This document shows, one piece after another, positions 1-64,000 of a DNA stretch of 64,000 nt. This stretch comes from a virus. Location: positions 1 to 64,000 of the IMG/VR virus record IMGVR_UViG_3300047284_000228. One strand, written 5' to 3'. The position numbers and the translations under genes are program-made. Position 1 is the first letter of the stretch. Each line of letters opens with the position of its first letter. Below the pieces are notes generated by a model, which saw only the letters and a list, made by a program, of their open reading frames with translations, was not told the origin of the DNA and did no database searches.

Positions 1-81
1 AATATTTAGATTTTTAAGGATATTAGAACATAGATATGTTCCTGATTTAGGCTGGCTTATGATTATGCATCTCACAGGATA

Positions 82-318
82 TCAATCCTCGTCTTCGTAA
101 TAATCTTCGTCGTCCTCGGCAGCGTCGTCTCCGTCCATCACATAGTCGAGTGCGTCATCTAGGTATGGATCGATTCCCTGCAATCCTTCTAGTATAGAAG
201 TTTTTATGCCGTGGTCTAAAAGTGTGTTTACATAATCAGCAGCAACATCTTTACGATATTTTTCTGGAATGTGTTCAATCACTACACTCCAAAGATCTGC
301 AATTAAATCTTCTTTCAT
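82..318 (-). CDS. Small acidic hypothetical protein downstream of uvsX
   Basis: 78-aa ORF overlapping the uvsX stop (ATGA); acidic C-terminal tail; no family recognised. Confidence 0.75.
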   Translation of the reverse strand: MKEDLIADLWSVVIEHIPEKYRKDVAADYVNTLLDHGIKTSILEGLQGIDPYLDDALDYVMDGDDAAEDDEDYYEDED

Positions 319-1394
319 TCAGAGGTCTCCAAGGTTGGTGTAACAGTATTAGTTATCTCAGTTGAAGGTTTTTCATCGACTTTTGAAAAATCTACCATGA
401 CAACATCTAAACACCCACCTTCATTACGTTCCCACTCTTTACGATATAGTTTTACGATTTCGCCATCACTGGTAACGTAGGCTAACCTATTGCCGTCTTT
501 CTTTAGAAGATTTTTTGCTTCTGCTAGATCGACCAAACCGCTATAAGGATTCATACCTGTTTCGTATGGAATCTTGACCTGTACTGATTCAAAAGGCTTG
601 GCATAGCGTGTCTTCATGATCTTACAGGCAGCACGGATACCTTTGACTTCCGAAATCTTATTACCATCCTCGTCCTCTTTGAGCTTGAGTTTCTTCATAG
701 CAACAACGATACTTGATGCATAGATAAAACCCTGGCCGCCTGAAATTTTATCATCGGGATCAAACATGTCTTGACTTGCGTATGTATGATTAGTTGCTAC
801 CAATCCAACATTGGCTGAACCGAACATGTTTACACAGTTACGAACTAGTGCTGTCAATGCCTTGGGCTTACGACCCATGTCACCTTTTAGATCGCCTGCT
901 TCGAATTGATTAACATCTGTTGGAGTCAGCAGCATGCCTAGGCTGTCAATGATAAACAATACCTTAGGACGATCTTCTTCCGGCATGGCCTTATACTCGC
1001 CCATGAATTCATTGATGGTCTTGGCCACATCGTCGATCATGGCCATGTTGAGCTTGAGAAGTTTTTCTTCCGAAGTGTCTACACCTAGAGCATGTAGCCA
1101 TGCTTCGTCGAGAGCATTCTCGCTGTCAACTAACACAACAAAAATACCTTGCTCTTGTGCATGACGTACTAGATTACCGGAACAGATATATGACTTACCT
1201 GCACCAGATTCACCTGCAAACACAGTGACCTTGCCCAGAGGAACGCCCTTATGGAAGTCTCCGCTGATAAGATAATTCAAGGCATAGTTGCCTGTGCTGA
1301 CCCAATCTGTAGGATCGTTGAAACCAATACTAAGACCTTCAATGTTCTTAGTAAGGCTTTTTCTAAATTTACTTACATCGAATGCCTTGGCCAT
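315..1394 (-). CDS. uvsX: RecA-like recombinase (T4 UvsX family)
   Basis: Walker A GESGAGKS, VDSENA, Walker B IIDSLG, NHTY and SGGQGFIYASS motifs; close to gp32. Confidence 0.95.
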   Translation of the reverse strand: MAKAFDVSKFRKSLTKNIEGLSIGFNDPTDWVSTGNYALNYLISGDFHKGVPLGKVTVFAGESGAGKSYICSGNLVRHAQEQGIFVVLVDSENALDEAWLHALGVDTSEEKLLKLNMAMIDDVAKTINEFMGEYKAMPEEDRPKVLFIIDSLGMLLTPTDVNQFEAGDLKGDMGRKPKALTALVRNCVNMFGSANVGLVATNHTYASQDMFDPDDKISGGQGFIYASSIVVAMKKLKLKEDEDGNKISEVKGIRAACKIMKTRYAKPFESVQVKIPYETGMNPYSGLVDLAEAKNLLKKDGNRLAYVTSDGEIVKLYRKEWERNEGGCLDVVMVDFSKVDEKPSTEITNTVTPTLETSE

Positions 1395-1395
1395 A

Positions 1396-1596
1396 TTACT
1401 TTCCTGCCTTTGGTGAAACTACGATGTCATCACGACCGATTGCCTTGAGCCATGTATTCAATCTATTAATGATTACAGAATCATCTTTAGGATTGTCAAA
1501 TCTGATATCAATGTCTGCGACAGTGTCACCGCTTTGATCTTCGCGGCTATTGTAGCTCAATGAAAAGTTTTCGTTAATTTTTATAGATCTTGCCAT
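1396..1596 (-). CDS. Hypothetical protein (66 aa)
   Basis: AGGAG Shine-Dalgarno upstream; fills the gap between gp32 and uvsX. Confidence 0.7.
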   Translation of the reverse strand: MARSIKINENFSLSYNSREDQSGDTVADIDIRFDNPKDDSVIINRLNTWLKAIGRDDIVVSPKAGK

Positions 1597-1619
1597 TATT
1601 ATTCTCCTGAAGTGAAGAA

Positions 1620-1654
1620 CCCGGACGATGAGAACTACGTCTCAGAGGTCCGGG
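1620..1654 (-). terminator. GC-rich hairpin after gp32 (weak terminator or processing site)
   Basis: CCCGGAC/GTCCGGG outer stem and TGAGA/TCTCA inner stem, followed on the minus strand by TTCTT. Confidence 0.5.
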
Positions 1655-1663
1655 CCGTGTTAA

Positions 1664-2650
1664 TTATTGCTTTTGACGATTGCGAATCATGGCAAGAATG
1701 TCTTGCGCACGACTAGCACTTTCTCCGGCTGCTGCTGGAGCGGCCGACGGCGCTGCCTTAGGAGCAGTGGCCACTGGTGCCGGTTCGTCATCACTGTCTT
1801 CATCTACTGGAGCAGGACGAGCTGTTGTCTTGGCAACAGGATCACCTGTGGCAGCACTCATGCCTGCTGGCTTGAAGTATTGACCCCAACGTTCCATGTC
1901 ATAGGCTTCGCCGTCAACAGAAGCTTCAAACATTTCTTTCATGACCTTGAGTTCAACATCAGTTGGCTTCTTGGGCAAGAAAGCTGACAGATCAAAAAGA
2001 CCATGAGCTTCGATAGCTGCCTTTTCTTGATCAGTTAGAGCACGTTCACGACGACTCCACTTAGAAGTAGAATAGTCAGCAAAGCCACCTTTTGATGTCT
2101 TAGCGATACGGAAGTCAACACCACGGAGGTAGTCGGTTGGCAACTCTTCCAACTCTGGATCCATTAGTGCTGAACGGATGATTTGATAGATCTGAGGACC
2201 GATGATAAATCTACGGATAGGATTATCTGGTGTCGTATCTTCTTTGAGAGGATCTTCAACAACGAAACCTTGGAAGATGTATGAACGTTTCTTCCAATAC
2301 TTACGACCCATTTCTTCAAGGCTCTTGTCCTTGAACCAACCACGTACTTCTGAAAGGATTGGACAGACCGAACCATCGTTGTACATTTCAACGCAGGGCA
2401 CCTGTACCTGTACCTGACGGCTATCTGTTTCGCCTTTGATACCTGCGAACGGCAATTTGATCATTGCTCGTTCTACCCAGAAGAATGTGTTGTTGGTGTT
2501 GCCATCAGGCAAGAACCGTACCACGGCTTCTTTGCCTTCCTGCATGTTCCAATGTGGGTAAATTGCGTTGTCTCCACCGCCGGTGGATTGTCCTGTGGAC
2601 TTTGATTGTGCTTCTTGAAGTTTCGCACGAATTTCTGCTAATGTTGCCAT
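1664..2650 (-). CDS. gp32: Single-stranded DNA-binding protein (T4 gp32 family)
   Basis: AVVRFLP, CPI, YWKKRSY, GVDFRIAK...GGFADYSTSKW motifs; acidic Ala-rich tail; AAGGAGG SD. Confidence 0.9.
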   Translation of the reverse strand: MATLAEIRAKLQEAQSKSTGQSTGGGDNAIYPHWNMQEGKEAVVRFLPDGNTNNTFFWVERAMIKLPFAGIKGETDSRQVQVQVPCVEMYNDGSVCPILSEVRGWFKDKSLEEMGRKYWKKRSYIFQGFVVEDPLKEDTTPDNPIRRFIIGPQIYQIIRSALMDPELEELPTDYLRGVDFRIAKTSKGGFADYSTSKWSRRERALTDQEKAAIEAHGLFDLSAFLPKKPTDVELKVMKEMFEASVDGEAYDMERWGQYFKPAGMSAATGDPVAKTTARPAPVDEDSDDEPAPVATAPKAAPSAAPAAAGESASRAQDILAMIRNRQKQ

Positions 2651-2708
2651 TTTATAGCCTCCTTATGCCTTTATGTAAATGACTTTGTATGCCTATCGCA
2701 TAACACTT

Positions 2709-2737
2709 ATTATGCGCTTTTTATTTAGCAAATGCAA
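2709..2737 (-). promoter_or_regulatory. Composite gp32 promoter: sigma70-like with embedded late TAAATA box
   Basis: TTGCAT (2737-2732) -N17- CATAAT (2714-2709); TAAATA at 2727-2722 in the spacer. Confidence 0.55.
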
Positions 2738-2772
2738 ATATTTTCTTTTCAAATATGATCAGATATTTCTCC

Positions 2773-2799
2773 AAAAAAAATCCACGGATTAACCGTGGA
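2773..2799 (-). terminator. Rho-independent terminator
   Basis: TCCACGG/CCGTGGA stem (2781-2799) followed by T8 on the minus strand. Confidence 0.8.
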
Positions 2800-3103
2800 T
2801 TTCTCTGTATCTTATCAAAGCTAATTGTCTAGCTAAGAATAATCTCCATCGTACATACTCGGGGAGATCGTCTTCCTCATCGAATTGTTCTAATTCTGGT
2901 CTACTATAACCTCGATGCACGGCATCGTCAAATACCAGTTCGATATCACAGTCGTCGAGACTTAGAACAATAACTCGATGTGGATTACTTCTTAGTAGGC
3001 TCGGTTTTTTTGACTTCGCTTTTTGCAGGCTCAGCTTTCTTTTCAGCGGGTTTAGCTGCTGATGCTGGTGCTGCGGCTGCGGCTGCGGCTGCAGGCTTGG
3101 CTT
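2789..3103 (-). CDS. Unannotated open frame (+1 relative to 2985-3191) with no usable ATG/GTG/TTG start
   Basis: Manual translation: 104 stop-free codons ending ...RSNPHRVIVLSLDDCDIELVFDDAVHRGYSRPELEQFDEEDDLPEYVRWRLFLARQLALIRYREIHG-stop; the stop lies in the terminator loop. Confidence 0.5.
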   Translation of the reverse strand, partial: KPSLQPQPQPQHQHQQLNPLKRKLSLQKAKSKKPSLLRSNPHRVIVLSLDDCDIELVFDDAVHRGYSRPELEQFDEEDDLPEYVRWRLFLARQLALIRYREIHG

Positions 3104-3191
3104 CTACTTTCTTTTCTTCTTTCTTTGCAGGTGCTTGTGCAAAGGCGGATACTGCGAACAATGTTGCTACTAGAGCTAGTACTGATTTCAT
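2985..3191 (-). CDS. Small secreted Ala/Lys/Pro-rich protein
   Basis: Sec-type signal peptide MKSVLALVATLFAVSAFA|Q with A-x-A site; low-complexity mature region; AAGGAG SD. Confidence 0.8.
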   Translation of the reverse strand: MKSVLALVATLFAVSAFAQAPAKKEEKKVEAKPAAAAAAAAPASAAKPAEKKAEPAKSEVKKTEPTKK

Positions 3192-3292
3192 ATGAAATCT
3201 CCTTTTGAGTTAACGAGAGCGAAAAATTGCTCTGCGTAAGTATATAACGCCTTAGCCCCACGGATAGTTGATATATTTGGCTAGATGCATAT

Positions 3293-3323
3293 AAGAAAAG
3301 GCACCAAAGTGCCTTTTTCTTTT
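3293..3323. terminator. Bidirectional Rho-independent terminator
   Basis: AAAAGGCAC-CAAA-GTGCCTTTT with A/T tracts on both sides, just after the 626-aa gene. Confidence 0.8.
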
Positions 3324-3336
3324 GAATATAAATTTT

Positions 3337-5217
3337 TTAGATCTTAGCCAATTCTTTGATACGAGCCAATTCTGCCAATTCTGGATTTTGTTCTGTGGTC
3401 TGTTGTGGTGCCATACGCTCTACAAATTTTCTTGCAACGTGTTCTGCCTGTTCACCAAACTTTTTGCCTACCATTGTGCAAACGCCTTCTGGACCTTTGG
3501 GAAAACTGTTCGAATCTCTATCGTAAAACGATGTGATAAATTCGGCTAATTCTTGAACATCTAATTGTTCGCTGCCTTCACCCTTATAAGTTCCTGCACG
3601 TTTTTGAAAATCTCTTTTATATCTATCGTCATGTTTTTTTGTATCAGGTAAACGATATTTGTCTGTGCCTTTACCTCTGGCGCTAGGTGGTAGATCGTAG
3701 TCATCTGCCTTGTCATATTCTGGATGCTTTGGATCGCTGGCTTCTACAGGCTCTTCACCGGTATCAGCCACGGCTGCATCGTCTGTCTGTGCAGCATCAT
3801 CTGCTGGCTCTTCGACAAAGTCACCAAAGTCTAATTGATCTACAACTTCCGGAGCATTATTTTCTAACCAGTCTTTGACAAGACCTCTTACACAGCTATC
3901 AGGATCTTCCTTGCTTTGCTCTTTGATCTGTTTGAACAATGCAGGATCGTCAATGATGCCTTTGAGACTTTCGATAGCGTTGGTACCGTCTACACCAGCA
4001 GGAAAATGTTGTCCGACTAATTCTTGTAATTTTTTAACTGCCTGTGCTTGCTCTTCGCTGTCATCGCTGGCGATAGCCGATTCTTCTCCTAGACGCATGA
4101 TCCAAGATTCAAATTTTTCAAAAGGATCGTCAGATTCGTCTATTTCAATCTCATCGTTGACATCTTCGTTAGTGGTCATCGCGACTATGTCGTCATAGCC
4201 TATGGTATTGTCTTCCTGCATTAAACGGAATAGAACTGGAAAAACTGATTTGATATCTTCTTTAAAATTCTTTACTGTAAATTGTTCTGTATACTGATTT
4301 ACTATTTCATCAGGAACTTCTGTTTGTTCTTCTGCCTGGAAATTTTCTTTGTATGCTTCATAGTGACCTTGTTTAGCCAATGCCTTGATTTGTTCTCTTA
4401 GGCTGTCTAGATAGTGTGAACTTCTTTCGACTATGTTATTGTTTTCTGTGTTCATCAAATCATTACGAACTACATAATTACCGAAGCTCTTTAGTGCAGC
4501 GATCTCTTCGCTCATACGGATGATGCTCTTGCCAATTTCGTCATAAGGAACACCGCCGTTGGCCACATGTCGCTGCATGGCACGAGCACCTGCTAGATGA
4601 ATGAAAGGATACTTAAATCTTTCACCGTCTTGATTTTCCACGAACAGCGCAGAAATATTTCTAGTTCTGGCACCAGGTTGGCTGTCGTCTGTGAGAGCCT
4701 TGCTGTGTTTGATAATCAATCTTGTGTCCATCAATTTTTGATAGCTCATAGTGCTGCTACCATACATCGTGCTTTCGCTGACGTTCATTTTATTTTCTCC
4801 AACTGGTTTTACTAGAGTATTAGCCTGCGGTTTCTGAGGTTGATTATGTTGGCTCAAAAAAGCGTAGTCTCTCTTGTCTAAATTATCTTTTGCGATGTCT
4901 CTCGTGTCGAAACTCATCAATCTTCTCTTGGCAAACTGACGTAGCTCTTTTAAAAATCCGTACCAATTTGTCTTTTGATTTCCATCCATGCTTTCAGTAA
5001 TGCCTGTACTGAAGTAAACTTTCATAGAATTTGGTTCTGCAAGACTGATGCTGACGTGCCCTATAGGGGTCTCGCCTTCCATATAGTCAAAGTCAAAGAA
5101 GCGAGCCTCTTCAGGATTGATGGTGATTTGACCCATCGCGTCGCCTAGTTTTAGGCCCTGAAATCTGCTTCTAACTTTATAAAATAAATCTGTGGCAATG
5201 TTGTTTGTTGCGTCCAT
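3337..5217 (-). CDS. Large acidic hypothetical protein, possible internal head protein
   Basis: 626-aa ORF next to the terminase; late TAAATA box; C-terminal ELARIKELAKI resembles the gp22 C-terminus. Confidence 0.75.
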   Translation of the reverse strand: MDATNNIATDLFYKVRSRFQGLKLGDAMGQITINPEEARFFDFDYMEGETPIGHVSISLAEPNSMKVYFSTGITESMDGNQKTNWYGFLKELRQFAKRRLMSFDTRDIAKDNLDKRDYAFLSQHNQPQKPQANTLVKPVGENKMNVSESTMYGSSTMSYQKLMDTRLIIKHSKALTDDSQPGARTRNISALFVENQDGERFKYPFIHLAGARAMQRHVANGGVPYDEIGKSIIRMSEEIAALKSFGNYVVRNDLMNTENNNIVERSSHYLDSLREQIKALAKQGHYEAYKENFQAEEQTEVPDEIVNQYTEQFTVKNFKEDIKSVFPVLFRLMQEDNTIGYDDIVAMTTNEDVNDEIEIDESDDPFEKFESWIMRLGEESAIASDDSEEQAQAVKKLQELVGQHFPAGVDGTNAIESLKGIIDDPALFKQIKEQSKEDPDSCVRGLVKDWLENNAPEVVDQLDFGDFVEEPADDAAQTDDAAVADTGEEPVEASDPKHPEYDKADDYDLPPSARGKGTDKYRLPDTKKHDDRYKRDFQKRAGTYKGEGSEQLDVQELAEFITSFYDRDSNSFPKGPEGVCTMVGKKFGEQAEHVARKFVERMAPQQTTEQNPELAELARIKELAKI

Positions 5218-5229
5218 AGTTGTATTTAT

Positions 5230-6816
5230 TCAAAAACCGCTGCTGACGAATATGGGCATGGGCAGCTGATCTTCCGTGAGTTTATCCGTCATTTTTTCAT
5301 AGATCTTAGGATCCCAGTCGCTGAGAATGTTGGCCATGCGCATGATCAGCAGGACTGCGGCAACTAGATCGTCGTGTTCGCCCTTTTTAGCATTAAAACC
5401 CACACCTGTAGCCACAAAGGTCTTGAGCTCAGATACTAGAGGTTTACTGTAAATGGACATTTTTTTAGTTTCAAGTAAGTGTTTGAGTTGACTACAGGCT
5501 AAAATCTTAGACTTGTGTGTGGTGTTAAATCCTTTGCGGAATCTACGCACATGCCCTTTACGTATAGGCTCTGATAAGAAAAGACCAGGAATATTTTCTT
5601 CTCCTAGGTTCTGTATGCAGATCAATGCACTTTCACCTACTGTATTGTTTTCCACAGAATAATAGATCTGCGGGTGACCACCTTTTTCTTCGCCTGTGGT
5701 TTTAATGTAATTACAGATGTCTCTGAGATGTTTGGTTTGTGTCTGTACTGGAGTTAGATTGTGCCTCCACTCTGCGACCTGTTCCATAGTGGGCATTTCA
5801 AATACTTGAATCGCTGCGTAATCTCCGCCTGTGCCTAGACTAGGATCTAGAGCTACTAGATATGTAGCTCTCGGATCGATGTCTTTATACCAACGTGTTT
5901 GACCCATGGTCATGATCGGGTCAATGCCCTTCATGTCGGCAAGTTTTACTGCATTGATTAGGGTTTCATCAAAGATCAAGAATTCACAGTCAAATTCTCT
6001 ACGGAATCTTTCGTCACCGATCTTAGCACGTTCGACCTTGGCCCAATTTTCATCTCGGTCCGGATGTTCATTCCAGTGTGCGAAATAGGGGAAGAACCCA
6101 TTAACACCAAGAGATTGTTCGTTACCGTACTCGTCAAACTTGTTGTTAGCCTCAGTCCAGATCATAGCGAATTGATCTTCGTCCGAGTTTGGTGTGGATG
6201 TGATAATACACTTACCACCTGTGGACAGTGTAGGCGATAGGGCAGTCCAGAACTCTTTGGCTTTCTCTGGGGGTTGCACAAACGCAAACTCGTCGCAGTA
6301 GATTAAAGAAAGAGATTTACCACGACCGGTGTTTTCTGTGGTTGTAGTAGCCTGTATACGAGACCCATTATCGTATTCAATGGTATTTCTGTTATAGCTG
6401 TGTACACCTGCACGAATAAAGTCTGGTAAATTTTCATAACCATAACGATAACGGTTCATGATATCCTGTGCACCTTCGTATTTGTGAGCAGCGATCAATA
6501 CCTGTGCTTCTGGAACAAACATGGTATACCACAATAGATAGCCTGTGGCACAGGTAGTTTTGCCCATCTGGCGAGGTAACATGGCAATGGTCTGTTTATT
6601 GTCGTGATAGGCCTGTAATAATCTTTCTTGATATTCGTAGGGTTCAAATTTAATAGCGCCACGTGTAGGGTGTTGTATTTTTAAAAAGTTCTTACAGAAA
6701 TAAAGAGGACCGTCAACAGGGTCCAAACATTTTTCCAAATGCTCGATTTCTTCAAGTGTGTATCGATCTTTTTTATGCGCCTTTTTGATCAGGACGCCAT
6801 CTAATGATTTTGCCAT
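5230..6816 (-). CDS. gp17: Terminase large subunit
   Basis: PRQMGKTT Walker A, IYCDEFAF Walker B, ITSTPN, LDPSLG and HDDLV nuclease motifs. Confidence 0.95.
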   Translation of the reverse strand: MAKSLDGVLIKKAHKKDRYTLEEIEHLEKCLDPVDGPLYFCKNFLKIQHPTRGAIKFEPYEYQERLLQAYHDNKQTIAMLPRQMGKTTCATGYLLWYTMFVPEAQVLIAAHKYEGAQDIMNRYRYGYENLPDFIRAGVHSYNRNTIEYDNGSRIQATTTTENTGRGKSLSLIYCDEFAFVQPPEKAKEFWTALSPTLSTGGKCIITSTPNSDEDQFAMIWTEANNKFDEYGNEQSLGVNGFFPYFAHWNEHPDRDENWAKVERAKIGDERFRREFDCEFLIFDETLINAVKLADMKGIDPIMTMGQTRWYKDIDPRATYLVALDPSLGTGGDYAAIQVFEMPTMEQVAEWRHNLTPVQTQTKHLRDICNYIKTTGEEKGGHPQIYYSVENNTVGESALICIQNLGEENIPGLFLSEPIRKGHVRRFRKGFNTTHKSKILACSQLKHLLETKKMSIYSKPLVSELKTFVATGVGFNAKKGEHDDLVAAVLLIMRMANILSDWDPKIYEKMTDKLTEDQLPMPIFVSSGF

Positions 6817-6830
6817 AACTATATTTAATG

Positions 6831-6858
6831 AAAAAAATAGGGCCTTACGGCCCTATTT
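6831..6858 (-). terminator. Rho-independent terminator
   Basis: AAATAGGGCC/GGCCCTATTT stem, GTAA (GNRA) loop on the minus strand, T tract. Confidence 0.85.
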
Positions 6859-6872
6859 GGTATTTTACTCGA

Positions 6873-7229
6873 TTATGACAATGTTAACGATGTAGCTAGA
6901 GTTACGTCTGTACCTGTAACATCGATACTGTTCACACCCACTGCTGTGCCCATGTTACGGATTCTTGTCTGTAATTCGCTGGCACTACTAATATTTTTAT
7001 CCATTACCACATAGATAAGACCAGTTCCAGCATCGACTACAAAAAATGCCAATGGATTTAATTCTTTGACAATGTATTCTACTGCTTCGTCTACTGCATC
7101 ATCTTCTGCACGTAGATCTCTGTTAGAGTTAGCTGCGTTCTGCACTTGGATAACAAACATATTGCAGTTGTCCATGTACAAGGTACCGACAGTGTTGCGT
7201 AGACCATTTACTCTGGTAAAAGCTCCCAT
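6873..7229 (-). CDS. Hypothetical protein, likely virion-associated
   Basis: 118 aa; AAGGAG SD; start overlaps the upstream stop; late region. Confidence 0.7.
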   Translation of the reverse strand: MGAFTRVNGLRNTVGTLYMDNCNMFVIQVQNAANSNRDLRAEDDAVDEAVEYIVKELNPLAFFVVDAGTGLIYVVMDKNISSASELQTRIRNMGTAVGVNSIDVTGTDVTLATSLTLS

Positions 7230-7888
7230 TATTTCGCTCCTTTAGCTTCGGTTAATCTTCTCATTAGATCTGCACGAATCTGTGCTCGAAGACTAGTAGA
7301 TTCTGTAGCCATTGGATTGTCACCTCTATAAGGCTTATCACTGTAACTCTTCTTAGGTTTATTTAGATCGTTACCGTCTGGAATAGCTGCATCTAAACCT
7401 TTGAGTTCTGGCTCAGCACCGTCAGCGGGTGTGTTTCCAAATGCTTCGTCTTTGTCTTTTTTCTTTTCCATGTCATGGTCTCCCATGTCATGATCGCCAT
7501 CGCCGTCACGATCTAGGCCTTTGATTTCTGGACCTTCATCGCCATCCGGCTCGTCATGTGGCTCATCGCTTAGATCCGGTAACATCTTCAATGGTGGCAT
7601 GCTAGGTTTGATGCTCATAATGCTAGGCTCTGCACCCATAGTAGGCAAAGGCGGTAGATCAGGCTTATTCATATCAGGGTTGACCTTGGCCACTAGTTTC
7701 ATTATCTGTTCGATATGATCCATACCTTGAGCATTTAGATTAATGCTTAGGCTAGGATGTGCAGGAGGAGGTTGATCCATAGGAGGTTGCGCTGCCATCG
7801 GACTCATGCTTGGAGGAGGCATGCCGCATTCTTCTCCTACTGGTTGATCCAGCTGCTGCATCTTTGCTAATAATTGTTGAAAATCCAT
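7229..7888 (-). CDS. Low-complexity Pro/Asp/Met-rich protein, possible internal head protein
   Basis: 219 aa; DRDGDGDHD (DxDxDG-type) loop; GGAG SD. Confidence 0.7.
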   Translation of the reverse strand: MDFQQLLAKMQQLDQPVGEECGMPPPSMSPMAAQPPMDQPPPAHPSLSINLNAQGMDHIEQIMKLVAKVNPDMNKPDLPPLPTMGAEPSIMSIKPSMPPLKMLPDLSDEPHDEPDGDEGPEIKGLDRDGDGDHDMGDHDMEKKKDKDEAFGNTPADGAEPELKGLDAAIPDGNDLNKPKKSYSDKPYRGDNPMATESTSLRAQIRADLMRRLTEAKGAK

Positions 7889-7892
7889 TTAA

Positions 7893-8405
7893 TTAACTCC
7901 CTAAGGCGCTTTTAGCACCTGCTTTATCTGTTTTGGCCTTAGGCAGCTTGTATTCTGTCTGCACACCGTCTTTCTTTCTTTGCTTGGCGGCCTTGTCTAA
8001 ATCTTTTAAAAATCCCTTGTTAAAATCATCACCGAAATAATCTTTGTGCTTGACATTAGCATCTTGTACAGTATCTTCTTCTAGATCGGGCTCGTTGCTG
8101 CCGCGGATCTTAAAACAGCTTTCGTCAATACCAACTGATTTCATGTCGTTGGCTAATTCGGGCACAGTGATCGGATATTCGCAGACTACTTCAAACATGT
8201 GTACTTCACAGTTTTTAAGACTAGGAAAATCCATGGGTTGAGCCTGTATAGGTGTAGAATTAATTTTGCTTAGTTTTGATACTTTGCAACGTTCTAGGCT
8301 AGACTTTAGGCTGTCAGTGAAAGATTCAGGTAATTCGCCCGCAACTTTGATTTTAAAGCTGTAGGTTTTCTGGCTTTCAGCAAGGTATTGTTTAAAAGTT
8401 TTCAT
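7893..8405 (-). CDS. Probable internal head protein
   Basis: N-terminus MKTFKQYLAE resembles the T4 capsid-targeting sequence MKTYQEFIAE. Confidence 0.65.
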   Translation of the reverse strand: MKTFKQYLAESQKTYSFKIKVAGELPESFTDSLKSSLERCKVSKLSKINSTPIQAQPMDFPSLKNCEVHMFEVVCEYPITVPELANDMKSVGIDESCFKIRGSNEPDLEEDTVQDANVKHKDYFGDDFNKGFLKDLDKAAKQRKKDGVQTEYKLPKAKTDKAGAKSALGS

Positions 8406-8413
8406 AGTAGTAT

Positions 8414-8899
8414 TTATTCCTTTTTGCTTAATTTTTTAAGCAGCTCGTTACGATCGCTGATCACATAACCTTGCCCGTTTATGATATTATCGTTTGAGTC
8501 TTCGTTGTTGTCTTTGTCTATCTTGTATTTTTTCAGCTGTAGATCCACAGCCTTGAGTTTTCTATCAATTTTGGCAGCTTTGGCATCAATGGCGTTTTTC
8601 ATCATTGTACCCGCTACTTCAAATATCCTACCTGCATAACGAACTTCAACATTCATGCCAAGATCCATTAGATCGTCGTAGGCATCTTCTGCTTTCTTAG
8701 AAAGTGCATCTAGCTCTTGTTCGTCTAGCGTATCTAGCTCTTTTATCGCAGGCAGATCTTGGGTGATCTTAGCTACAGCCGCATAGCTTTGATCAAGGCT
8801 TTTTACTTCTTCGTGCTCTTTGATCTTAACTTCTTCTACCTGAACAGCATCGGGTTTAGAATCTTCTAAATTAAATAATTCTTCTAGCTTTTTAGTCAT
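8414..8899 (-). CDS. gp16: Terminase small subunit (gp16-like)
   Basis: Helical core with RIFEVAGTMMK (compare gp16 RAYEVAGQLIK-type motif) and C-terminal DRNELLKKL. Confidence 0.65.
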   Translation of the reverse strand: MTKKLEELFNLEDSKPDAVQVEEVKIKEHEEVKSLDQSYAAVAKITQDLPAIKELDTLDEQELDALSKKAEDAYDDLMDLGMNVEVRYAGRIFEVAGTMMKNAIDAKAAKIDRKLKAVDLQLKKYKIDKDNNEDSNDNIINGQGYVISDRNELLKKLSKKE

Positions 8900-8906
8900 A
8901 CTGTAC

Positions 8907-9347
8907 TTATCTGCGTTTTGAGCCTTGATGGAAAATATCGCCTTCGTTGATCACTCTAAAGCGTATATTCTGCTGCTTACACCATGCAGTAGCAGCTTCC
9001 CACTTGGCGAGATTTTTAATATATTGTTCTTGATTGTATGCGCTCTTGCCCACGTGCTCTCTTAGGGTCTGGCTTTGAGGTTTTACTTCTACTACTTCTG
9101 CATGTTTACTGCCGTTCTTGTCTTTGTAGACGATAAAAAAATCAGGAACGTATATGGTATACTTGCCTGTAAGTGGATCTCTATAGGGTATCTGTATGCT
9201 TTCGCTGGCCCAATTCTGTACCCCAGGATGCTCATCTAACATACGCATGAATACGAATTCCCAAGAACTACGAGCCAATGGTGTTTTCTTCCCTACGTAT
9301 TTGTCAGGGTTCTTCATTTCAAATCTTCCCTGGGCAAATCTAGGCAT
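8907..9347 (-). CDS. gp4: Head completion nuclease (gp4, TnsA-like)
   Basis: NPDKYVG, RSSWE, WASE, IPY, YVPDF, EVKP, NLAKWEAA motifs. Confidence 0.9.
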   Translation of the reverse strand: MPRFAQGRFEMKNPDKYVGKKTPLARSSWEFVFMRMLDEHPGVQNWASESIQIPYRDPLTGKYTIYVPDFFIVYKDKNGSKHAEVVEVKPQSQTLREHVGKSAYNQEQYIKNLAKWEAATAWCKQQNIRFRVINEGDIFHQGSKRR

Positions 9348-9715
9348 TAGGCAGCTATGTTCCTTGTTTGATTTTGCTTGTCGACGTTAGATACTCGAAA
9401 TCCCAGAGTACTACCAACGCCACGATTGTTGTTGAGAATTTCTCCTACCAAGGCACTGATCTGCACACTATCGAAACCTTTTAATGTGTCTAATATTTTG
9501 AATACAGGAACACCGTCTAGTTTGGCTTGCTTGAGTAGCACAGAAGCCACTGAGCTGGCAGCATCTTGATCAAATCCTCTAGCCTCAAAGAATCCTATGG
9601 CTGCGGTTACTTCGTTGGCAGCGAATTCTAAAGGAGATTTTCCGTAGGTATCGAAAAATAATTTGGTAGCAGATCCGCTGTCCTGTACCGCGACTGCAGG
9701 TAGATTATTCGCCAT
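9347..9715 (-). CDS. Hypothetical protein
   Basis: 122-aa ORF tightly packed between tail and head-completion genes. Confidence 0.7.
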   Translation of the reverse strand: MANNLPAVAVQDSGSATKLFFDTYGKSPLEFAANEVTAAIGFFEARGFDQDAASSVASVLLKQAKLDGVPVFKILDTLKGFDSVQISALVGEILNNNRGVGSTLGFRVSNVDKQNQTRNIAA

Positions 9716-9716
9716 G

Positions 9717-10838
9717 TTAGTTTCCTGTTAGATTTTTTTGTACGGCGGGTGTGGTTGTATTCGTACCAGAATTTTTCGGAAAGGCTGCGCCAACTACTCC
9801 GCCCACTGTGTTCACTATGCCTGTGACAGTGGTAGGGTTGCTGAGAATATTGACCACTTCTCCCTTGATGCTGGCGCTACTGAGGTTACCGATATTTTTA
9901 GCTGTGTTAACGGCTTTGATAGCGGTGCTTAAGAAGCCACCTGGACTACCAAATGCTGAGCCGCCGGCGACATCACCGAAGATACTTTCGATACCATCAA
10001 GTACTCCGCCTTGACCAAAAAGATTGCTAACGCCGCCGCCTGCTACTGTTAAAGGACTTGGCACACGATCATAGTATAAGGTAGCGAATCCTTTAGGACT
10101 ATCGACACCAACTTCGCCCGATGAATAAACCACTGATTCGTATTCTACGTTCATGGTCATCTCGTTGAATTCGCCCGCTGTATAATCTACACCGCCATGT
10201 TGCCAGCTGGTAATTTTTGGATTGACTAATGTATAGCCCAGGAATCTCCTACGGCTCATCGTATAGATGCTGATCGACTTGAAAAAATCGTCGGACTTGC
10301 CTTGTTTATCTAGGCCATATCTAAAGGCCGTTCTAGGATCGCCTTCTGAACGTAGATTAGTTTTACTGAACGCTGTATTGGGATTATGTCGATCCTGTAC
10401 ATAGGTTCCCATATAGATAGCCCACATGGCATTCATGATTCCTTGGCTGTCATCTCGGAATACCATGCTTAAGGGTTCATAGGCAAAATTCTTATAAATT
10501 ACATGTTTGCGATTGTATTGGTTTTTGGTTACGGTTTCAAATTTGTATTTTGGCAGATCTGTGCTCTTGATAAGATAGCCAATTTCGTCTGCGTGTTTGT
10601 TACCGAAAGTAGTGGAGTCCAGAACAGATTTTTCTATTTCGAATCGCACATAGAACATGTATTTGGTTCTAGGTGCAAGTCTATAGTAATTAGGAATAAA
10701 AAGTCGAGAAGCATGTCGCCAATCAGCTACCACGCCTTTGGGATTAGTCAGTCCTTGAACAACACCGCCTAAGAATCCGCTAACGCCACTGCCGCCGTTG
10801 GTTCCGCCGTTTAAAAATCTGGTAAATGCATTTGCCAT
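9717..10838 (-). CDS. Tail tube-like baseplate/tube initiator protein (gp19/gp48/gp54 superfamily)
   Basis: KSTDLPK, NQYNRK, YEPLSMVFRDD, YTLVNPKITSW motifs parallel the tube fold; next to gp19. Confidence 0.65.
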   Translation of the reverse strand: MANAFTRFLNGGTNGGSGVSGFLGGVVQGLTNPKGVVADWRHASRLFIPNYYRLAPRTKYMFYVRFEIEKSVLDSTTFGNKHADEIGYLIKSTDLPKYKFETVTKNQYNRKHVIYKNFAYEPLSMVFRDDSQGIMNAMWAIYMGTYVQDRHNPNTAFSKTNLRSEGDPRTAFRYGLDKQGKSDDFFKSISIYTMSRRRFLGYTLVNPKITSWQHGGVDYTAGEFNEMTMNVEYESVVYSSGEVGVDSPKGFATLYYDRVPSPLTVAGGGVSNLFGQGGVLDGIESIFGDVAGGSAFGSPGGFLSTAIKAVNTAKNIGNLSSASIKGEVVNILSNPTTVTGIVNTVGGVVGAAFPKNSGTNTTTPAVQKNLTGN

Positions 10839-10855
10839 ATTAATATTTATGCCAC

Positions 10856-10881
10856 AAAAAAACCCAGAATTTATCTGGGTT
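10856..10881 (-). terminator. Rho-independent terminator after gp19
   Basis: AACCCAGA/TCTGGGTT stem with T tract on the minus strand. Confidence 0.75.
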
Positions 10882-10900
10882 CTTTTGGATCGTTTACAGT

Positions 10901-11536
10901 TTAGACGCTACGGCCAGTTACTGTTTCACCGATAGTTCTTCCTACCAGAGCTCCAATACCACGCTCAATACCAGAACCACTAGCACCTGCGAACTGAACA
11001 GCATTGTCATACTTGATAGTTAGAGCAACGGTCATTGGCTCGTTGGTCGCATAGTTTGCATCACCGTAGTCTGCGCTGGATAAGAAACAACCGTACAATT
11101 CCCATTTTTCTAACACAGCTGGCTCTAGAGCACCGTTGCCGCCGTCTAAGACTTCGATGTTAGTTTGGAACTTATAGTCAATACCTGAACGAGCAGATGC
11201 CTGTTCCATGAAGTCGAATTGCTTCTGGATCTGTTGACCTACTAGTTTCTGGATCTGACCGTTGGCATCATCGCGTAGGTTAATTGTAACATCTTCCCAG
11301 CTAGGCTTACCTGCGAGCTTGACCTTTGAGTTGTAGATATCGATGGCCATTTCTTCAAAAGTAACTACTGGTCTTTTGACATCTGCAACCTGTTTTGTTA
11401 GTTCAGTGCTGGCCTCAACTCCAAAACCTAATAATATCACTCTAAAGCGATATTTAAGTTTAGGCATTAGCAGTGCGGTACCGCTGGTACCGTTGCTTGG
11501 CGGAACTGAAATCCTATTTAATGAAGTTAGTGCCAT
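10901..11536 (-). CDS. gp19: Tail tube protein
   Basis: PKLKYRFRV, LAGKPSWEDVTINLRDD, WELYGCF, LTIKYDNA; directly after the sheath gene. Confidence 0.9.
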   Translation of the reverse strand: MALTSLNRISVPPSNGTSGTALLMPKLKYRFRVILLGFGVEASTELTKQVADVKRPVVTFEEMAIDIYNSKVKLAGKPSWEDVTINLRDDANGQIQKLVGQQIQKQFDFMEQASARSGIDYKFQTNIEVLDGGNGALEPAVLEKWELYGCFLSSADYGDANYATNEPMTVALTIKYDNAVQFAGASGSGIERGIGALVGRTIGETVTGRSV

Positions 11537-11538
11537 TT

Positions 11539-14500
11539 TTAAATCTCTCCTGTGTTCTTGATACGCAATGGTATGTAGATAAATTCAACTGCTTTTGTTG
11601 GCTCGATAGCAATGTCTACATAAAGTTCGTTACGATCAATTCTGCTAGGAGTATTGTTACTTTCGTCACATACTACAGCAAAGTCGTATAGAGCTCTTAG
11701 ACCTACCAACTCTAGTAATAGGCTTTCTACAGCACCCTTGATTTCGTCTCTGGTAATCTTATCATTTGGTTCAAAGATATAAGGACGAGCTAGTTTGTTT
11801 AGTTGACTGCGTAGATATACTACTAAACGTGCTACGTTGATTCTGTCTAGTGCAGAAGCATTTCTAGCACGAGTTTTTTGACCGTATGCTACTAATCCAA
11901 CTCCCACAAAGAACGGAATAGGATTAATCTTTAGATCATAAAGTGTATCGCGTTGTCCTTCGTTGAGTGCAACACTCTGGAATTCTCCAGATGCTGCATC
12001 AATATAACCAACTGCTGTTGCATTGGTAATACCACCACGACGTGTACCTGCTGGTGCAAACCATGGATAGCTAACTTGGTCGCTTAGAGCGATTGTGCGT
12101 AGCATCATGTGGCTTGCTGGAACTACAGCATTCGAACCGCCTAGATCTGTGGTAAATCCGTTTGGATAGTAAACAGCACAGTATTCGTCATAGCTAACAA
12201 TACCTGCATCGCCATTGTCTAGGGCACCGTTAGCATTGGTACCGTAGGCCAACAATGCTGTTGAGCCGCTTGGTAAACGTAATGGTGTGTCACCTACCAC
12301 AAATGCTGTTACACCGCGATCGATGTTTAGGTTAATTAGATTACTTAGAGCTTCTGGATATCCAGGGCAAGCAATTAGGTTGAAGTTACGACGTTCTTCG
12401 TCACGTGCTTCTTCGCTGGTATCGATCGCACTCTTTAGTTTCTGTATGACTAGAGCACGTTGAGCCTTGCGTCCGAAACTTCCAGAACCGTCTTCGTTGT
12501 TTGGTGATGCTGTGGTCCAACGATCAGTAGCATAACCGCTCATGCCGTCACCAGCTGTTGGTAGGTTACCTAGATCGCTATTAGCTGCTTGATATCTTAC
12601 GTTATCAGATGCAGTGTCGATGTAGTTATTAGAATAACGCTTGACATTACCACCACTTCTACGTAGATTCCATAGCAGCATGCCTTTTGGATATAGTACT
12701 GGATCTGGACAGTCTGGGTCTACATAGTTGATGCTTAATAGTTCTTTGATAGATCCTTCTGTGTTACCGGAAGCGCCGCTGATACCAAAACGTGCATCTG
12801 CAAATAAGATACCTTCTTCTGTGGTCTGATCAGTCTTATCAACCAACTGCCATCTTTCGGCTACAGTTGCACCTGCATCTGTATTGAATCTGTAGATAGT
12901 TGGGAAGTTCTCCATGTCAGCTGTGCTGATCCATAGATCACCTGTTACTAGGTTAGTAGTACCATCACTTTGTTTTGTTGGCATGCTGGCTGCTACGATA
13001 GGGCCGTTAGCATCTGTATTGGTATATGGAGATGAGCTGTGCTTGTAGCCTACCCAAATCTCTCCGTTATGTACCATGATGTCAACTTCGCCAAAGTTTG
13101 GATTATACCATAGTTGTCCATCTTCTGGCTCAGCCAACGGAGCATCGCCGCCTGCTGCAAATCTCAATTCATCGGTGGCCAATGGTGCCCAGTTTGAAGC
13201 TAGATACTCGTTGGTCTTGGTTGCTGCGCTGTAACCAACTGCGCTGTTTACTAATGCTTCTAAGCTGTAGAAGTTAGCAGTTCCGCTACCAGTATCGGTA
13301 CTATAGGCTGTGAAAATGTTATTCAACGGTGTACCTGTACCGTCTACAAATCTCATATCACCACCTGCTTTGTGTGTGATCTGTACTTTATTGTCCGAAG
13401 TAACTTCAGCGACAATGTGTACGAAACCAGCAGCATTGATCGCAGTGGCAATCTTTTCTGCGTCAGCAGTATTACCTGCTAAGGCATTACCGTTTGCTGC
13501 GGTCATTTCGATTGTCGAATATGCACTTAGATCGGCTTCTCCGGCTAGTGATTCAGCAAGTGTAAATGTATAGTTACCTGCTGCGAATGTGCTTGATGTA
13601 ACTGCTGCGGAAGTGATCACTGTCGCACCTGATGCTCTTCTCTTCCAAACTCTAAATGAAGCAGTTTCTTCTTGTCCCACTTCTTCGTTGGCATTAGATT
13701 GAACAAATAATGCATTTGAACCTAGGTTAACGCCACCACCACTACGATCTAGATAATATAGTGCAGAGTGAGTGCTTGAATAAATTGGTGCTGAAATCTC
13801 GAGCCAGGTCTTAGTGGCAGAGTTCCAACGCTTGATTCTCCAACGAGCCCCTAGATTAGGTTCTGTGGTTTTAACCCATACAGAGCCTGTTGGGCGAGGT
13901 GTAGCACCACTTGATTTCCATGTAGGAACTTGTGTGTGCGGAGTTTGTTGTAGTGAAGGTGGATAGTAATCGCCTGTGCTGATACCTAGAGCGTTAAGGA
14001 CTGTTCCAGCTCCAGTAGTACCACCTACTGTTACAATACCTCTGCTTATCGCTGATGAATCTGATGTTGCAGAATCTGTACCATCTGCAAAAATCTGTAG
14101 GTATCCTGCGGAAGAAACTTTTGCACTGATACCTTGGTTAACACATAAGCTGTTGATGTTGCCAGCGAGCGTAGCATACGAAGTTCCGCCGGATACAGTG
14201 ATAGATGTTCCGTTTAGTGTGAAGCTACCTGCTGGTAATGTTGCTGTTCCAGTACCAGTAAGCACGGGCCAACTGGCTTTCCATTCTGGGGAACCTACTA
14301 ATACCCATTGTCCTGGATCTACTAAAGAACCGCTGGCATATGAACCGCCTGGACTCTTGAACCAAACCCTGGCTAGTTCTTTGCTAGCACTAAAAGAAGA
14401 TAAGTTATCTTCGCCTTTGACTGTTTCGAGTACTACTGCGTAGTCTCCGATAGCTCCTACAGATCCTTTTGGTGCGTTACTTTCAATTTTAGCAACATCT

Positions 14501-15018
14501 GTGTCGGTTAAGACGATAGGAGTTTTAAATGCAAATTTTTGGCCGCCTGTGGTTGTAGCAGCAGCACCGTTCCATTCCTGGATACCCCAGGTCGTTGCCT
14601 GTGTGTCTACCCACCAAGTTCCGTCGATTGGTTCTGCTCCCGGGACAGTTGCTTGTGCTTCTAATTCGTCTAGGTTTACGTCTGCACGTAAAATAAATGC
14701 AGCATTGCTAACACCTAAGAAGCTGTAGGCTGCTAATAGACCATATTCGTTTCTTTCTGATCCGTGGATTGGAGTAGAACTTGCTGTCTTTTCAAAGAAA
14801 GGTACTCCATAGGTATCAACAAGTTCTCTTTGACTTGTGACCTTAAATACTTTGCCGGCATTTGCCGCGGTTGTTCCAACAGCAGTTCCAGTGCCTGCTG
14901 CGTTAGATTTGTTTTCAGCTGTAGCTATTACGATAAGCGGAGTAGTACCAGGTTCAGCTGGTGTATAAAAACTCTCGTCGATTACCGTAACTTGTACGCC
15001 TGGGGATACTAGTGCCAT
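11539..15018 (-). CDS. gp18: Contractile tail sheath protein with large insertions
   Basis: N-terminal LVSPGVQV; C-terminal PWFAPAGTRRG, INPI, RINVARL, FEPND, CDESNNTP..ID, KAVEFIYI. Confidence 0.95.
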   Translation of the reverse strand: MALVSPGVQVTVIDESFYTPAEPGTTPLIVIATAENKSNAAGTGTAVGTTAANAGKVFKVTSQRELVDTYGVPFFEKTASSTPIHGSERNEYGLLAAYSFLGVSNAAFILRADVNLDELEAQATVPGAEPIDGTWWVDTQATTWGIQEWNGAAATTTGGQKFAFKTPIVLTDTDVAKIESNAPKGSVGAIGDYAVVLETVKGEDNLSSFSASKELARVWFKSPGGSYASGSLVDPGQWVLVGSPEWKASWPVLTGTGTATLPAGSFTLNGTSITVSGGTSYATLAGNINSLCVNQGISAKVSSAGYLQIFADGTDSATSDSSAISRGIVTVGGTTGAGTVLNALGISTGDYYPPSLQQTPHTQVPTWKSSGATPRPTGSVWVKTTEPNLGARWRIKRWNSATKTWLEISAPIYSSTHSALYYLDRSGGGVNLGSNALFVQSNANEEVGQEETASFRVWKRRASGATVITSAAVTSSTFAAGNYTFTLAESLAGEADLSAYSTIEMTAANGNALAGNTADAEKIATAINAAGFVHIVAEVTSDNKVQITHKAGGDMRFVDGTGTPLNNIFTAYSTDTGSGTANFYSLEALVNSAVGYSAATKTNEYLASNWAPLATDELRFAAGGDAPLAEPEDGQLWYNPNFGEVDIMVHNGEIWVGYKHSSSPYTNTDANGPIVAASMPTKQSDGTTNLVTGDLWISTADMENFPTIYRFNTDAGATVAERWQLVDKTDQTTEEGILFADARFGISGASGNTEGSIKELLSINYVDPDCPDPVLYPKGMLLWNLRRSGGNVKRYSNNYIDTASDNVRYQAANSDLGNLPTAGDGMSGYATDRWTTASPNNEDGSGSFGRKAQRALVIQKLKSAIDTSEEARDEERRNFNLIACPGYPEALSNLINLNIDRGVTAFVVGDTPLRLPSGSTALLAYGTNANGALDNGDAGIVSYDEYCAVYYPNGFTTDLGGSNAVVPASHMMLRTIALSDQVSYPWFAPAGTRRGGITNATAVGYIDAASGEFQSVALNEGQRDTLYDLKINPIPFFVGVGLVAYGQKTRARNASALDRINVARLVVYLRSQLNKLARPYIFEPNDKITRDEIKGAVESLLLELVGLRALYDFAVVCDESNNTPSRIDRNELYVDIAIEPTKAVEFIYIPLRIKNTGEI

Positions 15019-15122
15019 ACCTTATTCTCCTGGTAATAGTTGCTCATATTATTTAGCGGTAGTTTACAAAAACAGGCGGTTATACCAAAAGAAAAAGGGG
15101 CAGAAAAGGCTTAAATATTTCT

Positions 15123-15458
15123 ATGAGACCTCTTTGTAAGTGCGGACAACGACCCCGGGCCATTAATTATTATAAAAACGACAAAGCCTACTATCGTAGG
15201 CTCTGCGAAATATGTTTGGCCAACGGCCTTTATCACGGAATCCCTCGTTGGCTAAGACACGGCTATAAGATAAAAAGCATCTGCGATAAATGCGGTTATC
15301 GAAGTCCGCACAAGGAAATCTTTAGAGTTTTCCATGTTGACGGAGATCTTAATAACTGTAGACCTGCTAATCTCAAAACCGTATGCTGTAACTGCGCACA
15401 GATCCTAGGCAAAGAAGGTATCACTTGGAGACAGGGCGACCTGACCGCTGACTATTGA
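15123..15458 (+). CDS. Zn-ribbon / degenerate HNH-like protein
   Basis: CxC, CxxC, CxxC, HVDGDLNN..NL...CxxC pattern; TAAATA 5 nt upstream. Confidence 0.7.
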   Translation: MRPLCKCGQRPRAINYYKNDKAYYRRLCEICLANGLYHGIPRWLRHGYKIKSICDKCGYRSPHKEIFRVFHVDGDLNNCRPANLKTVCCNCAQILGKEGITWRQGDLTADY

Positions 15459-16061
15459 TCGTACCTGTGTATAGAGAGCATCTATAGTAGAATCGTTTTC
15501 TATGACATGATCAAACTCAGTGCCTACCCAAGCAGTTTCGCTGGCATGGATTTTACGCATTTTAAGTTCGTTGAGTGCTAGATTACTGCCTAACTGATTA
15601 GCTGCTAGAGCATATTGATACCATTCGGGCAGATCTCCCCTAGTTACCCAGATAATTTTACCCCCAGCATTTCGAATACTTTGGATTTCGTTAGGAAAAC
15701 GACAATCTGAAATCACGACATGGTCTTTGGAGTTACGGAGTTTGTTTTCCAGGCTGGCGATCCAGATATCATCGTGAAACGCTCGACGACATACTTCTGT
15801 GCCCCAATATTGTAAGACCCAGCGAGGAGTAAGTGTAGGCATGTCAAGACGCTCTGCCCACCACGGGTCCACTTGCTCTCGCCACTCTCGGGCTTCCTTG
15901 GTTCGCCCTTCTAACAGCGTTCGGTCCCATCCAAACACCGCGCTTACAGCATCTTTGAGAGTGCTGGCAAATGACTCGCGTCTAAATTCGTGAAAGTTAA
16001 CTAGATAGTCAGCGACAGTATCTTTGCCGCTGCCAATAAATCCGCATATTCCTATGATCAT
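15405..16061 (-). CDS. Deoxynucleoside monophosphate kinase (T4 gp1-like)
   Basis: IIGICGFIGSGKDT P-loop, TPRWVLQYWGTE, ISDCRFPNE, HASE; start moved to 16061 (GGAGG SD). Confidence 0.9.
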   Translation of the reverse strand: MIIGICGFIGSGKDTVADYLVNFHEFRRESFASTLKDAVSAVFGWDRTLLEGRTKEAREWREQVDPWWAERLDMPTLTPRWVLQYWGTEVCRRAFHDDIWIASLENKLRNSKDHVVISDCRFPNEIQSIRNAGGKIIWVTRGDLPEWYQYALAANQLGSNLALNELKMRKIHASETAWVGTEFDHVIENDSTIDALYTQVRSIVSGQVALSPSDTFFA

Positions 16062-16081
16062 AATGTCCTCCAATTACAGAC

Positions 16082-16111
16082 ATTATAACATTGATATTAA
16101 AACTATGTCAA
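16082..16111 (-). promoter_or_regulatory. Consensus sigma70 promoter for dNMP kinase
   Basis: TTGACA (16111-16106) -N18- TATAAT (16087-16082) with extended -10 TG. Confidence 0.8.
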
Positions 16112-16866
16112 CCGATGACGAATGTATATCCAGACCCGCCGGACACTAGGGTTTCCAATTCTTTGGTTAGACGTTCTATGTCAGCAGTAGCTTCAGATTT
16201 CATAGCAGCACCGTTTAGACTAGAGCCACCGCCCGGACCTGCGATCTGTGCGAATTTTTCTCGAGCTTGACCTAGCATCATCTTGCAGTTGGCCAGCGTG
16301 TAATCTTTGATCCACTGTCCTGCATAGGTGTCTTCTATGATAGCAAAATCAGGCCTAGTGTTGTAAACCCATAACAAAACTTCTTCTTCGCCTCTAGGAC
16401 GCTGTTGTATCATGAGTTTTCGGCTCTGTGATTGCCAGGTAAAATTGATAAAGCTACCAAACATCTTGCCCACAAGTTCCTGATATTGACTGAATAGTTC
16501 GTAGGTTAGCAAACCGCCCATGTTAGTTGATGATAGCAAGTAGGTATTTGTATAGGCTAGGTTAAAGGGTTCGAACACCGTACCACCTGTACCGTTACCT
16601 GTTCTAGAACCTATGCTTCTACGGAAGATCTGTCGAACCTGCTGGATTTCCTTGGGCAGAATATATTCATTTTTGTCCTGTTCCAACATCAAAAAGCAGT
16701 AGCTTTCCTCTACAGCATTATCGCTGCGTTGGCGGAAAACACCCAAAGATCTATCTAGGGCTGTTTGATAATGGATAGGATCCAATTCTACATCAATCAT
16801 GCCGTCGCCCAGCATGGTTTTGCAGTAATCGTAGACTGATTGTCTGGCTTGATCATTAGTACTCAT
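16108..16866 (-). CDS. gp13: Neck protein (gp13-like)
   Basis: LGDGMIDVELD, WIKDYTLA, KF..I.GPGG...LNG motifs; start moved to 16866 (MSTNDQ), 5 nt after TAAATA. Confidence 0.8.
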   Translation of the reverse strand: MSTNDQARQSVYDYCKTMLGDGMIDVELDPIHYQTALDRSLGVFRQRSDNAVEESYCFLMLEQDKNEYILPKEIQQVRQIFRRSIGSRTGNGTGGTVFEPFNLAYTNTYLLSSTNMGGLLTYELFSQYQELVGKMFGSFINFTWQSQSRKLMIQQRPRGEEEVLLWVYNTRPDFAIIEDTYAGQWIKDYTLANCKMMLGQAREKFAQIAGPGGGSSLNGAAMKSEATADIERLTKELETLVSGGSGYTFVIG

Positions 16867-16899
16867 ACTACTATTTATTGCTGCGGTAAATATATGACT
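16867..16899. promoter_or_regulatory. Back-to-back late promoters for gp13 and gp14
   Basis: TAAATA on minus (16877-16872) and plus (16887-16892) in a 33-bp divergent gap. Confidence 0.65.
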
Positions 16900-18174
16900 A
16901 TGCCAAGACTTTCGCTTTATCGCCCGGAAAAGGGCAACGACTACAAGTTCATCGATAAAACTGCCTGGGAAATGTTCCAAGTGGGCGGTACTGATTGCCT
17001 ACTGCACAAATATTTAGGACCTGGAGCTAGTCTAGAAAACTCTCCAACTACTCCTAGTTATACAGACACTGCTGTCACACAGATCCAAGATCTGTTGTTT
17101 CTAGAAAACAGGGATCGAAAATATGATCCCGATGTCTATGTGCTTCGTGGTGTGTATAATATACAAGATACGGATTTTAATCTAAGTCAGTTTGGTTTAT
17201 TCCTACAAAACGATACGATTTTTATCACATTCCATATTAACGATACTGTGGAAAAACTTGGACGAAAGATCATTTCAGGAGATGTTATCGAGCTACCGCA
17301 TCTCAAAGATGAATATGCACTCAACGATCTACAGTTTGCTCTCAAACGATTCTATGTAATCGAAGAAGTCACTCGTGCTGCAGAAGGTTTTTCTGTAACA
17401 TGGTATCCACATCTATATCGTGCCAAATGTAAACCGCTGGTAGATAGTCAAGAATTCAAAGATATACTCGACGGACTTGCTGATGAATCGGGAGAAGATG
17501 GTACAACCACTCTCAGAGACATCATGAGTACCTACGAAAAAGAAATGCAGATCACTGCTGCGGTTCTTGATCAAGCAGAAACAGATGCTCCTAGAAGTGG
17601 TTATGATACTACCAAGCACTATATGTTACAGACAGACGAGCGAGGTCGTGCTGAGCTAGTCACTGTAGATTCTACTCAACTAGATGCTAGTGTACAGACC
17701 CGAGCTACCGACGAGAATGGCGTTCCTTTGTCTGACGAAAATGGCAATCCTGTATATGTGGGACCAACATCGTCTACGATATTTAGAAGTCCAGAATACA
17801 ACGGACCTATGATCGGCGACGGAGACGGTATTCCTCCCAACGGAGCACCTTTCACTGCTGGTATAAGTTTTCCGCTATTGCCCTCCGACGGTCAATATCA
17901 TCTAAGAACAGACTATCTACCAAAGAGATTATTTAGATACAACGGAAGACGTTGGGTAAAAGTAGAGGATGTAACAAGAATGACTATGAGCAACATGGGC
18001 AATGAAGATGTAGTCGCAGGAGGTTCACCCAACGATGTATTCCTTGATCGCGATGTAAGGTTAACACAAAAAACATCTTTCATAAACAATGACAAGGTCA
18101 ATACCATAAATGGTAAACAGATCAAAGAAAAACAGAGCTTGTCAAAAGCTCTTAGACCTAAGGCAGACGAATAA
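16900..18174 (+). CDS. gp14: Neck/head-closure protein (gp14-like) with C-terminal extension
   Basis: LSQFGLFLQND, GDVIELPHL motifs; position between gp13 and gp15; start ATG at 16894 or 16900. Confidence 0.65.
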   Translation: MPRLSLYRPEKGNDYKFIDKTAWEMFQVGGTDCLLHKYLGPGASLENSPTTPSYTDTAVTQIQDLLFLENRDRKYDPDVYVLRGVYNIQDTDFNLSQFGLFLQNDTIFITFHINDTVEKLGRKIISGDVIELPHLKDEYALNDLQFALKRFYVIEEVTRAAEGFSVTWYPHLYRAKCKPLVDSQEFKDILDGLADESGEDGTTTLRDIMSTYEKEMQITAAVLDQAETDAPRSGYDTTKHYMLQTDERGRAELVTVDSTQLDASVQTRATDENGVPLSDENGNPVYVGPTSSTIFRSPEYNGPMIGDGDGIPPNGAPFTAGISFPLLPSDGQYHLRTDYLPKRLFRYNGRRWVKVEDVTRMTMSNMGNEDVVAGGSPNDVFLDRDVRLTQKTSFINNDKVNTINGKQIKEKQSLSKALRPKADE

Positions 18175-19799
18175 TGGATTTCTTTTACGATGGGCAGATA
18201 AGACGCTATGTCACACAATTCATGCGTGTGTTCATAGGTTTCAAATACAAGACCGGCGATGATACCCTAAGACACATTCCTGTACTCTACGGAGATCTTA
18301 CCAGGCAGGTCGCTGCTATTATCAAGGAAAATTCCGAGAACAAGATGCCCACTGTACCTAGGATAGCTTGCTATATCTCCGGATTAGAAATGGATAACAC
18401 CAGGCTAGCGGACGCTAGTTTTGTCAGTAAGCTGAATATACGCGAACGAGCATGGAATTCTGTAGACGGTGAAATCCAATATCAAAATGTACAAGGTGGC
18501 GGCTATACCATCGAACGGTTGATGCCCACTCCGTTCAAGCTGAAAATGAAAGCTGATATCTGGACGTCTAACACAGATCAGAAGTTGCAGATAGTTGAAC
18601 AGATACTGATGTTGTTTAATCCTAGCCTAGAAATACAGACCACAGATAATTATATCGACTGGACTAGTCTTAGTGTGCTGAATCTCGTCAGTACTAATTT
18701 CAGTTCTAGAACCATTCCGGTGGGTGCTGAGTCAGACATAGACATCTGTTCTTTAGAATTTGAAATGCCTATCTATATCAGTCCTCCTGCCAAGGTCAAG
18801 AAGTTGGGCGTTGTTCGTAATCTTGTTATGAATGTGTTTTCAGACACAGGCGACGTTCTCGGTCTTGATGATCTAATCTATGACGGTGATAACAGCAATT
18901 CTCAACAGAGATTCGTACAGGGCAATTGGAGGGTATTGTTATTAAAGAGCGCCAACAGCGAACCATCAGACTATGATGTCAGTATCGTTTCGCCGGGAGA
19001 AGTATTATCCGCACTAGGGCTTGATATCCCTGTTAAAGCCGGCGAACGTGTAGATTGGAATGTCGTACTAGATAACTACGGCGGATACATAGCAGGAATC
19101 AGTAAAATTTTCTTCCTACAGGTCGACGGTACTGAAATAGGTGGAACTTTTACAGTACACGAATTAGATCCAACTTACTTGTTGGTCAGTATCACTGACA
19201 TACCATCGAATACTGTGTTGTATAGTTCGATATATCCGTCGGGAAGAACCACAGTTGATGCTATAGTTGATCCTTATAAATTTAATCCTAAGAGACCAAA
19301 TAAAGAATTGACTGATCAACCTATCACAGCAGGTACTAGATACCTAGTATTAGATGATGTCAACAACAGCGAAAATGTAGGCGGACCTGTGGATATCGAT
19401 CCTAACTGGAATTATGACGGCCCAGATGCTTGGAAAAATACCAACGGTTCGGATCCGGTAATACGTGCTAATACGATCATTGAGTGGAACGGCTCTGCTT
19501 GGATCGATCTATTAGCAGTTTGGTCCATGAGTGTGTATCCGTTTTCAAACACCACAAAGTATACTAGTGGCCAGATCATTATCTATGACGGAGTTGCCTA
19601 CAGGGTAAAAAACAATATCGCCGACGGTGAAAACACAGTGATACCTTCAGACAGCGAAAACTTTGAATCCATAACGTTGATATTCCAAAATCTCAAGACT
19701 GGCCTACAGTATCGCTGGAGCAACGAAGGACAGTGGTATAAGAGCTTCGAAGGCGAATACGCTTCAGGTTATTGGAGACTAGACCTCGATCCGCAATAA
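18174..19799 (+). CDS. gp15: Tail sheath stabiliser/terminator (gp15-like) with C-terminal extension
   Basis: FFYDGQIRRY, IPVLYG, PRI, MPTPF, QIVEQILMLFNP motifs. Confidence 0.8.
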   Translation: MDFFYDGQIRRYVTQFMRVFIGFKYKTGDDTLRHIPVLYGDLTRQVAAIIKENSENKMPTVPRIACYISGLEMDNTRLADASFVSKLNIRERAWNSVDGEIQYQNVQGGGYTIERLMPTPFKLKMKADIWTSNTDQKLQIVEQILMLFNPSLEIQTTDNYIDWTSLSVLNLVSTNFSSRTIPVGAESDIDICSLEFEMPIYISPPAKVKKLGVVRNLVMNVFSDTGDVLGLDDLIYDGDNSNSQQRFVQGNWRVLLLKSANSEPSDYDVSIVSPGEVLSALGLDIPVKAGERVDWNVVLDNYGGYIAGISKIFFLQVDGTEIGGTFTVHELDPTYLLVSITDIPSNTVLYSSIYPSGRTTVDAIVDPYKFNPKRPNKELTDQPITAGTRYLVLDDVNNSENVGGPVDIDPNWNYDGPDAWKNTNGSDPVIRANTIIEWNGSAWIDLLAVWSMSVYPFSNTTKYTSGQIIIYDGVAYRVKNNIADGENTVIPSDSENFESITLIFQNLKTGLQYRWSNEGQWYKSFEGEYASGYWRLDLDPQ

Positions 19800-19807
19800 G
19801 TAAAGGT

Positions 19808-20182
19808 ATGCAACAGCGTGCCGGATTACTTTTCTTAGCTAAAAATAGCAGTAGGATTTTCCTAATTTTGGAAGATGAAAAATGGACTGTGCCTACATTC
19901 GCTAGGTCCAGTTCACTGCTAGAAGATGCACAATCTTTACTCTCTAAATACTCTGTAGGTAAGTTATTGCCTATAGAACTGTATCTCAGCGAAGATCGCG
20001 GGTTTGAATACGGTACCTATGTCTGTTTAGTTGAAACAGAGTTTTTTGCCGCGACCGATAAAACTATATGTTGGGCAGACTTAGATTATCTTCCTAGAAA
20101 TCTGCACAGTGGTTTGAAAACCACATTAAATAATCAACTGATAAGAGCGAAATTAGAAACTATTATGGTGCTAGAAAAATGA
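19808..20182 (+). CDS. Degenerate NUDIX-fold-like protein
   Basis: AGLLFLA..RIFLIL...W, YGTYVCLV, W...LP..LH layout but no GX5EX7REUXEE box; start 19808 is 5 nt after TAAGTA. Confidence 0.5.
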   Translation: MQQRAGLLFLAKNSSRIFLILEDEKWTVPTFARSSSLLEDAQSLLSKYSVGKLLPIELYLSEDRGFEYGTYVCLVETEFFAATDKTICWADLDYLPRNLHSGLKTTLNNQLIRAKLETIMVLEK

Positions 20183-20487
20183 TTCCATCCTTAACAACCA
20201 ATCCAAAATATATAGAAGATTACAACAGATATGTCAATGAAATTTCTGCTATTACCGACCAATCGTTAAAAGCAGAGCTATTAAATTTACTAGGACGTCT
20301 CAAAGAGCAGGTCGGACATATTGATAAAAATCATCAACAACTTTTGGTTAGTGGTCGTATTCCTACCGAAATAACAGATATTCGAGCTAACATCATATCG
20401 ATCAAAAAGTCCATGGACTCTAAGATCGATATGTGGAAACGTTCTAAGTTTATCGTTAAGCCTGCGCCTCACCCCAGCGAAGAATGA
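20179..20487 (+). CDS. Hypothetical helical protein
   Basis: 102 aa; ATGA coupling; 3' end overlaps the convergent fibre gene. Confidence 0.65.
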   Translation: MIPSLTTNPKYIEDYNRYVNEISAITDQSLKAELLNLLGRLKEQVGHIDKNHQQLLVSGRIPTEITDIRANIISIKKSMDSKIDMWKRSKFIVKPAPHPSEE

Positions 20488-23400
20488 GCGATCCAGGAGT
20501 TGCAGTTCCTGTAACCTTATAAACATTAATAGCCAAGACGTCTGGTCCGTTCGGGAAAGCACCTCGACCGCCAATGGCAGTGGTTGTTAGTTCTTTGAGT
20601 TCAGTTAAGCTCAAACTTGTAGTGTTTCCTGGATTAGCAACGAATGAGAAAACCTGCTCTCCCGGTAGCGCATATTGCGGATCACCAAATTGGAAAGTCA
20701 CTGTTCCTGCAGCGGTAATAGCAGTATTTGAAGATTGTGTGAACGTTACACGCTGTATAGTAGTAGATCCTAGTCTTCTAGAAGTAACCGCTGCGACCGA
20801 TGTTCCCGCAGGGAACTGGGTATAACTAGTGGCTATTCGAGTACCCACACTTGCTCCGGATGCATTCCACGATGCTGATGTAAAAAACAGATAGTTTGTG
20901 TTAGAGTAAGATGCTGCGGTACTACCTGCTTGGATAGTTACGGTTTGATTAGCACCACTCGAAGAAACGTTATTTCCATTAGTACTCATCACTATCCTAG
21001 TGTAGGCAACACCTGATACTGTTGCGTAACTAGTTGTAAACCCGGTGATAGTTTGTCCGGCTACAATAAAACTTGCCAGCGATAAACTGTCGCCAACTGC
21101 TGCAAAAGCATTATTCCAGTCGGTGTTAGTAACCAAGAAATCGTTTCTAGCTGTACTGATAGCATTAGCATAGCTTGTGCTGATACTGTTAGTTACTACT
21201 ATACTTACATTGGATGCAGCTACAGAAGTGTTATTGCCTACTTGATTCATTACTATTCTAGTAAAGCTACTACCAAGATAACTTCTAGTGATCGAAGTAA
21301 TTGATCTACCAGATCCTATAAAGTTATTCAAGGTGAATGTTCCATCAGCACTTCCGTTCTGTGTAAAAATAGTACCGCCTGCTAATGTAGTGAGCGTAAA
21401 TGTTGTTGAACCGTTTGTAGCCGAAATTCTGTAAGTTGTTGGGCTACTGTAACCAAAAATGCTACCACTACCTGTAGATTTTCCTCCAGTAAGCGTAACG
21501 GTCATTCCTACTGCTAATAGAGTACTATTACATGTAAATTGACCTGTACTACCGCTGACATTAACACTGCTTAGTGTGGTCGCGCTTGACATAGATAGCA
21601 CGTCACCTACCCGTAATGCAGTAGTTGACAGCAGCGTGTCGTAAGAAGAATTTGTTATTACAAAATCTGTTCTGCTTGCACTTACAGCATTGGAATATCC
21701 ACTCAAACCAGAAGGATTAGACACTGCTGAAATTGTATTTGTAACTGTTGAGAACGCTCTCGCAGTGATAGTTGTAGTTAATGCACCCTGGACGGTGGCT
21801 GTGGAAGTGCTTGCTGGGACTCCTCCCCAATTTATAGATCCTCCTAATGCGATTTGTGCGAATGAAGGCTGGCCTCCTGCTGCTGCATTTGACAAACCAC
21901 CCCAAGAAATATTAGTTGGATTAGTAGGGTAATTTTTTGGATTAAGGATACCTTCAATAACGATCGCGCCGGTACCTGTGTCTGCGGTGACTGCGATTTC
22001 GTTCAATAATAACTGCGCCCTGTTAAGCAAGTCTCTTTCTCCAAGGTCGCCGACGAGAGCATTTGAAACACTAGGTGCCAATCGTATCATGAATGCTGTC
22101 TGTTTAGCCAAAGAAATACTTAAACCGGTAGCAGCATAGCTGAAGATATATCCACGATCATTGTCAAACATGCCGTCAGTGAGTAACGCAGAACCCCAGT
22201 GGCTGATCGTAGGAGTAGCGGTACAGCTTACAAGTTGTACACCGGCGTTAACTTCGTGTGCAGAAGCTGCGCCACCTGTAACTGTTCTATTTTGACCCGC
22301 AGTAAATGCATTCATAGCAGCAGATCTAGTACAGTTAGTCAAAGTATTACCACTTTTACCGCTGTAGCTGATCATTTCATTATCGATGTAAACAATACCA
22401 TTTGACGGGAATCTAGATGCATCTGTAAGTGGCAGAGTATTTTGTGTAGAATTAACTGCTGCCGACAATTTACTTACAGCACTACGGTTTTCAACTTCGT
22501 AACGCACAGGCAAGTTAGCTGTACGCATGTATGCTTCTGTGTTTACGTTTGAATTCCTTAGCCTATGCAAGAACACGAATTTACCATCTGCGCCACGCAA
22601 CATCCATTCAATAAAACCAGCAGCATACCATGAATATTGCATGCCTAACATCTGCATGCGCCAAGGTAATACGTTATATCCACTAGGTCCAGTGCCATCT
22701 ATAGGATCTAAATTCCATTCACTTTGAGGAATATATAGATCTTCTGTGATAGCCATCCTAGCTCCAATGATTGAGTTAGCGCCTCTCCAATCAGGTGCCA
22801 TTGTTAAAGAAGTTTGACTAGTAATACCGGTCACTATGTGGCTCATGCCTCGGACTACTATCTTGTCTCCTACCTTTAACTGATCCTGAAAACGAGTTCC
22901 TGTTCCGGTAACTAGATTACTTTCGGTAGTGATAGACACTGTTCCAGTTAATTGATTAGTGCTAGAGCGTTTGACCAGACTCATTTCTTGGCCATCGTAT
23001 TGATAGAACAGACCGTTCTGTTCATCAAAGGCGCCTATTTTCACGGAAGATCCGTGCCAGTGTTTCAATACTACCTTAGCATCAGGTCCTAAAGTTCCGG
23101 TGGTGCTACTCAAAACTACTTGAGATCTTACTTGGAACCGTCTAGCATCTACAATACTTTCTACTGTATAATCTCCATTATATTCAAAGGATGTCATACC
23201 TATGATTTCTATTTCAGCGCCTGCTTGTAGTCCGTGGTCTGTATCATCTGTGGTAAATGTAATAAGACTGTTGACTGTCACTGCCGAAGCGGTTGCCGAT
23301 GCTAGGCCGTAGCTAGGAGCAAACAATCCGCCTGTAGTATACATAATACCCTTACCAGATTGATAACGAACATATTTTTTACTTTGACGTACAGCCTGTG

Positions 23401-26400
23401 CGCCGTGGCTAGGATTGCCTGTTCCTAATTGTACTCCTCCATCAAATGGTCTGTGAGTAAAAAATGCATCGGGTCTAGCATAGATAACCCCAGTAAGACT
23501 TTGATTTGTTACATTGACTGTTCCAGTGGTTCTAGAATAATATCGTATCGATGATGCACTAGGTACTTGTGATATCACGTGAGGTCCAGTGGCCAGTTGA
23601 TGATTTGCTGAAGTTAAAGAAACACTGGCTCCTGTGGCACTATTACCTACTACAGCAAAAATTCCTAGTCCAGAATAATTACCGTAGGCTATTTCTTCCC
23701 AGGTTGAAGACGATGCTAATGTACCGGCTGTCCATGAACCGCTTTCTCCAGTAAATGAATATAGGGCGCTGGTTCCTCCATCTGCTACTACAACAAAATT
23801 ATCATTACCATAGGCAATACTGTTCCAGTTAGCTGAGGAAGGCAATGTAACACTGGTCCATGTGATACCGTTTGTTGATATAGCAGCATTGGTGCTTGCA
23901 CGAGCTACTGCTACGAATCGATTATTACCAAATGTAAGACTCGACCATGTAGTAGATGCTGGTAGAGCTCCGGTGCTGGTCCAGGTTGCACCGTTGTCAG
24001 CTGAGTATGCTGCGGCAGTGCCGCCTGATGCGATTGCAACGAAATATACAGACGTACCAATAAATCCGCCCTCGACATCTGACCATGTTGCCGATGCCGG
24101 CAATGTTGCGGCAGTCCAGGTAGTGCCGTTAGTAGAGTATGCTGCTGCGGTGCCACCGCTGGCCACTGCTACAAAAGTACTATTATAGTAAGCAACGCTA
24201 GCCCATGTCGACGACGACGGTAATGTGGATGCTGTCCAATTTTGGCCGCCATCAGTAGAGTATGCTGCTGCGGTGCCACCACTGGCCACTGCAACAAAAT
24301 AAGTAGTAGCACCTATTGTGCCGGCCGCTACCGATACCCATGTTGTAGAAGAAGGTAAATTACCCCCTGCTGTCCAGGTTTGTCCGTCGATAGACCTAGT
24401 TGTAACGTTAGTTCCTGTCGCTATCGCTACAAATGTTCCTCCAGAAAATGCAACACCTCTCCATGTTAAATTGGCCGATAGTGTCCTAGAAGTTGATGCA
24501 AAATCTGGTGCTGGGTTCGAAGTGATCTGCGTTAAAATAGTCGTACCGGGCAATAGACCATGATTGCTAGGAAAATCAACCTGTATAGTTGGAATAGCGC
24601 CTACATTTAATAATGTGTCTGCGCCTAAACTTCCGGTAATGGCTTCACTGATTGTCAGCGTTGGGTATACAGAAATACTATCGCCATCATACGGTGTGCC
24701 AGTGGCGGTTACAGACATCGATCCTCCACCAACACTCAACACTGTTAATATACAATCGTTTAGGGGACTTGCTCCGTCGAGATCAGTTCCTAATATCCTA
24801 ATGCTATTTCCTGCTTCATAACCGGATCCAGCAGTTGTAGCGATAGCTGTGTAAGCACCTGCGGCTCTAATCACTGAGAAAACAGCGCCTACTCCCACGT
24901 TGGCAATATTTGTAGGAATGACTGGAGAATAAGTAGCATTTCCAGTGGCACCTATAGGACTACCTAAAATCTGATAATCAACGATTACACCCGATGTAAC
25001 TCCGTCAACTTGTATTACTATATCATTGTCCGGACTTACTCCCCCGAGATCAGTACCTGCGAATGTTACTGTATCGCCAGGAGCAAAATTAGATCCTCCG
25101 TTCGAAACGGTGATAGATGAATAAACTCCAGTGCCGCCTACTCTAGTTACATTGATCGCAGCACCGGAACCTAGCGTACTAGTAGTAGAACTTTGAGCGA
25201 CCCCTGTGTAAGAAGCGCCGCCGCTAACGGCAGTTCCTGTAAAATTAAAACTTGTAATGGCACCACCAGAATCGATGTTGCTAATAGTAACAACGATGTC
25301 GTTGGTAGGAGACACTCCTCCTAGATCTGTACCAGCTATCAGTAATCTATCTCCAATAGCGTAATTTTGTCCGTTTAATGTTGAATCTTCTGAATCAGAA
25401 ACAGTATACACACCTGCATTTCTTGACACAGAAAATGTAGCTCCTACACCTATAGGAGAAATGTTAGTGCCTGTGATTCCTGTGTTAGTTGCATCGGCAC
25501 CAATAAGAGTAGATCCTATTGCACCTGTTAAATTAAGAGTAGTTCCCGATAATGAAGTAACAAATAACGCCGAACCACTGCCAGATGACACAGCCATTTG
25601 CTGCTGTATACCAGTCGCATCAACTACGCTAATACTAGTATCTGTGGGCGAGGTAGAATTTTTTATGTTTGTATTAATCGTCGAGGTACCGATAACTCCC
25701 GAAATAGCTGTACCTTGAGCAAATACCGGTGATCCTGTGATAGGAGATCCAGATGTAGGTGCAGTGCCATCGAATGCGATCGTAGTTGATCCGGAAGATG
25801 TTGTAAATTTTGATGTTACTGTTAGACTAGTTCCGTTGCTGAATAAAGAAAACGTAGGCGTGCCTACTGAAGCACCGGTATAGAATCCAGCTTGCCTAAT
25901 TTGTGCAAAGCTGGTGAAAAGACTTTCTCCGTTAGATGTGCCGACTTTAGCAGATGCATAGTAGGTAAAAGACACAGCATTTGGTATACTGTAAATTAAG
26001 AAAGAACCTTCTGCTCTAGCAAATCCGCTGACTGTTGACTGAAGTCCTTTTACTGTAATAGGTTGACCTACGCTAAATCCGTGTGTACCGGTGGTAGTGA
26101 CAGTGATCAACGAAGATCCAAAAAATCCTGTATTTGAGGAAGCATCTGTAGTAATCGCCGAAATACTCAAGTCGGTTCCTGGAATTTCATAGACCGAAGG
26201 GTACATACGAATCAATCCCAGAGCCTGCCACTTAGTAGGTTGTAGTCCGTACTCGAAGTCAGCGTCCAACATGGCCTGGGGTGCGGCAACACGCATACGT
26301 TCAATCGCATCTGTGCCAAATTCCCAAGGGCGAATGGTTTGTACGGAGTCTTCAACAAATATCTGTATATCTGCTGCTGAACTTAATGCTGAAGTATCTT

Positions 26401-27166
26401 CAGATAGATAGATTGTAGTGATCGAATCTGAAGTATGCCACCAACGTGGAAAATCAACATCAGATAATAATTCTCCATTACCACTGCTGCGTCCTTGCTT
26501 GTATTCACAGGTTACTGAGTTATTTGAATCTGCAAAATTATATAAAATATTTCCGTTGCTGGTATCGGTGATTAGCAATAATTCGCTGGGGTCATACTTA
26601 CCGATTATTCTAAATGAACTTACACCAGTCACCTTGGCTGGCATAGCTGATAGACCGTTGGTAATCACAGAGCTAAAAATATTCCACAATGTTGTGTTTC
26701 TCGATGACGCTCCAGTTTCTGCATTCTGGCCAGTGATCTTGACCTGAGAAACTACATTTCCATAAGAAGGTGTAACTGTGGTATTGGTAAAAATAAAATT
26801 GTTAACAAGATCTCTAAGATAAGCGATACCTGTAGTTTCGGGGCTGACGTCTCCTCGAATCTGGGGTTCTCCGTCAATCCAGAAATAATCTGCAGTCTGT
26901 CTACACTTTACATTGCCGCCGTATCTAAGATCGTGTAAAATAGCATCGATATAATAACCTACGTCTCTGGTACACTTTTGAGATGCATATGTGTAACCTA
27001 CGTATGGTGCTACTTCATTAGTGATTTGATTGTTAATAAAGGCAACTACTTGTGCTTGTAAAAACGCCTTATTAGCACTGAGTAGGGTCACTGCATTGGG
27101 ATACAGATTGCTATCTTTACTAATGCCCGGTTCAAATACATATTTTTTTAACTGTTTCTTTGCCAT
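20456..27166 (-). CDS. Giant virion fibre/structural protein with BNR-like repeats (2236 aa)
   Basis: Ser/Thr/Gly-rich; repeated FVAVA..AAYS.DG..W blades; GTDLGG..P.ND repeats; CTRDVG..IDA...D..YGGN motif. Confidence 0.8.
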   Translation of the reverse strand: MAKKQLKKYVFEPGISKDSNLYPNAVTLLSANKAFLQAQVVAFINNQITNEVAPYVGYTYASQKCTRDVGYYIDAILHDLRYGGNVKCRQTADYFWIDGEPQIRGDVSPETTGIAYLRDLVNNFIFTNTTVTPSYGNVVSQVKITGQNAETGASSRNTTLWNIFSSVITNGLSAMPAKVTGVSSFRIIGKYDPSELLLITDTSNGNILYNFADSNNSVTCEYKQGRSSGNGELLSDVDFPRWWHTSDSITTIYLSEDTSALSSAADIQIFVEDSVQTIRPWEFGTDAIERMRVAAPQAMLDADFEYGLQPTKWQALGLIRMYPSVYEIPGTDLSISAITTDASSNTGFFGSSLITVTTTGTHGFSVGQPITVKGLQSTVSGFARAEGSFLIYSIPNAVSFTYYASAKVGTSNGESLFTSFAQIRQAGFYTGASVGTPTFSLFSNGTSLTVTSKFTTSSGSTTIAFDGTAPTSGSPITGSPVFAQGTAISGVIGTSTINTNIKNSTSPTDTSISVVDATGIQQQMAVSSGSGSALFVTSLSGTTLNLTGAIGSTLIGADATNTGITGTNISPIGVGATFSVSRNAGVYTVSDSEDSTLNGQNYAIGDRLLIAGTDLGGVSPTNDIVVTISNIDSGGAITSFNFTGTAVSGGASYTGVAQSSTTSTLGSGAAINVTRVGGTGVYSSITVSNGGSNFAPGDTVTFAGTDLGGVSPDNDIVIQVDGVTSGVIVDYQILGSPIGATGNATYSPVIPTNIANVGVGAVFSVIRAAGAYTAIATTAGSGYEAGNSIRILGTDLDGASPLNDCILTVLSVGGGSMSVTATGTPYDGDSISVYPTLTISEAITGSLGADTLLNVGAIPTIQVDFPSNHGLLPGTTILTQITSNPAPDFASTSRTLSANLTWRGVAFSGGTFVAIATGTNVTTRSIDGQTWTAGGNLPSSTTWVSVAAGTIGATTYFVAVASGGTAAAYSTDGGQNWTASTLPSSSTWASVAYYNSTFVAVASGGTAAAYSTNGTTWTAATLPASATWSDVEGGFIGTSVYFVAIASGGTAAAYSADNGATWTSTGALPASTTWSSLTFGNNRFVAVARASTNAAISTNGITWTSVTLPSSANWNSIAYGNDNFVVVADGGTSALYSFTGESGSWTAGTLASSSTWEEIAYGNYSGLGIFAVVGNSATGASVSLTSANHQLATGPHVISQVPSASSIRYYSRTTGTVNVTNQSLTGVIYARPDAFFTHRPFDGGVQLGTGNPSHGAQAVRQSKKYVRYQSGKGIMYTTGGLFAPSYGLASATASAVTVNSLITFTTDDTDHGLQAGAEIEIIGMTSFEYNGDYTVESIVDARRFQVRSQVVLSSTTGTLGPDAKVVLKHWHGSSVKIGAFDEQNGLFYQYDGQEMSLVKRSSTNQLTGTVSITTESNLVTGTGTRFQDQLKVGDKIVVRGMSHIVTGITSQTSLTMAPDWRGANSIIGARMAITEDLYIPQSEWNLDPIDGTGPSGYNVLPWRMQMLGMQYSWYAAGFIEWMLRGADGKFVFLHRLRNSNVNTEAYMRTANLPVRYEVENRSAVSKLSAAVNSTQNTLPLTDASRFPSNGIVYIDNEMISYSGKSGNTLTNCTRSAAMNAFTAGQNRTVTGGAASAHEVNAGVQLVSCTATPTISHWGSALLTDGMFDNDRGYIFSYAATGLSISLAKQTAFMIRLAPSVSNALVGDLGERDLLNRAQLLLNEIAVTADTGTGAIVIEGILNPKNYPTNPTNISWGGLSNAAAGGQPSFAQIALGGSINWGGVPASTSTATVQGALTTTITARAFSTVTNTISAVSNPSGLSGYSNAVSASRTDFVITNSSYDTLLSTTALRVGDVLSMSSATTLSSVNVSGSTGQFTCNSTLLAVGMTVTLTGGKSTGSGSIFGYSSPTTYRISATNGSTTFTLTTLAGGTIFTQNGSADGTFTLNNFIGSGRSITSITRSYLGSSFTRIVMNQVGNNTSVAASNVSIVVTNSISTSYANAISTARNDFLVTNTDWNNAFAAVGDSLSLASFIVAGQTITGFTTSYATVSGVAYTRIVMSTNGNNVSSSGANQTVTIQAGSTAASYSNTNYLFFTSASWNASGASVGTRIATSYTQFPAGTSVAAVTSRRLGSTTIQRVTFTQSSNTAITAAGTVTFQFGDPQYALPGEQVFSFVANPGNTTSLSLTELKELTTTAIGGRGAFPNGPDVLAINVYKVTGTATPGSLILRWGEAQA
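24131..24299. repeat. Intragenic direct repeat (46 nt, 2 mismatches)
   Basis: 24131-24176 versus 24254-24299, both encoding FVAVASGGTAAAYST. Confidence 0.8.
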
Positions 27167-27176
27167 TTATCTATCC

Positions 27177-27800
27177 TTATGCTCCAAACGCCACTGCAAA
27201 TGCTGTAGCTCTAGAGTCTACGTAATCTTTTCTTGTAGCATGATTGATCGCTGTAGGAGCATTTGCGATCACGATATCTCCTGCAGAAATGTCCGCTGCA
27301 GAAATGTCTGATGCAGAAATGTCTCCCGTAACTGTAAGATCTATAGTTATACTTGCATTTCCCTGTACAGTGAGTTCTCCGGTACTATCGCCTGGACCTA
27401 TATTCACTGATTTGAAATTAGCATCTCTGGGATCTTTTAGTCCTATGTCCATGTTATCTATAGATCCAACTCCGGCTACAGAATTAATTTCAACATGTCC
27501 GTTGACTATACTTACATATGGAGTAGATCCCTGGGCCACTGTAAAATCGCCATCGATTTGAAGATTTTCTAGTGTGCCTAGTTTAGTAAGGCTGCTGTGT
27601 TTGATACCATCACCAAGTGCCACTATAGAATCTGTAGCATCGATAATCAATATTCCGTTAACAGTAAAATCTGGAGCGACATTGAGCTGGCTGTTAAACA
27701 GCACAGCACCGTCTACTACTAGGTCTCCGACTTCGTTGACAGAGAATCCCGGACTTTTAAAGCCGCTTTTTGATTCTAAGGGTATGTAGTTAATTGACAT
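27177..27800 (-). CDS. Tail-fibre-related structural protein
   Basis: SSLTKLGTL and APT...HATRKDYVD fibre motifs; DISA repeats; GGAG SD. Confidence 0.65.
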   Translation of the reverse strand: MSINYIPLESKSGFKSPGFSVNEVGDLVVDGAVLFNSQLNVAPDFTVNGILIIDATDSIVALGDGIKHSSLTKLGTLENLQIDGDFTVAQGSTPYVSIVNGHVEINSVAGVGSIDNMDIGLKDPRDANFKSVNIGPGDSTGELTVQGNASITIDLTVTGDISASDISAADISAGDIVIANAPTAINHATRKDYVDSRATAFAVAFGA

Positions 27801-27866
27801 TTAGATCTCCGCTATTACTCCGCCTACACCTTCTACAAAGACTATGTATTTATGCGGGCTTGATTT

Positions 27867-28304
27867 TTAGTAACTTACGAGATCGTTCAAAGTGTGATAA
27901 TACGTGGCACTAAAGATCAGCTTAGATCCCGTTAAAAGCATGGAATCGTCGTAGGTGCTGTCGCTAGGGCTACTTGCAGGATTAGCGATCAATTGTAGTT
28001 TTGAATCATTTACACTAACTGTTAGATCTACTAATCTTTCATTTAAACTAATTCGTCCATAGATCGTAACGTTGGCCTGGGCAGGCCCTGCAACTACCAT
28101 AGCCTTGATAATCTCTTTTTTGGTATTTCCAACGTCAACGGCAATAGTATATTCTGCAGCCATAAAATCGCCCACGTACCATTCATCTACGACAGTATCC
28201 TGGAATACTGGTATCCACGGTCCTTTATAGGCAAAGTTAACACCGTTTTGAACTCTTAGCGTGTTCTTAACACCCTGAAAGAAGAATTTAGCGAAATTGA
28301 TCAT
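27867..28304 (-). CDS. Hypothetical beta-rich virion protein
   Basis: 145 aa; TAAATA 5 nt upstream; fibre region. Confidence 0.65.
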   Translation of the reverse strand: MINFAKFFFQGVKNTLRVQNGVNFAYKGPWIPVFQDTVVDEWYVGDFMAAEYTIAVDVGNTKKEIIKAMVVAGPAQANVTIYGRISLNERLVDLTVSVNDSKLQLIANPASSPSDSTYDDSMLLTGSKLIFSATYYHTLNDLVSY

Positions 28305-28324
28305 AGTAGTATTTATCAGAAATT

Positions 28325-28348
28325 AAAAAAGCCCTTTCGGGCTTTTTT
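28325..28348. terminator. Bidirectional terminator after the carbamoyltransferase
   Basis: AAAAAAGCCC-TTTC-GGGCTTTTTT (GAAA loop on the minus strand). Confidence 0.85.
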
Positions 28349-30176
28349 AATTATTGGGTACGTGAATTAGTTTTCCGTATTCTGGCAGGTACAAATATTC
28401 AATATCTGAATTTTGTAGGGTCCAGATAGCATCATCTAGAGTTTCTACTAGAGGTTCGCCTCCCAGATTAAAGCTGGTATTGAACAGGATAGGAACTCCT
28501 GTTTCATCTTTAAATGCTTTAATCAGATCATAGTAATGCTTATTCTGTTCCTGCGTAACAGTCTGTATTCTGCAGGTATGATCTTCGTGGATAATTGAAG
28601 GAATCTTTTCTTCGATGCCGGGTCGACAATTTACAGCATACATCATAAACGGGCTGTCTTTCATACCACGTAGGTCGAACCACTCGTGTACATCGTCCTG
28701 TAAAATACTACCGGCAAATGGACGGAAATATTCGCGACGTTTAACTTCGTTGACAAAGTCCTTGCCATCAGGGAAAGTCGGATCAAATAATACCGAACGG
28801 TTACCTAGTGCCCTAGGTCCATTTTCAGATCGTCCCTGAAAAATAGTAACAATATTTTTTTCACGTAGGAGTTTGACAATATCTTTATGAGTCGCATCGG
28901 ACACCGTGGCTGCGTTTACTTTAGCTACTTTTTCCGCGATCTCATCGGATGTGTAATGATATTCGGGACCTAGATAAAGTGTACCGTAGCTGCGAATAGT
29001 AGAATCGTTGTACATTCCGTGCCAGAACATCAGTGCTGCTCCCATGGCGGTTCCTGCATCATTTGAAATGGGTTCTACATATATTTCAATGCCGCTGTCT
29101 TTTAATTGTTCTAGATAGTGATAATTTGCCACACAGTTTAATCCGTATCCTCCACTGATCGTTACTTTGTTCTTACCACTTTTCTCCACAGCATATTTGA
29201 TCAAACGAACTACCTGTTCTTGCGTTTGTGTCTGAACAGCATAGGCTAAATCTCTACGACTTTCCAGAAGTGTAAGATCATCTTCGGCATTTTCTGGTTC
29301 TTGTTCTAGAGCATCAAACAAGTTCATATTAATGACACTGCTCATTGGGTACTTAGGAACTATTAAGTTTCTGTTCGATAGTGGCGTCTTGCCTGACGAA
29401 TCAAACAAAGGAGGAATTTTTTCATTGGGTTTTCCGTAGGGGAATAGGCCCATGGTTTTTCCTGCTTCGATCGCCGAAAAGCCGCAGTATTCTGTAACTC
29501 CTTCATAGACCTTAACAATACCAGAGCGATCAGTTAACCATGCTTCATGTGTTTCACCAGATTCACCGATCGCGCTAGAATCAAATTTAGGTATGAAAGC
29601 AGATCCGATTGGATCTTTGGTTCCGTAATGTTTGTATAAGGTTTTAAAATCTGCTGGGTACTTACAGTCAACTATGGATTCTGTTTCCCAAAACCAAAGT
29701 TGGTTTCCGTTATATTCCATCGGGAAAAATGTGCCGGCGCCGTCTACGATCAACGAAACTGCTTCTTCAAAGCCACTACGATAAAATGCACAGGCAGTAT
29801 GTAGTTTATGATGCATATAACTCATGTCGATGACCTGAGGATGCTTATGCAGATTAGGCACCTTCCGTTCGATCAATCCTAGCTTACGAGCCATACCAGT
29901 ATACATATCGTCACCGGTATAGTCAATCTTTCCGGCTGTTTCGTGTAAGGGCTGTGTGTGGGCTACGACCAAATAATCTAATTTATCTGTGTACTCTAAA
30001 ATCTTAACCATGCTGGCTAGCGGACCGCCATCATATTTCTGTCGAGTCAGTCTTTCTTCTTCGATACTAAAAACGATTTCTCCGTCTTTGAGTAGACACA
30101 CACCTGCATTATGTCCACGGGCGATACCGGCTATCCACACAGATTTTTTTTCTTTTTTAATAGATTTCAGTGTCAT
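28347..30176 (-). CDS. O-carbamoyltransferase (NodU/CmcH/TobZ family)
   Basis: EEERLTR.K, HHxxH, VDGAG, GKTMGL..YG, SGG..LNCVAN, DAG, GRSENGPRALGNRS, KRREYFRPFA, RIQTV, NTSFN..GEPLV. Confidence 0.92.
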   Translation of the reverse strand: MTLKSIKKEKKSVWIAGIARGHNAGVCLLKDGEIVFSIEEERLTRQKYDGGPLASMVKILEYTDKLDYLVVAHTQPLHETAGKIDYTGDDMYTGMARKLGLIERKVPNLHKHPQVIDMSYMHHKLHTACAFYRSGFEEAVSLIVDGAGTFFPMEYNGNQLWFWETESIVDCKYPADFKTLYKHYGTKDPIGSAFIPKFDSSAIGESGETHEAWLTDRSGIVKVYEGVTEYCGFSAIEAGKTMGLFPYGKPNEKIPPLFDSSGKTPLSNRNLIVPKYPMSSVINMNLFDALEQEPENAEDDLTLLESRRDLAYAVQTQTQEQVVRLIKYAVEKSGKNKVTISGGYGLNCVANYHYLEQLKDSGIEIYVEPISNDAGTAMGAALMFWHGMYNDSTIRSYGTLYLGPEYHYTSDEIAEKVAKVNAATVSDATHKDIVKLLREKNIVTIFQGRSENGPRALGNRSVLFDPTFPDGKDFVNEVKRREYFRPFAGSILQDDVHEWFDLRGMKDSPFMMYAVNCRPGIEEKIPSIIHEDHTCRIQTVTQEQNKHYYDLIKAFKDETGVPILFNTSFNLGGEPLVETLDDAIWTLQNSDIEYLYLPEYGKLIHVPNN

Positions 30177-31108
30177 TCTTTTTTTCCTAAAACATAGTTA
30201 ACAATATGAGTCGTTATTTCCTCGCTCATAGTCATGATTTTTTCATTTTTTCTGTCAATTCTTTCGTCCATAGTAATTCTGATAGGGCTGTACTCTCGAT
30301 CCACTTCTCCCATATCTAACACATCAACACCTTCTGTGTCTGGATAACTGACATTAATGGGATAGGTAGCTCCTGTTACCACAGTTGCTTGAGTTCCGAC
30401 TGAATAAGCTAGATGTTGACCTAGACTATCACATCCTAGGAAATGATCTGAATATTTTATTATCGCTGCCCAGACTCTTACATTAACATTTTCAGGTACG
30501 GCTACTTCGTCTTTAAGTTTAGCATCAGTTAGATCAACCTTAAATTCAGACATCATTACTATAGCATAACCGTGATCTTGTAATTTTTTGATAATCTGTT
30601 TAACATCTTTTAACTCAAAACTACGACCTGTTTTGTCGATCAAAGTTTCGTCGATATATTCAATTCCTCTACCGAAAGGTTGAAAAACTGCCAGTTTGTC
30701 TTTTTTCAGCTTGTTTTTCACTTCTCCGACAACTTGTCTACCATGGAGTAATTCGTCTTTGGACAGATACACAGTAGGCTTTGGTAGGCTTCTAATGCCC
30801 TTGTCGTTCATTTGGATGTCAAATGCCTGTGCTATCGAACATTTTTGATTGTAATATTCCCAGATCCTATACGGCTCTAAGGTAATTACGTCCATATCCT
30901 TTAACTTATCTTGGAACAAATTTTTGTGCCAGATATCATAGACTCTATGATCTAATTTAGGATGCCCTTTATATACATCTGTTCCGCCTTCGCAGACTAT
31001 GATAAAATCTTTATCTCCAGATTCTTCTTCGTATTTTTCAAAAGCAGGAATTGAACAAATCATTCTGCCAGCACCGCCGTTTATAAAAAACGCTTTAGAT
31101 CTTGTCAT
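30173..31108 (-). CDS. Glycosyltransferase, GT-B fold (GT9-like)
   Basis: N-terminal GGAGR, FQPFG, C-terminal FLGCDSLGQHLA (compare GT9 DSG..H.A); ATGA coupling to the carbamoyltransferase. Confidence 0.7.
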   Translation of the reverse strand: MTRSKAFFINGGAGRMICSIPAFEKYEEESGDKDFIIVCEGGTDVYKGHPKLDHRVYDIWHKNLFQDKLKDMDVITLEPYRIWEYYNQKCSIAQAFDIQMNDKGIRSLPKPTVYLSKDELLHGRQVVGEVKNKLKKDKLAVFQPFGRGIEYIDETLIDKTGRSFELKDVKQIIKKLQDHGYAIVMMSEFKVDLTDAKLKDEVAVPENVNVRVWAAIIKYSDHFLGCDSLGQHLAYSVGTQATVVTGATYPINVSYPDTEGVDVLDMGEVDREYSPIRITMDERIDRKNEKIMTMSEEITTHIVNYVLGKKE

Positions 31109-31120
31109 TTAAACTCCAAT

Positions 31121-31177
31121 AAGAAAGGCCTTGTACTGATTATATATCCTCACGGATATAGGTACAAGGCCTTTCTT
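31121..31177. promoter_or_regulatory. Long inverted repeat containing a sigma70-like promoter
   Basis: Perfect 16-bp arms AAGAAAGGCCTTGTAC/GTACAAGGCCTTTCTT, inner 7-bp stem with GTGA loop; minus strand TTGTAC-N17-TATAAT. Confidence 0.7.
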
Positions 31178-31190
31178 GGTTTAAAAAATA

Positions 31191-31832
31191 TCAGCTTAGG
31201 TCTGGATATGTAGGAAATGGAATCTTCCAATGGTCTACACCGGATAAATTAGCTTTGATTGATTCTAGGCTAGCTTTATACGATTGTAGATTTGCTAGTT
31301 GCTGATCCGAATACTGAGATGTTCCTCGTTCGATCATTTTGCCAATTTCTTTAATTTGATTATCGACACCTTCCCAGAATTCCGATTTAGTGATCGGATG
31401 TGTTGTAAAAGGTGGTTTTACAAATAAATTTGAACCCTTATCGTATTTCATGGTGTTCACAGCATGGAATTGCTCAATAATTCCATGACCGTCTAACAAT
31501 TGATAAAGATACTTCTGGCCTGTAGGAAGAGTTTCTTCGTAATCTTGAACTTCACCGTGTGAATACGCATGTGTTAGGTATGCTGCTTCCCATGGATGTG
31601 TATCTGAGTCAAGAATAAAAAAGTCAAATATAGGACCGTCATCAACGATAGTGGCTTCTAAGGCTTCTCTATCATCGCCCGATCTTTCTACATTCAGGAC
31701 TGTTCCATCTTTTTCTAGCATCCTTACTACGTGATATCTTGGACCATTGTATTCACATTGGACTGTTTTGTTAAGACGAGAACTTTGCTTATATGGCTCG
31801 TCTGGCAATGTATGTATAAATGTTTTTCTCAT
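31191..31832 (-). CDS. Putative tail-fibre assembly chaperone-like protein
   Basis: C-terminal LQSYKASLESI...WKIPFPTYP resembles the Y...L......(W/F)P..P end of fibre assembly proteins; follows the Cys-rich genes. Confidence 0.5.
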   Translation of the reverse strand: MRKTFIHTLPDEPYKQSSRLNKTVQCEYNGPRYHVVRMLEKDGTVLNVERSGDDREALEATIVDDGPIFDFFILDSDTHPWEAAYLTHAYSHGEVQDYEETLPTGQKYLYQLLDGHGIIEQFHAVNTMKYDKGSNLFVKPPFTTHPITKSEFWEGVDNQIKEIGKMIERGTSQYSDQQLANLQSYKASLESIKANLSGVDHWKIPFPTYPDLS

Positions 31833-31835
31833 TTT

Positions 31836-32837
31836 TTACCTCGGTATAAAATTAATTCTTACTGCGCCATAGCCGCCTCTCCAACCAAAGTTGCAGTGGT
31901 CACCGCATGGTGTTGGCATAGTTCCGCCTGTGCCTGTTGGGAAGAACGGTACACATGCCTGCATCTGATAACATCCACAGGCTTTAGTTGATACCCAGCA
32001 ATGGGTAAGTGGGTGACCGCGTTGTGGGCTTCTGTTCAATGCATTTAGCATAAATGTGAACTGATGATAACCAGATCCGTTCCATTGTGAATAATCACTA
32101 TCTGTCTCAAATCCATGCGTCACAACAGCGCCATCACATGAAAATAGTCCCGGAGGAATAGCCACGTGTGCTTGAGTAGAGCATGGACAATTACTATAAC
32201 AGGTCCAGAATGTAGCACAGCTGAATCCGCCGCGCTTGTTAATATCACCGCCCCAAGATTCTGCACAGCATGATCCTGTTCCTGGGCCATAGTTACATAC
32301 GATACCACAGGTACCGTTTGAATAATTAGTTACACAGAAGTTACCGCTTTGGAAACAGCAGAATACTGCTGCTGATCCCGGAGCACAATACGCTGTACCT
32401 CCACGACCGCCCTGGGCACACATACATCCGTTTACGGCATCACCTGTGTATTGATTTCTACCGGCCCAGCATACCTGCGTCGGTTCGGAACAGCCTTTAA
32501 AACAGAATGTTTCTGGATTACCGCAGCTAATACCTATTTGTCCGCAGATCATGCATCCGTTGGTTACACAAATACATTTTCTAGACCATGCTCCTGGGTT
32601 TCCTGGAAGACCCACTCCGCAGCAACGGATACTTGGACTTGAACCGCCAGCACCCCAGATATCGATAATCACTCGACCTGTACCAGGGGCTGTCCAACAA
32701 AATATGTTACTAGGATGGAAGTTAATACCAGCAGATCCGGCAGGTGCAAAAGTCCATACCTGCCCTTTTTCTAGATCTGTTTCGTCAGTGTCGATCTGAT
32801 TTAATTTGTTTTCAACTAATGTTCTTAAGGTAGCCAT
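31836..32837 (-). CDS. Gly/Cys-rich protein C (333 aa, about 32 Cys)
   Basis: IIDIWGAGG, PGNPGAW, GCMCAQGG, GGDIN, CGCY, GWRGGYGAVRI; start moved to 32837 to match its paralogues. Confidence 0.8.
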   Translation of the reverse strand: MATLRTLVENKLNQIDTDETDLEKGQVWTFAPAGSAGINFHPSNIFCWTAPGTGRVIIDIWGAGGSSPSIRCCGVGLPGNPGAWSRKCICVTNGCMICGQIGISCGNPETFCFKGCSEPTQVCWAGRNQYTGDAVNGCMCAQGGRGGTAYCAPGSAAVFCCFQSGNFCVTNYSNGTCGIVCNYGPGTGSCCAESWGGDINKRGGFSCATFWTCYSNCPCSTQAHVAIPPGLFSCDGAVVTHGFETDSDYSQWNGSGYHQFTFMLNALNRSPQRGHPLTHCWVSTKACGCYQMQACVPFFPTGTGGTMPTPCGDHCNFGWRGGYGAVRINFIPR

Positions 32838-32838
32838 A

Positions 32839-34056
32839 TTAGTACGTATTGCCTCCATCTGTTGGTACATATCTGATTCTTACCATACCCATGCCACCTC
32901 GGCCGCCATGATCTCGCACGTCGCCGCAGACATGCGTAGGGTATCCGCCCATGCCCGGAGGACTGAATGGTACACAACCCCACATTTCGTAACATCCGCA
33001 GGCTCTAGCACCGTTCCAGCACCAGTGTGTTGGCATGTGACTTGGTTGTCTAGAAAGTGTTTGTACTCCGGCTAACATCGCTGTAACAGCACCGCCCGAA
33101 GTAGCACCGGACGGACTATCATGTTCGTGCTGATAGCTGAATACGCCGCCCTCTGTTGAATACATCATAGGAGGTGTTGATTGATTGTATTGATATATAC
33201 ATCCCGGATTATTTTGTACACAATCTAAGAAACGTGAACAGGATAAGGTACCGCAGCAGTTCATGTCGCCACCAAATCCGCATCTAAATCCAGTAGCATT
33301 ATATTGGTTACTTTGATCTGAACAGATATTGCAGACCATGGTGCAACTCCACCAGCTACAGCTTTCTTGAGTTTTAAATCTACGCTGACAGTGTTTTACG
33401 TTACCCCAGCAGTGGAAGTGATTTCTGTTACCGTCAACGCACATAAACCAACCGGATTTACCGCCTTGTACACACATACATCCTCGACTAGCACCTGCAT
33501 CACAGCACACACAGCAAGATCCTGCACCACACATTGTGGCATTAGAACCTCTTGGAGCCCAATACTTACCGTCTGCATGGCAGTTCTGTATATTTGCTGT
33601 GGTTTCTCCGTTGCCCCAGCCCCATGGATTGTTTCCTTTCCATGTGCTCTGAGAAACTCTTGAGTTTGCACCGCCCCAGAAAAGGGCGTTAGGTGCGCAG
33701 CCAAACCAGCATAGCTGTACAGGCTCTGGATCGCCTCTACTGTATGCAGGAGTATCTCCGCAGGCTCTACCTATAGAACCACAGATATAGTTTGACGGGC
33801 ACACACAGATGCATTTTCTAGTATATGCTCCGGGATTACTAGGCAAACTAGACCCGCAGCAGCAACCGCGGCCGGAAGATCCGCCAGGACCCCACATTTC
33901 AATAATAACCTTACCGCATCCTGGTGGTTTCCAGCAAAAACCGTTACACAACGGAGTATATTCATTGCCGTCACCATAGACCCAGATACGACCTTTTTCT
34001 AGTTGGTCTTCCCAGCCTAGTTCTCGATTTCCTAAAAGTTGTGTTAACAATGCCAT
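32839..34056 (-). CDS. Gly/Cys-rich protein B (405 aa, about 39 Cys)
   Basis: IIEMWGPGG, CCC, PSNPGAY, GCMCVQGG, GGDMN, CGCY, GGRGGMGMVRI. Confidence 0.8.
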   Translation of the reverse strand: MALLTQLLGNRELGWEDQLEKGRIWVYGDGNEYTPLCNGFCWKPPGCGKVIIEMWGPGGSSGRGCCCGSSLPSNPGAYTRKCICVCPSNYICGSIGRACGDTPAYSRGDPEPVQLCWFGCAPNALFWGGANSRVSQSTWKGNNPWGWGNGETTANIQNCHADGKYWAPRGSNATMCGAGSCCVCCDAGASRGCMCVQGGKSGWFMCVDGNRNHFHCWGNVKHCQRRFKTQESCSWWSCTMVCNICSDQSNQYNATGFRCGFGGDMNCCGTLSCSRFLDCVQNNPGCIYQYNQSTPPMMYSTEGGVFSYQHEHDSPSGATSGGAVTAMLAGVQTLSRQPSHMPTHWCWNGARACGCYEMWGCVPFSPPGMGGYPTHVCGDVRDHGGRGGMGMVRIRYVPTDGGNTY

Positions 34057-34057
34057 T

Positions 34058-35089
34058 TTAAAATTCTCCGTATCTTACATGCGACATTTCTTCGTTGACA
34101 TTGGTACCACGATAAGTGACTCTGATAGCACCCTGGCCGCCTCGACGTCCGGAATCTCTAACACCTGGACATGGAGTCGCTTGGGTAGCACCCCAGCCAT
34201 ACGGCATGTAGTTCATACATGAATGATGTTCATAACATGTACAGAATCTATTACCGTTCCAACAGTTATACCACGGCATACCGCCTGTTGGAGATTTAGA
34301 GTGTGCGTTAATTAAGTATCCAACTGATGCCATACCAGCACCTGCCCATTGATTACCGCCGTGATCATTTTCGATCGGGAACGCTACCCAGCCGCCGTCT
34401 TCAGAGAACTGTCCTGGAGGGTGAGCAACATATTGAATAAACTGGCATGTACACATTGGCTGACATCCGCGGAATTCAACTTTACCATAGACACCACACT
34501 TGTTAATATCGCCACCCCAACCGCAGGCCCACCAATCGCCTGAACGTACATTACATATAATACCGCAGCCGTTACAGATCAAAGTGTTGCAATATCCCAT
34601 AGCAGCAAAACAACAGTAGGGACTATCATATGATGATCCCCAGCAGCAGGTTCTGCCACCTAGACCGCCCTGGGCACACATACATCCCGATGTATTACCG
34701 CATAAATCTCTAGCTCGTTCCCAGACTAGACAAGAACCTTCCGATAAGCAAGGGTTAGAAAACGCTGTACCAGGACCATTACAAGGAACTCCTGGTCGGC
34801 CAAATATTACAGAGCAGGGCCAAACTGCGATAGTTTTTTTGGTATATCCCCCACTATTGCCCGGCATACCAACCGCACAGCAGCAGTTACATGCCGCTGT
34901 CCCTCCGGCACCCCACATTTCGATCGTAGCAGTTCCGCAGCCCGGCGAGTTCCAACACCATTGGAATTCCGTTCTGATACAGGCATACATCGCTGATACA
35001 CCCGATACAGAATAAACCTTACCTTTCGGTAAGTTTTCTTGGAACGCTATGACCTCCCTTGTGGAAAGAAGATCAGAAAGTTTTGCCAT
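34058..35089 (-). CDS. Gly/Cys-rich protein A (343 aa, about 32 Cys)
   Basis: TIEMWGAGG, CCC, PGNSGGY, GCMCAQGG, GGDIN, CTCY, GRRGGQGAIRV. Confidence 0.8.
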   Translation of the reverse strand: MAKLSDLLSTREVIAFQENLPKGKVYSVSGVSAMYACIRTEFQWCWNSPGCGTATIEMWGAGGTAACNCCCAVGMPGNSGGYTKKTIAVWPCSVIFGRPGVPCNGPGTAFSNPCLSEGSCLVWERARDLCGNTSGCMCAQGGLGGRTCCWGSSYDSPYCCFAAMGYCNTLICNGCGIICNVRSGDWWACGWGGDINKCGVYGKVEFRGCQPMCTCQFIQYVAHPPGQFSEDGGWVAFPIENDHGGNQWAGAGMASVGYLINAHSKSPTGGMPWYNCWNGNRFCTCYEHHSCMNYMPYGWGATQATPCPGVRDSGRRGGQGAIRVTYRGTNVNEEMSHVRYGEF

Positions 35090-35102
35090 ATTTCAATTCC
35101 TA

Positions 35103-35429
35103 TTAAGGTCCAATAAACACCCAACCATAGGTGTCGCCACTGAAAATCATCGTGACCGCAGCATTATTAAGATTTAAAACTAAATCCTCTGATAAGTTTT
35201 GAATCTTTTTTCCGTTTCTACCAATGGTTACATTGTTAGTGGAAAAAATACCTGCTACGTCTATGATTTGTATAGTGTCGCCTGTAGTTGGACTTGCTGG
35301 TAGCGTAAGTGTAAAGGCACCTGAGGTTGCATCAGCAAAAATTCTTTCATTTGACGAAAGTGTTGTTGCTGAAGTTAATGTCCTATTTACGACTGAGTCG
35401 GTACCAAACGATGTTACCTGTCTTCCCAT
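35103..35429 (-). CDS. Stand-alone tail-fibre domain (gp34 N-terminal-repeat-like)
   Basis: GAFTLTLPASP..GD.I.IID..G.F.TNN.TI.RNG..I....DL.L.....GW pattern typical of myovirus fibres. Confidence 0.65.
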   Translation of the reverse strand: MGRQVTSFGTDSVVNRTLTSATTLSSNERIFADATSGAFTLTLPASPTTGDTIQIIDVAGIFSTNNVTIGRNGKKIQNLSEDLVLNLNNAAVTMIFSGDTYGWVFIGP

Positions 35430-35446
35430 GTTAATTTACTCCCCTA

Positions 35447-35767
35447 TTATACTGTTGAAGTTTCTATGCCGAATGCAGTAACGCTGATGTTAGCGGTATT
35501 AGCATAGACAACTAAAAGTTTTCCTGCGTTCATCATGATGCCTGTTCTTTCTAGGACACCATTTGGACCAATCTGTGCATCATATTCAATGTATTCTGCG
35601 TTGGTTGGCGATGCGGCTGCTGCTAAGGCTATTCTCACACTAGCTACTGTAGATCCTCTGTTACAAACAGATACTGACATGACTGTGAAAGTTGTTGCCG
35701 GAACGGTATAAACGGTCGTGTTCGTAGCTGCTGATAAAGCTGCTTGACCTAAGATTCCTGTTGCCAT
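35447..35767 (-). CDS. Small beta-rich virion protein
   Basis: TVYTVP, VCN..., G..L.V pattern shared with 50037-50369 and 53191-53559. Confidence 0.7.
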   Translation of the reverse strand: MATGILGQAALSAATNTTVYTVPATTFTVMSVSVCNRGSTVASVRIALAAAASPTNAEYIEYDAQIGPNGVLERTGIMMNAGKLLVVYANTANISVTAFGIETSTV

Positions 35768-35781
35768 TTATTATTTCTCCG

Positions 35782-38700
35782 TTAATTGTTTAGTAAAAAG
35801 TAGTTCAATACAAGTGCATCGCCAGCAATTCCGCCTTTGAAGTTTACCTTTGTATTTATGTTAATCTGTACATTTGTAGTTGTGGCTATTGTCTGTCCTG
35901 CGATGTAAACAACGCCTGCAGTGAGGGTATTTACGTTCAAGCTAGATCCACCGCCACCAATTTGGCTAGTAATGTACGCTTTAATAGCTCGCTGTGTCGG
36001 TACTACTGTGTCCGAATCTTGTGTAAAGAACGGATCTGTCGAGAATTCAGAAATTGTAGCTCCTGAACCACCCAATGCAACAGAACCTAGCGATAGTTCG
36101 TTCAATCCTGCGATGTTAAACGCATCAGCATTCAATGTTGCAACACCAGTACTTTGTTCAACGTTGAACAATCCGCCAACTCGGAAGTTACCGTCTTGGT
36201 CAGTTGATGTGTAGAACACACGACCACCGTTGCTCTGCTTGTACTCTTGAGCAGGAATAGGATCAGACAAAGGTAATCCGGGGTAATTTGAATTAATAAA
36301 ATCACCAGTACCGATATCTAATAGATCGTGTCCTGTTAAACGAACCTGAGAATAACGTCTACGGATAGTAGTTGCTGCTTCGTGATTTGGAGCTTCGGCT
36401 GCACCTATAGCTGGACTTATTTGCAGAGTAGCATTATAAGTTCCGTCGGCATTAGGTAATAGATTAGTTACATTAACTAGTCTATACCAAACATCGTCGA
36501 TGCCCGCAAGTTGTACGTTTGAACCGGCTTTGGGTATTCCGCTGAGATTCTTAAATGCCACAAACGCACTTGTTTGATAGTTGTCAGCATAACCGTCACC
36601 TGTGATTTCTGCTGCGGCTGCGGTATAGCTGGTTCCTCTATTGGTAAACATTGGCTGAGCTATAGCACCGTTACCTAAGCGTACTTCAGTGGTAGCATCT
36701 GCTCCGGTGTTGTTAGGATCTGTAATAGTCATAGTCGGAGCAGATACGTATCCTGATCCCGGTTCTTGTATCCATATTTCAGAGATCTTGTTATCTGAAA
36801 CATATGCTCTAGCTCTAGTTTTAGTACCTTGGCGTATGTTTTGTACGCTAGGACTGTTAGCACCAAGTACGACCCATCTTGGAGTTCCTTGATAATTTCC
36901 CAGTGCCGATGCTATGAAATCTCTGCTGGCTAAGAACGGAGCAGTGCCGCTGGCTGTGGTCAATACAAAGTTAGAACCTCCCTTGGTAGAAGAGATTGTG
37001 AATTGTGTTGAGCTAGCAATACTGGTCACATAGTAATAAACCTCAGGAACTATTCCGCCAATAGTTGCACCGGTAAACCTAACTCTGTCATTTAATTTCA
37101 AATTAGTTGTGCTGGATGTTGTTAGGTAATTTGTATTCAATACAAAATCAGCATACGAACCTATAGTGGTTCCTGTGGCTATGGATATCAGTTTAGTTCC
37201 GCCGTAGGCAGCTTCAGCCCAGTTTCTAGTCGCGGCCTGAGCAGGTCCTTCTACCCATGTAATACCGTCTGCAGAATAAGCTGTTCTATCACTATTATAG
37301 GCAAATGCTGTATAACCACCACCGCCGTAGACTACTTTGTTCCAACGAGCTGCTGCTCCCGGAAGGGTAGCGGCTGTCCAGGTTGTTCCGTTAGTAGAAT
37401 AAGCAGCTTTTGTAGTAGTGTTGGTTGTTCCGCCTGCGACTGCTACGAATTTTCCGTCGCCGAATGTAACGTCGGCCCAGAAATCTGAACTAGGTAGTGT
37501 ATTACCAGATGTCCATGTTACTCCACCGTTAGTAGAATATGATGATACTTGGCTACCTGTTGAATATCCTGCTACGGTCACGAAATAATCAACACCACTG
37601 ATCTGACCGTATGATATGGCACTCATCTCTGATGATCCGGATGTAACTGCTGCGTTGGTCCATGATGTACCGTTAGTCGAGTAGTTAATTGCTGAGGAAT
37701 CTCCTCTGATTGCAATATATCTACCTGCACCGTATACCATGTCTTTCCAGTATGCATTAGCTGTTAACGCTAATGTTTGGCCTGTCCAGGTTGCACCGTC
37801 TGCTGAGTATGCAATGTTTCTTGTTCCGCCACTACCGCCTATTATTGCTACATATTGGTTACTACCATTATAGGCTACAGCGGTATATTCAAAGCTGCCG
37901 CTCACTGTTGGCAAGGTTCCGTTAGTCCAAGAAGTTCCGTTGGTACTTGTTGCATATAGACCCGAAGATCCGTCGTAGCCCACTGCTAAGAATCTAGTAC
38001 CGTCATATAAAACACTGGTCCAAGTTCCTGAAGTTAGAGTAGATGTTTCTGCATAAGTACCAGAAATTGTGTCTTTGGCCGTTGCAGTTACATTCAACGA
38101 CGCTGTCGATGCATCGCGTAGTGTCCATACTAGGCCATCTGTAGAACTAGCTGCTGCATCGCCTAGGCTAGTAACATAGAATAAACCCTGTCCGTAGCCG
38201 ATCGAACTCCACTCATAGTTAGCTGGCAAATTGCTCTTAGTCCAGGAAATTCCGTCTAAGGAATATGCAGCCATTGATGAACTATCTGCTATGGCTACGA
38301 ATCTACCATTTCCATAGGTTATGTCTACCCAATTGCTTTCGCTCGAATCATCATTGCTAGGCAATGTTCCTACAGTCCATGCTACTCCACTGGTAGAGTA
38401 AGCAAAACTGTTTGAGAAGTTTCCTTCTACAACTACGAATCTAGTTCCGCCATAGGCTATGGCTTTAGCTCCGGATGCTAGTGTTGTAGTGCTCCAGGTT
38501 GATCCTCCGTTAGTTGATACTGCTCTATATGTGGATGAAGAATCACTTTCTGCAATAGCTACAAAAGAACCATTACCATATGCTATATCGCACCAATCTG
38601 CCACTTCTCCTAGATTGGCTGCGGTCCAATTAATGCCGTCAGTTGAATAAGCAGCAGTAGAAGTTGCTCTGGCCACAGCCACATAGTAGCTAACGTTACT

Positions 38701-41700
38701 TGACATCCCGTAGGCAATAGCACTCCATTGGTTATTATCTTCGCCGCCACCCGAACTTGTTGCGGTTGGCATAGTCATTGCTGTCCAAGTTATTCCATCT
38801 AAACTATAAGCCGCGGCAGTGGTTCCGCTAGCAACGGCTACATATTTAGGTGTCACGGCTGTTCCGGATGGAGTCACTGATGCTATAGATCCGCTAGGAG
38901 AATTAATAGTATCTACAGTTATGGTCAAATCATTAGCAGGACTTGTACCTCCTAGAGAAGTACCTGCAATAGTTAAGGTATTACCTGCTGTGTATAAAAC
39001 ACCCGGAGTACTGATTGACACTGTGTAACTGCCTTTTCTTCTAACAACGTTAAATGCTGCTAGACTTCCAGAACCTCCAGTTGCAGATAATCCTGTGTAA
39101 CTTGCATAACCGTCGCCGTATGCTACATCAGTCCAATTATTCGCTGCTGTAATATTTGAGATAGTCTTAGTATAAGGAACATCAGTAAACGATAGTCTCG
39201 GAGTGATCGTATAAGATGTGGTCACATCTAACGCTGCTTCGATAGCAGTTCCCGGAACCACATGATCCCAGCCAGCAGTTCCTGTTGATTCTTTATAAAC
39301 AGTTGCGATCTTAGAACCCGAATTATATGTGTTAATATAACCGTACTGTCCTGCGCCTGTTCCTGAGGTTAGATAGATGCTCATTCCCACATATGCAGCA
39401 CTAGTAGCAGTATCAGCCGCAGCCAATGTGATCTGTGTTGTGTTACCCGACTGTGCTAGATTGGTGGCGGTGATATATCCTGTACCGCCAGTACCCGAAC
39501 TATCGCCCGGATCTGTCAAGCGTACTTGGAATACAGCACCATCTCTAAATTCATTAGCCACTGTTGCTACACCTGCGCCTGCACCCGATGTTGTAAATGT
39601 TGCTGAAGAATAATCCGAACCTGCATTACCGAATTCGTAGATTAAGATATCATCGCCGTCTGTTATAACATTTCTAACATCTGCTTCTTCTGCACGATTA
39701 TTGAGTTGACCTGTGATCGGAACTTCGTTGATATCTATACCTTCAGATACGGAACCAAAGTCACCGTAAGAGTTGTTACCGTTGGTAGCACGAATCTTAC
39801 CGCCGTTTTCAGCTAGATAACCGATGTGATTATAATATGTGAACACAGAAACAAGTTCTGCACGGCCTAGATTAGTAATCCATGCACCAATACCGTTGCT
39901 CAATACCTGTGTAAAGTCATTGGAAACGATTGAATCAACTCCGCCATTGTGCAGGCTTCCGTCAATTTTCTGTCCAGTACAGCCGGTTCCGAATGTTGTT
40001 ACGTTTTGTACATAAGTCGAACGACTTGTTACCCAAACATTCGAGTCGTTAGGACCGTATCCTGGATCGAGACTGACATAAGCGCCGGCCAACGGACGCT
40101 TTGTACCAAACTCGTTGACCACGGTTAATCCATCTGCATCACCTGCACCGGCTGTATTTCCGTCTGATGTACCATCTAGTCCTAACAGTGTATGATTTCT
40201 TATACCGCAACCATTGCGTACATAGAACATATCTTCAAGTTTAGAACCAGTTAGGGCACTTCTATAGAAACGAGCAGCATATACAGAATAATAGTTTCCT
40301 GTATACATCAGATCGGAAGAGATAGCCTTGACATAATTTCTTACATCATTTTGACATCTTGCTGTATCGTAATTCCATGTAACGGTCATTGATCCCGAAG
40401 CTGCAGATAAATCAACGGCTGTGCCACCTAGTGTTAGACTGACTTTAAATGTTGTTGCGGTTAATCCGCTAGCTAGTATGTAGTAGGTAGTTGTTGTATT
40501 AACACCACCAAAAGTTGTACCGCTAAATTTAACAGTGTCGCCTGCAACCATCCATGTTTGTGATCCACAGGTAAATGTGTCTGTACCAGCGTCTGCAGAT
40601 GTTACTGTTGCTTTAAATGTTTCACTGGCATAGGCTGTTGCTTCAGCTGCTAAAAAATTTGAATTCAGCTCTAAAATCTTACCGCCATTGATTTGATCTA
40701 GATCAGTTGTGGGTGTAACACGACCAGTGATGATTGGTCTTGTTCCTGTATTCACATAAGAAATAATATCATCCCATAATAGTCCAGACAATACACTTGC
40801 ACCGCTGGCTGCAATTCGTTTAGCCTTAGCTGATATAAAATCTAAAATTGCCTGTGTTGCGGCTAGTTGATTGCTTACAACTTCTAGTGCAGATGAAGTC
40901 CCTCTTCTGTAGGCCATTCCTGCTTTGATAGATGCAAAATTAGAACCAAACATTAGATCGTAGCCCAGAGCATCTACGATATATCCAACATCTCGAGAAC
41001 AGGTAGTGGTATTAAAGTCAAGCGTTGGATACTCTCTCTTAATATATTGTACAGCATCTGTTTGAATTTCTGCTCTAGCAGTGTTTACTGCTGTTCTAGC
41101 TGTTACTAAAGCAGTGGCTACCCAGGATGTGGCAGGTGATATCGATGTTGGTAAGGTACCGTCGGCAGTGATTGTGTTGATAATTTCCTGAACACGCTCT
41201 TCAGCAAAGTTTTTAGCTGAAGTATTACCTGCTGTACCGCTGACATCTTGTGTTTCTGCATTACCTGCAGAAACTGTTACCGAAGCTTCTGTAATGACCT
41301 GACCAACTACTGTTTTAAGTCTTGCATATGCGGCCAGTGTTTCTTCTTTTTCGCCGTTGCCAAACGTGGCTACACCGTAGCTATAATATGCATCAGCGGC
41401 GATTCTTGTTTGTGTATTGCCACCGTAGGTTAAATCATAACGAATAGCATCTAAAACATATCCAACATCTCTAGCGCAGGCCGCTGCATCGTAGGTAAAC
41501 GATGTGGTAAACGGTGCTATGTTACCTGCTACCTGTACTGCGATCCATGCTGTGATTTCAGCTTTGATAAAGTTAGTGTTGGCAAGAATCTGTGCTCTAG
41601 CATTGTCATAGGTAGATGTTGCACCTGTAGCATTGCCTGTAGATGCGTATGCAGTATCAGTTAATGAAGAACCCCAGTTAGTAGGATTTGGAATTACAAA

Positions 41701-44136
41701 TGCATCTACAGATCCTAATCCGTTGGTTAGGATATCTTTGATTTCTGTAACATTGTTTACAATACTGGTTACTGCTGTAGAGCTTCCAACATTACCCTCG
41801 TTCTGACTGGTCGTATCTTGTGTAGCTGTATTGCCTGTTGTTGGAGTGACTGCGGTATTAGTTACTATTTCATCGGTAATAGATTTTAGATGGGTTAGGA
41901 CCGCTACAGATTTAGCCTTATCATTGTCTTCAACTAACTTTCCTGCAGGACTAATTCTTGAAGAACGTAATTCATCACCGACAACTGCTGTTCCGGAAGG
42001 AACCCTAATTGGTAAAACTTCGTAATATTGACCAGTTTTAACATTAATTGTATAGTTAGGCAGATCTTCCTTAGGCATGCCTGTGATACTGCCTGCTGTG
42101 ACTGCATTAGTAATAATAGCTGCTAGATCTTCGCAGATATCAAGTGAACCTGTTTCGGCTGTGTAGTTCGAATCAATAATTTGCTTGATTCTATCTCCGA
42201 CTGCAACACCTTGTAATGCTTGATAATTTGCTGCAGGAGCGGTATTGCTCAACACGCTGCCAATTAAACTCACACCGTAATTGATAGCTGCAACAAGTTG
42301 TTCTTCTTCGTCGGAAATAAATGTTTCTAATGCACCTGCTTCGTCAAAATACGACAGTGCTGCTGTTCTAGATTTTACATTTCCGGTATGTGTAAGATCG
42401 TAAACTATTGCATCTACGATTAATCCCATATCTCTTTCGCACAGAGCAGCACTGTCATTGACAAATCCAGACCAGATTCCAGAGCCGCCTGCGATCTGAT
42501 ACTCTACCCATTTAGTGATTTCTCGCTGAATAAATGTTCTATTTTGTCTTAATAGATATGCTGCCTGTGGATATTCTGTACCATGTTCTATTTGTTCGCA
42601 GGCATAGCGTACACTAGCCCACGGCTTGTCTACGGTTGATCCGTATGTAGGTGCTGGTTCGTCAATGCCGTGCGGTGCGACATACCAAACATTTTTTACC
42701 TTACCAAAAAATTTCCAAGTTGGTAAACCAGATTCTACTGTAAGAACCTGACCCTCGTCACCGATAGGCAAACGTGTAGGGCCGCTTCCGCTATAATAAA
42801 CTAGATCACCGATGGTAGTTAGTACACTTTCTTCATTACCTGCGGTCAGCAAGTTCCAGTATGTACCTGTGATATCGTTATCCGGTCTATCAGATCCTGT
42901 TGTTGATGTATGAGCCTGAACACAGATATAAGAATTGGCTCCGAACTTGACAGCATCGCCTAACACATAAACATGTGACGAAACCCAGTCGCCTTCCCAA
43001 TCAATACCTTCATTTAATTTGCTCCAATATGAAGCATTTGGAGGTCTTTGATTTGTACTATCAGCTGTGGCCACATATGTGAAGCCGTGATTTCTAACTA
43101 CCTCTCCAACTTTGTAAGTAGTTAATGAGCTCCAATCGCCCTGTAATCTAAATCCTGTGGAAAATAAATCCCAATCAAACGGAGTTGCAGGCGGAGTCGA
43201 TCCCGCAACATGAGTATTTTTAGCAATGTAACTGTTACCACCGTATCGAACGATATCGCCCGGTTGATATGTTGTGCCTGAAAGCCAGTCGCCTTCAAAT
43301 TCTATACCTTCAACAAACTGATTCCAGTATGCATTGTCTGTAACAAAGCTAGATGTAGAAGTATGTGGTGTAATACAAATCCAAGTGCCGCCACCGTATT
43401 TTACTACATCGTTATGTTTATAACGCGAAGTTACTGACCAAGTTCCTTTATAATCGATACCTTGATTAAAATAATCCCATTTAGATTGATCTGCTTCTAA
43501 TCCCAGAGCTTCTGTAGCAGCAGAAGTATGTCCTTGATTACATACGTAGGTGTTTCCGCCATTTTTGACTAAATCGCCTACTTTATATCTAGTAGATATA
43601 GACCAAGATCCTTTCCAATCTACACCTCTACTAAATACATCCCATTTAGATTGGTCGGCTTCTAATCCTAGGGCAACTGTGGCCGCTGATGTATGTGCTG
43701 TGTTGCAGATATAGACCAAACCGCCATACTTGACTAGGTCATTTACCTTATATGTAGTTGCGTTTGCCCAAGATCCTTTCCAGTCAAAACCTTCGGCAAG
43801 TAGATCCCAGTTCGCCTGGTTAGCTTCTAGAGTAGATGAGCTAGTGTGTCCATTATTACAAATATAAACATAACCGCCATATTTTACGATATCGTTTTCT
43901 TTGTATAGTGTGGTTGATGTCCAATTGCCTTTCCAATCTAATCCGTCACTGAACTGATTCCATTTAGAAGGAACATTATCTAGGTCAGTATAAAAATCTG
44001 CGGCAGCGGTATGTCCCACTACACAAAGATATGTTTTACCGCCATAGGCTACGATATCATCTTTGTAATAAGTGGTACCTGTAACCCAATCATTTTTCCA
44101 TACAAATTTTATTCTACCTAATTTAAATTCAGCCAT
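35782..44136 (-). CDS. Giant virion fibre/baseplate protein (2784 aa)
   Basis: Eight N-terminal W..T.Y...D.V.YGG..Y.C...H CBM5/12-like repeats, beta-helix-like segment (SNDFTQV..G.G.W, VSVFTYYNHIGY), BNR-like blades, GRVFYTSTDQDGNFRVG. Confidence 0.85.
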   Translation of the reverse strand: MAEFKLGRIKFVWKNDWVTGTTYYKDDIVAYGGKTYLCVVGHTAAADFYTDLDNVPSKWNQFSDGLDWKGNWTSTTLYKENDIVKYGGYVYICNNGHTSSSTLEANQANWDLLAEGFDWKGSWANATTYKVNDLVKYGGLVYICNTAHTSAATVALGLEADQSKWDVFSRGVDWKGSWSISTRYKVGDLVKNGGNTYVCNQGHTSAATEALGLEADQSKWDYFNQGIDYKGTWSVTSRYKHNDVVKYGGGTWICITPHTSTSSFVTDNAYWNQFVEGIEFEGDWLSGTTYQPGDIVRYGGNSYIAKNTHVAGSTPPATPFDWDLFSTGFRLQGDWSSLTTYKVGEVVRNHGFTYVATADSTNQRPPNASYWSKLNEGIDWEGDWVSSHVYVLGDAVKFGANSYICVQAHTSTTGSDRPDNDITGTYWNLLTAGNEESVLTTIGDLVYYSGSGPTRLPIGDEGQVLTVESGLPTWKFFGKVKNVWYVAPHGIDEPAPTYGSTVDKPWASVRYACEQIEHGTEYPQAAYLLRQNRTFIQREITKWVEYQIAGGSGIWSGFVNDSAALCERDMGLIVDAIVYDLTHTGNVKSRTAALSYFDEAGALETFISDEEEQLVAAINYGVSLIGSVLSNTAPAANYQALQGVAVGDRIKQIIDSNYTAETGSLDICEDLAAIITNAVTAGSITGMPKEDLPNYTINVKTGQYYEVLPIRVPSGTAVVGDELRSSRISPAGKLVEDNDKAKSVAVLTHLKSITDEIVTNTAVTPTTGNTATQDTTSQNEGNVGSSTAVTSIVNNVTEIKDILTNGLGSVDAFVIPNPTNWGSSLTDTAYASTGNATGATSTYDNARAQILANTNFIKAEITAWIAVQVAGNIAPFTTSFTYDAAACARDVGYVLDAIRYDLTYGGNTQTRIAADAYYSYGVATFGNGEKEETLAAYARLKTVVGQVITEASVTVSAGNAETQDVSGTAGNTSAKNFAEERVQEIINTITADGTLPTSISPATSWVATALVTARTAVNTARAEIQTDAVQYIKREYPTLDFNTTTCSRDVGYIVDALGYDLMFGSNFASIKAGMAYRRGTSSALEVVSNQLAATQAILDFISAKAKRIAASGASVLSGLLWDDIISYVNTGTRPIITGRVTPTTDLDQINGGKILELNSNFLAAEATAYASETFKATVTSADAGTDTFTCGSQTWMVAGDTVKFSGTTFGGVNTTTTYYILASGLTATTFKVSLTLGGTAVDLSAASGSMTVTWNYDTARCQNDVRNYVKAISSDLMYTGNYYSVYAARFYRSALTGSKLEDMFYVRNGCGIRNHTLLGLDGTSDGNTAGAGDADGLTVVNEFGTKRPLAGAYVSLDPGYGPNDSNVWVTSRSTYVQNVTTFGTGCTGQKIDGSLHNGGVDSIVSNDFTQVLSNGIGAWITNLGRAELVSVFTYYNHIGYLAENGGKIRATNGNNSYGDFGSVSEGIDINEVPITGQLNNRAEEADVRNVITDGDDILIYEFGNAGSDYSSATFTTSGAGAGVATVANEFRDGAVFQVRLTDPGDSSGTGGTGYITATNLAQSGNTTQITLAAADTATSAAYVGMSIYLTSGTGAGQYGYINTYNSGSKIATVYKESTGTAGWDHVVPGTAIEAALDVTTSYTITPRLSFTDVPYTKTISNITAANNWTDVAYGDGYASYTGLSATGGSGSLAAFNVVRRKGSYTVSISTPGVLYTAGNTLTIAGTSLGGTSPANDLTITVDTINSPSGSIASVTPSGTAVTPKYVAVASGTTAAAYSLDGITWTAMTMPTATSSGGGEDNNQWSAIAYGMSSNVSYYVAVARATSTAAYSTDGINWTAANLGEVADWCDIAYGNGSFVAIAESDSSSTYRAVSTNGGSTWSTTTLASGAKAIAYGGTRFVVVEGNFSNSFAYSTSGVAWTVGTLPSNDDSSESNWVDITYGNGRFVAIADSSSMAAYSLDGISWTKSNLPANYEWSSIGYGQGLFYVTSLGDAAASSTDGLVWTLRDASTASLNVTATAKDTISGTYAETSTLTSGTWTSVLYDGTRFLAVGYDGSSGLYATSTNGTSWTNGTLPTVSGSFEYTAVAYNGSNQYVAIIGGSGGTRNIAYSADGATWTGQTLALTANAYWKDMVYGAGRYIAIRGDSSAINYSTNGTSWTNAAVTSGSSEMSAISYGQISGVDYFVTVAGYSTGSQVSSYSTNGGVTWTSGNTLPSSDFWADVTFGDGKFVAVAGGTTNTTTKAAYSTNGTTWTAATLPGAAARWNKVVYGGGGYTAFAYNSDRTAYSADGITWVEGPAQAATRNWAEAAYGGTKLISIATGTTIGSYADFVLNTNYLTTSSTTNLKLNDRVRFTGATIGGIVPEVYYYVTSIASSTQFTISSTKGGSNFVLTTASGTAPFLASRDFIASALGNYQGTPRWVVLGANSPSVQNIRQGTKTRARAYVSDNKISEIWIQEPGSGYVSAPTMTITDPNNTGADATTEVRLGNGAIAQPMFTNRGTSYTAAAAEITGDGYADNYQTSAFVAFKNLSGIPKAGSNVQLAGIDDVWYRLVNVTNLLPNADGTYNATLQISPAIGAAEAPNHEAATTIRRRYSQVRLTGHDLLDIGTGDFINSNYPGLPLSDPIPAQEYKQSNGGRVFYTSTDQDGNFRVGGLFNVEQSTGVATLNADAFNIAGLNELSLGSVALGGSGATISEFSTDPFFTQDSDTVVPTQRAIKAYITSQIGGGGSSLNVNTLTAGVVYIAGQTIATTTNVQININTKVNFKGGIAGDALVLNYFLLNN

Positions 44137-44194
44137 TTATAGCTCCATATACATGCATTAATTCATATTTATTCAAAAAACTATTCGACATCTA

Positions 44195-47100
44195 TTATGC
44201 TCCAGACGATGTAAAATAATTTAATGCTACTAACGAACCATCAATACCGCCTCTAAAATTAACTTTAGCGGTAAAAATCAATTCGTCGCCCGTGGTCGTT
44301 CCTAGAGAATCTGGACCAATCTGTACAGTACCTGCAGTTAATTGTCCTGTAATAGCATCAGCACCACCTCCAGATACCCTAGCTGTTAGATATGCTTTAA
44401 TCGCTCTCTGTGTGGGTACGATGTTATTTGAATCCGCGGTAAATGTGTTATCAGTTGAGAATTCACGGATAACAACACCCGAGCCGCCTACAGTAAATCC
44501 GCCCAATCTAATTTCTTCTAGGCCTTCTAGTGCGAAAAATTGAGCATTTAAAGTGACAGTTCCTGTCGCCTGTTCTACTGCAAATAATTCCCCAACTCTA
44601 AAGTTACCATCTTGGTCGGTACTTGTGTAGAACACACGACCGCCATTGCTTTCCTTGATTTCATTTTCAGGTGCCACTACCGTTCCATTTGGATTTAAAG
44701 TATCCGGATAGTTAGTTTCAACTTGATTTCCTAGACCAATATCCAAGAAATCATGTCCGGTGATTCTAACCTGAGAATATAACTGTCTAATTGTCACATC
44801 TGTGGCATGTTCTGGGCTTTCTTCTCTTCCTAAATCTTTGGCTATTGTAATTCTAGCTGTGAAATTCCCTGTTGTACCGCCCAGAATCGTAGCAGTTAAT
44901 AATTTATAGGTATAATCATTGATTCCCGAAATATTGAGGTTATCACCGGGGCCCGGAATCCTAGTTAAATTGGTTACTACTATATCAGATCCGATATGAT
45001 ATTGATCTTTAAAACCGTCTCCAGATATTGTTATTCTAGTACTTGAAGTTTCATACCCTGCACCTGCATCGGAAATAGTCGGATTGGCTATCACTCCGTT
45101 GCCTATTCTGATCTGCGTAAAGACTTCGCTAGAATTGTTTGGATCTGTAATAGTCATTGCAGGAGCCGAAACGTAACCGCTACCAGGCTCCCATAGATTT
45201 ATGCTTGATATTCTTCCTGAAACAACAACTGCTCTGGCTTCAGCAGTTCTTCCAGTATTGATTTCCATCGCCTGGGTAGAATTAGATGTTAGTCCGCCGA
45301 TGGTTAAAAATTTTCCAGGTTTAGCGGCATTAGAAAATGCTATTCCGCACCACGGACCGCTCGATGCTAGGGTTTGATAGGTCCATACTTTACCGTCTTT
45401 TGACACTGCACATGTAGCTGAACCTGTAGCTACAGCTACAAAAGTTCCTTGTGCATATACAATACTTCTCCAGTCTTCGGATTGTATAACTGATTCTGTC
45501 CAGGTTATACCGTCAAAGCTGATAGAAACTTCTGTAGCACCAGCATATCCTCCAGACAGAGCGACAAATCGTCCATTGCCATAGGCTAACGAGTAACTAC
45601 CCTGTGTTAATGTGCCTAATGTCCAAGTAACACCGTCGGAACTATAAGCAGTGGCAGCGCCGGATATAGAAGAATCACTTAATGCAGTCGCTATATATTT
45701 ACCCTTACCGTATTCAATAGCATTCCAGTCTGCACCTTCTGGTAAAGTTGCGGCGGTCCAAGTAACACCGTCGGTCGAATATGCGGCTTTTGTACCTCCA
45801 GCTGCTACGGCTACATATTTTCCGTTGCCGTAGGTAACATCTCTCCACTCTGCTGTACTACTCATGGTCATAGATGACCATGATACACCATCTGTGGATC
45901 TAGCTGCTTGCCCGCCTGTGGCTAACGCCATCCATAGGCTTCCTACATATTTTACTTTGGTCCATAAAGCCAGCGCCGGTAATGTTCCGCCTGTCCAATT
46001 AATACCGTCTGCTGAATATGCAAAAGCATTGGTATCTAATGCCACAGCTACGAACTTACTAGAATTTCCGCCGATACTAGACCATTGTCGACTAGCAGGC
46101 AACGATCTCGATGTCGAAGTAAATCCAGGACTGCTGAATGTTATTCTTGGTTCGATATAATAATTGGTAGAAGTATCTAGAGATGCTAATATACTAGTCC
46201 CATCTATTAGATGTTCCCAGCCAGCACAATGAAGTGTCATGGTGCCTGTACCGTTGATTAAATTAAACACAGCGCCTGGTCCTGAACTAGCACTTATTGT
46301 GATCTGCGTCGAGTTAGGAATAGTTCTTACATAATAGACTGTGAAATCTTGTATATTACCAAATTTTGTTCCGGAAAATATAATAGGATCGTTAATAGAC
46401 AAGTGACTTGTACTAGAAACTGTTAGTAACATTCCGGAAGATGTAGTAGCGGTCACAGTCACTGCTGGTTTTGACTCTTTACCTATGTAGGCATATTTTC
46501 CGGTCGCATCGTAGTCTGCAATATAACCATATTGTCCGGTTCCGGTTCCTCTGCCAACAACAAGTCTGAGACCACGATATTGTGTAGCTATGTTTTCGTC
46601 TGAACCTGCGAGTTGAATATTAAATGTATCGCCGCCTTGGGCAGCATTGGTAACAAATGTATATCCAGATCCGCCTTCTGCAGAACTATCTCCAGGATTC
46701 GCGATCCTAACTTCGTATACCGAACCATCTCTAAATTCGTCCATGACCAACGCAGCACCTAGGCCAGAACCTACTATAGACATAGTTCCGGTAGTGTAGG
46801 ATGTTCCTGCATTGGAGAAAAATAATTTTTGAATTCCTGTTGTATTATCTACGAGAGCTTGATAGACATCTGCTTCGTAGTATCTGTTTGTTATTTTTGC
46901 TGTTATAGGTGATTCGGAGATATTGTATCCTTCAGATACCGCTCCGAAGTCACCGTAGGAACAGTTTCCGTTAGTTCCACGAATTTTTCCGCCATTAGTG
47001 GCCAAATAACCAATATGGTTATAATATGTAAACACAGAAACACATTCTGTTTTTCCGGTACCGTTAGCCCATACTCCAATACCATCGCTGATAACCTGGG

Positions 47101-49654
47101 TAAAGTCGTTAGAAACCATAGTTTGATTTCCGCCACTATGAATATCACCGTCGATCTTGAATCCGATACATCCCGTACCAAAGTTAGTAACGTTTTGTAC
47201 GTACGGCGATTTAGTACCTACCCATGCAGTTGTATCTGCTGGACCGTATCCTGGATCAAGACTAACGAATGCTCCGGCTGAAGGTCGTTGTGTTCCATAG
47301 ATATTTGCCGAACCAAGTGTGCCTTCTAATCCCATAAGGGTTAGATTTCTTAAACCAGATCCGTCTCTCATTAAAAACATATTGCTTTCTTTGTTTCTTG
47401 AATATGTTGATCCGTTAATAAAGAAAGTCGATGTTTCTATGGTCTTGTAATTACCGGGATAGATTAGATCATATGCGATAGAATTAAGTATTGTAGATAT
47501 ATCCTGCTCTAGTCTAGCGGGCAAAGCAGTCTGTGTTGAATCTAAATAATTAGCTTCTAAATATAGTAATGTTTCGTTTAATATAAATTCGTGATTATTT
47601 TCAATCTGATCATAGGCAGCTAGTTTATCTAGATTCGTTGTAACTGTATTAGTGCCTGTGATAGCAACGTTTAAGAAATTATCTACTCTATTTCTAAAAA
47701 TTTCTAACAGAGTTCCTAGAGTGTTAACTTCGGATATCGTAGCCGATGTGCCGCTGAAGTCTTGTGCTATATCACCGTACAGATCAACATTCGGAAATCC
47801 TAAAATTTCTTGTCCGACTGTTAGTTCTCGAACTACTCTAGATAATAGAGATTCTAATCTATTAGCAGCCGCGAGTATTAATGTGATATACGATTCATCA
47901 AATAAAGTATTGACTGGTTTAACTGTTGTTGATCTGAGTTCGTCACCTACTATGGCAACAAAAGCAGGTATACGAATAGGCAGTACTTCTTCATAATCGC
48001 CTGTTCTTACAAATATAGTAGCATACCCTGTCACTTGTTCACAGGCATAACGTATTGTTTTCCACGGATTTTCGGGAGATGTACCTGCGCTAGGTATATC
48101 TTCACCAAAGTTTGCAACAAAATAAACCTTTTCTGTATTTTGTAATAATTGCCAACTGTTTTCGTTACTGACTGCTGTGAGGACTTTTCCTTGCGAACCA
48201 ACAGGCAATGCTTTATACCCAATAGTGCTACCATCTTCTGTGGCTCCGTAGGTTCTAATATCACCAATATTTTTTAATCTATTGATCCTGTTGCCGTCGG
48301 TAATTTTTGCCCAGTATCTTCCTTCTAGTGTAGAACCCATTTCGCCGTCGTCATCAGGACGATTTCCTGGATCGGAAATGTGTTTATCTTTGCATCGATA
48401 AGAACTAGAAACCCATACGACCGTATCTCCGGCCATATAGGTAACACCTTCGGTCCATACTCCTCTCCAATTAATTCCGGGAATTATAAGATCCCAATAT
48501 GTGGAATTAGTAGTACTACCGTCATCAAAAAAATCTGGATCTTGGGCTATGTTGTCTAAAATACAAGCATAAAGATTACCGCCTCGTCTTACTACATCGC
48601 CCAGTTCGTAATTAGTAAATGAATTCCAGGATCCTTGTATCTTGGAACCTTGAAACAATAATTGCCAAGTTGAAGTCGAAGTGCTGGGAGTTAGATTTGA
48701 ATGTAAGAATGTGTTATAATATAAATTACCGCCGTAAGAAACAACATCTCCTGGCTGATATAATGTCGTAGAATTCCAGACCACATCATATTCTTGTCCG
48801 GGAATATACATGTCAAAGTATATGGTAGATATAACCGATCCAGAAATATGAAAAGTATTGTTCTTATAAAGATAAGATCCATATTTTACAATGTCACCTA
48901 TTTTATAGATAGTTAATGTAGTCCAGTTTCCTTTGTAGTCAATTCCTTCGTTGACCACTGACCACTTGGCCTGATCTGCAGGTAATCCCAGTTCGACTAC
49001 ACTTGTAGAAGTATGGGCTATATCACAGTTGTATACATAGCCGCCGTATTTTACTAGATCATTTGCTTTATATCTAAAATTTGTAGTCCAGTTACCTTTC
49101 CAATCTTCTGCTATTGATACCTCGTTCCAAAATCCTATGTTTGATTCTAGTCCCTGAGAAATATCTCCTGCAGATTCATGGCTGGTATTACATCTATAGA
49201 TCTTTCCGCCGTATCTTACAACATCGCCGATTTTATAATAGGTTTCTGTCTGCCAATTTATTTTCCACTCTTGAGAATTTAATAAAACCGTCCAATTAAC
49301 GGACTGATCTGGAAATCCGGTTTCGTCTTCAGCAGATGTATGATCATTGGTACATACATATATTACACCGCCAAGTTTTACGATATCACCGATTTTATAA
49401 TAAGTTTCTGCGGTCCATTCGCCTAACCAGCTAGTTCCGTCTGCCATTAACTCCCACTTTGGTTCTAAGGCGGGAGGAATATCTGAATTATAAAATTCTA
49501 GATCATAATAAAAATCAGGATTAGCAACGTGTGTTGCTAGACAGTTGTAGACCTTACCTCCGAAGCTGATAACATCGTCTGGGTTATAACGTCCGTAGGC
49601 TGTCCACTCGCCTTTCCATGTATGTTTGAATCTACTTAATTTAAAATCTGCCAT
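44195..49654 (-). CDS. Giant virion fibre/baseplate protein (1819 aa), paralogue of 35782-44136
   Basis: Same MAxFKL start, eight W-rich repeats, SNDFTQV and VSVFTYYNHIGY, BNR-like blades, identical GRVFYTSTDQDGNFRVG. Confidence 0.85.
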   Translation of the reverse strand: MADFKLSRFKHTWKGEWTAYGRYNPDDVISFGGKVYNCLATHVANPDFYYDLEFYNSDIPPALEPKWELMADGTSWLGEWTAETYYKIGDIVKLGGVIYVCTNDHTSAEDETGFPDQSVNWTVLLNSQEWKINWQTETYYKIGDVVRYGGKIYRCNTSHESAGDISQGLESNIGFWNEVSIAEDWKGNWTTNFRYKANDLVKYGGYVYNCDIAHTSTSVVELGLPADQAKWSVVNEGIDYKGNWTTLTIYKIGDIVKYGSYLYKNNTFHISGSVISTIYFDMYIPGQEYDVVWNSTTLYQPGDVVSYGGNLYYNTFLHSNLTPSTSTSTWQLLFQGSKIQGSWNSFTNYELGDVVRRGGNLYACILDNIAQDPDFFDDGSTTNSTYWDLIIPGINWRGVWTEGVTYMAGDTVVWVSSSYRCKDKHISDPGNRPDDDGEMGSTLEGRYWAKITDGNRINRLKNIGDIRTYGATEDGSTIGYKALPVGSQGKVLTAVSNENSWQLLQNTEKVYFVANFGEDIPSAGTSPENPWKTIRYACEQVTGYATIFVRTGDYEEVLPIRIPAFVAIVGDELRSTTVKPVNTLFDESYITLILAAANRLESLLSRVVRELTVGQEILGFPNVDLYGDIAQDFSGTSATISEVNTLGTLLEIFRNRVDNFLNVAITGTNTVTTNLDKLAAYDQIENNHEFILNETLLYLEANYLDSTQTALPARLEQDISTILNSIAYDLIYPGNYKTIETSTFFINGSTYSRNKESNMFLMRDGSGLRNLTLMGLEGTLGSANIYGTQRPSAGAFVSLDPGYGPADTTAWVGTKSPYVQNVTNFGTGCIGFKIDGDIHSGGNQTMVSNDFTQVISDGIGVWANGTGKTECVSVFTYYNHIGYLATNGGKIRGTNGNCSYGDFGAVSEGYNISESPITAKITNRYYEADVYQALVDNTTGIQKLFFSNAGTSYTTGTMSIVGSGLGAALVMDEFRDGSVYEVRIANPGDSSAEGGSGYTFVTNAAQGGDTFNIQLAGSDENIATQYRGLRLVVGRGTGTGQYGYIADYDATGKYAYIGKESKPAVTVTATTSSGMLLTVSSTSHLSINDPIIFSGTKFGNIQDFTVYYVRTIPNSTQITISASSGPGAVFNLINGTGTMTLHCAGWEHLIDGTSILASLDTSTNYYIEPRITFSSPGFTSTSRSLPASRQWSSIGGNSSKFVAVALDTNAFAYSADGINWTGGTLPALALWTKVKYVGSLWMALATGGQAARSTDGVSWSSMTMSSTAEWRDVTYGNGKYVAVAAGGTKAAYSTDGVTWTAATLPEGADWNAIEYGKGKYIATALSDSSISGAATAYSSDGVTWTLGTLTQGSYSLAYGNGRFVALSGGYAGATEVSISFDGITWTESVIQSEDWRSIVYAQGTFVAVATGSATCAVSKDGKVWTYQTLASSGPWCGIAFSNAAKPGKFLTIGGLTSNSTQAMEINTGRTAEARAVVVSGRISSINLWEPGSGYVSAPAMTITDPNNSSEVFTQIRIGNGVIANPTISDAGAGYETSSTRITISGDGFKDQYHIGSDIVVTNLTRIPGPGDNLNISGINDYTYKLLTATILGGTTGNFTARITIAKDLGREESPEHATDVTIRQLYSQVRITGHDFLDIGLGNQVETNYPDTLNPNGTVVAPENEIKESNGGRVFYTSTDQDGNFRVGELFAVEQATGTVTLNAQFFALEGLEEIRLGGFTVGGSGVVIREFSTDNTFTADSNNIVPTQRAIKAYLTARVSGGGADAITGQLTAGTVQIGPDSLGTTTGDELIFTAKVNFRGGIDGSLVALNYFTSSGA

Positions 49655-49657
49655 TTA

Positions 49658-50026
49658 TTAATCCTCTGATGCTCCAGAATCGTAAGTGTATCCGTTGTTT
49701 ATTCTAGCTACTAATTGTCCTTCGTTATCTATATAGTAAAATATAGCTCTGTCGTCCCAACGATATTGTTGATATTTTAAGTTTTCGAATACAGTATTAT
49801 GATTTACATCAATTCCTTCATAGAAATCAACTCCAGTTTCGAGATCATTATAATTACCCGCTTCATCCCCTGGACGATTTAGTTCAATAGCATCGTTGCT
49901 TTTTAATTGATCATTTCTTTGTAAAAATAAACTTCCGTTTTCATTTTTTCTTAGACCATAGAAAAATCTAGGAGTATCTCCTAATCTTGTGTACGGATCA
50001 TTGCCTAGTACATAATTATTATTCAT
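49658..50026 (-). CDS. Hypothetical virion-region protein
   Basis: 122 aa; AAGGAG SD. Confidence 0.7.
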   Translation of the reverse strand: MNNNYVLGNDPYTRLGDTPRFFYGLRKNENGSLFLQRNDQLKSNDAIELNRPGDEAGNYNDLETGVDFYEGIDVNHNTVFENLKYQQYRWDDRAIFYYIDNEGQLVARINNGYTYDSGASED

Positions 50027-50036
50027 TTGTAACTCC

Positions 50037-50369
50037 TTAGCTTATTTCTACGTAACTTACAACCACATCGATGCTGTCTGCGGTATCGCTGACTATTCTT
50101 AGGCCTGAAGTTTCTGGCAGGATTAATTTTTCGCCGTTGGTGATGATTTTTACCGCAGAATTAGGAGCTACTGTTAATCCTTTGACATAATATGCCTGTT
50201 CGCTATCTTCGCTGATTACATAAACATCTACATTTACTGTATCATAATCAGTGACATTAGCAATGTTACAGCCAATTACTGTTGATCTAAATCCTACAGG
50301 TGTCTGTACTACATCTACCGGTGTTGTTCCTATATTTTTATTAACTGCGTGTTTGAATGTTGTAGGCAT
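50037..50369 (-). CDS. Small beta-rich virion protein
   Basis: IGCNIAN, VKGLTV.P, KLIL pattern like 35447-35767 and 53191-53559. Confidence 0.7.
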   Translation of the reverse strand: MPTTFKHAVNKNIGTTPVDVVQTPVGFRSTVIGCNIANVTDYDTVNVDVYVISEDSEQAYYVKGLTVAPNSAVKIITNGEKLILPETSGLRIVSDTADSIDVVVSYVEIS

Positions 50370-50372
50370 TTT

Positions 50373-51425
50373 TTATCCTAGTGTTAATGCAAATCGTATT
50401 GCGATGTCTGTGGCGGCGGTTTCTGATACCGCACCAATCGTACCGGCCGGACTAGCCCAAGCAGTGCCGTCCCAAATTTCTAAGGCTTTTGAATCTGTAT
50501 TGTATCTGGTCATACCTTCTACTGCATAAGCAGTAGGTCTGTCCCCTGCTGTACCTTTTGGAGGAACAAAAGCGTTAGTACCGGAGATAACAAAGTAGCC
50601 TGTACCAGATTGGTCAAGCTGTGTAATAGATCCGCTGACTGTGTTTGTGATCAGATTGTTTCTAATCGCAAAATTTCCTAATCTCACAGATCCTGCACCA
50701 TTGCCTTCTAAAATTAGATCCTGTCCAGTAGTAGTGTTAATGCGGTTATCTATGAGTTGTAGATTACCGATGTTAAATTCTGTAAGACTTAGGTTAGTAG
50801 CGAACAGATTAGTAGAATAAATATTTCTCCATCTGTTACTAGGGCTACCTATATCGTAGGTATTGTCTGTTTCAGGAATAAGGTTACTGTTTAGGCTAGC
50901 ATTGATAGTAACGGTGTCGGCGATACTATCGCCTATGATCAAATTTCCGCCTATGGTAATATTACCCGTGGCATTGATATTGCCTGTTACACTTAGATTT
51001 CCTGTAATATCAGTAGGTGCTTGTATATCCACAATACCTGTACCATTAGGTCTAAGTTCTAGATTAGAATTAGAAACTATAGTAGCGATCGTGTTTCCTG
51101 AAATTTCTATATCGTTTACGATCAGTCTAGAATGATAGATCGTAGCCTCGCCGCCGGAAGCAGTAAATGTTATTGAGGGAAGATCGCTGGAAATTGTATT
51201 GCCGGTTATAGTAAGATTACCTATGTCAAATTGATTGGTAACTTCAAGGTCTGTGACTCTTGTGGATCCAGCAACATCTAATGTGTATTGAGGAGAAGAA
51301 GTTTTCACTCCAATGCGCGAATTCGTAACGTCCAGATAGAGAAGGTCGGTCTCAAAGGCTAGGTCCACACCATCTCTGATGAGATTGGCCTTTAAGAGCG
51401 GACCGGAAATTCGACCAATAGCCAT
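50373..51425 (-). CDS. Virion structural (baseplate/fibre) protein
   Basis: GRISGPLLKANL, LYLDVTN.RIG, YDIGSPS.RW, P.GT...RP....G.TRYN..LE..DG..W; AGGAG SD. Confidence 0.7.
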   Translation of the reverse strand: MAIGRISGPLLKANLIRDGVDLAFETDLLYLDVTNSRIGVKTSSPQYTLDVAGSTRVTDLEVTNQFDIGNLTITGNTISSDLPSITFTASGGEATIYHSRLIVNDIEISGNTIATIVSNSNLELRPNGTGIVDIQAPTDITGNLSVTGNINATGNITIGGNLIIGDSIADTVTINASLNSNLIPETDNTYDIGSPSNRWRNIYSTNLFATNLSLTEFNIGNLQLIDNRINTTTGQDLILEGNGAGSVRLGNFAIRNNLITNTVSGSITQLDQSGTGYFVISGTNAFVPPKGTAGDRPTAYAVEGMTRYNTDSKALEIWDGTAWASPAGTIGAVSETAATDIAIRFALTLG

Positions 51426-51550
51426 GCGCTCTCCTAAATACCCCGTGTTTCACGGTTAACCAATTTTGGATTTCTCCGCAGCCGCTTCGACGGCTCTTTG
51501 CTGGTTTACCACAGTTTAATCACGCAGAAATTGGTCATTTGCTGCGATTA
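51426..51550 (-). ncRNA. Candidate structured cis-regulatory 5' leader RNA
   Basis: Five pairable stems found by eye in a 125-nt leader starting 4 nt after TAAATA (51560-51555). Confidence 0.5.
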
Positions 51551-51574
51551 GTAGTATTTAGTCAGATTGGGGAA

Positions 51575-52684
51575 TTAACCAAAGATGAGGGTGTAAACGT
51601 GGCCAAGTTCTTCCATAACCGCAGGAGTTACCACAGTACCACCGCCAGTAGCCACTTGCCAGATTGTACCGTCAAAACATTCTAGATAACCTAGTTCGTT
51701 GTTCCAACGTGTTTCACCTACTTCAACGCCCAGTCTTTGAGAATTATTTCCCACAGGAATACGCATGGCGCCGGTATCGTTGATCACTAGATAGCCCGTA
51801 CCGGTATGCGAGATAGTCACGGGAGAATTTAGTAGATTCGTTATAGTGCCTTGATTGATAGAAATATTTTCTATAATGACTGTACCAGTATCTGGTAGCA
51901 GATACAGATCATCATTGCTCTGCAGGGCTTCTATCCTGTTTGCGCTATAGTTTGCTTGATCGCCTACGATTAAATTAGTGATAGTGGGATTTTGAGATCC
52001 GTTCAAGTCAACGATATAAGTATCATTCCATCTGTGGCTAGGAGATCCGATGTCATACTGATCGTCCGATCCAGGAACTATACTTTGTGTAAAATCTGGA
52101 GCAATGGTCACAGTATCTATAGGACTATCTCCGATTATAAGCTGCCCATTTAACTGCACAGTTTCTGTAGACTGTATATTTCCAGTAACTGCTAGGTTGC
52201 CTAGGATAGCTGTATCTCTTTGAAACACAACTCGTCCAGTGCCGCTGGCATTAAGCACTATATCTTCATTAAGCACAGCACCAGAAATCCTATTGCCGTC
52301 TATGTTGATAGAAGGAGTTTCTGCACGACCAAGTTCAACATAAGCATCTACTCCTACGGGCACGATGTTAATAGGACCTACGGTTGAAGTTATAGATCCA
52401 TTTGAATTAAATCTTATGTTGTCGAATGTAGCCAAAGTTCCCGAAGCTAACAAGTCTCCGGTAATTTTTCCATCACCTGTGATATCTAGAGTAAAATTTG
52501 GGGGATTAGCGTTAATTCCGATGCGTCTATTAGTTACATCGAGATATAATAGATCGTCGTCGAGCGCAGCATTTCTAAATGTAAGATCTACCCCGTTCCT
52601 CAGAAGATTCTGAGTCAGCATAGGTCCACTGATTCTACCTATAGAATATCCTGGCGGAGTCGATGGTCCTGGCGCTGCTGGCAT
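51575..52684 (-). CDS. Virion structural protein, paralogue of 50373-51425
   Basis: GRISGPML..NL.R.GVDL, LYLDVTN.RIG, YDIGSPS.RW shared; AAGGAG SD. Confidence 0.7.
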   Translation of the reverse strand: MPAAPGPSTPPGYSIGRISGPMLTQNLLRNGVDLTFRNAALDDDLLYLDVTNRRIGINANPPNFTLDITGDGKITGDLLASGTLATFDNIRFNSNGSITSTVGPINIVPVGVDAYVELGRAETPSINIDGNRISGAVLNEDIVLNASGTGRVVFQRDTAILGNLAVTGNIQSTETVQLNGQLIIGDSPIDTVTIAPDFTQSIVPGSDDQYDIGSPSHRWNDTYIVDLNGSQNPTITNLIVGDQANYSANRIEALQSNDDLYLLPDTGTVIIENISINQGTITNLLNSPVTISHTGTGYLVINDTGAMRIPVGNNSQRLGVEVGETRWNNELGYLECFDGTIWQVATGGGTVVTPAVMEELGHVYTLIFG

Positions 52685-52693
52685 ACTATCTCC

Positions 52694-53194
52694 TTAGTTG
52701 GCAAATCCGTAATAGATAGTAATATCTTTAGCTAACGGCACCGGACTTGTAAAAACTATATAGGTATTTCCTGATCCTAGATAATTGTCAACAAGGTTAA
52801 AGTTAGTATCTGATATTTGAAAAACGTTTTCTACAAATACCAAAATATTGTTTTCTGAACTAGGTATTTGGCTTAGGGGACCAAATGTTGTTTCTATGCC
52901 GTCTGCACCGGTAAGTGTTTGTTTTGTTATTGTAGTTGCGCCCGGTGCTCTTACCACTTCCCAAACTCCATCGATATATGCTTCGATAGAATTCGTTGTA
53001 GTATTGTATCGAATAAAACCGTTAGCGCCGTTGGGATTTCTTACGCCGCTGAGCTGCGGGCGTTCTGCAGTAGTACCTTTAGGCAATCTTAGTCCGCCTG
53101 TTAGGTCCATTACTGCCCTACCATAATGATTAGTAAACAGCGTATTGTCGCTGGGACTATATTTGCTGATAGTTTTTTGCTTTAAGAATCTCAT
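52694..53194 (-). CDS. Virion structural protein
   Basis: LPKGTTAERP...G.IRYNTT, LVFVENVFQ motifs common in myovirus baseplate/fibre proteins. Confidence 0.65.
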   Translation of the reverse strand: MRFLKQKTISKYSPSDNTLFTNHYGRAVMDLTGGLRLPKGTTAERPQLSGVRNPNGANGFIRYNTTTNSIEAYIDGVWEVVRAPGATTITKQTLTGADGIETTFGPLSQIPSSENNILVFVENVFQISDTNFNLVDNYLGSGNTYIVFTSPVPLAKDITIYYGFAN

Positions 53195-53559
53195 ACTGGT
53201 AACGAACTCACTGTGATGCTCAATAGATTAGCTGCGCTGGCTGTAGCACGGATCTGATCTCCGGAGCTAAGAACGATTCTTTCGTCGCTGAAAAATACCG
53301 TTTCACCTGCGGGTACCGTAAGATTTTTTACTATGGTATTTGTATCTGTACTAACTCCTCCGCTGACCACTAGATTAAGTGTCAAGTTCGCAGAGTTTAC
53401 AGTTTCGTCTGTTAGGTTTGGAGTTCCTGTATTACAGACTATAATCGATGTTACAGCATTGGTTTGACCAGTTACGCCAGGACCAATGGCTGCTCCTGTA
53501 GTTGTACTAGTATACACTAATGTATCACCTGTGGTAGTTAATCTTGTGCTGTATATCAT
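53191..53559 (-). CDS. Small beta-rich virion protein
   Basis: IIVCN, IVKNLTVPAGET, L..GD.I pattern. Confidence 0.7.
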   Translation of the reverse strand: MIYSTRLTTTGDTLVYTSTTTGAAIGPGVTGQTNAVTSIIVCNTGTPNLTDETVNSANLTLNLVVSGGVSTDTNTIVKNLTVPAGETVFFSDERIVLSSGDQIRATASAANLLSITVSSLPV

Positions 53560-53568
53560 GTTTTTCTC

Positions 53569-54555
53569 TTAAAATATCATACTAAAAACCAAAGCCTTGC
53601 TTTTGCTAATAAGTTCATCTGTTTTAGTTGTGTTAACAAAATAAAGACCAGTAGTTCCTACTCCTGCGGTATTTCCATACAGTAGACTGCCTCCACTGAC
53701 TGATGCAGGTGTAGTTCCTAGATTGTTCATTTGTAGAGCATAGGTAATTTCTACCTTGCCCGTGCCGTTAGTTTCAAATTTAATGTTAGCGTTGGTATTT
53801 CTTGTTTGTATTACCGCAGCATCCGGAATCAACGGATTAAAAGGTGTTGGATCTTCTGTGTACAGAGTCAATCCACCAAACTGCACCCTGTTGCTAAAAA
53901 ATTCTGTGACGATATTATTTTCAACTACTACAGCTACTTGGCTTTCTAGTGGTTGAACAGCATATGGTCCGATAGGAAATAATCCAGTGGCAGGATTGTT
54001 TGAATCAAAGGCTGCTACTCTGGTATTATCTCGGACGATCTGGAATGTTGGATTAGTCTGAATCGCTGTGTCAACATATCTTTTGTTAGGTATATCATCG
54101 TCATCAGTGACATTCAATTCATAATTTAGTGTGCCTGCGACTTTGACTACACCTGTGCCTGTGCCGATTAGTGTTAGGTCGCCTGCGTCTGTGTCTGCAT
54201 TGGTCAGGATTTCTTTGACTCTTAATCTACTGCTATTATAACCTGCGCCTTGTTTGAAATTCCAAGTATCATCGTCTTCGTCCCAAACAAGCAGAACATC
54301 TTCTTCAGTACCTCGATCAACTTGGATGCCGGAATAACGAAGAGTTACCCCGGCTCCAGTTTCACCATCATTAACAATAATGATGTTATCTTTAATCGCT
54401 AGATTTTCGGCAGAGATAATAGTAGTATCGCCTTCTACTACTAGATTTCCAGTAACGATTGTTCTACCAACACCAGGTCCGGTGTCTAATTTAATATCAG
54501 CACCTTCGCTGGTTTTGATGTTGTAATCGCCGTTAACTTGGAAAAACTGTCCCAT
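53569..54555 (-). CDS. Virion structural protein
   Basis: GNLVVEG.TT, IKDNII..N.GE, GIQVDRG, IPNKRYVD fibre-type motifs. Confidence 0.65.
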   Translation of the reverse strand: MGQFFQVNGDYNIKTSEGADIKLDTGPGVGRTIVTGNLVVEGDTTIISAENLAIKDNIIIVNDGETGAGVTLRYSGIQVDRGTEEDVLLVWDEDDDTWNFKQGAGYNSSRLRVKEILTNADTDAGDLTLIGTGTGVVKVAGTLNYELNVTDDDDIPNKRYVDTAIQTNPTFQIVRDNTRVAAFDSNNPATGLFPIGPYAVQPLESQVAVVVENNIVTEFFSNRVQFGGLTLYTEDPTPFNPLIPDAAVIQTRNTNANIKFETNGTGKVEITYALQMNNLGTTPASVSGGSLLYGNTAGVGTTGLYFVNTTKTDELISKSKALVFSMIF

Positions 54556-54569
54556 GCCTACTTCCTAGA

Positions 54570-55088
54570 TTAGATAGCTGTTAAAATTAACAAAGTTTGA
54601 GATGAGTCGTCGCTCAATGACCACTTGTAACGATTTCCGTTAAAATCAGTGGCTGTTCTAAAATTAATCTTTCTTAAAGTTACAGGATTACCAGTAGAAT
54701 TAATTCCTACTAGTGTAGCTTCACCGTTGTTTGCAGGATCGGAGTTTGTGCCTTGTACTAACTTAGCAGTTACTACAGTGTTAACAACACCTGTGCCTGA
54801 TCCGCCAACTGCGGTAGCTGTGAATACTCTACCATTGACAGCATTGTGTAGTGCGCCTGCTGCGGTAAAATCTGAGTCGCCTACAGATTCGATCACATAT
54901 TGACTACCAACTACTAGGCTTCCGTCGGCGACGTTTGTGCCATCGTCGGCACATTTAAATCTACGAGCACTTACTTGATTAACAATGTAACCCTCATAGA
55001 CTGTACCACCGGTTTTAAATCTGATAGGAATCTTTGCTGGGGATCCGCCTGTGATTCCAAAATATCTCTTACTTAACTTATTTGCCAT
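54570..55088 (-). CDS. Hypothetical virion protein
   Basis: 172 aa; AAGGAG SD; LVVG.QY.I.SVG.SDFTAAGA...FTATAVG.GTG module; late promoter upstream. Confidence 0.7.
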   Translation of the reverse strand: MANKLSKRYFGITGGSPAKIPIRFKTGGTVYEGYIVNQVSARRFKCADDGTNVADGSLVVGSQYVIESVGDSDFTAAGALHNAVNGRVFTATAVGGSGTGVVNTVVTAKLVQGTNSDPANNGEATLVGINSTGNPVTLRKINFRTATDFNGNRYKWSLSDDSSQTLLILTAI

Positions 55089-55164
55089 TTGTTTTCTCCT
55101 TTAGAGTGACGTTCTAGGTCTCGCTCAGTGGCAAAACTGCGCAATCATCTAGATACTTTATTTA

Positions 55165-55431
55165 TCAGCGGCTGAGCATAGCCATCAGTTCCAATTTACT
55201 TACTGTAGCCAGCACTCTATTAATTTCGTCTATTTCCGATTGTGCTCGTTCTAGATGAATGGTATGATGTGTACGCCTATACTCTACTAGATGCTTACTG
55301 TAGTTAGTGATATGATTTTCAACGATGTTTTCTATTTGTTTTACATCGTGTGTGAACATTGGAAATCGGCGGCGCCAAATATTAAATTGTTCTCTTAGTT
55401 TAGAAAAATCGTTATGCGTTTCGATCTGCAT
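55165..55431 (-). CDS. Hypothetical helical protein (88 aa)
   Basis: Start moved to 55431 (MQIETH), 5 nt after TAAATA (55442-55437). Confidence 0.65.
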   Translation of the reverse strand: MQIETHNDFSKLREQFNIWRRRFPMFTHDVKQIENIVENHITNYSKHLVEYRRTHHTIHLERAQSEIDEINRVLATVSKLELMAMLSR

Positions 55432-55450
55432 ACCGATATTTAAGCCAAAC

Positions 55451-55474
55451 AAAAAGGCTCCGAAGAGCCTTTTT
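55451..55474 (-). terminator. Terminator after the major capsid gene
   Basis: AAAAAGGCTC/GAGCCTTTTT stem with a UUCG loop on the minus strand. Confidence 0.9.
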
Positions 55475-55502
55475 GAAACACTTGAAAAGTGTGTACCTTT
55501 GA

Positions 55503-56675
55503 TTAGGTGAATGATGCGTTAGCGATTGTCACACGACCTAGGTAGTCAGCTGCGTTACCTAGAGATGATGCTGTGTTTGTCAACTCAACATATCCGTAAC
55601 GTGTCATAAAGCTAACTACTGGCTCAAATGTGCTAGGATCTAGAACAACACCGCTGCTCATCAATGGAATGTATGGGCAGTAGAATGCTGCTGCATCAGA
55701 TTCGCTAGAACCTTTGTAGCCAACTAGAACTGTGTCATCATCAGCGTAGGTGTTGACATAGATCTTCATCGCGCTGTTCAATGTACCAACAAACTTGGTG
55801 TTTGTAGGTGCTTCGAATGTGCCTTCTGTTGTTCTTGCGAACGCAGAAGTTGTAGCACTCTGAAGAATTGTCAATGCTGTTGGGCTAACAACTGCCCAAT
55901 TACCAGCACCACGGCGTGTACGCTGAGCGATTGTGTTAGCAACGCGGTTGATAGCAACTGCTAGAGCTGCATGCTCGTCACCAACGAATGTAGCTGTACC
56001 GCTAACTGCTGCTTGGTCAAAAGCCACTGTGTTACCTGCACCAGAAGCTAGGGTAGCTAGGCTACGTAGAACTTCTTGGTCGATTTCAGCAGTGATCTCT
56101 TGTGCTAGAGCAGCCATGATTTCTGCTTCGATGTCAATGCCTTGTTGGGCTTGTGCATCTTGAGCAGCTTCAAATGTCCAGCGAGCTGACAACTTACGTG
56201 TCTTAGCTTCAACTGTTTGCTTCAAGATTTGAATGCTTAGTCTGTTACCAGCAACACCTTCTTTGGCAGCTGTCGCATCAGCTTTACCATTAGCGTTACC
56301 AGAATAGCCTTCAGCGATCTTGAATGGGCTTAGTGCCTCTTCACCTGCACTAGCGGATCCGCCTGCAGAGCCTGTGAAAGCATCTGAATAGCGAACACGT
56401 AGAGTGTGAATTTGGCCAACTGGGCCTGTCATTGGTTGTACACCAACTAGTTCATTAGCAATGACTGTTGGCATTACACGTCTGATCACAGGTAGGATCA
56501 CACGATTTAGGGTTGCAACGTTACCGGCGGAAGTAGCACCAGCAGTGGCAGACTCTGCCAAATACTTGCGAGTATTTTCTAGAGTTGTTGCCATAACTGT
56601 ACGCTTGTTACCTTGTAGGCCTTCTAATAGTGCCTCTTTAGTCTCCGACCAGCGTGACTCGAGTAGTTGTGACAT
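55503..56675 (-). CDS. gp23: Major capsid protein (gp23 family)
   Basis: GVQPMTGPVG, VEAKTRKL.A.WT.E..QD, EI..EI..E, RRGAGN, YCPYIPL, F.TRYG. Confidence 0.97.
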   Translation of the reverse strand: MSQLLESRWSETKEALLEGLQGNKRTVMATTLENTRKYLAESATAGATSAGNVATLNRVILPVIRRVMPTVIANELVGVQPMTGPVGQIHTLRVRYSDAFTGSAGGSASAGEEALSPFKIAEGYSGNANGKADATAAKEGVAGNRLSIQILKQTVEAKTRKLSARWTFEAAQDAQAQQGIDIEAEIMAALAQEITAEIDQEVLRSLATLASGAGNTVAFDQAAVSGTATFVGDEHAALAVAINRVANTIAQRTRRGAGNWAVVSPTALTILQSATTSAFARTTEGTFEAPTNTKFVGTLNSAMKIYVNTYADDDTVLVGYKGSSESDAAAFYCPYIPLMSSGVVLDPSTFEPVVSFMTRYGYVELTNTASSLGNAADYLGRVTIANASFT

Positions 56676-56686
56676 TATAGTTCTCC

Positions 56687-57775
56687 TTAAACTTTTAGTC
56701 CCGCAAGCCTGCGGATGTCAAATATTTCAGCGGTTTTTTCTTCGCTGATAGGTTGTGCCTGCTTATCGCCTGTGATTTCTTTTGCCTCTGTGAGTGCTTT
56801 CTTTGCCGGTGCTCCACCATCCATGACGGCTGGTAAGTACTTGTCGAAAGCGCCGCGTAGTTTGTCAGTTTGAACGGATTCTAGTAATTCTTTCATTACT
56901 GTACGCTTGTCGCCGGATAGTGGCCCTAGCAATTCGCTCATAACTTCCTTGCGAGCGGCTGTATCTTTGGCAATGCGTAATTCTTGTTCACGACTTTCAA
57001 CTAATTTTTGTGTTTCTGCAACAACTTTGGCTGCTTCTTCTAATTCTGCTTCTTTGGCAGCTACTGCTTTTAACAGTTTAGCTGTTTCAGATTTTTCATT
57101 GAGATGACTTGCAGCATATTCGCTGGCGAAGCTTTCAAAAATCCTACGACCAAAATCATTTTTGCGAGCAGCATCAATGTCCTCGCGTAGCTGTGTCATT
57201 TCAGACTTCAGGCCCTTAGACACTGTTTCTTCAATGATTTTTGCTGAACGGGAGATAAAATCTTTCTTGATTTCTTCAAACTTAGCCTTGCTTTCGCGAA
57301 CCAAACGAACTTTGGTTTCGGCTAGGTCTTTCTTGTCTGCGTGGAACTCTGCGATTTCCTTCGCTAGAGAATCTACGATGAAAGATTCTAATTTTGTAAC
57401 ATTGCTGGCCACTGACTTACGATCATCGTGAAGTTCGCTGAGTTCTTTATGTAGATTTTTCATAACAAAAGATTCTAATACCTTAGAATCTTGAGATATC
57501 TTTTCTGCATAACGAGCTCTTGCATCAATAAGACTCTGACGATCTTCAGCTAGTTCTGATAGTTCTGCCTGTAGACGGTCTGCAAGCATTCCTTCTACAG
57601 CGTCAATCATAGCTGACTTGTCATGTTCGTATTTCTGCGCAAATTCTTCACGTAACTGAGCCGTAACTTGGTCACGATTTTCTTGGATTCTAGCTTGCCA
57701 AGCGGATTCAATTTCCGATTTAATTTCTTCGGAAATCACATTGTTCTCAAACAGTTGTTTTACGATATCTAGCAT
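56687..57775 (-). CDS. gp22: Prohead core/scaffold protein
   Basis: Coiled-coil, Glu-rich; GRRIFESFASE; located between gp21 and gp23. Confidence 0.8.
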   Translation of the reverse strand: MLDIVKQLFENNVISEEIKSEIESAWQARIQENRDQVTAQLREEFAQKYEHDKSAMIDAVEGMLADRLQAELSELAEDRQSLIDARARYAEKISQDSKVLESFVMKNLHKELSELHDDRKSVASNVTKLESFIVDSLAKEIAEFHADKKDLAETKVRLVRESKAKFEEIKKDFISRSAKIIEETVSKGLKSEMTQLREDIDAARKNDFGRRIFESFASEYAASHLNEKSETAKLLKAVAAKEAELEEAAKVVAETQKLVESREQELRIAKDTAARKEVMSELLGPLSGDKRTVMKELLESVQTDKLRGAFDKYLPAVMDGGAPAKKALTEAKEITGDKQAQPISEEKTAEIFDIRRLAGLKV

Positions 57776-57792
57776 GTGATTCTCCTACTTGG

Positions 57793-58422
57793 TTATTTGA
57801 GCCCTCTGATGATTTTCACCAGATTCTCTGCTAAGTATTTCTGAGCCTTTGGATCGCCTTGAACTTCTTGTGCTATTTTAAATGCCTGATATCCACCTGT
57901 GTTATTCATAAGGTGTTCATAAACTGGGGTTGGGTATGCTCCCGGGGCGGAAGGTTGCGCTACAATGTCAACTGTGATAATTTCAAAACCTTGAACATTG
58001 CCACCTGAATCCACTTCACCGGAACCTCTACTACTTACACCCAACTTAACTCCCGACGTGAGCATAGTTTCAATTAACTTGCCCATAGGTGTCGGGAGGA
58101 TTTTAAGTTTTCCGTAGCCGTTAGGACCATCCATCCACATCTTGGTAATCATGTGTGAAACACGATCAAGATTGATTTTTAAATCCTGCGGGTGATCAAC
58201 TTCTCCTAGAACGGAGTATCCGCCAGCGATCTGTTCATTGAGCGTTTTGACAGCCCTGCCAATTTCTTGAGAAGAATAAACACGCTGGTTCTGATTACGG
58301 ATATCTCCTTGGATGCAGATACCGTTCAGATGCAGCGATTTTTTATCGCCTTCACCTTCGCTCTCTAATACAATCTTGGCCTGGTCGAAACTCAAATGTT
58401 CTGATAGGTAGTTTTTCACCAT
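57793..58422 (-). CDS. gp21: Prohead maturation protease
   Basis: NQNQRVY, LGEVDHP, VSH, TPMG, GVSSRGSG, DIVAQPSAP.A. Confidence 0.95.
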   Translation of the reverse strand: MVKNYLSEHLSFDQAKIVLESEGEGDKKSLHLNGICIQGDIRNQNQRVYSSQEIGRAVKTLNEQIAGGYSVLGEVDHPQDLKINLDRVSHMITKMWMDGPNGYGKLKILPTPMGKLIETMLTSGVKLGVSSRGSGEVDSGGNVQGFEIITVDIVAQPSAPGAYPTPVYEHLMNNTGGYQAFKIAQEVQGDPKAQKYLAENLVKIIRGLK

Positions 58423-58431
58423 TAAGTCCTA

Positions 58432-59349
58432 TTATCTACGACCACGGAAAAGACTTGCGGTATCGGTCTTGCCTGCACTACCGCCTGCTCCAGAAAACTT
58501 GCCTTCGGCTTCGCCTTTCTTTTCAGCGCCATGGCCTGGCTCTTTCTTAGAGAAAGCACTGCCTGCTTTGCCGCCTGGAACATTGATATTACCTGCGTTA
58601 TCTTCTTTTGGGGTTCCTTTTAGCAATCCAGAACCTTTTAATTGTCCTTGGTTAGCTAGAACACCTGCTTCTTCTTTGCTGCCTAGAATGTTTGCTGCGG
58701 TACCGCCCATGTCGTTCTTACCAGCTACGATGCTCTTAGCATTTAGGCTTGGTTTGTCACCTTGTGCGCCAGTTCCTACTAGAGAACCTTCGCCTGCGCC
58801 TTTCTTTTCGGCGCCATGACCGCCTGCAACTTTTTCTACGTATTCACGAACTGTTTCTAAGTCCATGTCGTCTTTCATTTCTTCTTCGCCGCCCATGTCG
58901 TCGCCCATGTCGCCGCCTTTGAGTTCATCAAACTTAGCTTGTAGTTCGTCAACGATAGCGTCTAAGTCTTGGAAAAGTTCTTCTTCAGACTTTTCACCTT
59001 CTTCGCCTTCTTCTTCGTCTCCCATGTCTAGTTCACTTTCTAGATCATCGGTTGGGTCGCCGCCCATTTCATCATCGGCTTCAATAGCGATATCATCGAA
59101 ACCTTCTTCCATATCTTCGTCGTCTTCGCTTTCAGATGCTTCGTCGACTTTTTCGTCTTCAGCTTCTTCGTCTTCAGCTGCTTCATCAACTTCTTCGTCC
59201 TCTTCGTCGGACATTTCTGCTTCGATCAAACCTTCGTAGATTTCGCGTGATTTTGCAACTACATATTCGTGGAATAATTCTTCTGCTTTGGCCTGATTAT
59301 CGTTAACCAGGTTCTCGAGCATTTGCTCAAGTAATGATTTATCTGCCAT
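58432..59349 (-). CDS. Very acidic prohead core protein (gp67/gp68-like position)
   Basis: Asp/Glu-rich N-terminal half, Gly/Lys-rich repeated GHGAEKKG tail; AAGGAG SD; upstream of gp21. Confidence 0.65.
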   Translation of the reverse strand: MADKSLLEQMLENLVNDNQAKAEELFHEYVVAKSREIYEGLIEAEMSDEEDEEVDEAAEDEEAEDEKVDEASESEDDEDMEEGFDDIAIEADDEMGGDPTDDLESELDMGDEEEGEEGEKSEEELFQDLDAIVDELQAKFDELKGGDMGDDMGGEEEMKDDMDLETVREYVEKVAGGHGAEKKGAGEGSLVGTGAQGDKPSLNAKSIVAGKNDMGGTAANILGSKEEAGVLANQGQLKGSGLLKGTPKEDNAGNINVPGGKAGSAFSKKEPGHGAEKKGEAEGKFSGAGGSAGKTDTASLFRGRR

Positions 59350-59412
59350 GTTGTATTCTCCTTCAAGATGGTTAGGCTGTGAGTTATTTACTACACTTTT
59401 ATTAAAAAGGTG

Positions 59413-60081
59413 TTAAATGGTACTTTTTTGAAGATTTTCCGTTTTGTAAATACAACCCGGATAAATTTTTTCAAAATCTTCATAGTTCATGTGTTTGAGA
59501 TTTCTATGATGAGGTCCTAGCTGATCAGGAATAAATGCATCTCCCTGTATGACCCGTACAAAATTAATATTCTTATGATCTCGTATGGTTCTTTCTGTTT
59601 GTGTCAGCCAGTTTCCGTGAAATGTTGCAGGATCTGTGCTTTTTTTATAGTTAAAAGTATTGGCGTATACATTGTTAAATCTGCCGTTGATCCCTGCATA
59701 ATCAAAGCCAAATATATAAATTTCGCGGTGCCCGTGGTCGCAAGCCAAGGAAAGAGCGGTAGGACCCGAACTCCATCCTTTATGTGGATTAAAGAAGTTT
59801 ACATGGTGCTTGGTAGACACACCTTTGTTAGGATTTGTCCAAACTGAACAACGTTTATGATAGCCGCTGGCTATGATTTCGTTGACCATTTTCACGTCTA
59901 CAGCTATCAAATAGTGGGGCTCAAACTCTCTATACATGGCATTACATGCATAGACAGTACCTTTGTCTAGGAGATTTTTGTGATTTAACTGTAGTCTACT
60001 AGTGCCGTTACCTAGTACGAATGCGGTGTTATTCGGCTGTTTGCTGTGCTTCAACTGGAGTTCCGTACATTTGTTTAACAA
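59413..60081 (-). CDS. Maf/DUF115-like Rossmann-fold glycosyltransferase-like protein
   Basis: AFVLGNGTS, CNA.Y, L.AVD, SSG..AL, IYIFGFDY motifs; start codon uncertain. Confidence 0.65.
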   Translation of the reverse strand: MLNKCTELQLKHSKQPNNTAFVLGNGTSRLQLNHKNLLDKGTVYACNAMYREFEPHYLIAVDVKMVNEIIASGYHKRCSVWTNPNKGVSTKHHVNFFNPHKGWSSGPTALSLACDHGHREIYIFGFDYAGINGRFNNVYANTFNYKKSTDPATFHGNWLTQTERTIRDHKNINFVRVIQGDAFIPDQLGPHHRNLKHMNYEDFEKIYPGCIYKTENLQKSTI

Positions 60082-60277
60082 ATTCCAGCTCTGAATCTCG
60101 CTCGTATTCGTGGGCTTCGCTTTGCATTCTCAGTTGATTTATTTGTCTAAGTGTTAGACGAATCTTTCTTGTATCGCTTTTTTCAATCACAGATTTGTCC
60201 TTGCTGTTGTCGTAGCGACGATCCACAGCAAAATCATTGTTGTTGTCATTGAAATAAAGGAATTCAAGTAGAAGCAT
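60029..60277 (-). CDS. Hypothetical protein (82 aa)
   Basis: TAAATA 4 nt upstream; directly downstream of the portal gene. Confidence 0.7.
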   Translation of the reverse strand: MLLLEFLYFNDNNNDFAVDRRYDNSKDKSVIEKSDTRKIRLTLRQINQLRMQSEAHEYERDSELEFVKQMYGTPVEAQQTAE

Positions 60278-60287
60278 AGTGTATTTA

Positions 60288-61988
60288 TTATTGTGCGGGT
60301 TCTTGAGCCGGAGCTGCCTCGGCGCCTGCTTCTGCGCCTGCTTCTGGCGCTTCTACTGGTGCTTCGGCGGTTTGTGTAGCAGCTTCTGCACCTAGTCCTG
60401 CAGGACTTACGCCAATACTTCTCATTTGGCTAGCTGCATCTAAAGAAGGCTTAAGATTTGAACCGTTCTCTTCTCTCCAGAGGCGTTCGTTTTCTTTGAT
60501 TTCTTCTTCAGTTAGACCTAGGAATCGTTTTAGAGCGAATCGTTTGCTGAGGTGTGCGATTTCTTGCAGTTGTGCAAAGGTAGCTGCCCTAGCTGTATCT
60601 AGTTCTGATTGTCTGTATGCTGCAAAATTCTGTGGAGGATTAAACTTTAATTCAAACAAACTAAAATCTATATTAATACCGTTGTTGTTCAACCAAAGTT
60701 TAAATTCTTGATCAAAAGTTTCTACGATCATCGACTGTAGTCGCTCACAGTACTTGTTAAAACGTAACTCTTGTATGTAGGCAGTACCTACTTTGCCATC
60801 TGATACAGTATTAGCCTGTTCATCTATGGCTGTAGGAAGATATGAAGCAGGTATGCGCAAAGCCCTAAACAATTTGTTAGTAAAATAACGAAGATCTGTA
60901 ATTTCTCCAAGATTCGTACCTCCGGGTAAGGTTTCTACTTTACTGCCACGGCCTTCTGCTGTCTGCGGAAAGAAGTAATCTTCTGAAACGCTTAATGGAT
61001 TATAACTAGCATCAACCATGTTTTGGCCGCCGCCGGTCGAGCTAGGAATTCTACGTTGATGGATTTCATTTTTAACACGCTCGACAAATGCCATGGCCAT
61101 GTGCGCAGGCATGTTACCTACGTCAACATAGAAAATCCTACGTTCTGGAGCACGTTGAATACGATAGATAATGATAGCATCTTCAAGTAGTTCTTTCTGC
61201 TTGTAGACCTTGAACACTGATTCTAGCAACGAATTACCAAAAGGATAGTTGTTGTCTAGGCCCTCTGAAAGACTGATATGCACGATATTTTTTGCATCTA
61301 CGGCTATTTCGTTAGTGCCGTTTTGGAATCTCGTTCCTGGTGGTCGTGCAGCATCACCGACCATACCGCGACCAAATCCACCGCCTGTGGTATATGAGCT
61401 AGTTCCGCTAGGTGCAGTGTTTGTGGTGTTATGAGGTGTTGTGGCTATAAGGTCTTTGAAATTAAAGTTGATATCTTTGATCACATACTGCTCAGGAACC
61501 TTACCTTCCGATTCATTAACGATAATTTTAGTCACTTTTGAAGCATCTACGAACAACCACTTCATAGTCTGCGGATCTTTGACAAAGAAACAATCGCCAT
61601 ACTTGAATGCATTTCTAACTATGCGGAATATTCTAGTTTCGAACTGCTGTTGTTTACTCCACTTCTGTAGACTTTCTTTTAGAAGTTTAGTTTCAGTGGA
61701 TGTTGGTTGTCCTCTGAAAAATAAATGGAACGCTGTGCTATTTTCTTTGTCTTTCTGTGTGCAGAATTCGGTTAAGATATCTAGGGCAGCATTGACTTCC
61801 GAGTCCATGTCCATAGTATCGTACTGCATATAACGCTCAACACGATTTGGTGCGCCGGCATATACATCGGGCAAGAAACTTGAATAATTAGCTCGAGCCG
61901 GTCCTGGACGTCCTCCGTTACCTACAGGACTATAGGAAGATTTTTGGTTATCTAAATTAACAGGAGTAAAATATTTTTTCCAAGACAT
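60288..61988 (-). CDS. gp20: Portal protein
   Basis: LLEDAIIIYRIQRAPERRIFYVDVGNMP, EDYFFP...G.G..V.TLPGG.NLGEI.D..YF..KL..AL.IP. Confidence 0.97.
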   Translation of the reverse strand: MSWKKYFTPVNLDNQKSSYSPVGNGGRPGPARANYSSFLPDVYAGAPNRVERYMQYDTMDMDSEVNAALDILTEFCTQKDKENSTAFHLFFRGQPTSTETKLLKESLQKWSKQQQFETRIFRIVRNAFKYGDCFFVKDPQTMKWLFVDASKVTKIIVNESEGKVPEQYVIKDINFNFKDLIATTPHNTTNTAPSGTSSYTTGGGFGRGMVGDAARPPGTRFQNGTNEIAVDAKNIVHISLSEGLDNNYPFGNSLLESVFKVYKQKELLEDAIIIYRIQRAPERRIFYVDVGNMPAHMAMAFVERVKNEIHQRRIPSSTGGGQNMVDASYNPLSVSEDYFFPQTAEGRGSKVETLPGGTNLGEITDLRYFTNKLFRALRIPASYLPTAIDEQANTVSDGKVGTAYIQELRFNKYCERLQSMIVETFDQEFKLWLNNNGINIDFSLFELKFNPPQNFAAYRQSELDTARAATFAQLQEIAHLSKRFALKRFLGLTEEEIKENERLWREENGSNLKPSLDAASQMRSIGVSPAGLGAEAATQTAEAPVEAPEAGAEAGAEAAPAQEPAQ

Positions 61989-62001
61989 TAATTAATTTCC
62001 C

Positions 62002-64000
62002 TTAAGCAGCACTATAAAGGTCACCGCTTTGAGCTATGTTTCGTTGAACAGATAGTTGGCGTTCGTTAACTTCATTGACACGACGTGTTAAAGAAATCAA
62101 AGTATCCATCTTAGTATTTAACGCAGATAGCAGTCCCGCAGGGGTATCTTGGCTTCCAACCGTGCCTGTTCCTGGTACTGCTTTTCCTTCACGTCTAATC
62201 CTTTCCTGTTCAGCTGCCACTGTATCTGCTGGTTTATTTTGGGCTAGAGCTGTTTGTGTGGTAGTAGCAGCCGGTGTAGTTGTTGTTGCCGGTGTTCTAA
62301 CTTGAGCCAATGCCTGCGATGCATCCGGAGCCACAGGAGCTCCTGCTATGCCTGCCATTTGAGTAGAAAACTTATCAACTTTGGCAGAAATTTCTGCACC
62401 GATGGCTCCTTTCTTTCTAATGTCTCCACCTGCGATCTGACTTGTAGCTAATAGATTAGCCTGCTCTTGGGTCATGTTAGCGGTGTTTATACCTAGCTTG
62501 CTGGCCATACTAGTTTGGCCTTTTTTCATATACCAAGCCGATACCTGTGCTGCAACTTCTGGATTGTTGACTAGATCTGGATTCTGTACCAATCTATCGT
62601 CACCATAGATAGCTTTTGATGCCGCAGCATAATTGTTTTTGCCTGTGAGTTGAATAAAACCTCGTCCGCGGAATTTGAAGCCATCTCCGGGCTCAGTGTT
62701 GCCCATTTGTTGGCCTAGTTTAGTACCGGCACCATACATCATTTCGCCCATCTTTGATGGATCTTTTTTGATTGCATCTAGTTCTGCATCGGTTTTTCCT
62801 GCGGCTCTCGAACCAAAAATCTTTCTGATACGATCATTAGAGGTACCGCCATAATTCATGTTCTCAGAAATACTCTTGCCGCCAGTTTCCTTCATAACGT
62901 TGCCCAATGTAGCAGCGATATATTTTGGATCTGTGATGCCTTGTTTAATTAGGGCAGCTTTGACCAATTCCATGTTTTTCTTTTGGTCTTGGTTTACAGG
63001 CGGTGGTGCAGTAGATGTGCCAGTTACGGGCGCAGTAGTTGTAGTTCCTGGCTGCTGTTGTTGTTGTGCTTGACCTTCCATTCTCTTCTTCATGCTGTCA
63101 AACATTTTTTGAGGAGAACTAAAATCAATAGGTGGTGGAGCAGCAGCGGCAGCGGCTGCATTGGCTTCGTTCGCACTAGCGGCACTTGCTCCAGCTTTAG
63201 CTTCTTGTGCTTTTTGTTCAGTTAATTTTTTACTGGCTTCAAGCTCTTTTTCTTTTTGTTCTTTGAGAGCTTTTTCTTGTTTATATTTGTCACCAGCTTC
63301 TTTTCTACGTTGATCTCTAGCTTTTTCTTTTTCGTCTAATTCAGTCTGCTCTTCTTTGATTCGATCTCGCATGGCTTTGATAGTATCACCGCCGCCAAAA
63401 AACTTAGCAACTTTTTCTGCTATAGCTAACCATATATCTGTATAGAACAGTGCAAAGCGTTTTAGATTATCTCCTATGGCTTCAAATACATCACTGAACG
63501 ACCATCCTGCTTCTTTGACCTTATCTGAAATCCATTGGAATCCTTTATACAGAGCCCAACCTGCTGCGACCAATGCTAGTATAGGCAGAGCTACTGCCAG
63601 TGCTGCACCCGCCATTGCTGCTAATGGAGCTAGTGAAGCTGTAACTCCTAGAGTTTGCAGTGCTTGGACAACGTTATGTGCAAATATAGCTGCTTTTAAT
63701 ATAGCAAATAGAGCTATCAATGGTGTTGCTACTAGCACGATCGTTTCAAAATTACGTGCCATCCACTGGAATGCTGGTACAACATAACTTATTGTAAAAT
63801 CCGTAAGCATGGTAAATGCCTGCATCATCGTATCAAGTAGACCGCTAGTGGCTAAGAATTTTGTAAACGTGTTACTAGTCTGGGCGATCTTTTCTTGATA
63901 TTCTTTTAATTTCGCAGGATCTAAACCTTCAGCCTGTAATTGTTTTTCTTTAGCAGCTCTTTCTGCGGCAGCTTTTTGTTGTTCTGCCTGTACCTGGCCT
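62002..64000 (-). CDS. Tape-measure/baseplate-hub-like protein with GH19 peptidoglycan hydrolase domain (5'-truncated)
   Basis: Frame is open to the window edge (checked by hand); hydrophobic helices, coiled coil, then KETGG, ENMNY, GDGFKFRGRGFIQLTGKNNY. Confidence 0.8.
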   Translation of the reverse strand, partial: GQVQAEQQKAAAERAAKEKQLQAEGLDPAKLKEYQEKIAQTSNTFTKFLATSGLLDTMMQAFTMLTDFTISYVVPAFQWMARNFETIVLVATPLIALFAILKAAIFAHNVVQALQTLGVTASLAPLAAMAGAALAVALPILALVAAGWALYKGFQWISDKVKEAGWSFSDVFEAIGDNLKRFALFYTDIWLAIAEKVAKFFGGGDTIKAMRDRIKEEQTELDEKEKARDQRRKEAGDKYKQEKALKEQKEKELEASKKLTEQKAQEAKAGASAASANEANAAAAAAAPPPIDFSSPQKMFDSMKKRMEGQAQQQQQPGTTTTAPVTGTSTAPPPVNQDQKKNMELVKAALIKQGITDPKYIAATLGNVMKETGGKSISENMNYGGTSNDRIRKIFGSRAAGKTDAELDAIKKDPSKMGEMMYGAGTKLGQQMGNTEPGDGFKFRGRGFIQLTGKNNYAAASKAIYGDDRLVQNPDLVNNPEVAAQVSAWYMKKGQTSMASKLGINTANMTQEQANLLATSQIAGGDIRKKGAIGAEISAKVDKFSTQMAGIAGAPVAPDASQALAQVRTPATTTTPAATTTQTALAQNKPADTVAAEQERIRREGKAVPGTGTVGSQDTPAGLLSALNTKMDTLISLTRRVNEVNERQLSVQRNIAQSGDLYSAA

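Follow-up and report, generated by a model that had tools for sequence, protein, structure and literature searches.

For most T4-like phages of seas and fresh waters, cyanophages among them, no receptor-binding protein is known. In an uncultured freshwater T4-like giant phage, a preliminary description of the DNA had picked out three tandem paralogous genes and proposed that their products, with about 9.5% cysteine, form a hetero-oligomeric fibre tip. For a protein folding in the cytoplasm, a conserved, tenfold excess of cysteine is highly unusual. This raises the question of what the three proteins are, whether they act together, and what their cysteines do. We addressed it in a window of 64,000 nucleotides, the whole stretch of DNA analysed (positions 1 to 64,000 of IMG/VR virus record IMGVR_UViG_3300047284_000228).

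Three coupled, cysteine-rich paralogues

The source phage carries T4-like myovirus markers (UvsX, gp32, TerL, sheath, portal and major capsid protein). The three genes, here called A, B and C, lie inside a fibre gene block and share its orientation (Table 1). B starts 1 base past the stop codon of A (TAA-A-ATG); the B/C junction reads TAA-T-ATG, with GGAGG upstream of the C start. Within the longest ORF covering C (31836–32870, 344 aa), the start was set at Met12, because this residue falls in the same alignment column as Met1 of A and B and its codon is 1 base past the stop codon of B. The T4 late-promoter word TATAAATA is missing from the window (0 occurrences against 5.5 expected), a result that is silent on expression timing here.

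Table 1. Coordinates of the three cysteine-rich genes and their neighbours in the window, in module order.
Feature	Coordinates	Strand	Size, composition and matches
2784-aa giant fibre protein, immediately upstream	35782..44136	-	ORF; orthologues upstream of the module in most loci
106-aa protein, stand-alone tail-fibre domain, candidate adaptor	35447..35767	-	phrog_11338 and phrog_693, both 'tail fiber protein'
108-aa protein, stand-alone tail-fibre domain, candidate adaptor	35103..35429	-	16 PHROGs matched
Cys-rich paralogue A (position 1)	34058..35089	-	343 aa, 32 Cys (9.33%); phrog_4205 E 1.1e-14
Cys-rich paralogue B (position 2)	32839..34056	-	405 aa, 39 Cys (9.63%); phrog_4205 E 1.1e-4
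Cys-rich paralogue C (position 3)	31836..32837	-	333 aa, 32 Cys; phrog_4205 E 1e-14
213-aa protein, candidate fibre-assembly chaperone, immediately downstream	31191..31832	-	phrog_9740, unknown function
311-aa conserved neighbour	30173..31108	-	phrog_8954; no Pfam hit
609-aa NodU/CmcH-type carbamoyltransferase, conserved neighbour	28347..30176	-	PF16861 1.3e-57, PF02543 7.3e-30, phrog_1601; synteny

The counts (32/343, 39/405 and 32/333, or 9.3–9.6%) agree exactly with the cysteine richness first described. The other long ORFs of the window average 1.06% cysteine (36 ORFs of at least 150 aa), and the next richest reaches 2.35%; as about 3.6 cysteines are expected per 343 residues, chance is excluded as the source of the excess. 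Glycine makes up 14.5–15.6% of A, B and C, and each protein contains 10–17 tryptophans. In a three-way alignment, the paralogues are 34–37% identical in pairs, and all nine shared motifs of the preliminary description were recovered: L(E/P)KG, CWxxPGxG, I(E/D)(M/I)WG(A/P)GG, CC(C), PxNxG, GCMCxQGG, GGD(I/M)N, CW..CxCY..C and GxRGGxGx(V/I)R. The N-termini are hydrophilic, in keeping with the claimed absence of signal peptides, and have in common the peptide MAxLxxLLxxR. The sequence between the motifs had been called highly variable, which is partly right: variability is greatest at residues 30–41 and 217–262 of A and in the C-terminal tail. Residues 216–275 of A contain no cysteine. Relative to A, B has about 65 inserted residues, many of them Trp, Gly and Asn, which come after the position equivalent to A residue 127.

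A fibre-tip fold in cysteine-rich form

A matched no Pfam family at E ≤ 1, and B and C gave only unrelated Pfam matches far below threshold. The gathering threshold of PF21722 (Gly_rich_2) was reached by none of the three; 2 of 68 relatives touched this family weakly (best E 6.4e-4). An hmmsearch of all PDB sequences with the family profile found nothing at E ≤ 10. Since neither Pfam nor the PDB was matched by sequence, homology rests on fold.

In the AF2 model of A (pLDDT 81.5, pTM 0.81), the conserved N-terminal 20 residues were modelled with low confidence (pLDDT 41–49). VIA-align placed the model closest to the Pam3 fibre (7ypx_A; Z 15.3, r.m.s.d. 5.2, 204 residues), followed by the Bxb1 tail tip (9d93_Qa; Z 11.5), the glycine-rich domains of ALK/LTK (Z 7.9–8.7) and then TNF/C1q proteins (Z about 4.5). 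Foldseek returned identical top matches (E 7.5e-5). T2/S16-type gp38 was not in the fold-search lists for A, an absence that does not exclude a relationship. BFVD yielded 152 viral matches at E ≤ 0.001, many of them named 'Glycine-rich domain-containing protein' or tail fibre, and the nearest named ESM Atlas cluster carries PF21722.

The match to PHROG 4205 spans residues 1–327 of A and 12–342 of the long ORF of C; in B it covers residues 41–85 only, the N-terminal motif. Set against the GGGGxGG type of motif, the glycine motifs are present only in short forms (WGAGG, QGGxGG, GGDxN, RGGxG), with cysteine at positions where canonical domains hold more glycine. We conclude that A, B and C belong to PHROG 4205, a family of unknown function, and that they represent a discrete branch, rich in cysteine, of a glycine-rich fold already known. 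The proposal of a fibre tip gains support from the fold, with Pam3 gp24 and the Bxb1 tail tip at the head of the matches, and from the flanking genes, which match tail-fibre PHROGs and keep their synteny behind the 2784-aa fibre gene. Judging from the model, the three are probably fibre-tip, receptor-binding-type proteins with the fold of Pam3 gp24, and the family is a strong candidate for the receptor-binding proteins of aquatic T4-like phages. Each would consist of a TNF-like β-sandwich from which glycine-rich, polyglycine-II-like strands emerge, and would be located at the tip of a virion tail fibre.

Three copies in a conserved gene module

Clustered at 50% identity, the family fills 242 clusters in a set of 1.84 billion representative proteins; in IMG/VR it gave 246 hits. 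A tblastn search of 50,697 phage records with A gave nothing at E 1e-5, and a megablast of the 9-kb region found nothing. C at E ≤ 1 gave weak N-terminal matches only, which led to the cultured cyanophage S-CAM1 (HQ634177); its three copies (SXBG_00226, 00225 and 00224, with 11.6, 11.2 and 8.4% Cys) are annotated as hypothetical proteins. Our literature search found neither proteomic or cryoEM data for any family member nor a description of a cysteine-rich, glycine-rich fibre protein. The cysteine-rich variant is widespread and uncharacterised.

Genomic context was taken from 80 IMG/VR loci. The gene order fibre, 106 aa, 108 aa, three cysteine-rich genes, 213 aa, 311 aa and carbamoyltransferase constitutes a conserved module, kept in about 60 of these loci and in S-CAM1. 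In about 60 loci, the 108-aa gene immediately precedes the trio; its product matches 16 PHROGs (best E 5.7e-20), 10 of which carry a tail, tail fibre or tail spike annotation. The synteny of the 106-aa gene is conserved as well, S-CAM1 included. At the other end of the module, the S-CAM1 orthologue of the 311-aa gene adjoins heptose-nucleotide genes.

In every locus that continues beyond the end of the trio, the 213-aa gene comes next; it is the least conserved of the module (24–70% identity). Its AF2 model (pLDDT 95.5) combines a β-rich N-terminal domain with two long C-terminal helices. Fold searches with this model gave no specific PDB match: Pam3 gp25 and TfaMu were not matched, the N-terminal β domain had no match, and the matches obtained were generic helical hairpins, the best of which (Z 8.0) was the lid helix of Hsp70. 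From position and architecture, we infer that the 213-aa protein would act as assembly chaperone for the trio.

Three tandem copies occur in 51 of the 80 loci. Lineages in which the copies are split 2+1 also total three, and exactly three copies were present in every record checked, including two complete genomes of 353 and 364 kb. Positions 1, 2 and 3 form separate, well-supported clades and represent three old orthologous lineages. The number of copies, the three lineages and the TAA-N-ATG coupling plausibly fit a 1:1:1 heterotrimer, short of proof. A, B and C would be made in equal amounts from the coupled genes and would assemble into a heterotrimeric head where Pam3 has a homotrimer; the three conserved paralogues could then build, as a heterotrimer, a tip that is normally homotrimeric. 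We consider the case for this arrangement evenly balanced. Docking of the head onto the fibre or the 106/108-aa adaptors would be mediated by the short peptide MAxLxxLLxxR at the N-terminus. In the 2+1 lineages, the solitary copy lies apart from the other two, directly upstream of genes like that of the 1819-aa fibre, a placement beside other fibre genes that speaks against a heterotrimer.

The foremost alternative is that each paralogue forms a tip of its own, as a homotrimer or a monomeric gp38-like cap, on different fibres, which would give the phage three receptor specificities. Pam3 gp24 is indeed a homotrimer (PMC9608196), and the solitary copy of the 2+1 lineages could be such a separate tip. 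The window also encodes three giant fibre ORFs (2784, 1819 and 2236 aa), a number that fits one tip per fibre. However, the three copies have been kept in the same order over long divergence and with tight translational coupling, a single N-terminal docking peptide is common to A, B and C, and one 213-aa chaperone-like gene and one adaptor pair are found here and in most loci. Separate tips are possible, though on this evidence doubtful.

A fixed framework of cysteines

Cysteine positions were checked among homologues and proved to be conserved: 17 columns hold Cys in at least 87–90% of 265–346 distinct family members. The cysteine content of family members ranges from 5.6 to 12.3%, and consists of a fixed framework of 17–18 Cys and of further cysteines that are gained and lost one at a time. 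In the numbering of A, the framework comprises residues 45, 69–71, 103, 136, 138, 149, 159–160, 175, 179, 215, 276, 283, 285, 291 and 307, with an invariant CCC after the first glycine motif.

Cysteine counts per protein were odd in 190 and even in 156 of 346 cases, and the sums per trio were odd in 20 and even in 16 of 36, the trio of the window totalling 103. Among near-identical independent pairs that differ in cysteine, 14 of 15 differ by a single residue. Given the lack of an even-number bias and the single gains and losses, not all cysteines are in obligate disulfide pairs. The fixed core could be paired by disulfides. An obligately disulfide-paired, extracellular Cys-rich domain was considered as a candidate and rejected, as odd counts are common and cysteines are lost or gained singly. 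Cys–Cys co-occurrence produced the reciprocal-best pairs 37–130, 86–88, 189–198, 122–203 and 136–138 (A numbering); because paralogue class confounds this signal, the pairs were not used to assign disulfides.

Possible roles of the cysteines

The preliminary description had offered two roles for the cysteines, disulfide locking after lysis and the binding of many metal ions. We lean slightly towards the first. The framework cysteines, invariant CCC included, would cross-brace a tightly packed lattice of glycine strands by disulfides, formed spontaneously once the particle meets oxic water. Spontaneous formation is proposed because the searches found no phage oxidase. No thiol oxidoreductase had been noticed in the window, which holds for the families searched; the 110-kb record has no thioredoxin or glutaredoxin match, and DsbA and thioredoxin are missing from two complete relatives, in searches whose controls worked. 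One small glutaredoxin is encoded in each complete relative, a long way from the fibre genes and probably in connection with nucleotide reduction. A search for Erv1/ALR sulfhydryl oxidase was uninformative on absence, since the control genomes were silent. The variable, singly evolving cysteines would serve as surface thiols or looser inter-chain links. We are less sure of docking, chaperone, heterotrimer and disulfides than of the core claim of a fibre tip. Knowledge of the cysteine chemistry would reveal the means by which the adsorption organelles of aquatic phages are stabilised or triggered.

Alternatively, the framework cysteines (CCC, CxC, CC, CxxxC) may form Zn, Cu, Fe or Cd thiolate sites or clusters that rigidify the tip. 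Thiolate sites could form in the reducing cytoplasm in which the proteins fold, and the searches that found no phage-encoded oxidase, with neither DsbA nor thioredoxin in complete relatives, are in their favour. Metallothionein clusters typically contain CxC and CC motifs, and the freedom between odd and even counts, with single gains and losses of Cys, suits thiolate clusters better than fixed disulfide pairs. However, the 17–18 framework positions include no conserved His and no CxxC, that is, no spacing of three, and disulfides are documented in the virions of Pam3, Milano and Jabs (PMC9942802, PMC10811340, PMC13419713). Metal sites appear unlikely. Two specific candidates were rejected: classical structural zinc sites, ruled out by the lack of conserved CxxC or CxxH knuckles in the framework, and a metallothionein-like protein, from which the trio differs in its 9.3–9.6% Cys against about 30%, its 10–17 Trp and its confidently predicted, β-rich fold.

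In a quite improbable reading, the cysteine lattice works as a switch triggered by redox state or metal: it would remain locked while in oxic water and open at the host, or bind the host covalently. Three-way CCC nodes would knot the lattice covalently, and its surface would bear exchangeable thiols. Unlocking would proceed by thiol–disulfide exchange or reduction at the host envelope; alternatively, a covalent bond to a host surface protein would commit the phage to infection. Further modification of the tip by the neighbouring tailoring enzymes is conceivable.

It is hardly credible that the trio is not part of the virion and instead provides a cytoplasmic thiol or metal buffer, a scaffold for giant-fibre assembly, or partners or substrates of the 311-aa enzyme and the carbamoyltransferase: the literature search found no proteomic evidence placing the trio in particles, and synteny with the two putative tailoring enzymes is conserved, but every one of the best structural matches is a protein of the distal fibre or the tail tip, and the genes are co-oriented within the fibre gene block.

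Comparison with known systems

The fibre-tip reading, with a framework possibly braced by disulfides, can be set against Pam3. Pam3 gp24 is a trimer, and the gene next to it encodes a chaperone, gp25 (PDB 7YPX, 7YFW; PMC9608196, PMC9942802). DTT-sensitive disulfides in the Pam3 virion were confirmed by mass spectrometry (PMC9608196, PMC9942802). Neighbouring glycine strands of gp24 are about 5 Å apart (PMC9608196), a spacing that, we infer, would allow cystine bridges. Gp24 and the trio have in common the TNF-like sandwich with a glycine-rich strand lattice, and in each case an aquatic myovirus encodes small, stand-alone fibre proteins, with a gene of β-plus-helical architecture immediately next; the use of disulfides in the Pam3 virion is a further likeness. 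In contrast, identity to gp24 is 16%, with no sequence-level match, and the trio has about 32 Cys per chain where gp24 has very few. Its glycine runs are shorter and partly replaced by Cys, with CCC after the first motif, and its N-terminal segment is about 20 aa long, whereas gp24 has a 60-aa helical shaft. Three diverged paralogues stand against one gene, and the 213-aa protein has no fold match to gp25.

The glycine-rich domain proteins of phages and giant viruses (PF21722, Gly_rich_2) resemble the trio in predicted fold, as judged from the BFVD matches, and in motif logic, with a β-strand followed by WG-GG and a C-terminal G-RGG-G-hRh; high cysteine is specific to the trio's branch. The TG domain of ALK/LTK (PDB 7NX3, 7LS0, 7LIR) belongs to the same overall fold class, with about 150 residues aligned, but is part of an animal receptor tyrosine-kinase ectodomain, has long polyglycine-II helices, is not trimeric, and is unrelated in context and function. 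T2/S16-type gp38 (PDB 6F45, cited in PMC9608196) is built on a comparable principle, with conserved glycine motifs that bear hypervariable loops for receptor binding at the distal tip of a long fibre of T4-like type, but the proximal domain is different and the protein is a monomeric cap.

A counterpart in a cultured phage is the trio of S-CAM1, which has both the PHROG 4205 family and the gene module in common with the trio described here. Its proteins differ in being shorter (278–311 aa) and in clustering together on long branches. With Synechococcus WH7803, S-CAM1 offers a cultured system that carries the cysteine-rich family.

Organisation of the cysteine-rich genes

The three paralogues, named A, B and C after their positions 1, 2 and 3, contain 32, 39 and 32 cysteines (9.3–9.6%) and about 15% glycine each, and share 34–37% pairwise identity. 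The mean cysteine content of the 36 long ORFs in the window is 1.06%, and the next richest after the trio reaches 2.35%. Counting thus bore out the cysteine-rich trio of the preliminary description, and its shared motifs were all found in A, B and C by alignment. Translation of C likely starts at Met12 of the longest ORF, because this residue matches Met1 of A and B in the alignment and sits one base past the stop codon of B. At the A–B and B–C junctions alike, a single base separates the TAA stop from the next ATG, and a GGAG or GGAGG lies shortly before, a layout as in translationally coupled genes. Unlike A and C, B contains an insertion of some 65 residues, with abundant Trp, Gly and Asn and additional cysteines; position-2 orthologues (394–428 aa) vary in its length.

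Features of the trio and its surroundings in the window
Feature	Position	Strand	Length	Remarks
Giant fibre-like ORF	44195–49654	minus	1819 aa	
Giant fibre-like ORF	35782–44136	minus	2784 aa	beyond the 106-aa gene, upstream of A
106-aa and 108-aa proteins			106 and 108 aa	upstream of A; tail-fibre PHROG matches
Cysteine-rich A	34058–35089	minus	343 aa	
Cysteine-rich B	32839–34056	minus	405 aa	
Insertion in B	33480–33680		~65 aa	B ~127–195; follows the site equivalent to A residue 127
Cysteine-rich C	31836–32837	minus	333 aa	likely gene; longest ORF 31836–32870 (344 aa)
213-aa protein	31191–31832		213 aa	downstream of C; phrog_9740
311-aa protein	28347–31108 (with carbamoyltransferase)		311 aa	downstream of the 213-aa gene; phrog_8954; no Pfam match
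NodU/CmcH-type carbamoyltransferase	28347–31108 (with 311-aa protein)			after the 311-aa gene
Giant fibre-like ORF	20456–27166	minus	2236 aa	

The source record is a 110.8-kb fragment, estimated to be 32% complete, of a T4-like myovirus encoding UvsX, gp32, large terminase, sheath, tube, portal and major capsid protein. Nowhere in the window is there a copy of the T4 late-promoter word TATAAATA, against 5.5 expected from shuffles; this group of phages must use different late promoters.

A pattern-based scan of IMG/VR yielded 246 confirmed relatives, and 80 loci were kept for synteny. The gene order fibre, 106 aa, 108 aa, cysteine-rich genes, 213 aa, 311 aa, carbamoyltransferase recurs in about 60 of these, and is also found in the cultured Synechococcus phage S-CAM1 (311-aa/carbamoyltransferase end at L081:8731–13295). 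In this phage, the members of the trio are annotated as ‘hypothetical proteins’; their genes are adjacent, and the proteins measure 311, 278 and 299 aa with 11.6, 11.2 and 8.4% cysteine. The 213-aa gene comes directly after the trio in every locus reaching past the trio's last gene, and is the least conserved of the module (24–70% identity). In about 55 loci, the cysteine-rich genes have the 311-aa and carbamoyltransferase genes as neighbours, after which S-CAM1 has genes for heptose-phosphate kinase/adenylyltransferase and ADP-heptose epimerase. This arrangement hints at a sugar-tailoring function. One lineage (L060, L067, L072, L073 and L075) has a tandemly duplicated 213-aa gene and a second 311-aa-like gene after the carbamoyltransferase.

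The trio is predicted to adopt a fibre-tip fold

Among 5.8 billion proteins, a word-indexed search returned 98 homologues, none of them named; a full profile search gave only 242 matches at E ≤ 0.001 among 1.84 billion cluster representatives. Nearly all full-length profile matches are stand-alone proteins of 310–370 aa with 5.6–12.3% cysteine. A and C match phrog_4205 (unknown function; E 1e-14), B only via its N-terminal motif. Pfam assigned no family to A, B or C; two relatives weakly touch PF21722, which is also carried by the nearest named ESM Atlas cluster.

The AlphaFold2 model of A, based on a 68-sequence alignment, had a mean pLDDT of 81.5 and a pTM of 0.81. In an exhaustive comparison with 48,161 PDB representatives, its top match was the cyanophage Pam3 tail fibre gp24 (7ypx_A; Z 15.3, 204 residues aligned), followed by the mycobacteriophage Bxb1 tail tip (9d93_Qa; Z 11.5) and four ALK/LTK glycine-rich domain entries (Z 7.9–8.7); TNF and C1q family proteins scored clearly lower (Z 4–5). 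Foldseek returned the same leading matches. Among predicted viral structures there were 152 matches at E ≤ 0.001, led by an uncharacterised Synechococcus phage S-CAM3 protein (E 1.8e-15); many of the others belong to phages or giant viruses and are annotated as ‘glycine-rich domain-containing protein’, tail fibre or collagen-like. The prediction places the trio in the fold class of phage fibre tips, in which a TNF-like part is combined with a glycine-rich domain. As the family profile had zero matches in the PDB by sequence, the family is a separate sequence branch of this fold. The fibre-tip assignment of the preliminary description is therefore backed by both predicted fold and tail-fibre gene context, and the trio probably forms the receptor-binding tip of this phage group.

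Across 68 homologues, column entropy is lowest around IE-WGAGG, CCCG-GLPGN-GAY and CAQGG, and highest at A residues 30–41, 217–262 and the C-terminal tail; residues 216–275 contain no cysteine. These variable stretches and the B insertion are candidate receptor-contacting parts.

Two classes of cysteine

Cysteine positions are conserved among homologues, a point on which the preliminary description had made its interpretation depend in part: 17 alignment columns keep cysteine in at least 87–90% of 265–346 distinct members (A residues 45, 69, 70, 71, 103, 136, 138, 149, 160, 175, 179, 215, 276, 283, 285, 291 and 307, with 159 nearly so). Cysteine totals show no even bias, either per protein (190 odd, 156 even) or summed per trio (20 odd, 16 even; 103 in the window). 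Among 68 phylogenetically independent pairs of 85–99.5% identity, cysteines differ in 15, and in 14 of these the difference is confined to one column. Of the 16 changes, 14 lie away from the framework columns, and cysteine is mostly aligned with a small or polar residue. More divergent pairs show odd and even numbers of changes about equally. Parity and turnover together define two classes, a near-fixed framework of 17–18 cysteines and a further set, at least a dozen in each protein, whose members change singly. By this pattern of substitution, the latter set cannot consist of obligate partners in intramolecular disulfides.

The framework cysteines could be either disulfide-bonded or metal-bound. 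We lean, by slightly better than even confidence, towards disulfide bracing, since the family alignment has no conserved His and no CxxC spacing between framework cysteines, related systems have virion disulfides, and the glycine strands of Pam3 gp24 are spaced 5 Å apart. Metal-thiolate sites are unlikely. Complete relatives encode neither DsbA nor thioredoxin, and have a single small glutaredoxin far from the fibre genes; the search for Erv1 lacked a working control. Any oxidation of the trio would thus be spontaneous after lysis.

One heterotrimer or three tips

Three tandem cysteine-rich ORFs occur in 51 of the 80 loci; the remainder are mostly cut by contig ends or keep two copies in the module while the third sits at another place on the contig (2+1 lineages). 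In one such lineage (L041/L042, L043/L054 and L066/L047; IMG/VR contigs 3300001589_000007, 3300027833_000013 and 3300000928_001590), about 21 kb separates the third copy from the module, two fibre genes lie immediately downstream of that copy, and the total is still three. The profile search found exactly three genes each in two complete relatives (353 kb, 98%; 364 kb, 100% completeness), three more records and the window's own record. A maximum-likelihood tree of 87 proteins divides positions 1, 2 and 3 into well-supported clades of their own in every major phage group, and the position labels require 8 changes compared with a shuffled mean of 46. This indicates an old triplication of which every copy was kept.

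Such a history, taken with the coupled junctions and an N-terminal peptide common to all three proteins, matches the picture expected if a normally trimeric fold had become a 1:1:1 heterotrimer, although it falls short of proof. Three separate tips are a serious alternative: the window encodes three giant fibre-like ORFs in one block, equal in number to the paralogues, which would fit one tip per fibre; the solitary copy in 2+1 lineages adjoins genes like the 1819-aa fibre; and ALK's version of the same fold class is not trimeric.

Comparison with known fibre systems

The trio represents a known fibre-tip fold in an uncharacterised, cysteine-rich form. In Pam3 gp24, the extended glycine motifs of the glycine-rich domain are spaced about 5 Å from one another, and their distal end is a variable tip that binds the receptor (PMC9608196). 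Disulfides tie the fibres of the Pam3 virion to the baseplate, as confirmed by mass spectrometry, and DTT detaches them (PMC9942802); phages Milano (PMC10811340) and Jabs (PMC13419713) are reported to contain large disulfide networks. The 213-aa neighbour was modelled with a pLDDT of 95.5 as a beta-rich domain that leads into two long helices. Foldseek and exhaustive VIA searches against the PDB matched only generic helical hairpins, leaving the N-terminal beta domain (1–140) without a match, and the protein may represent an undescribed chaperone or adaptor fold. From its position and modelled outline we infer a putative chaperone of the trio: it resembles TfaMu and Pam3 gp25 as described, the latter being the product of the gene after gp24 and its trimeric chaperone (PMC9608196).
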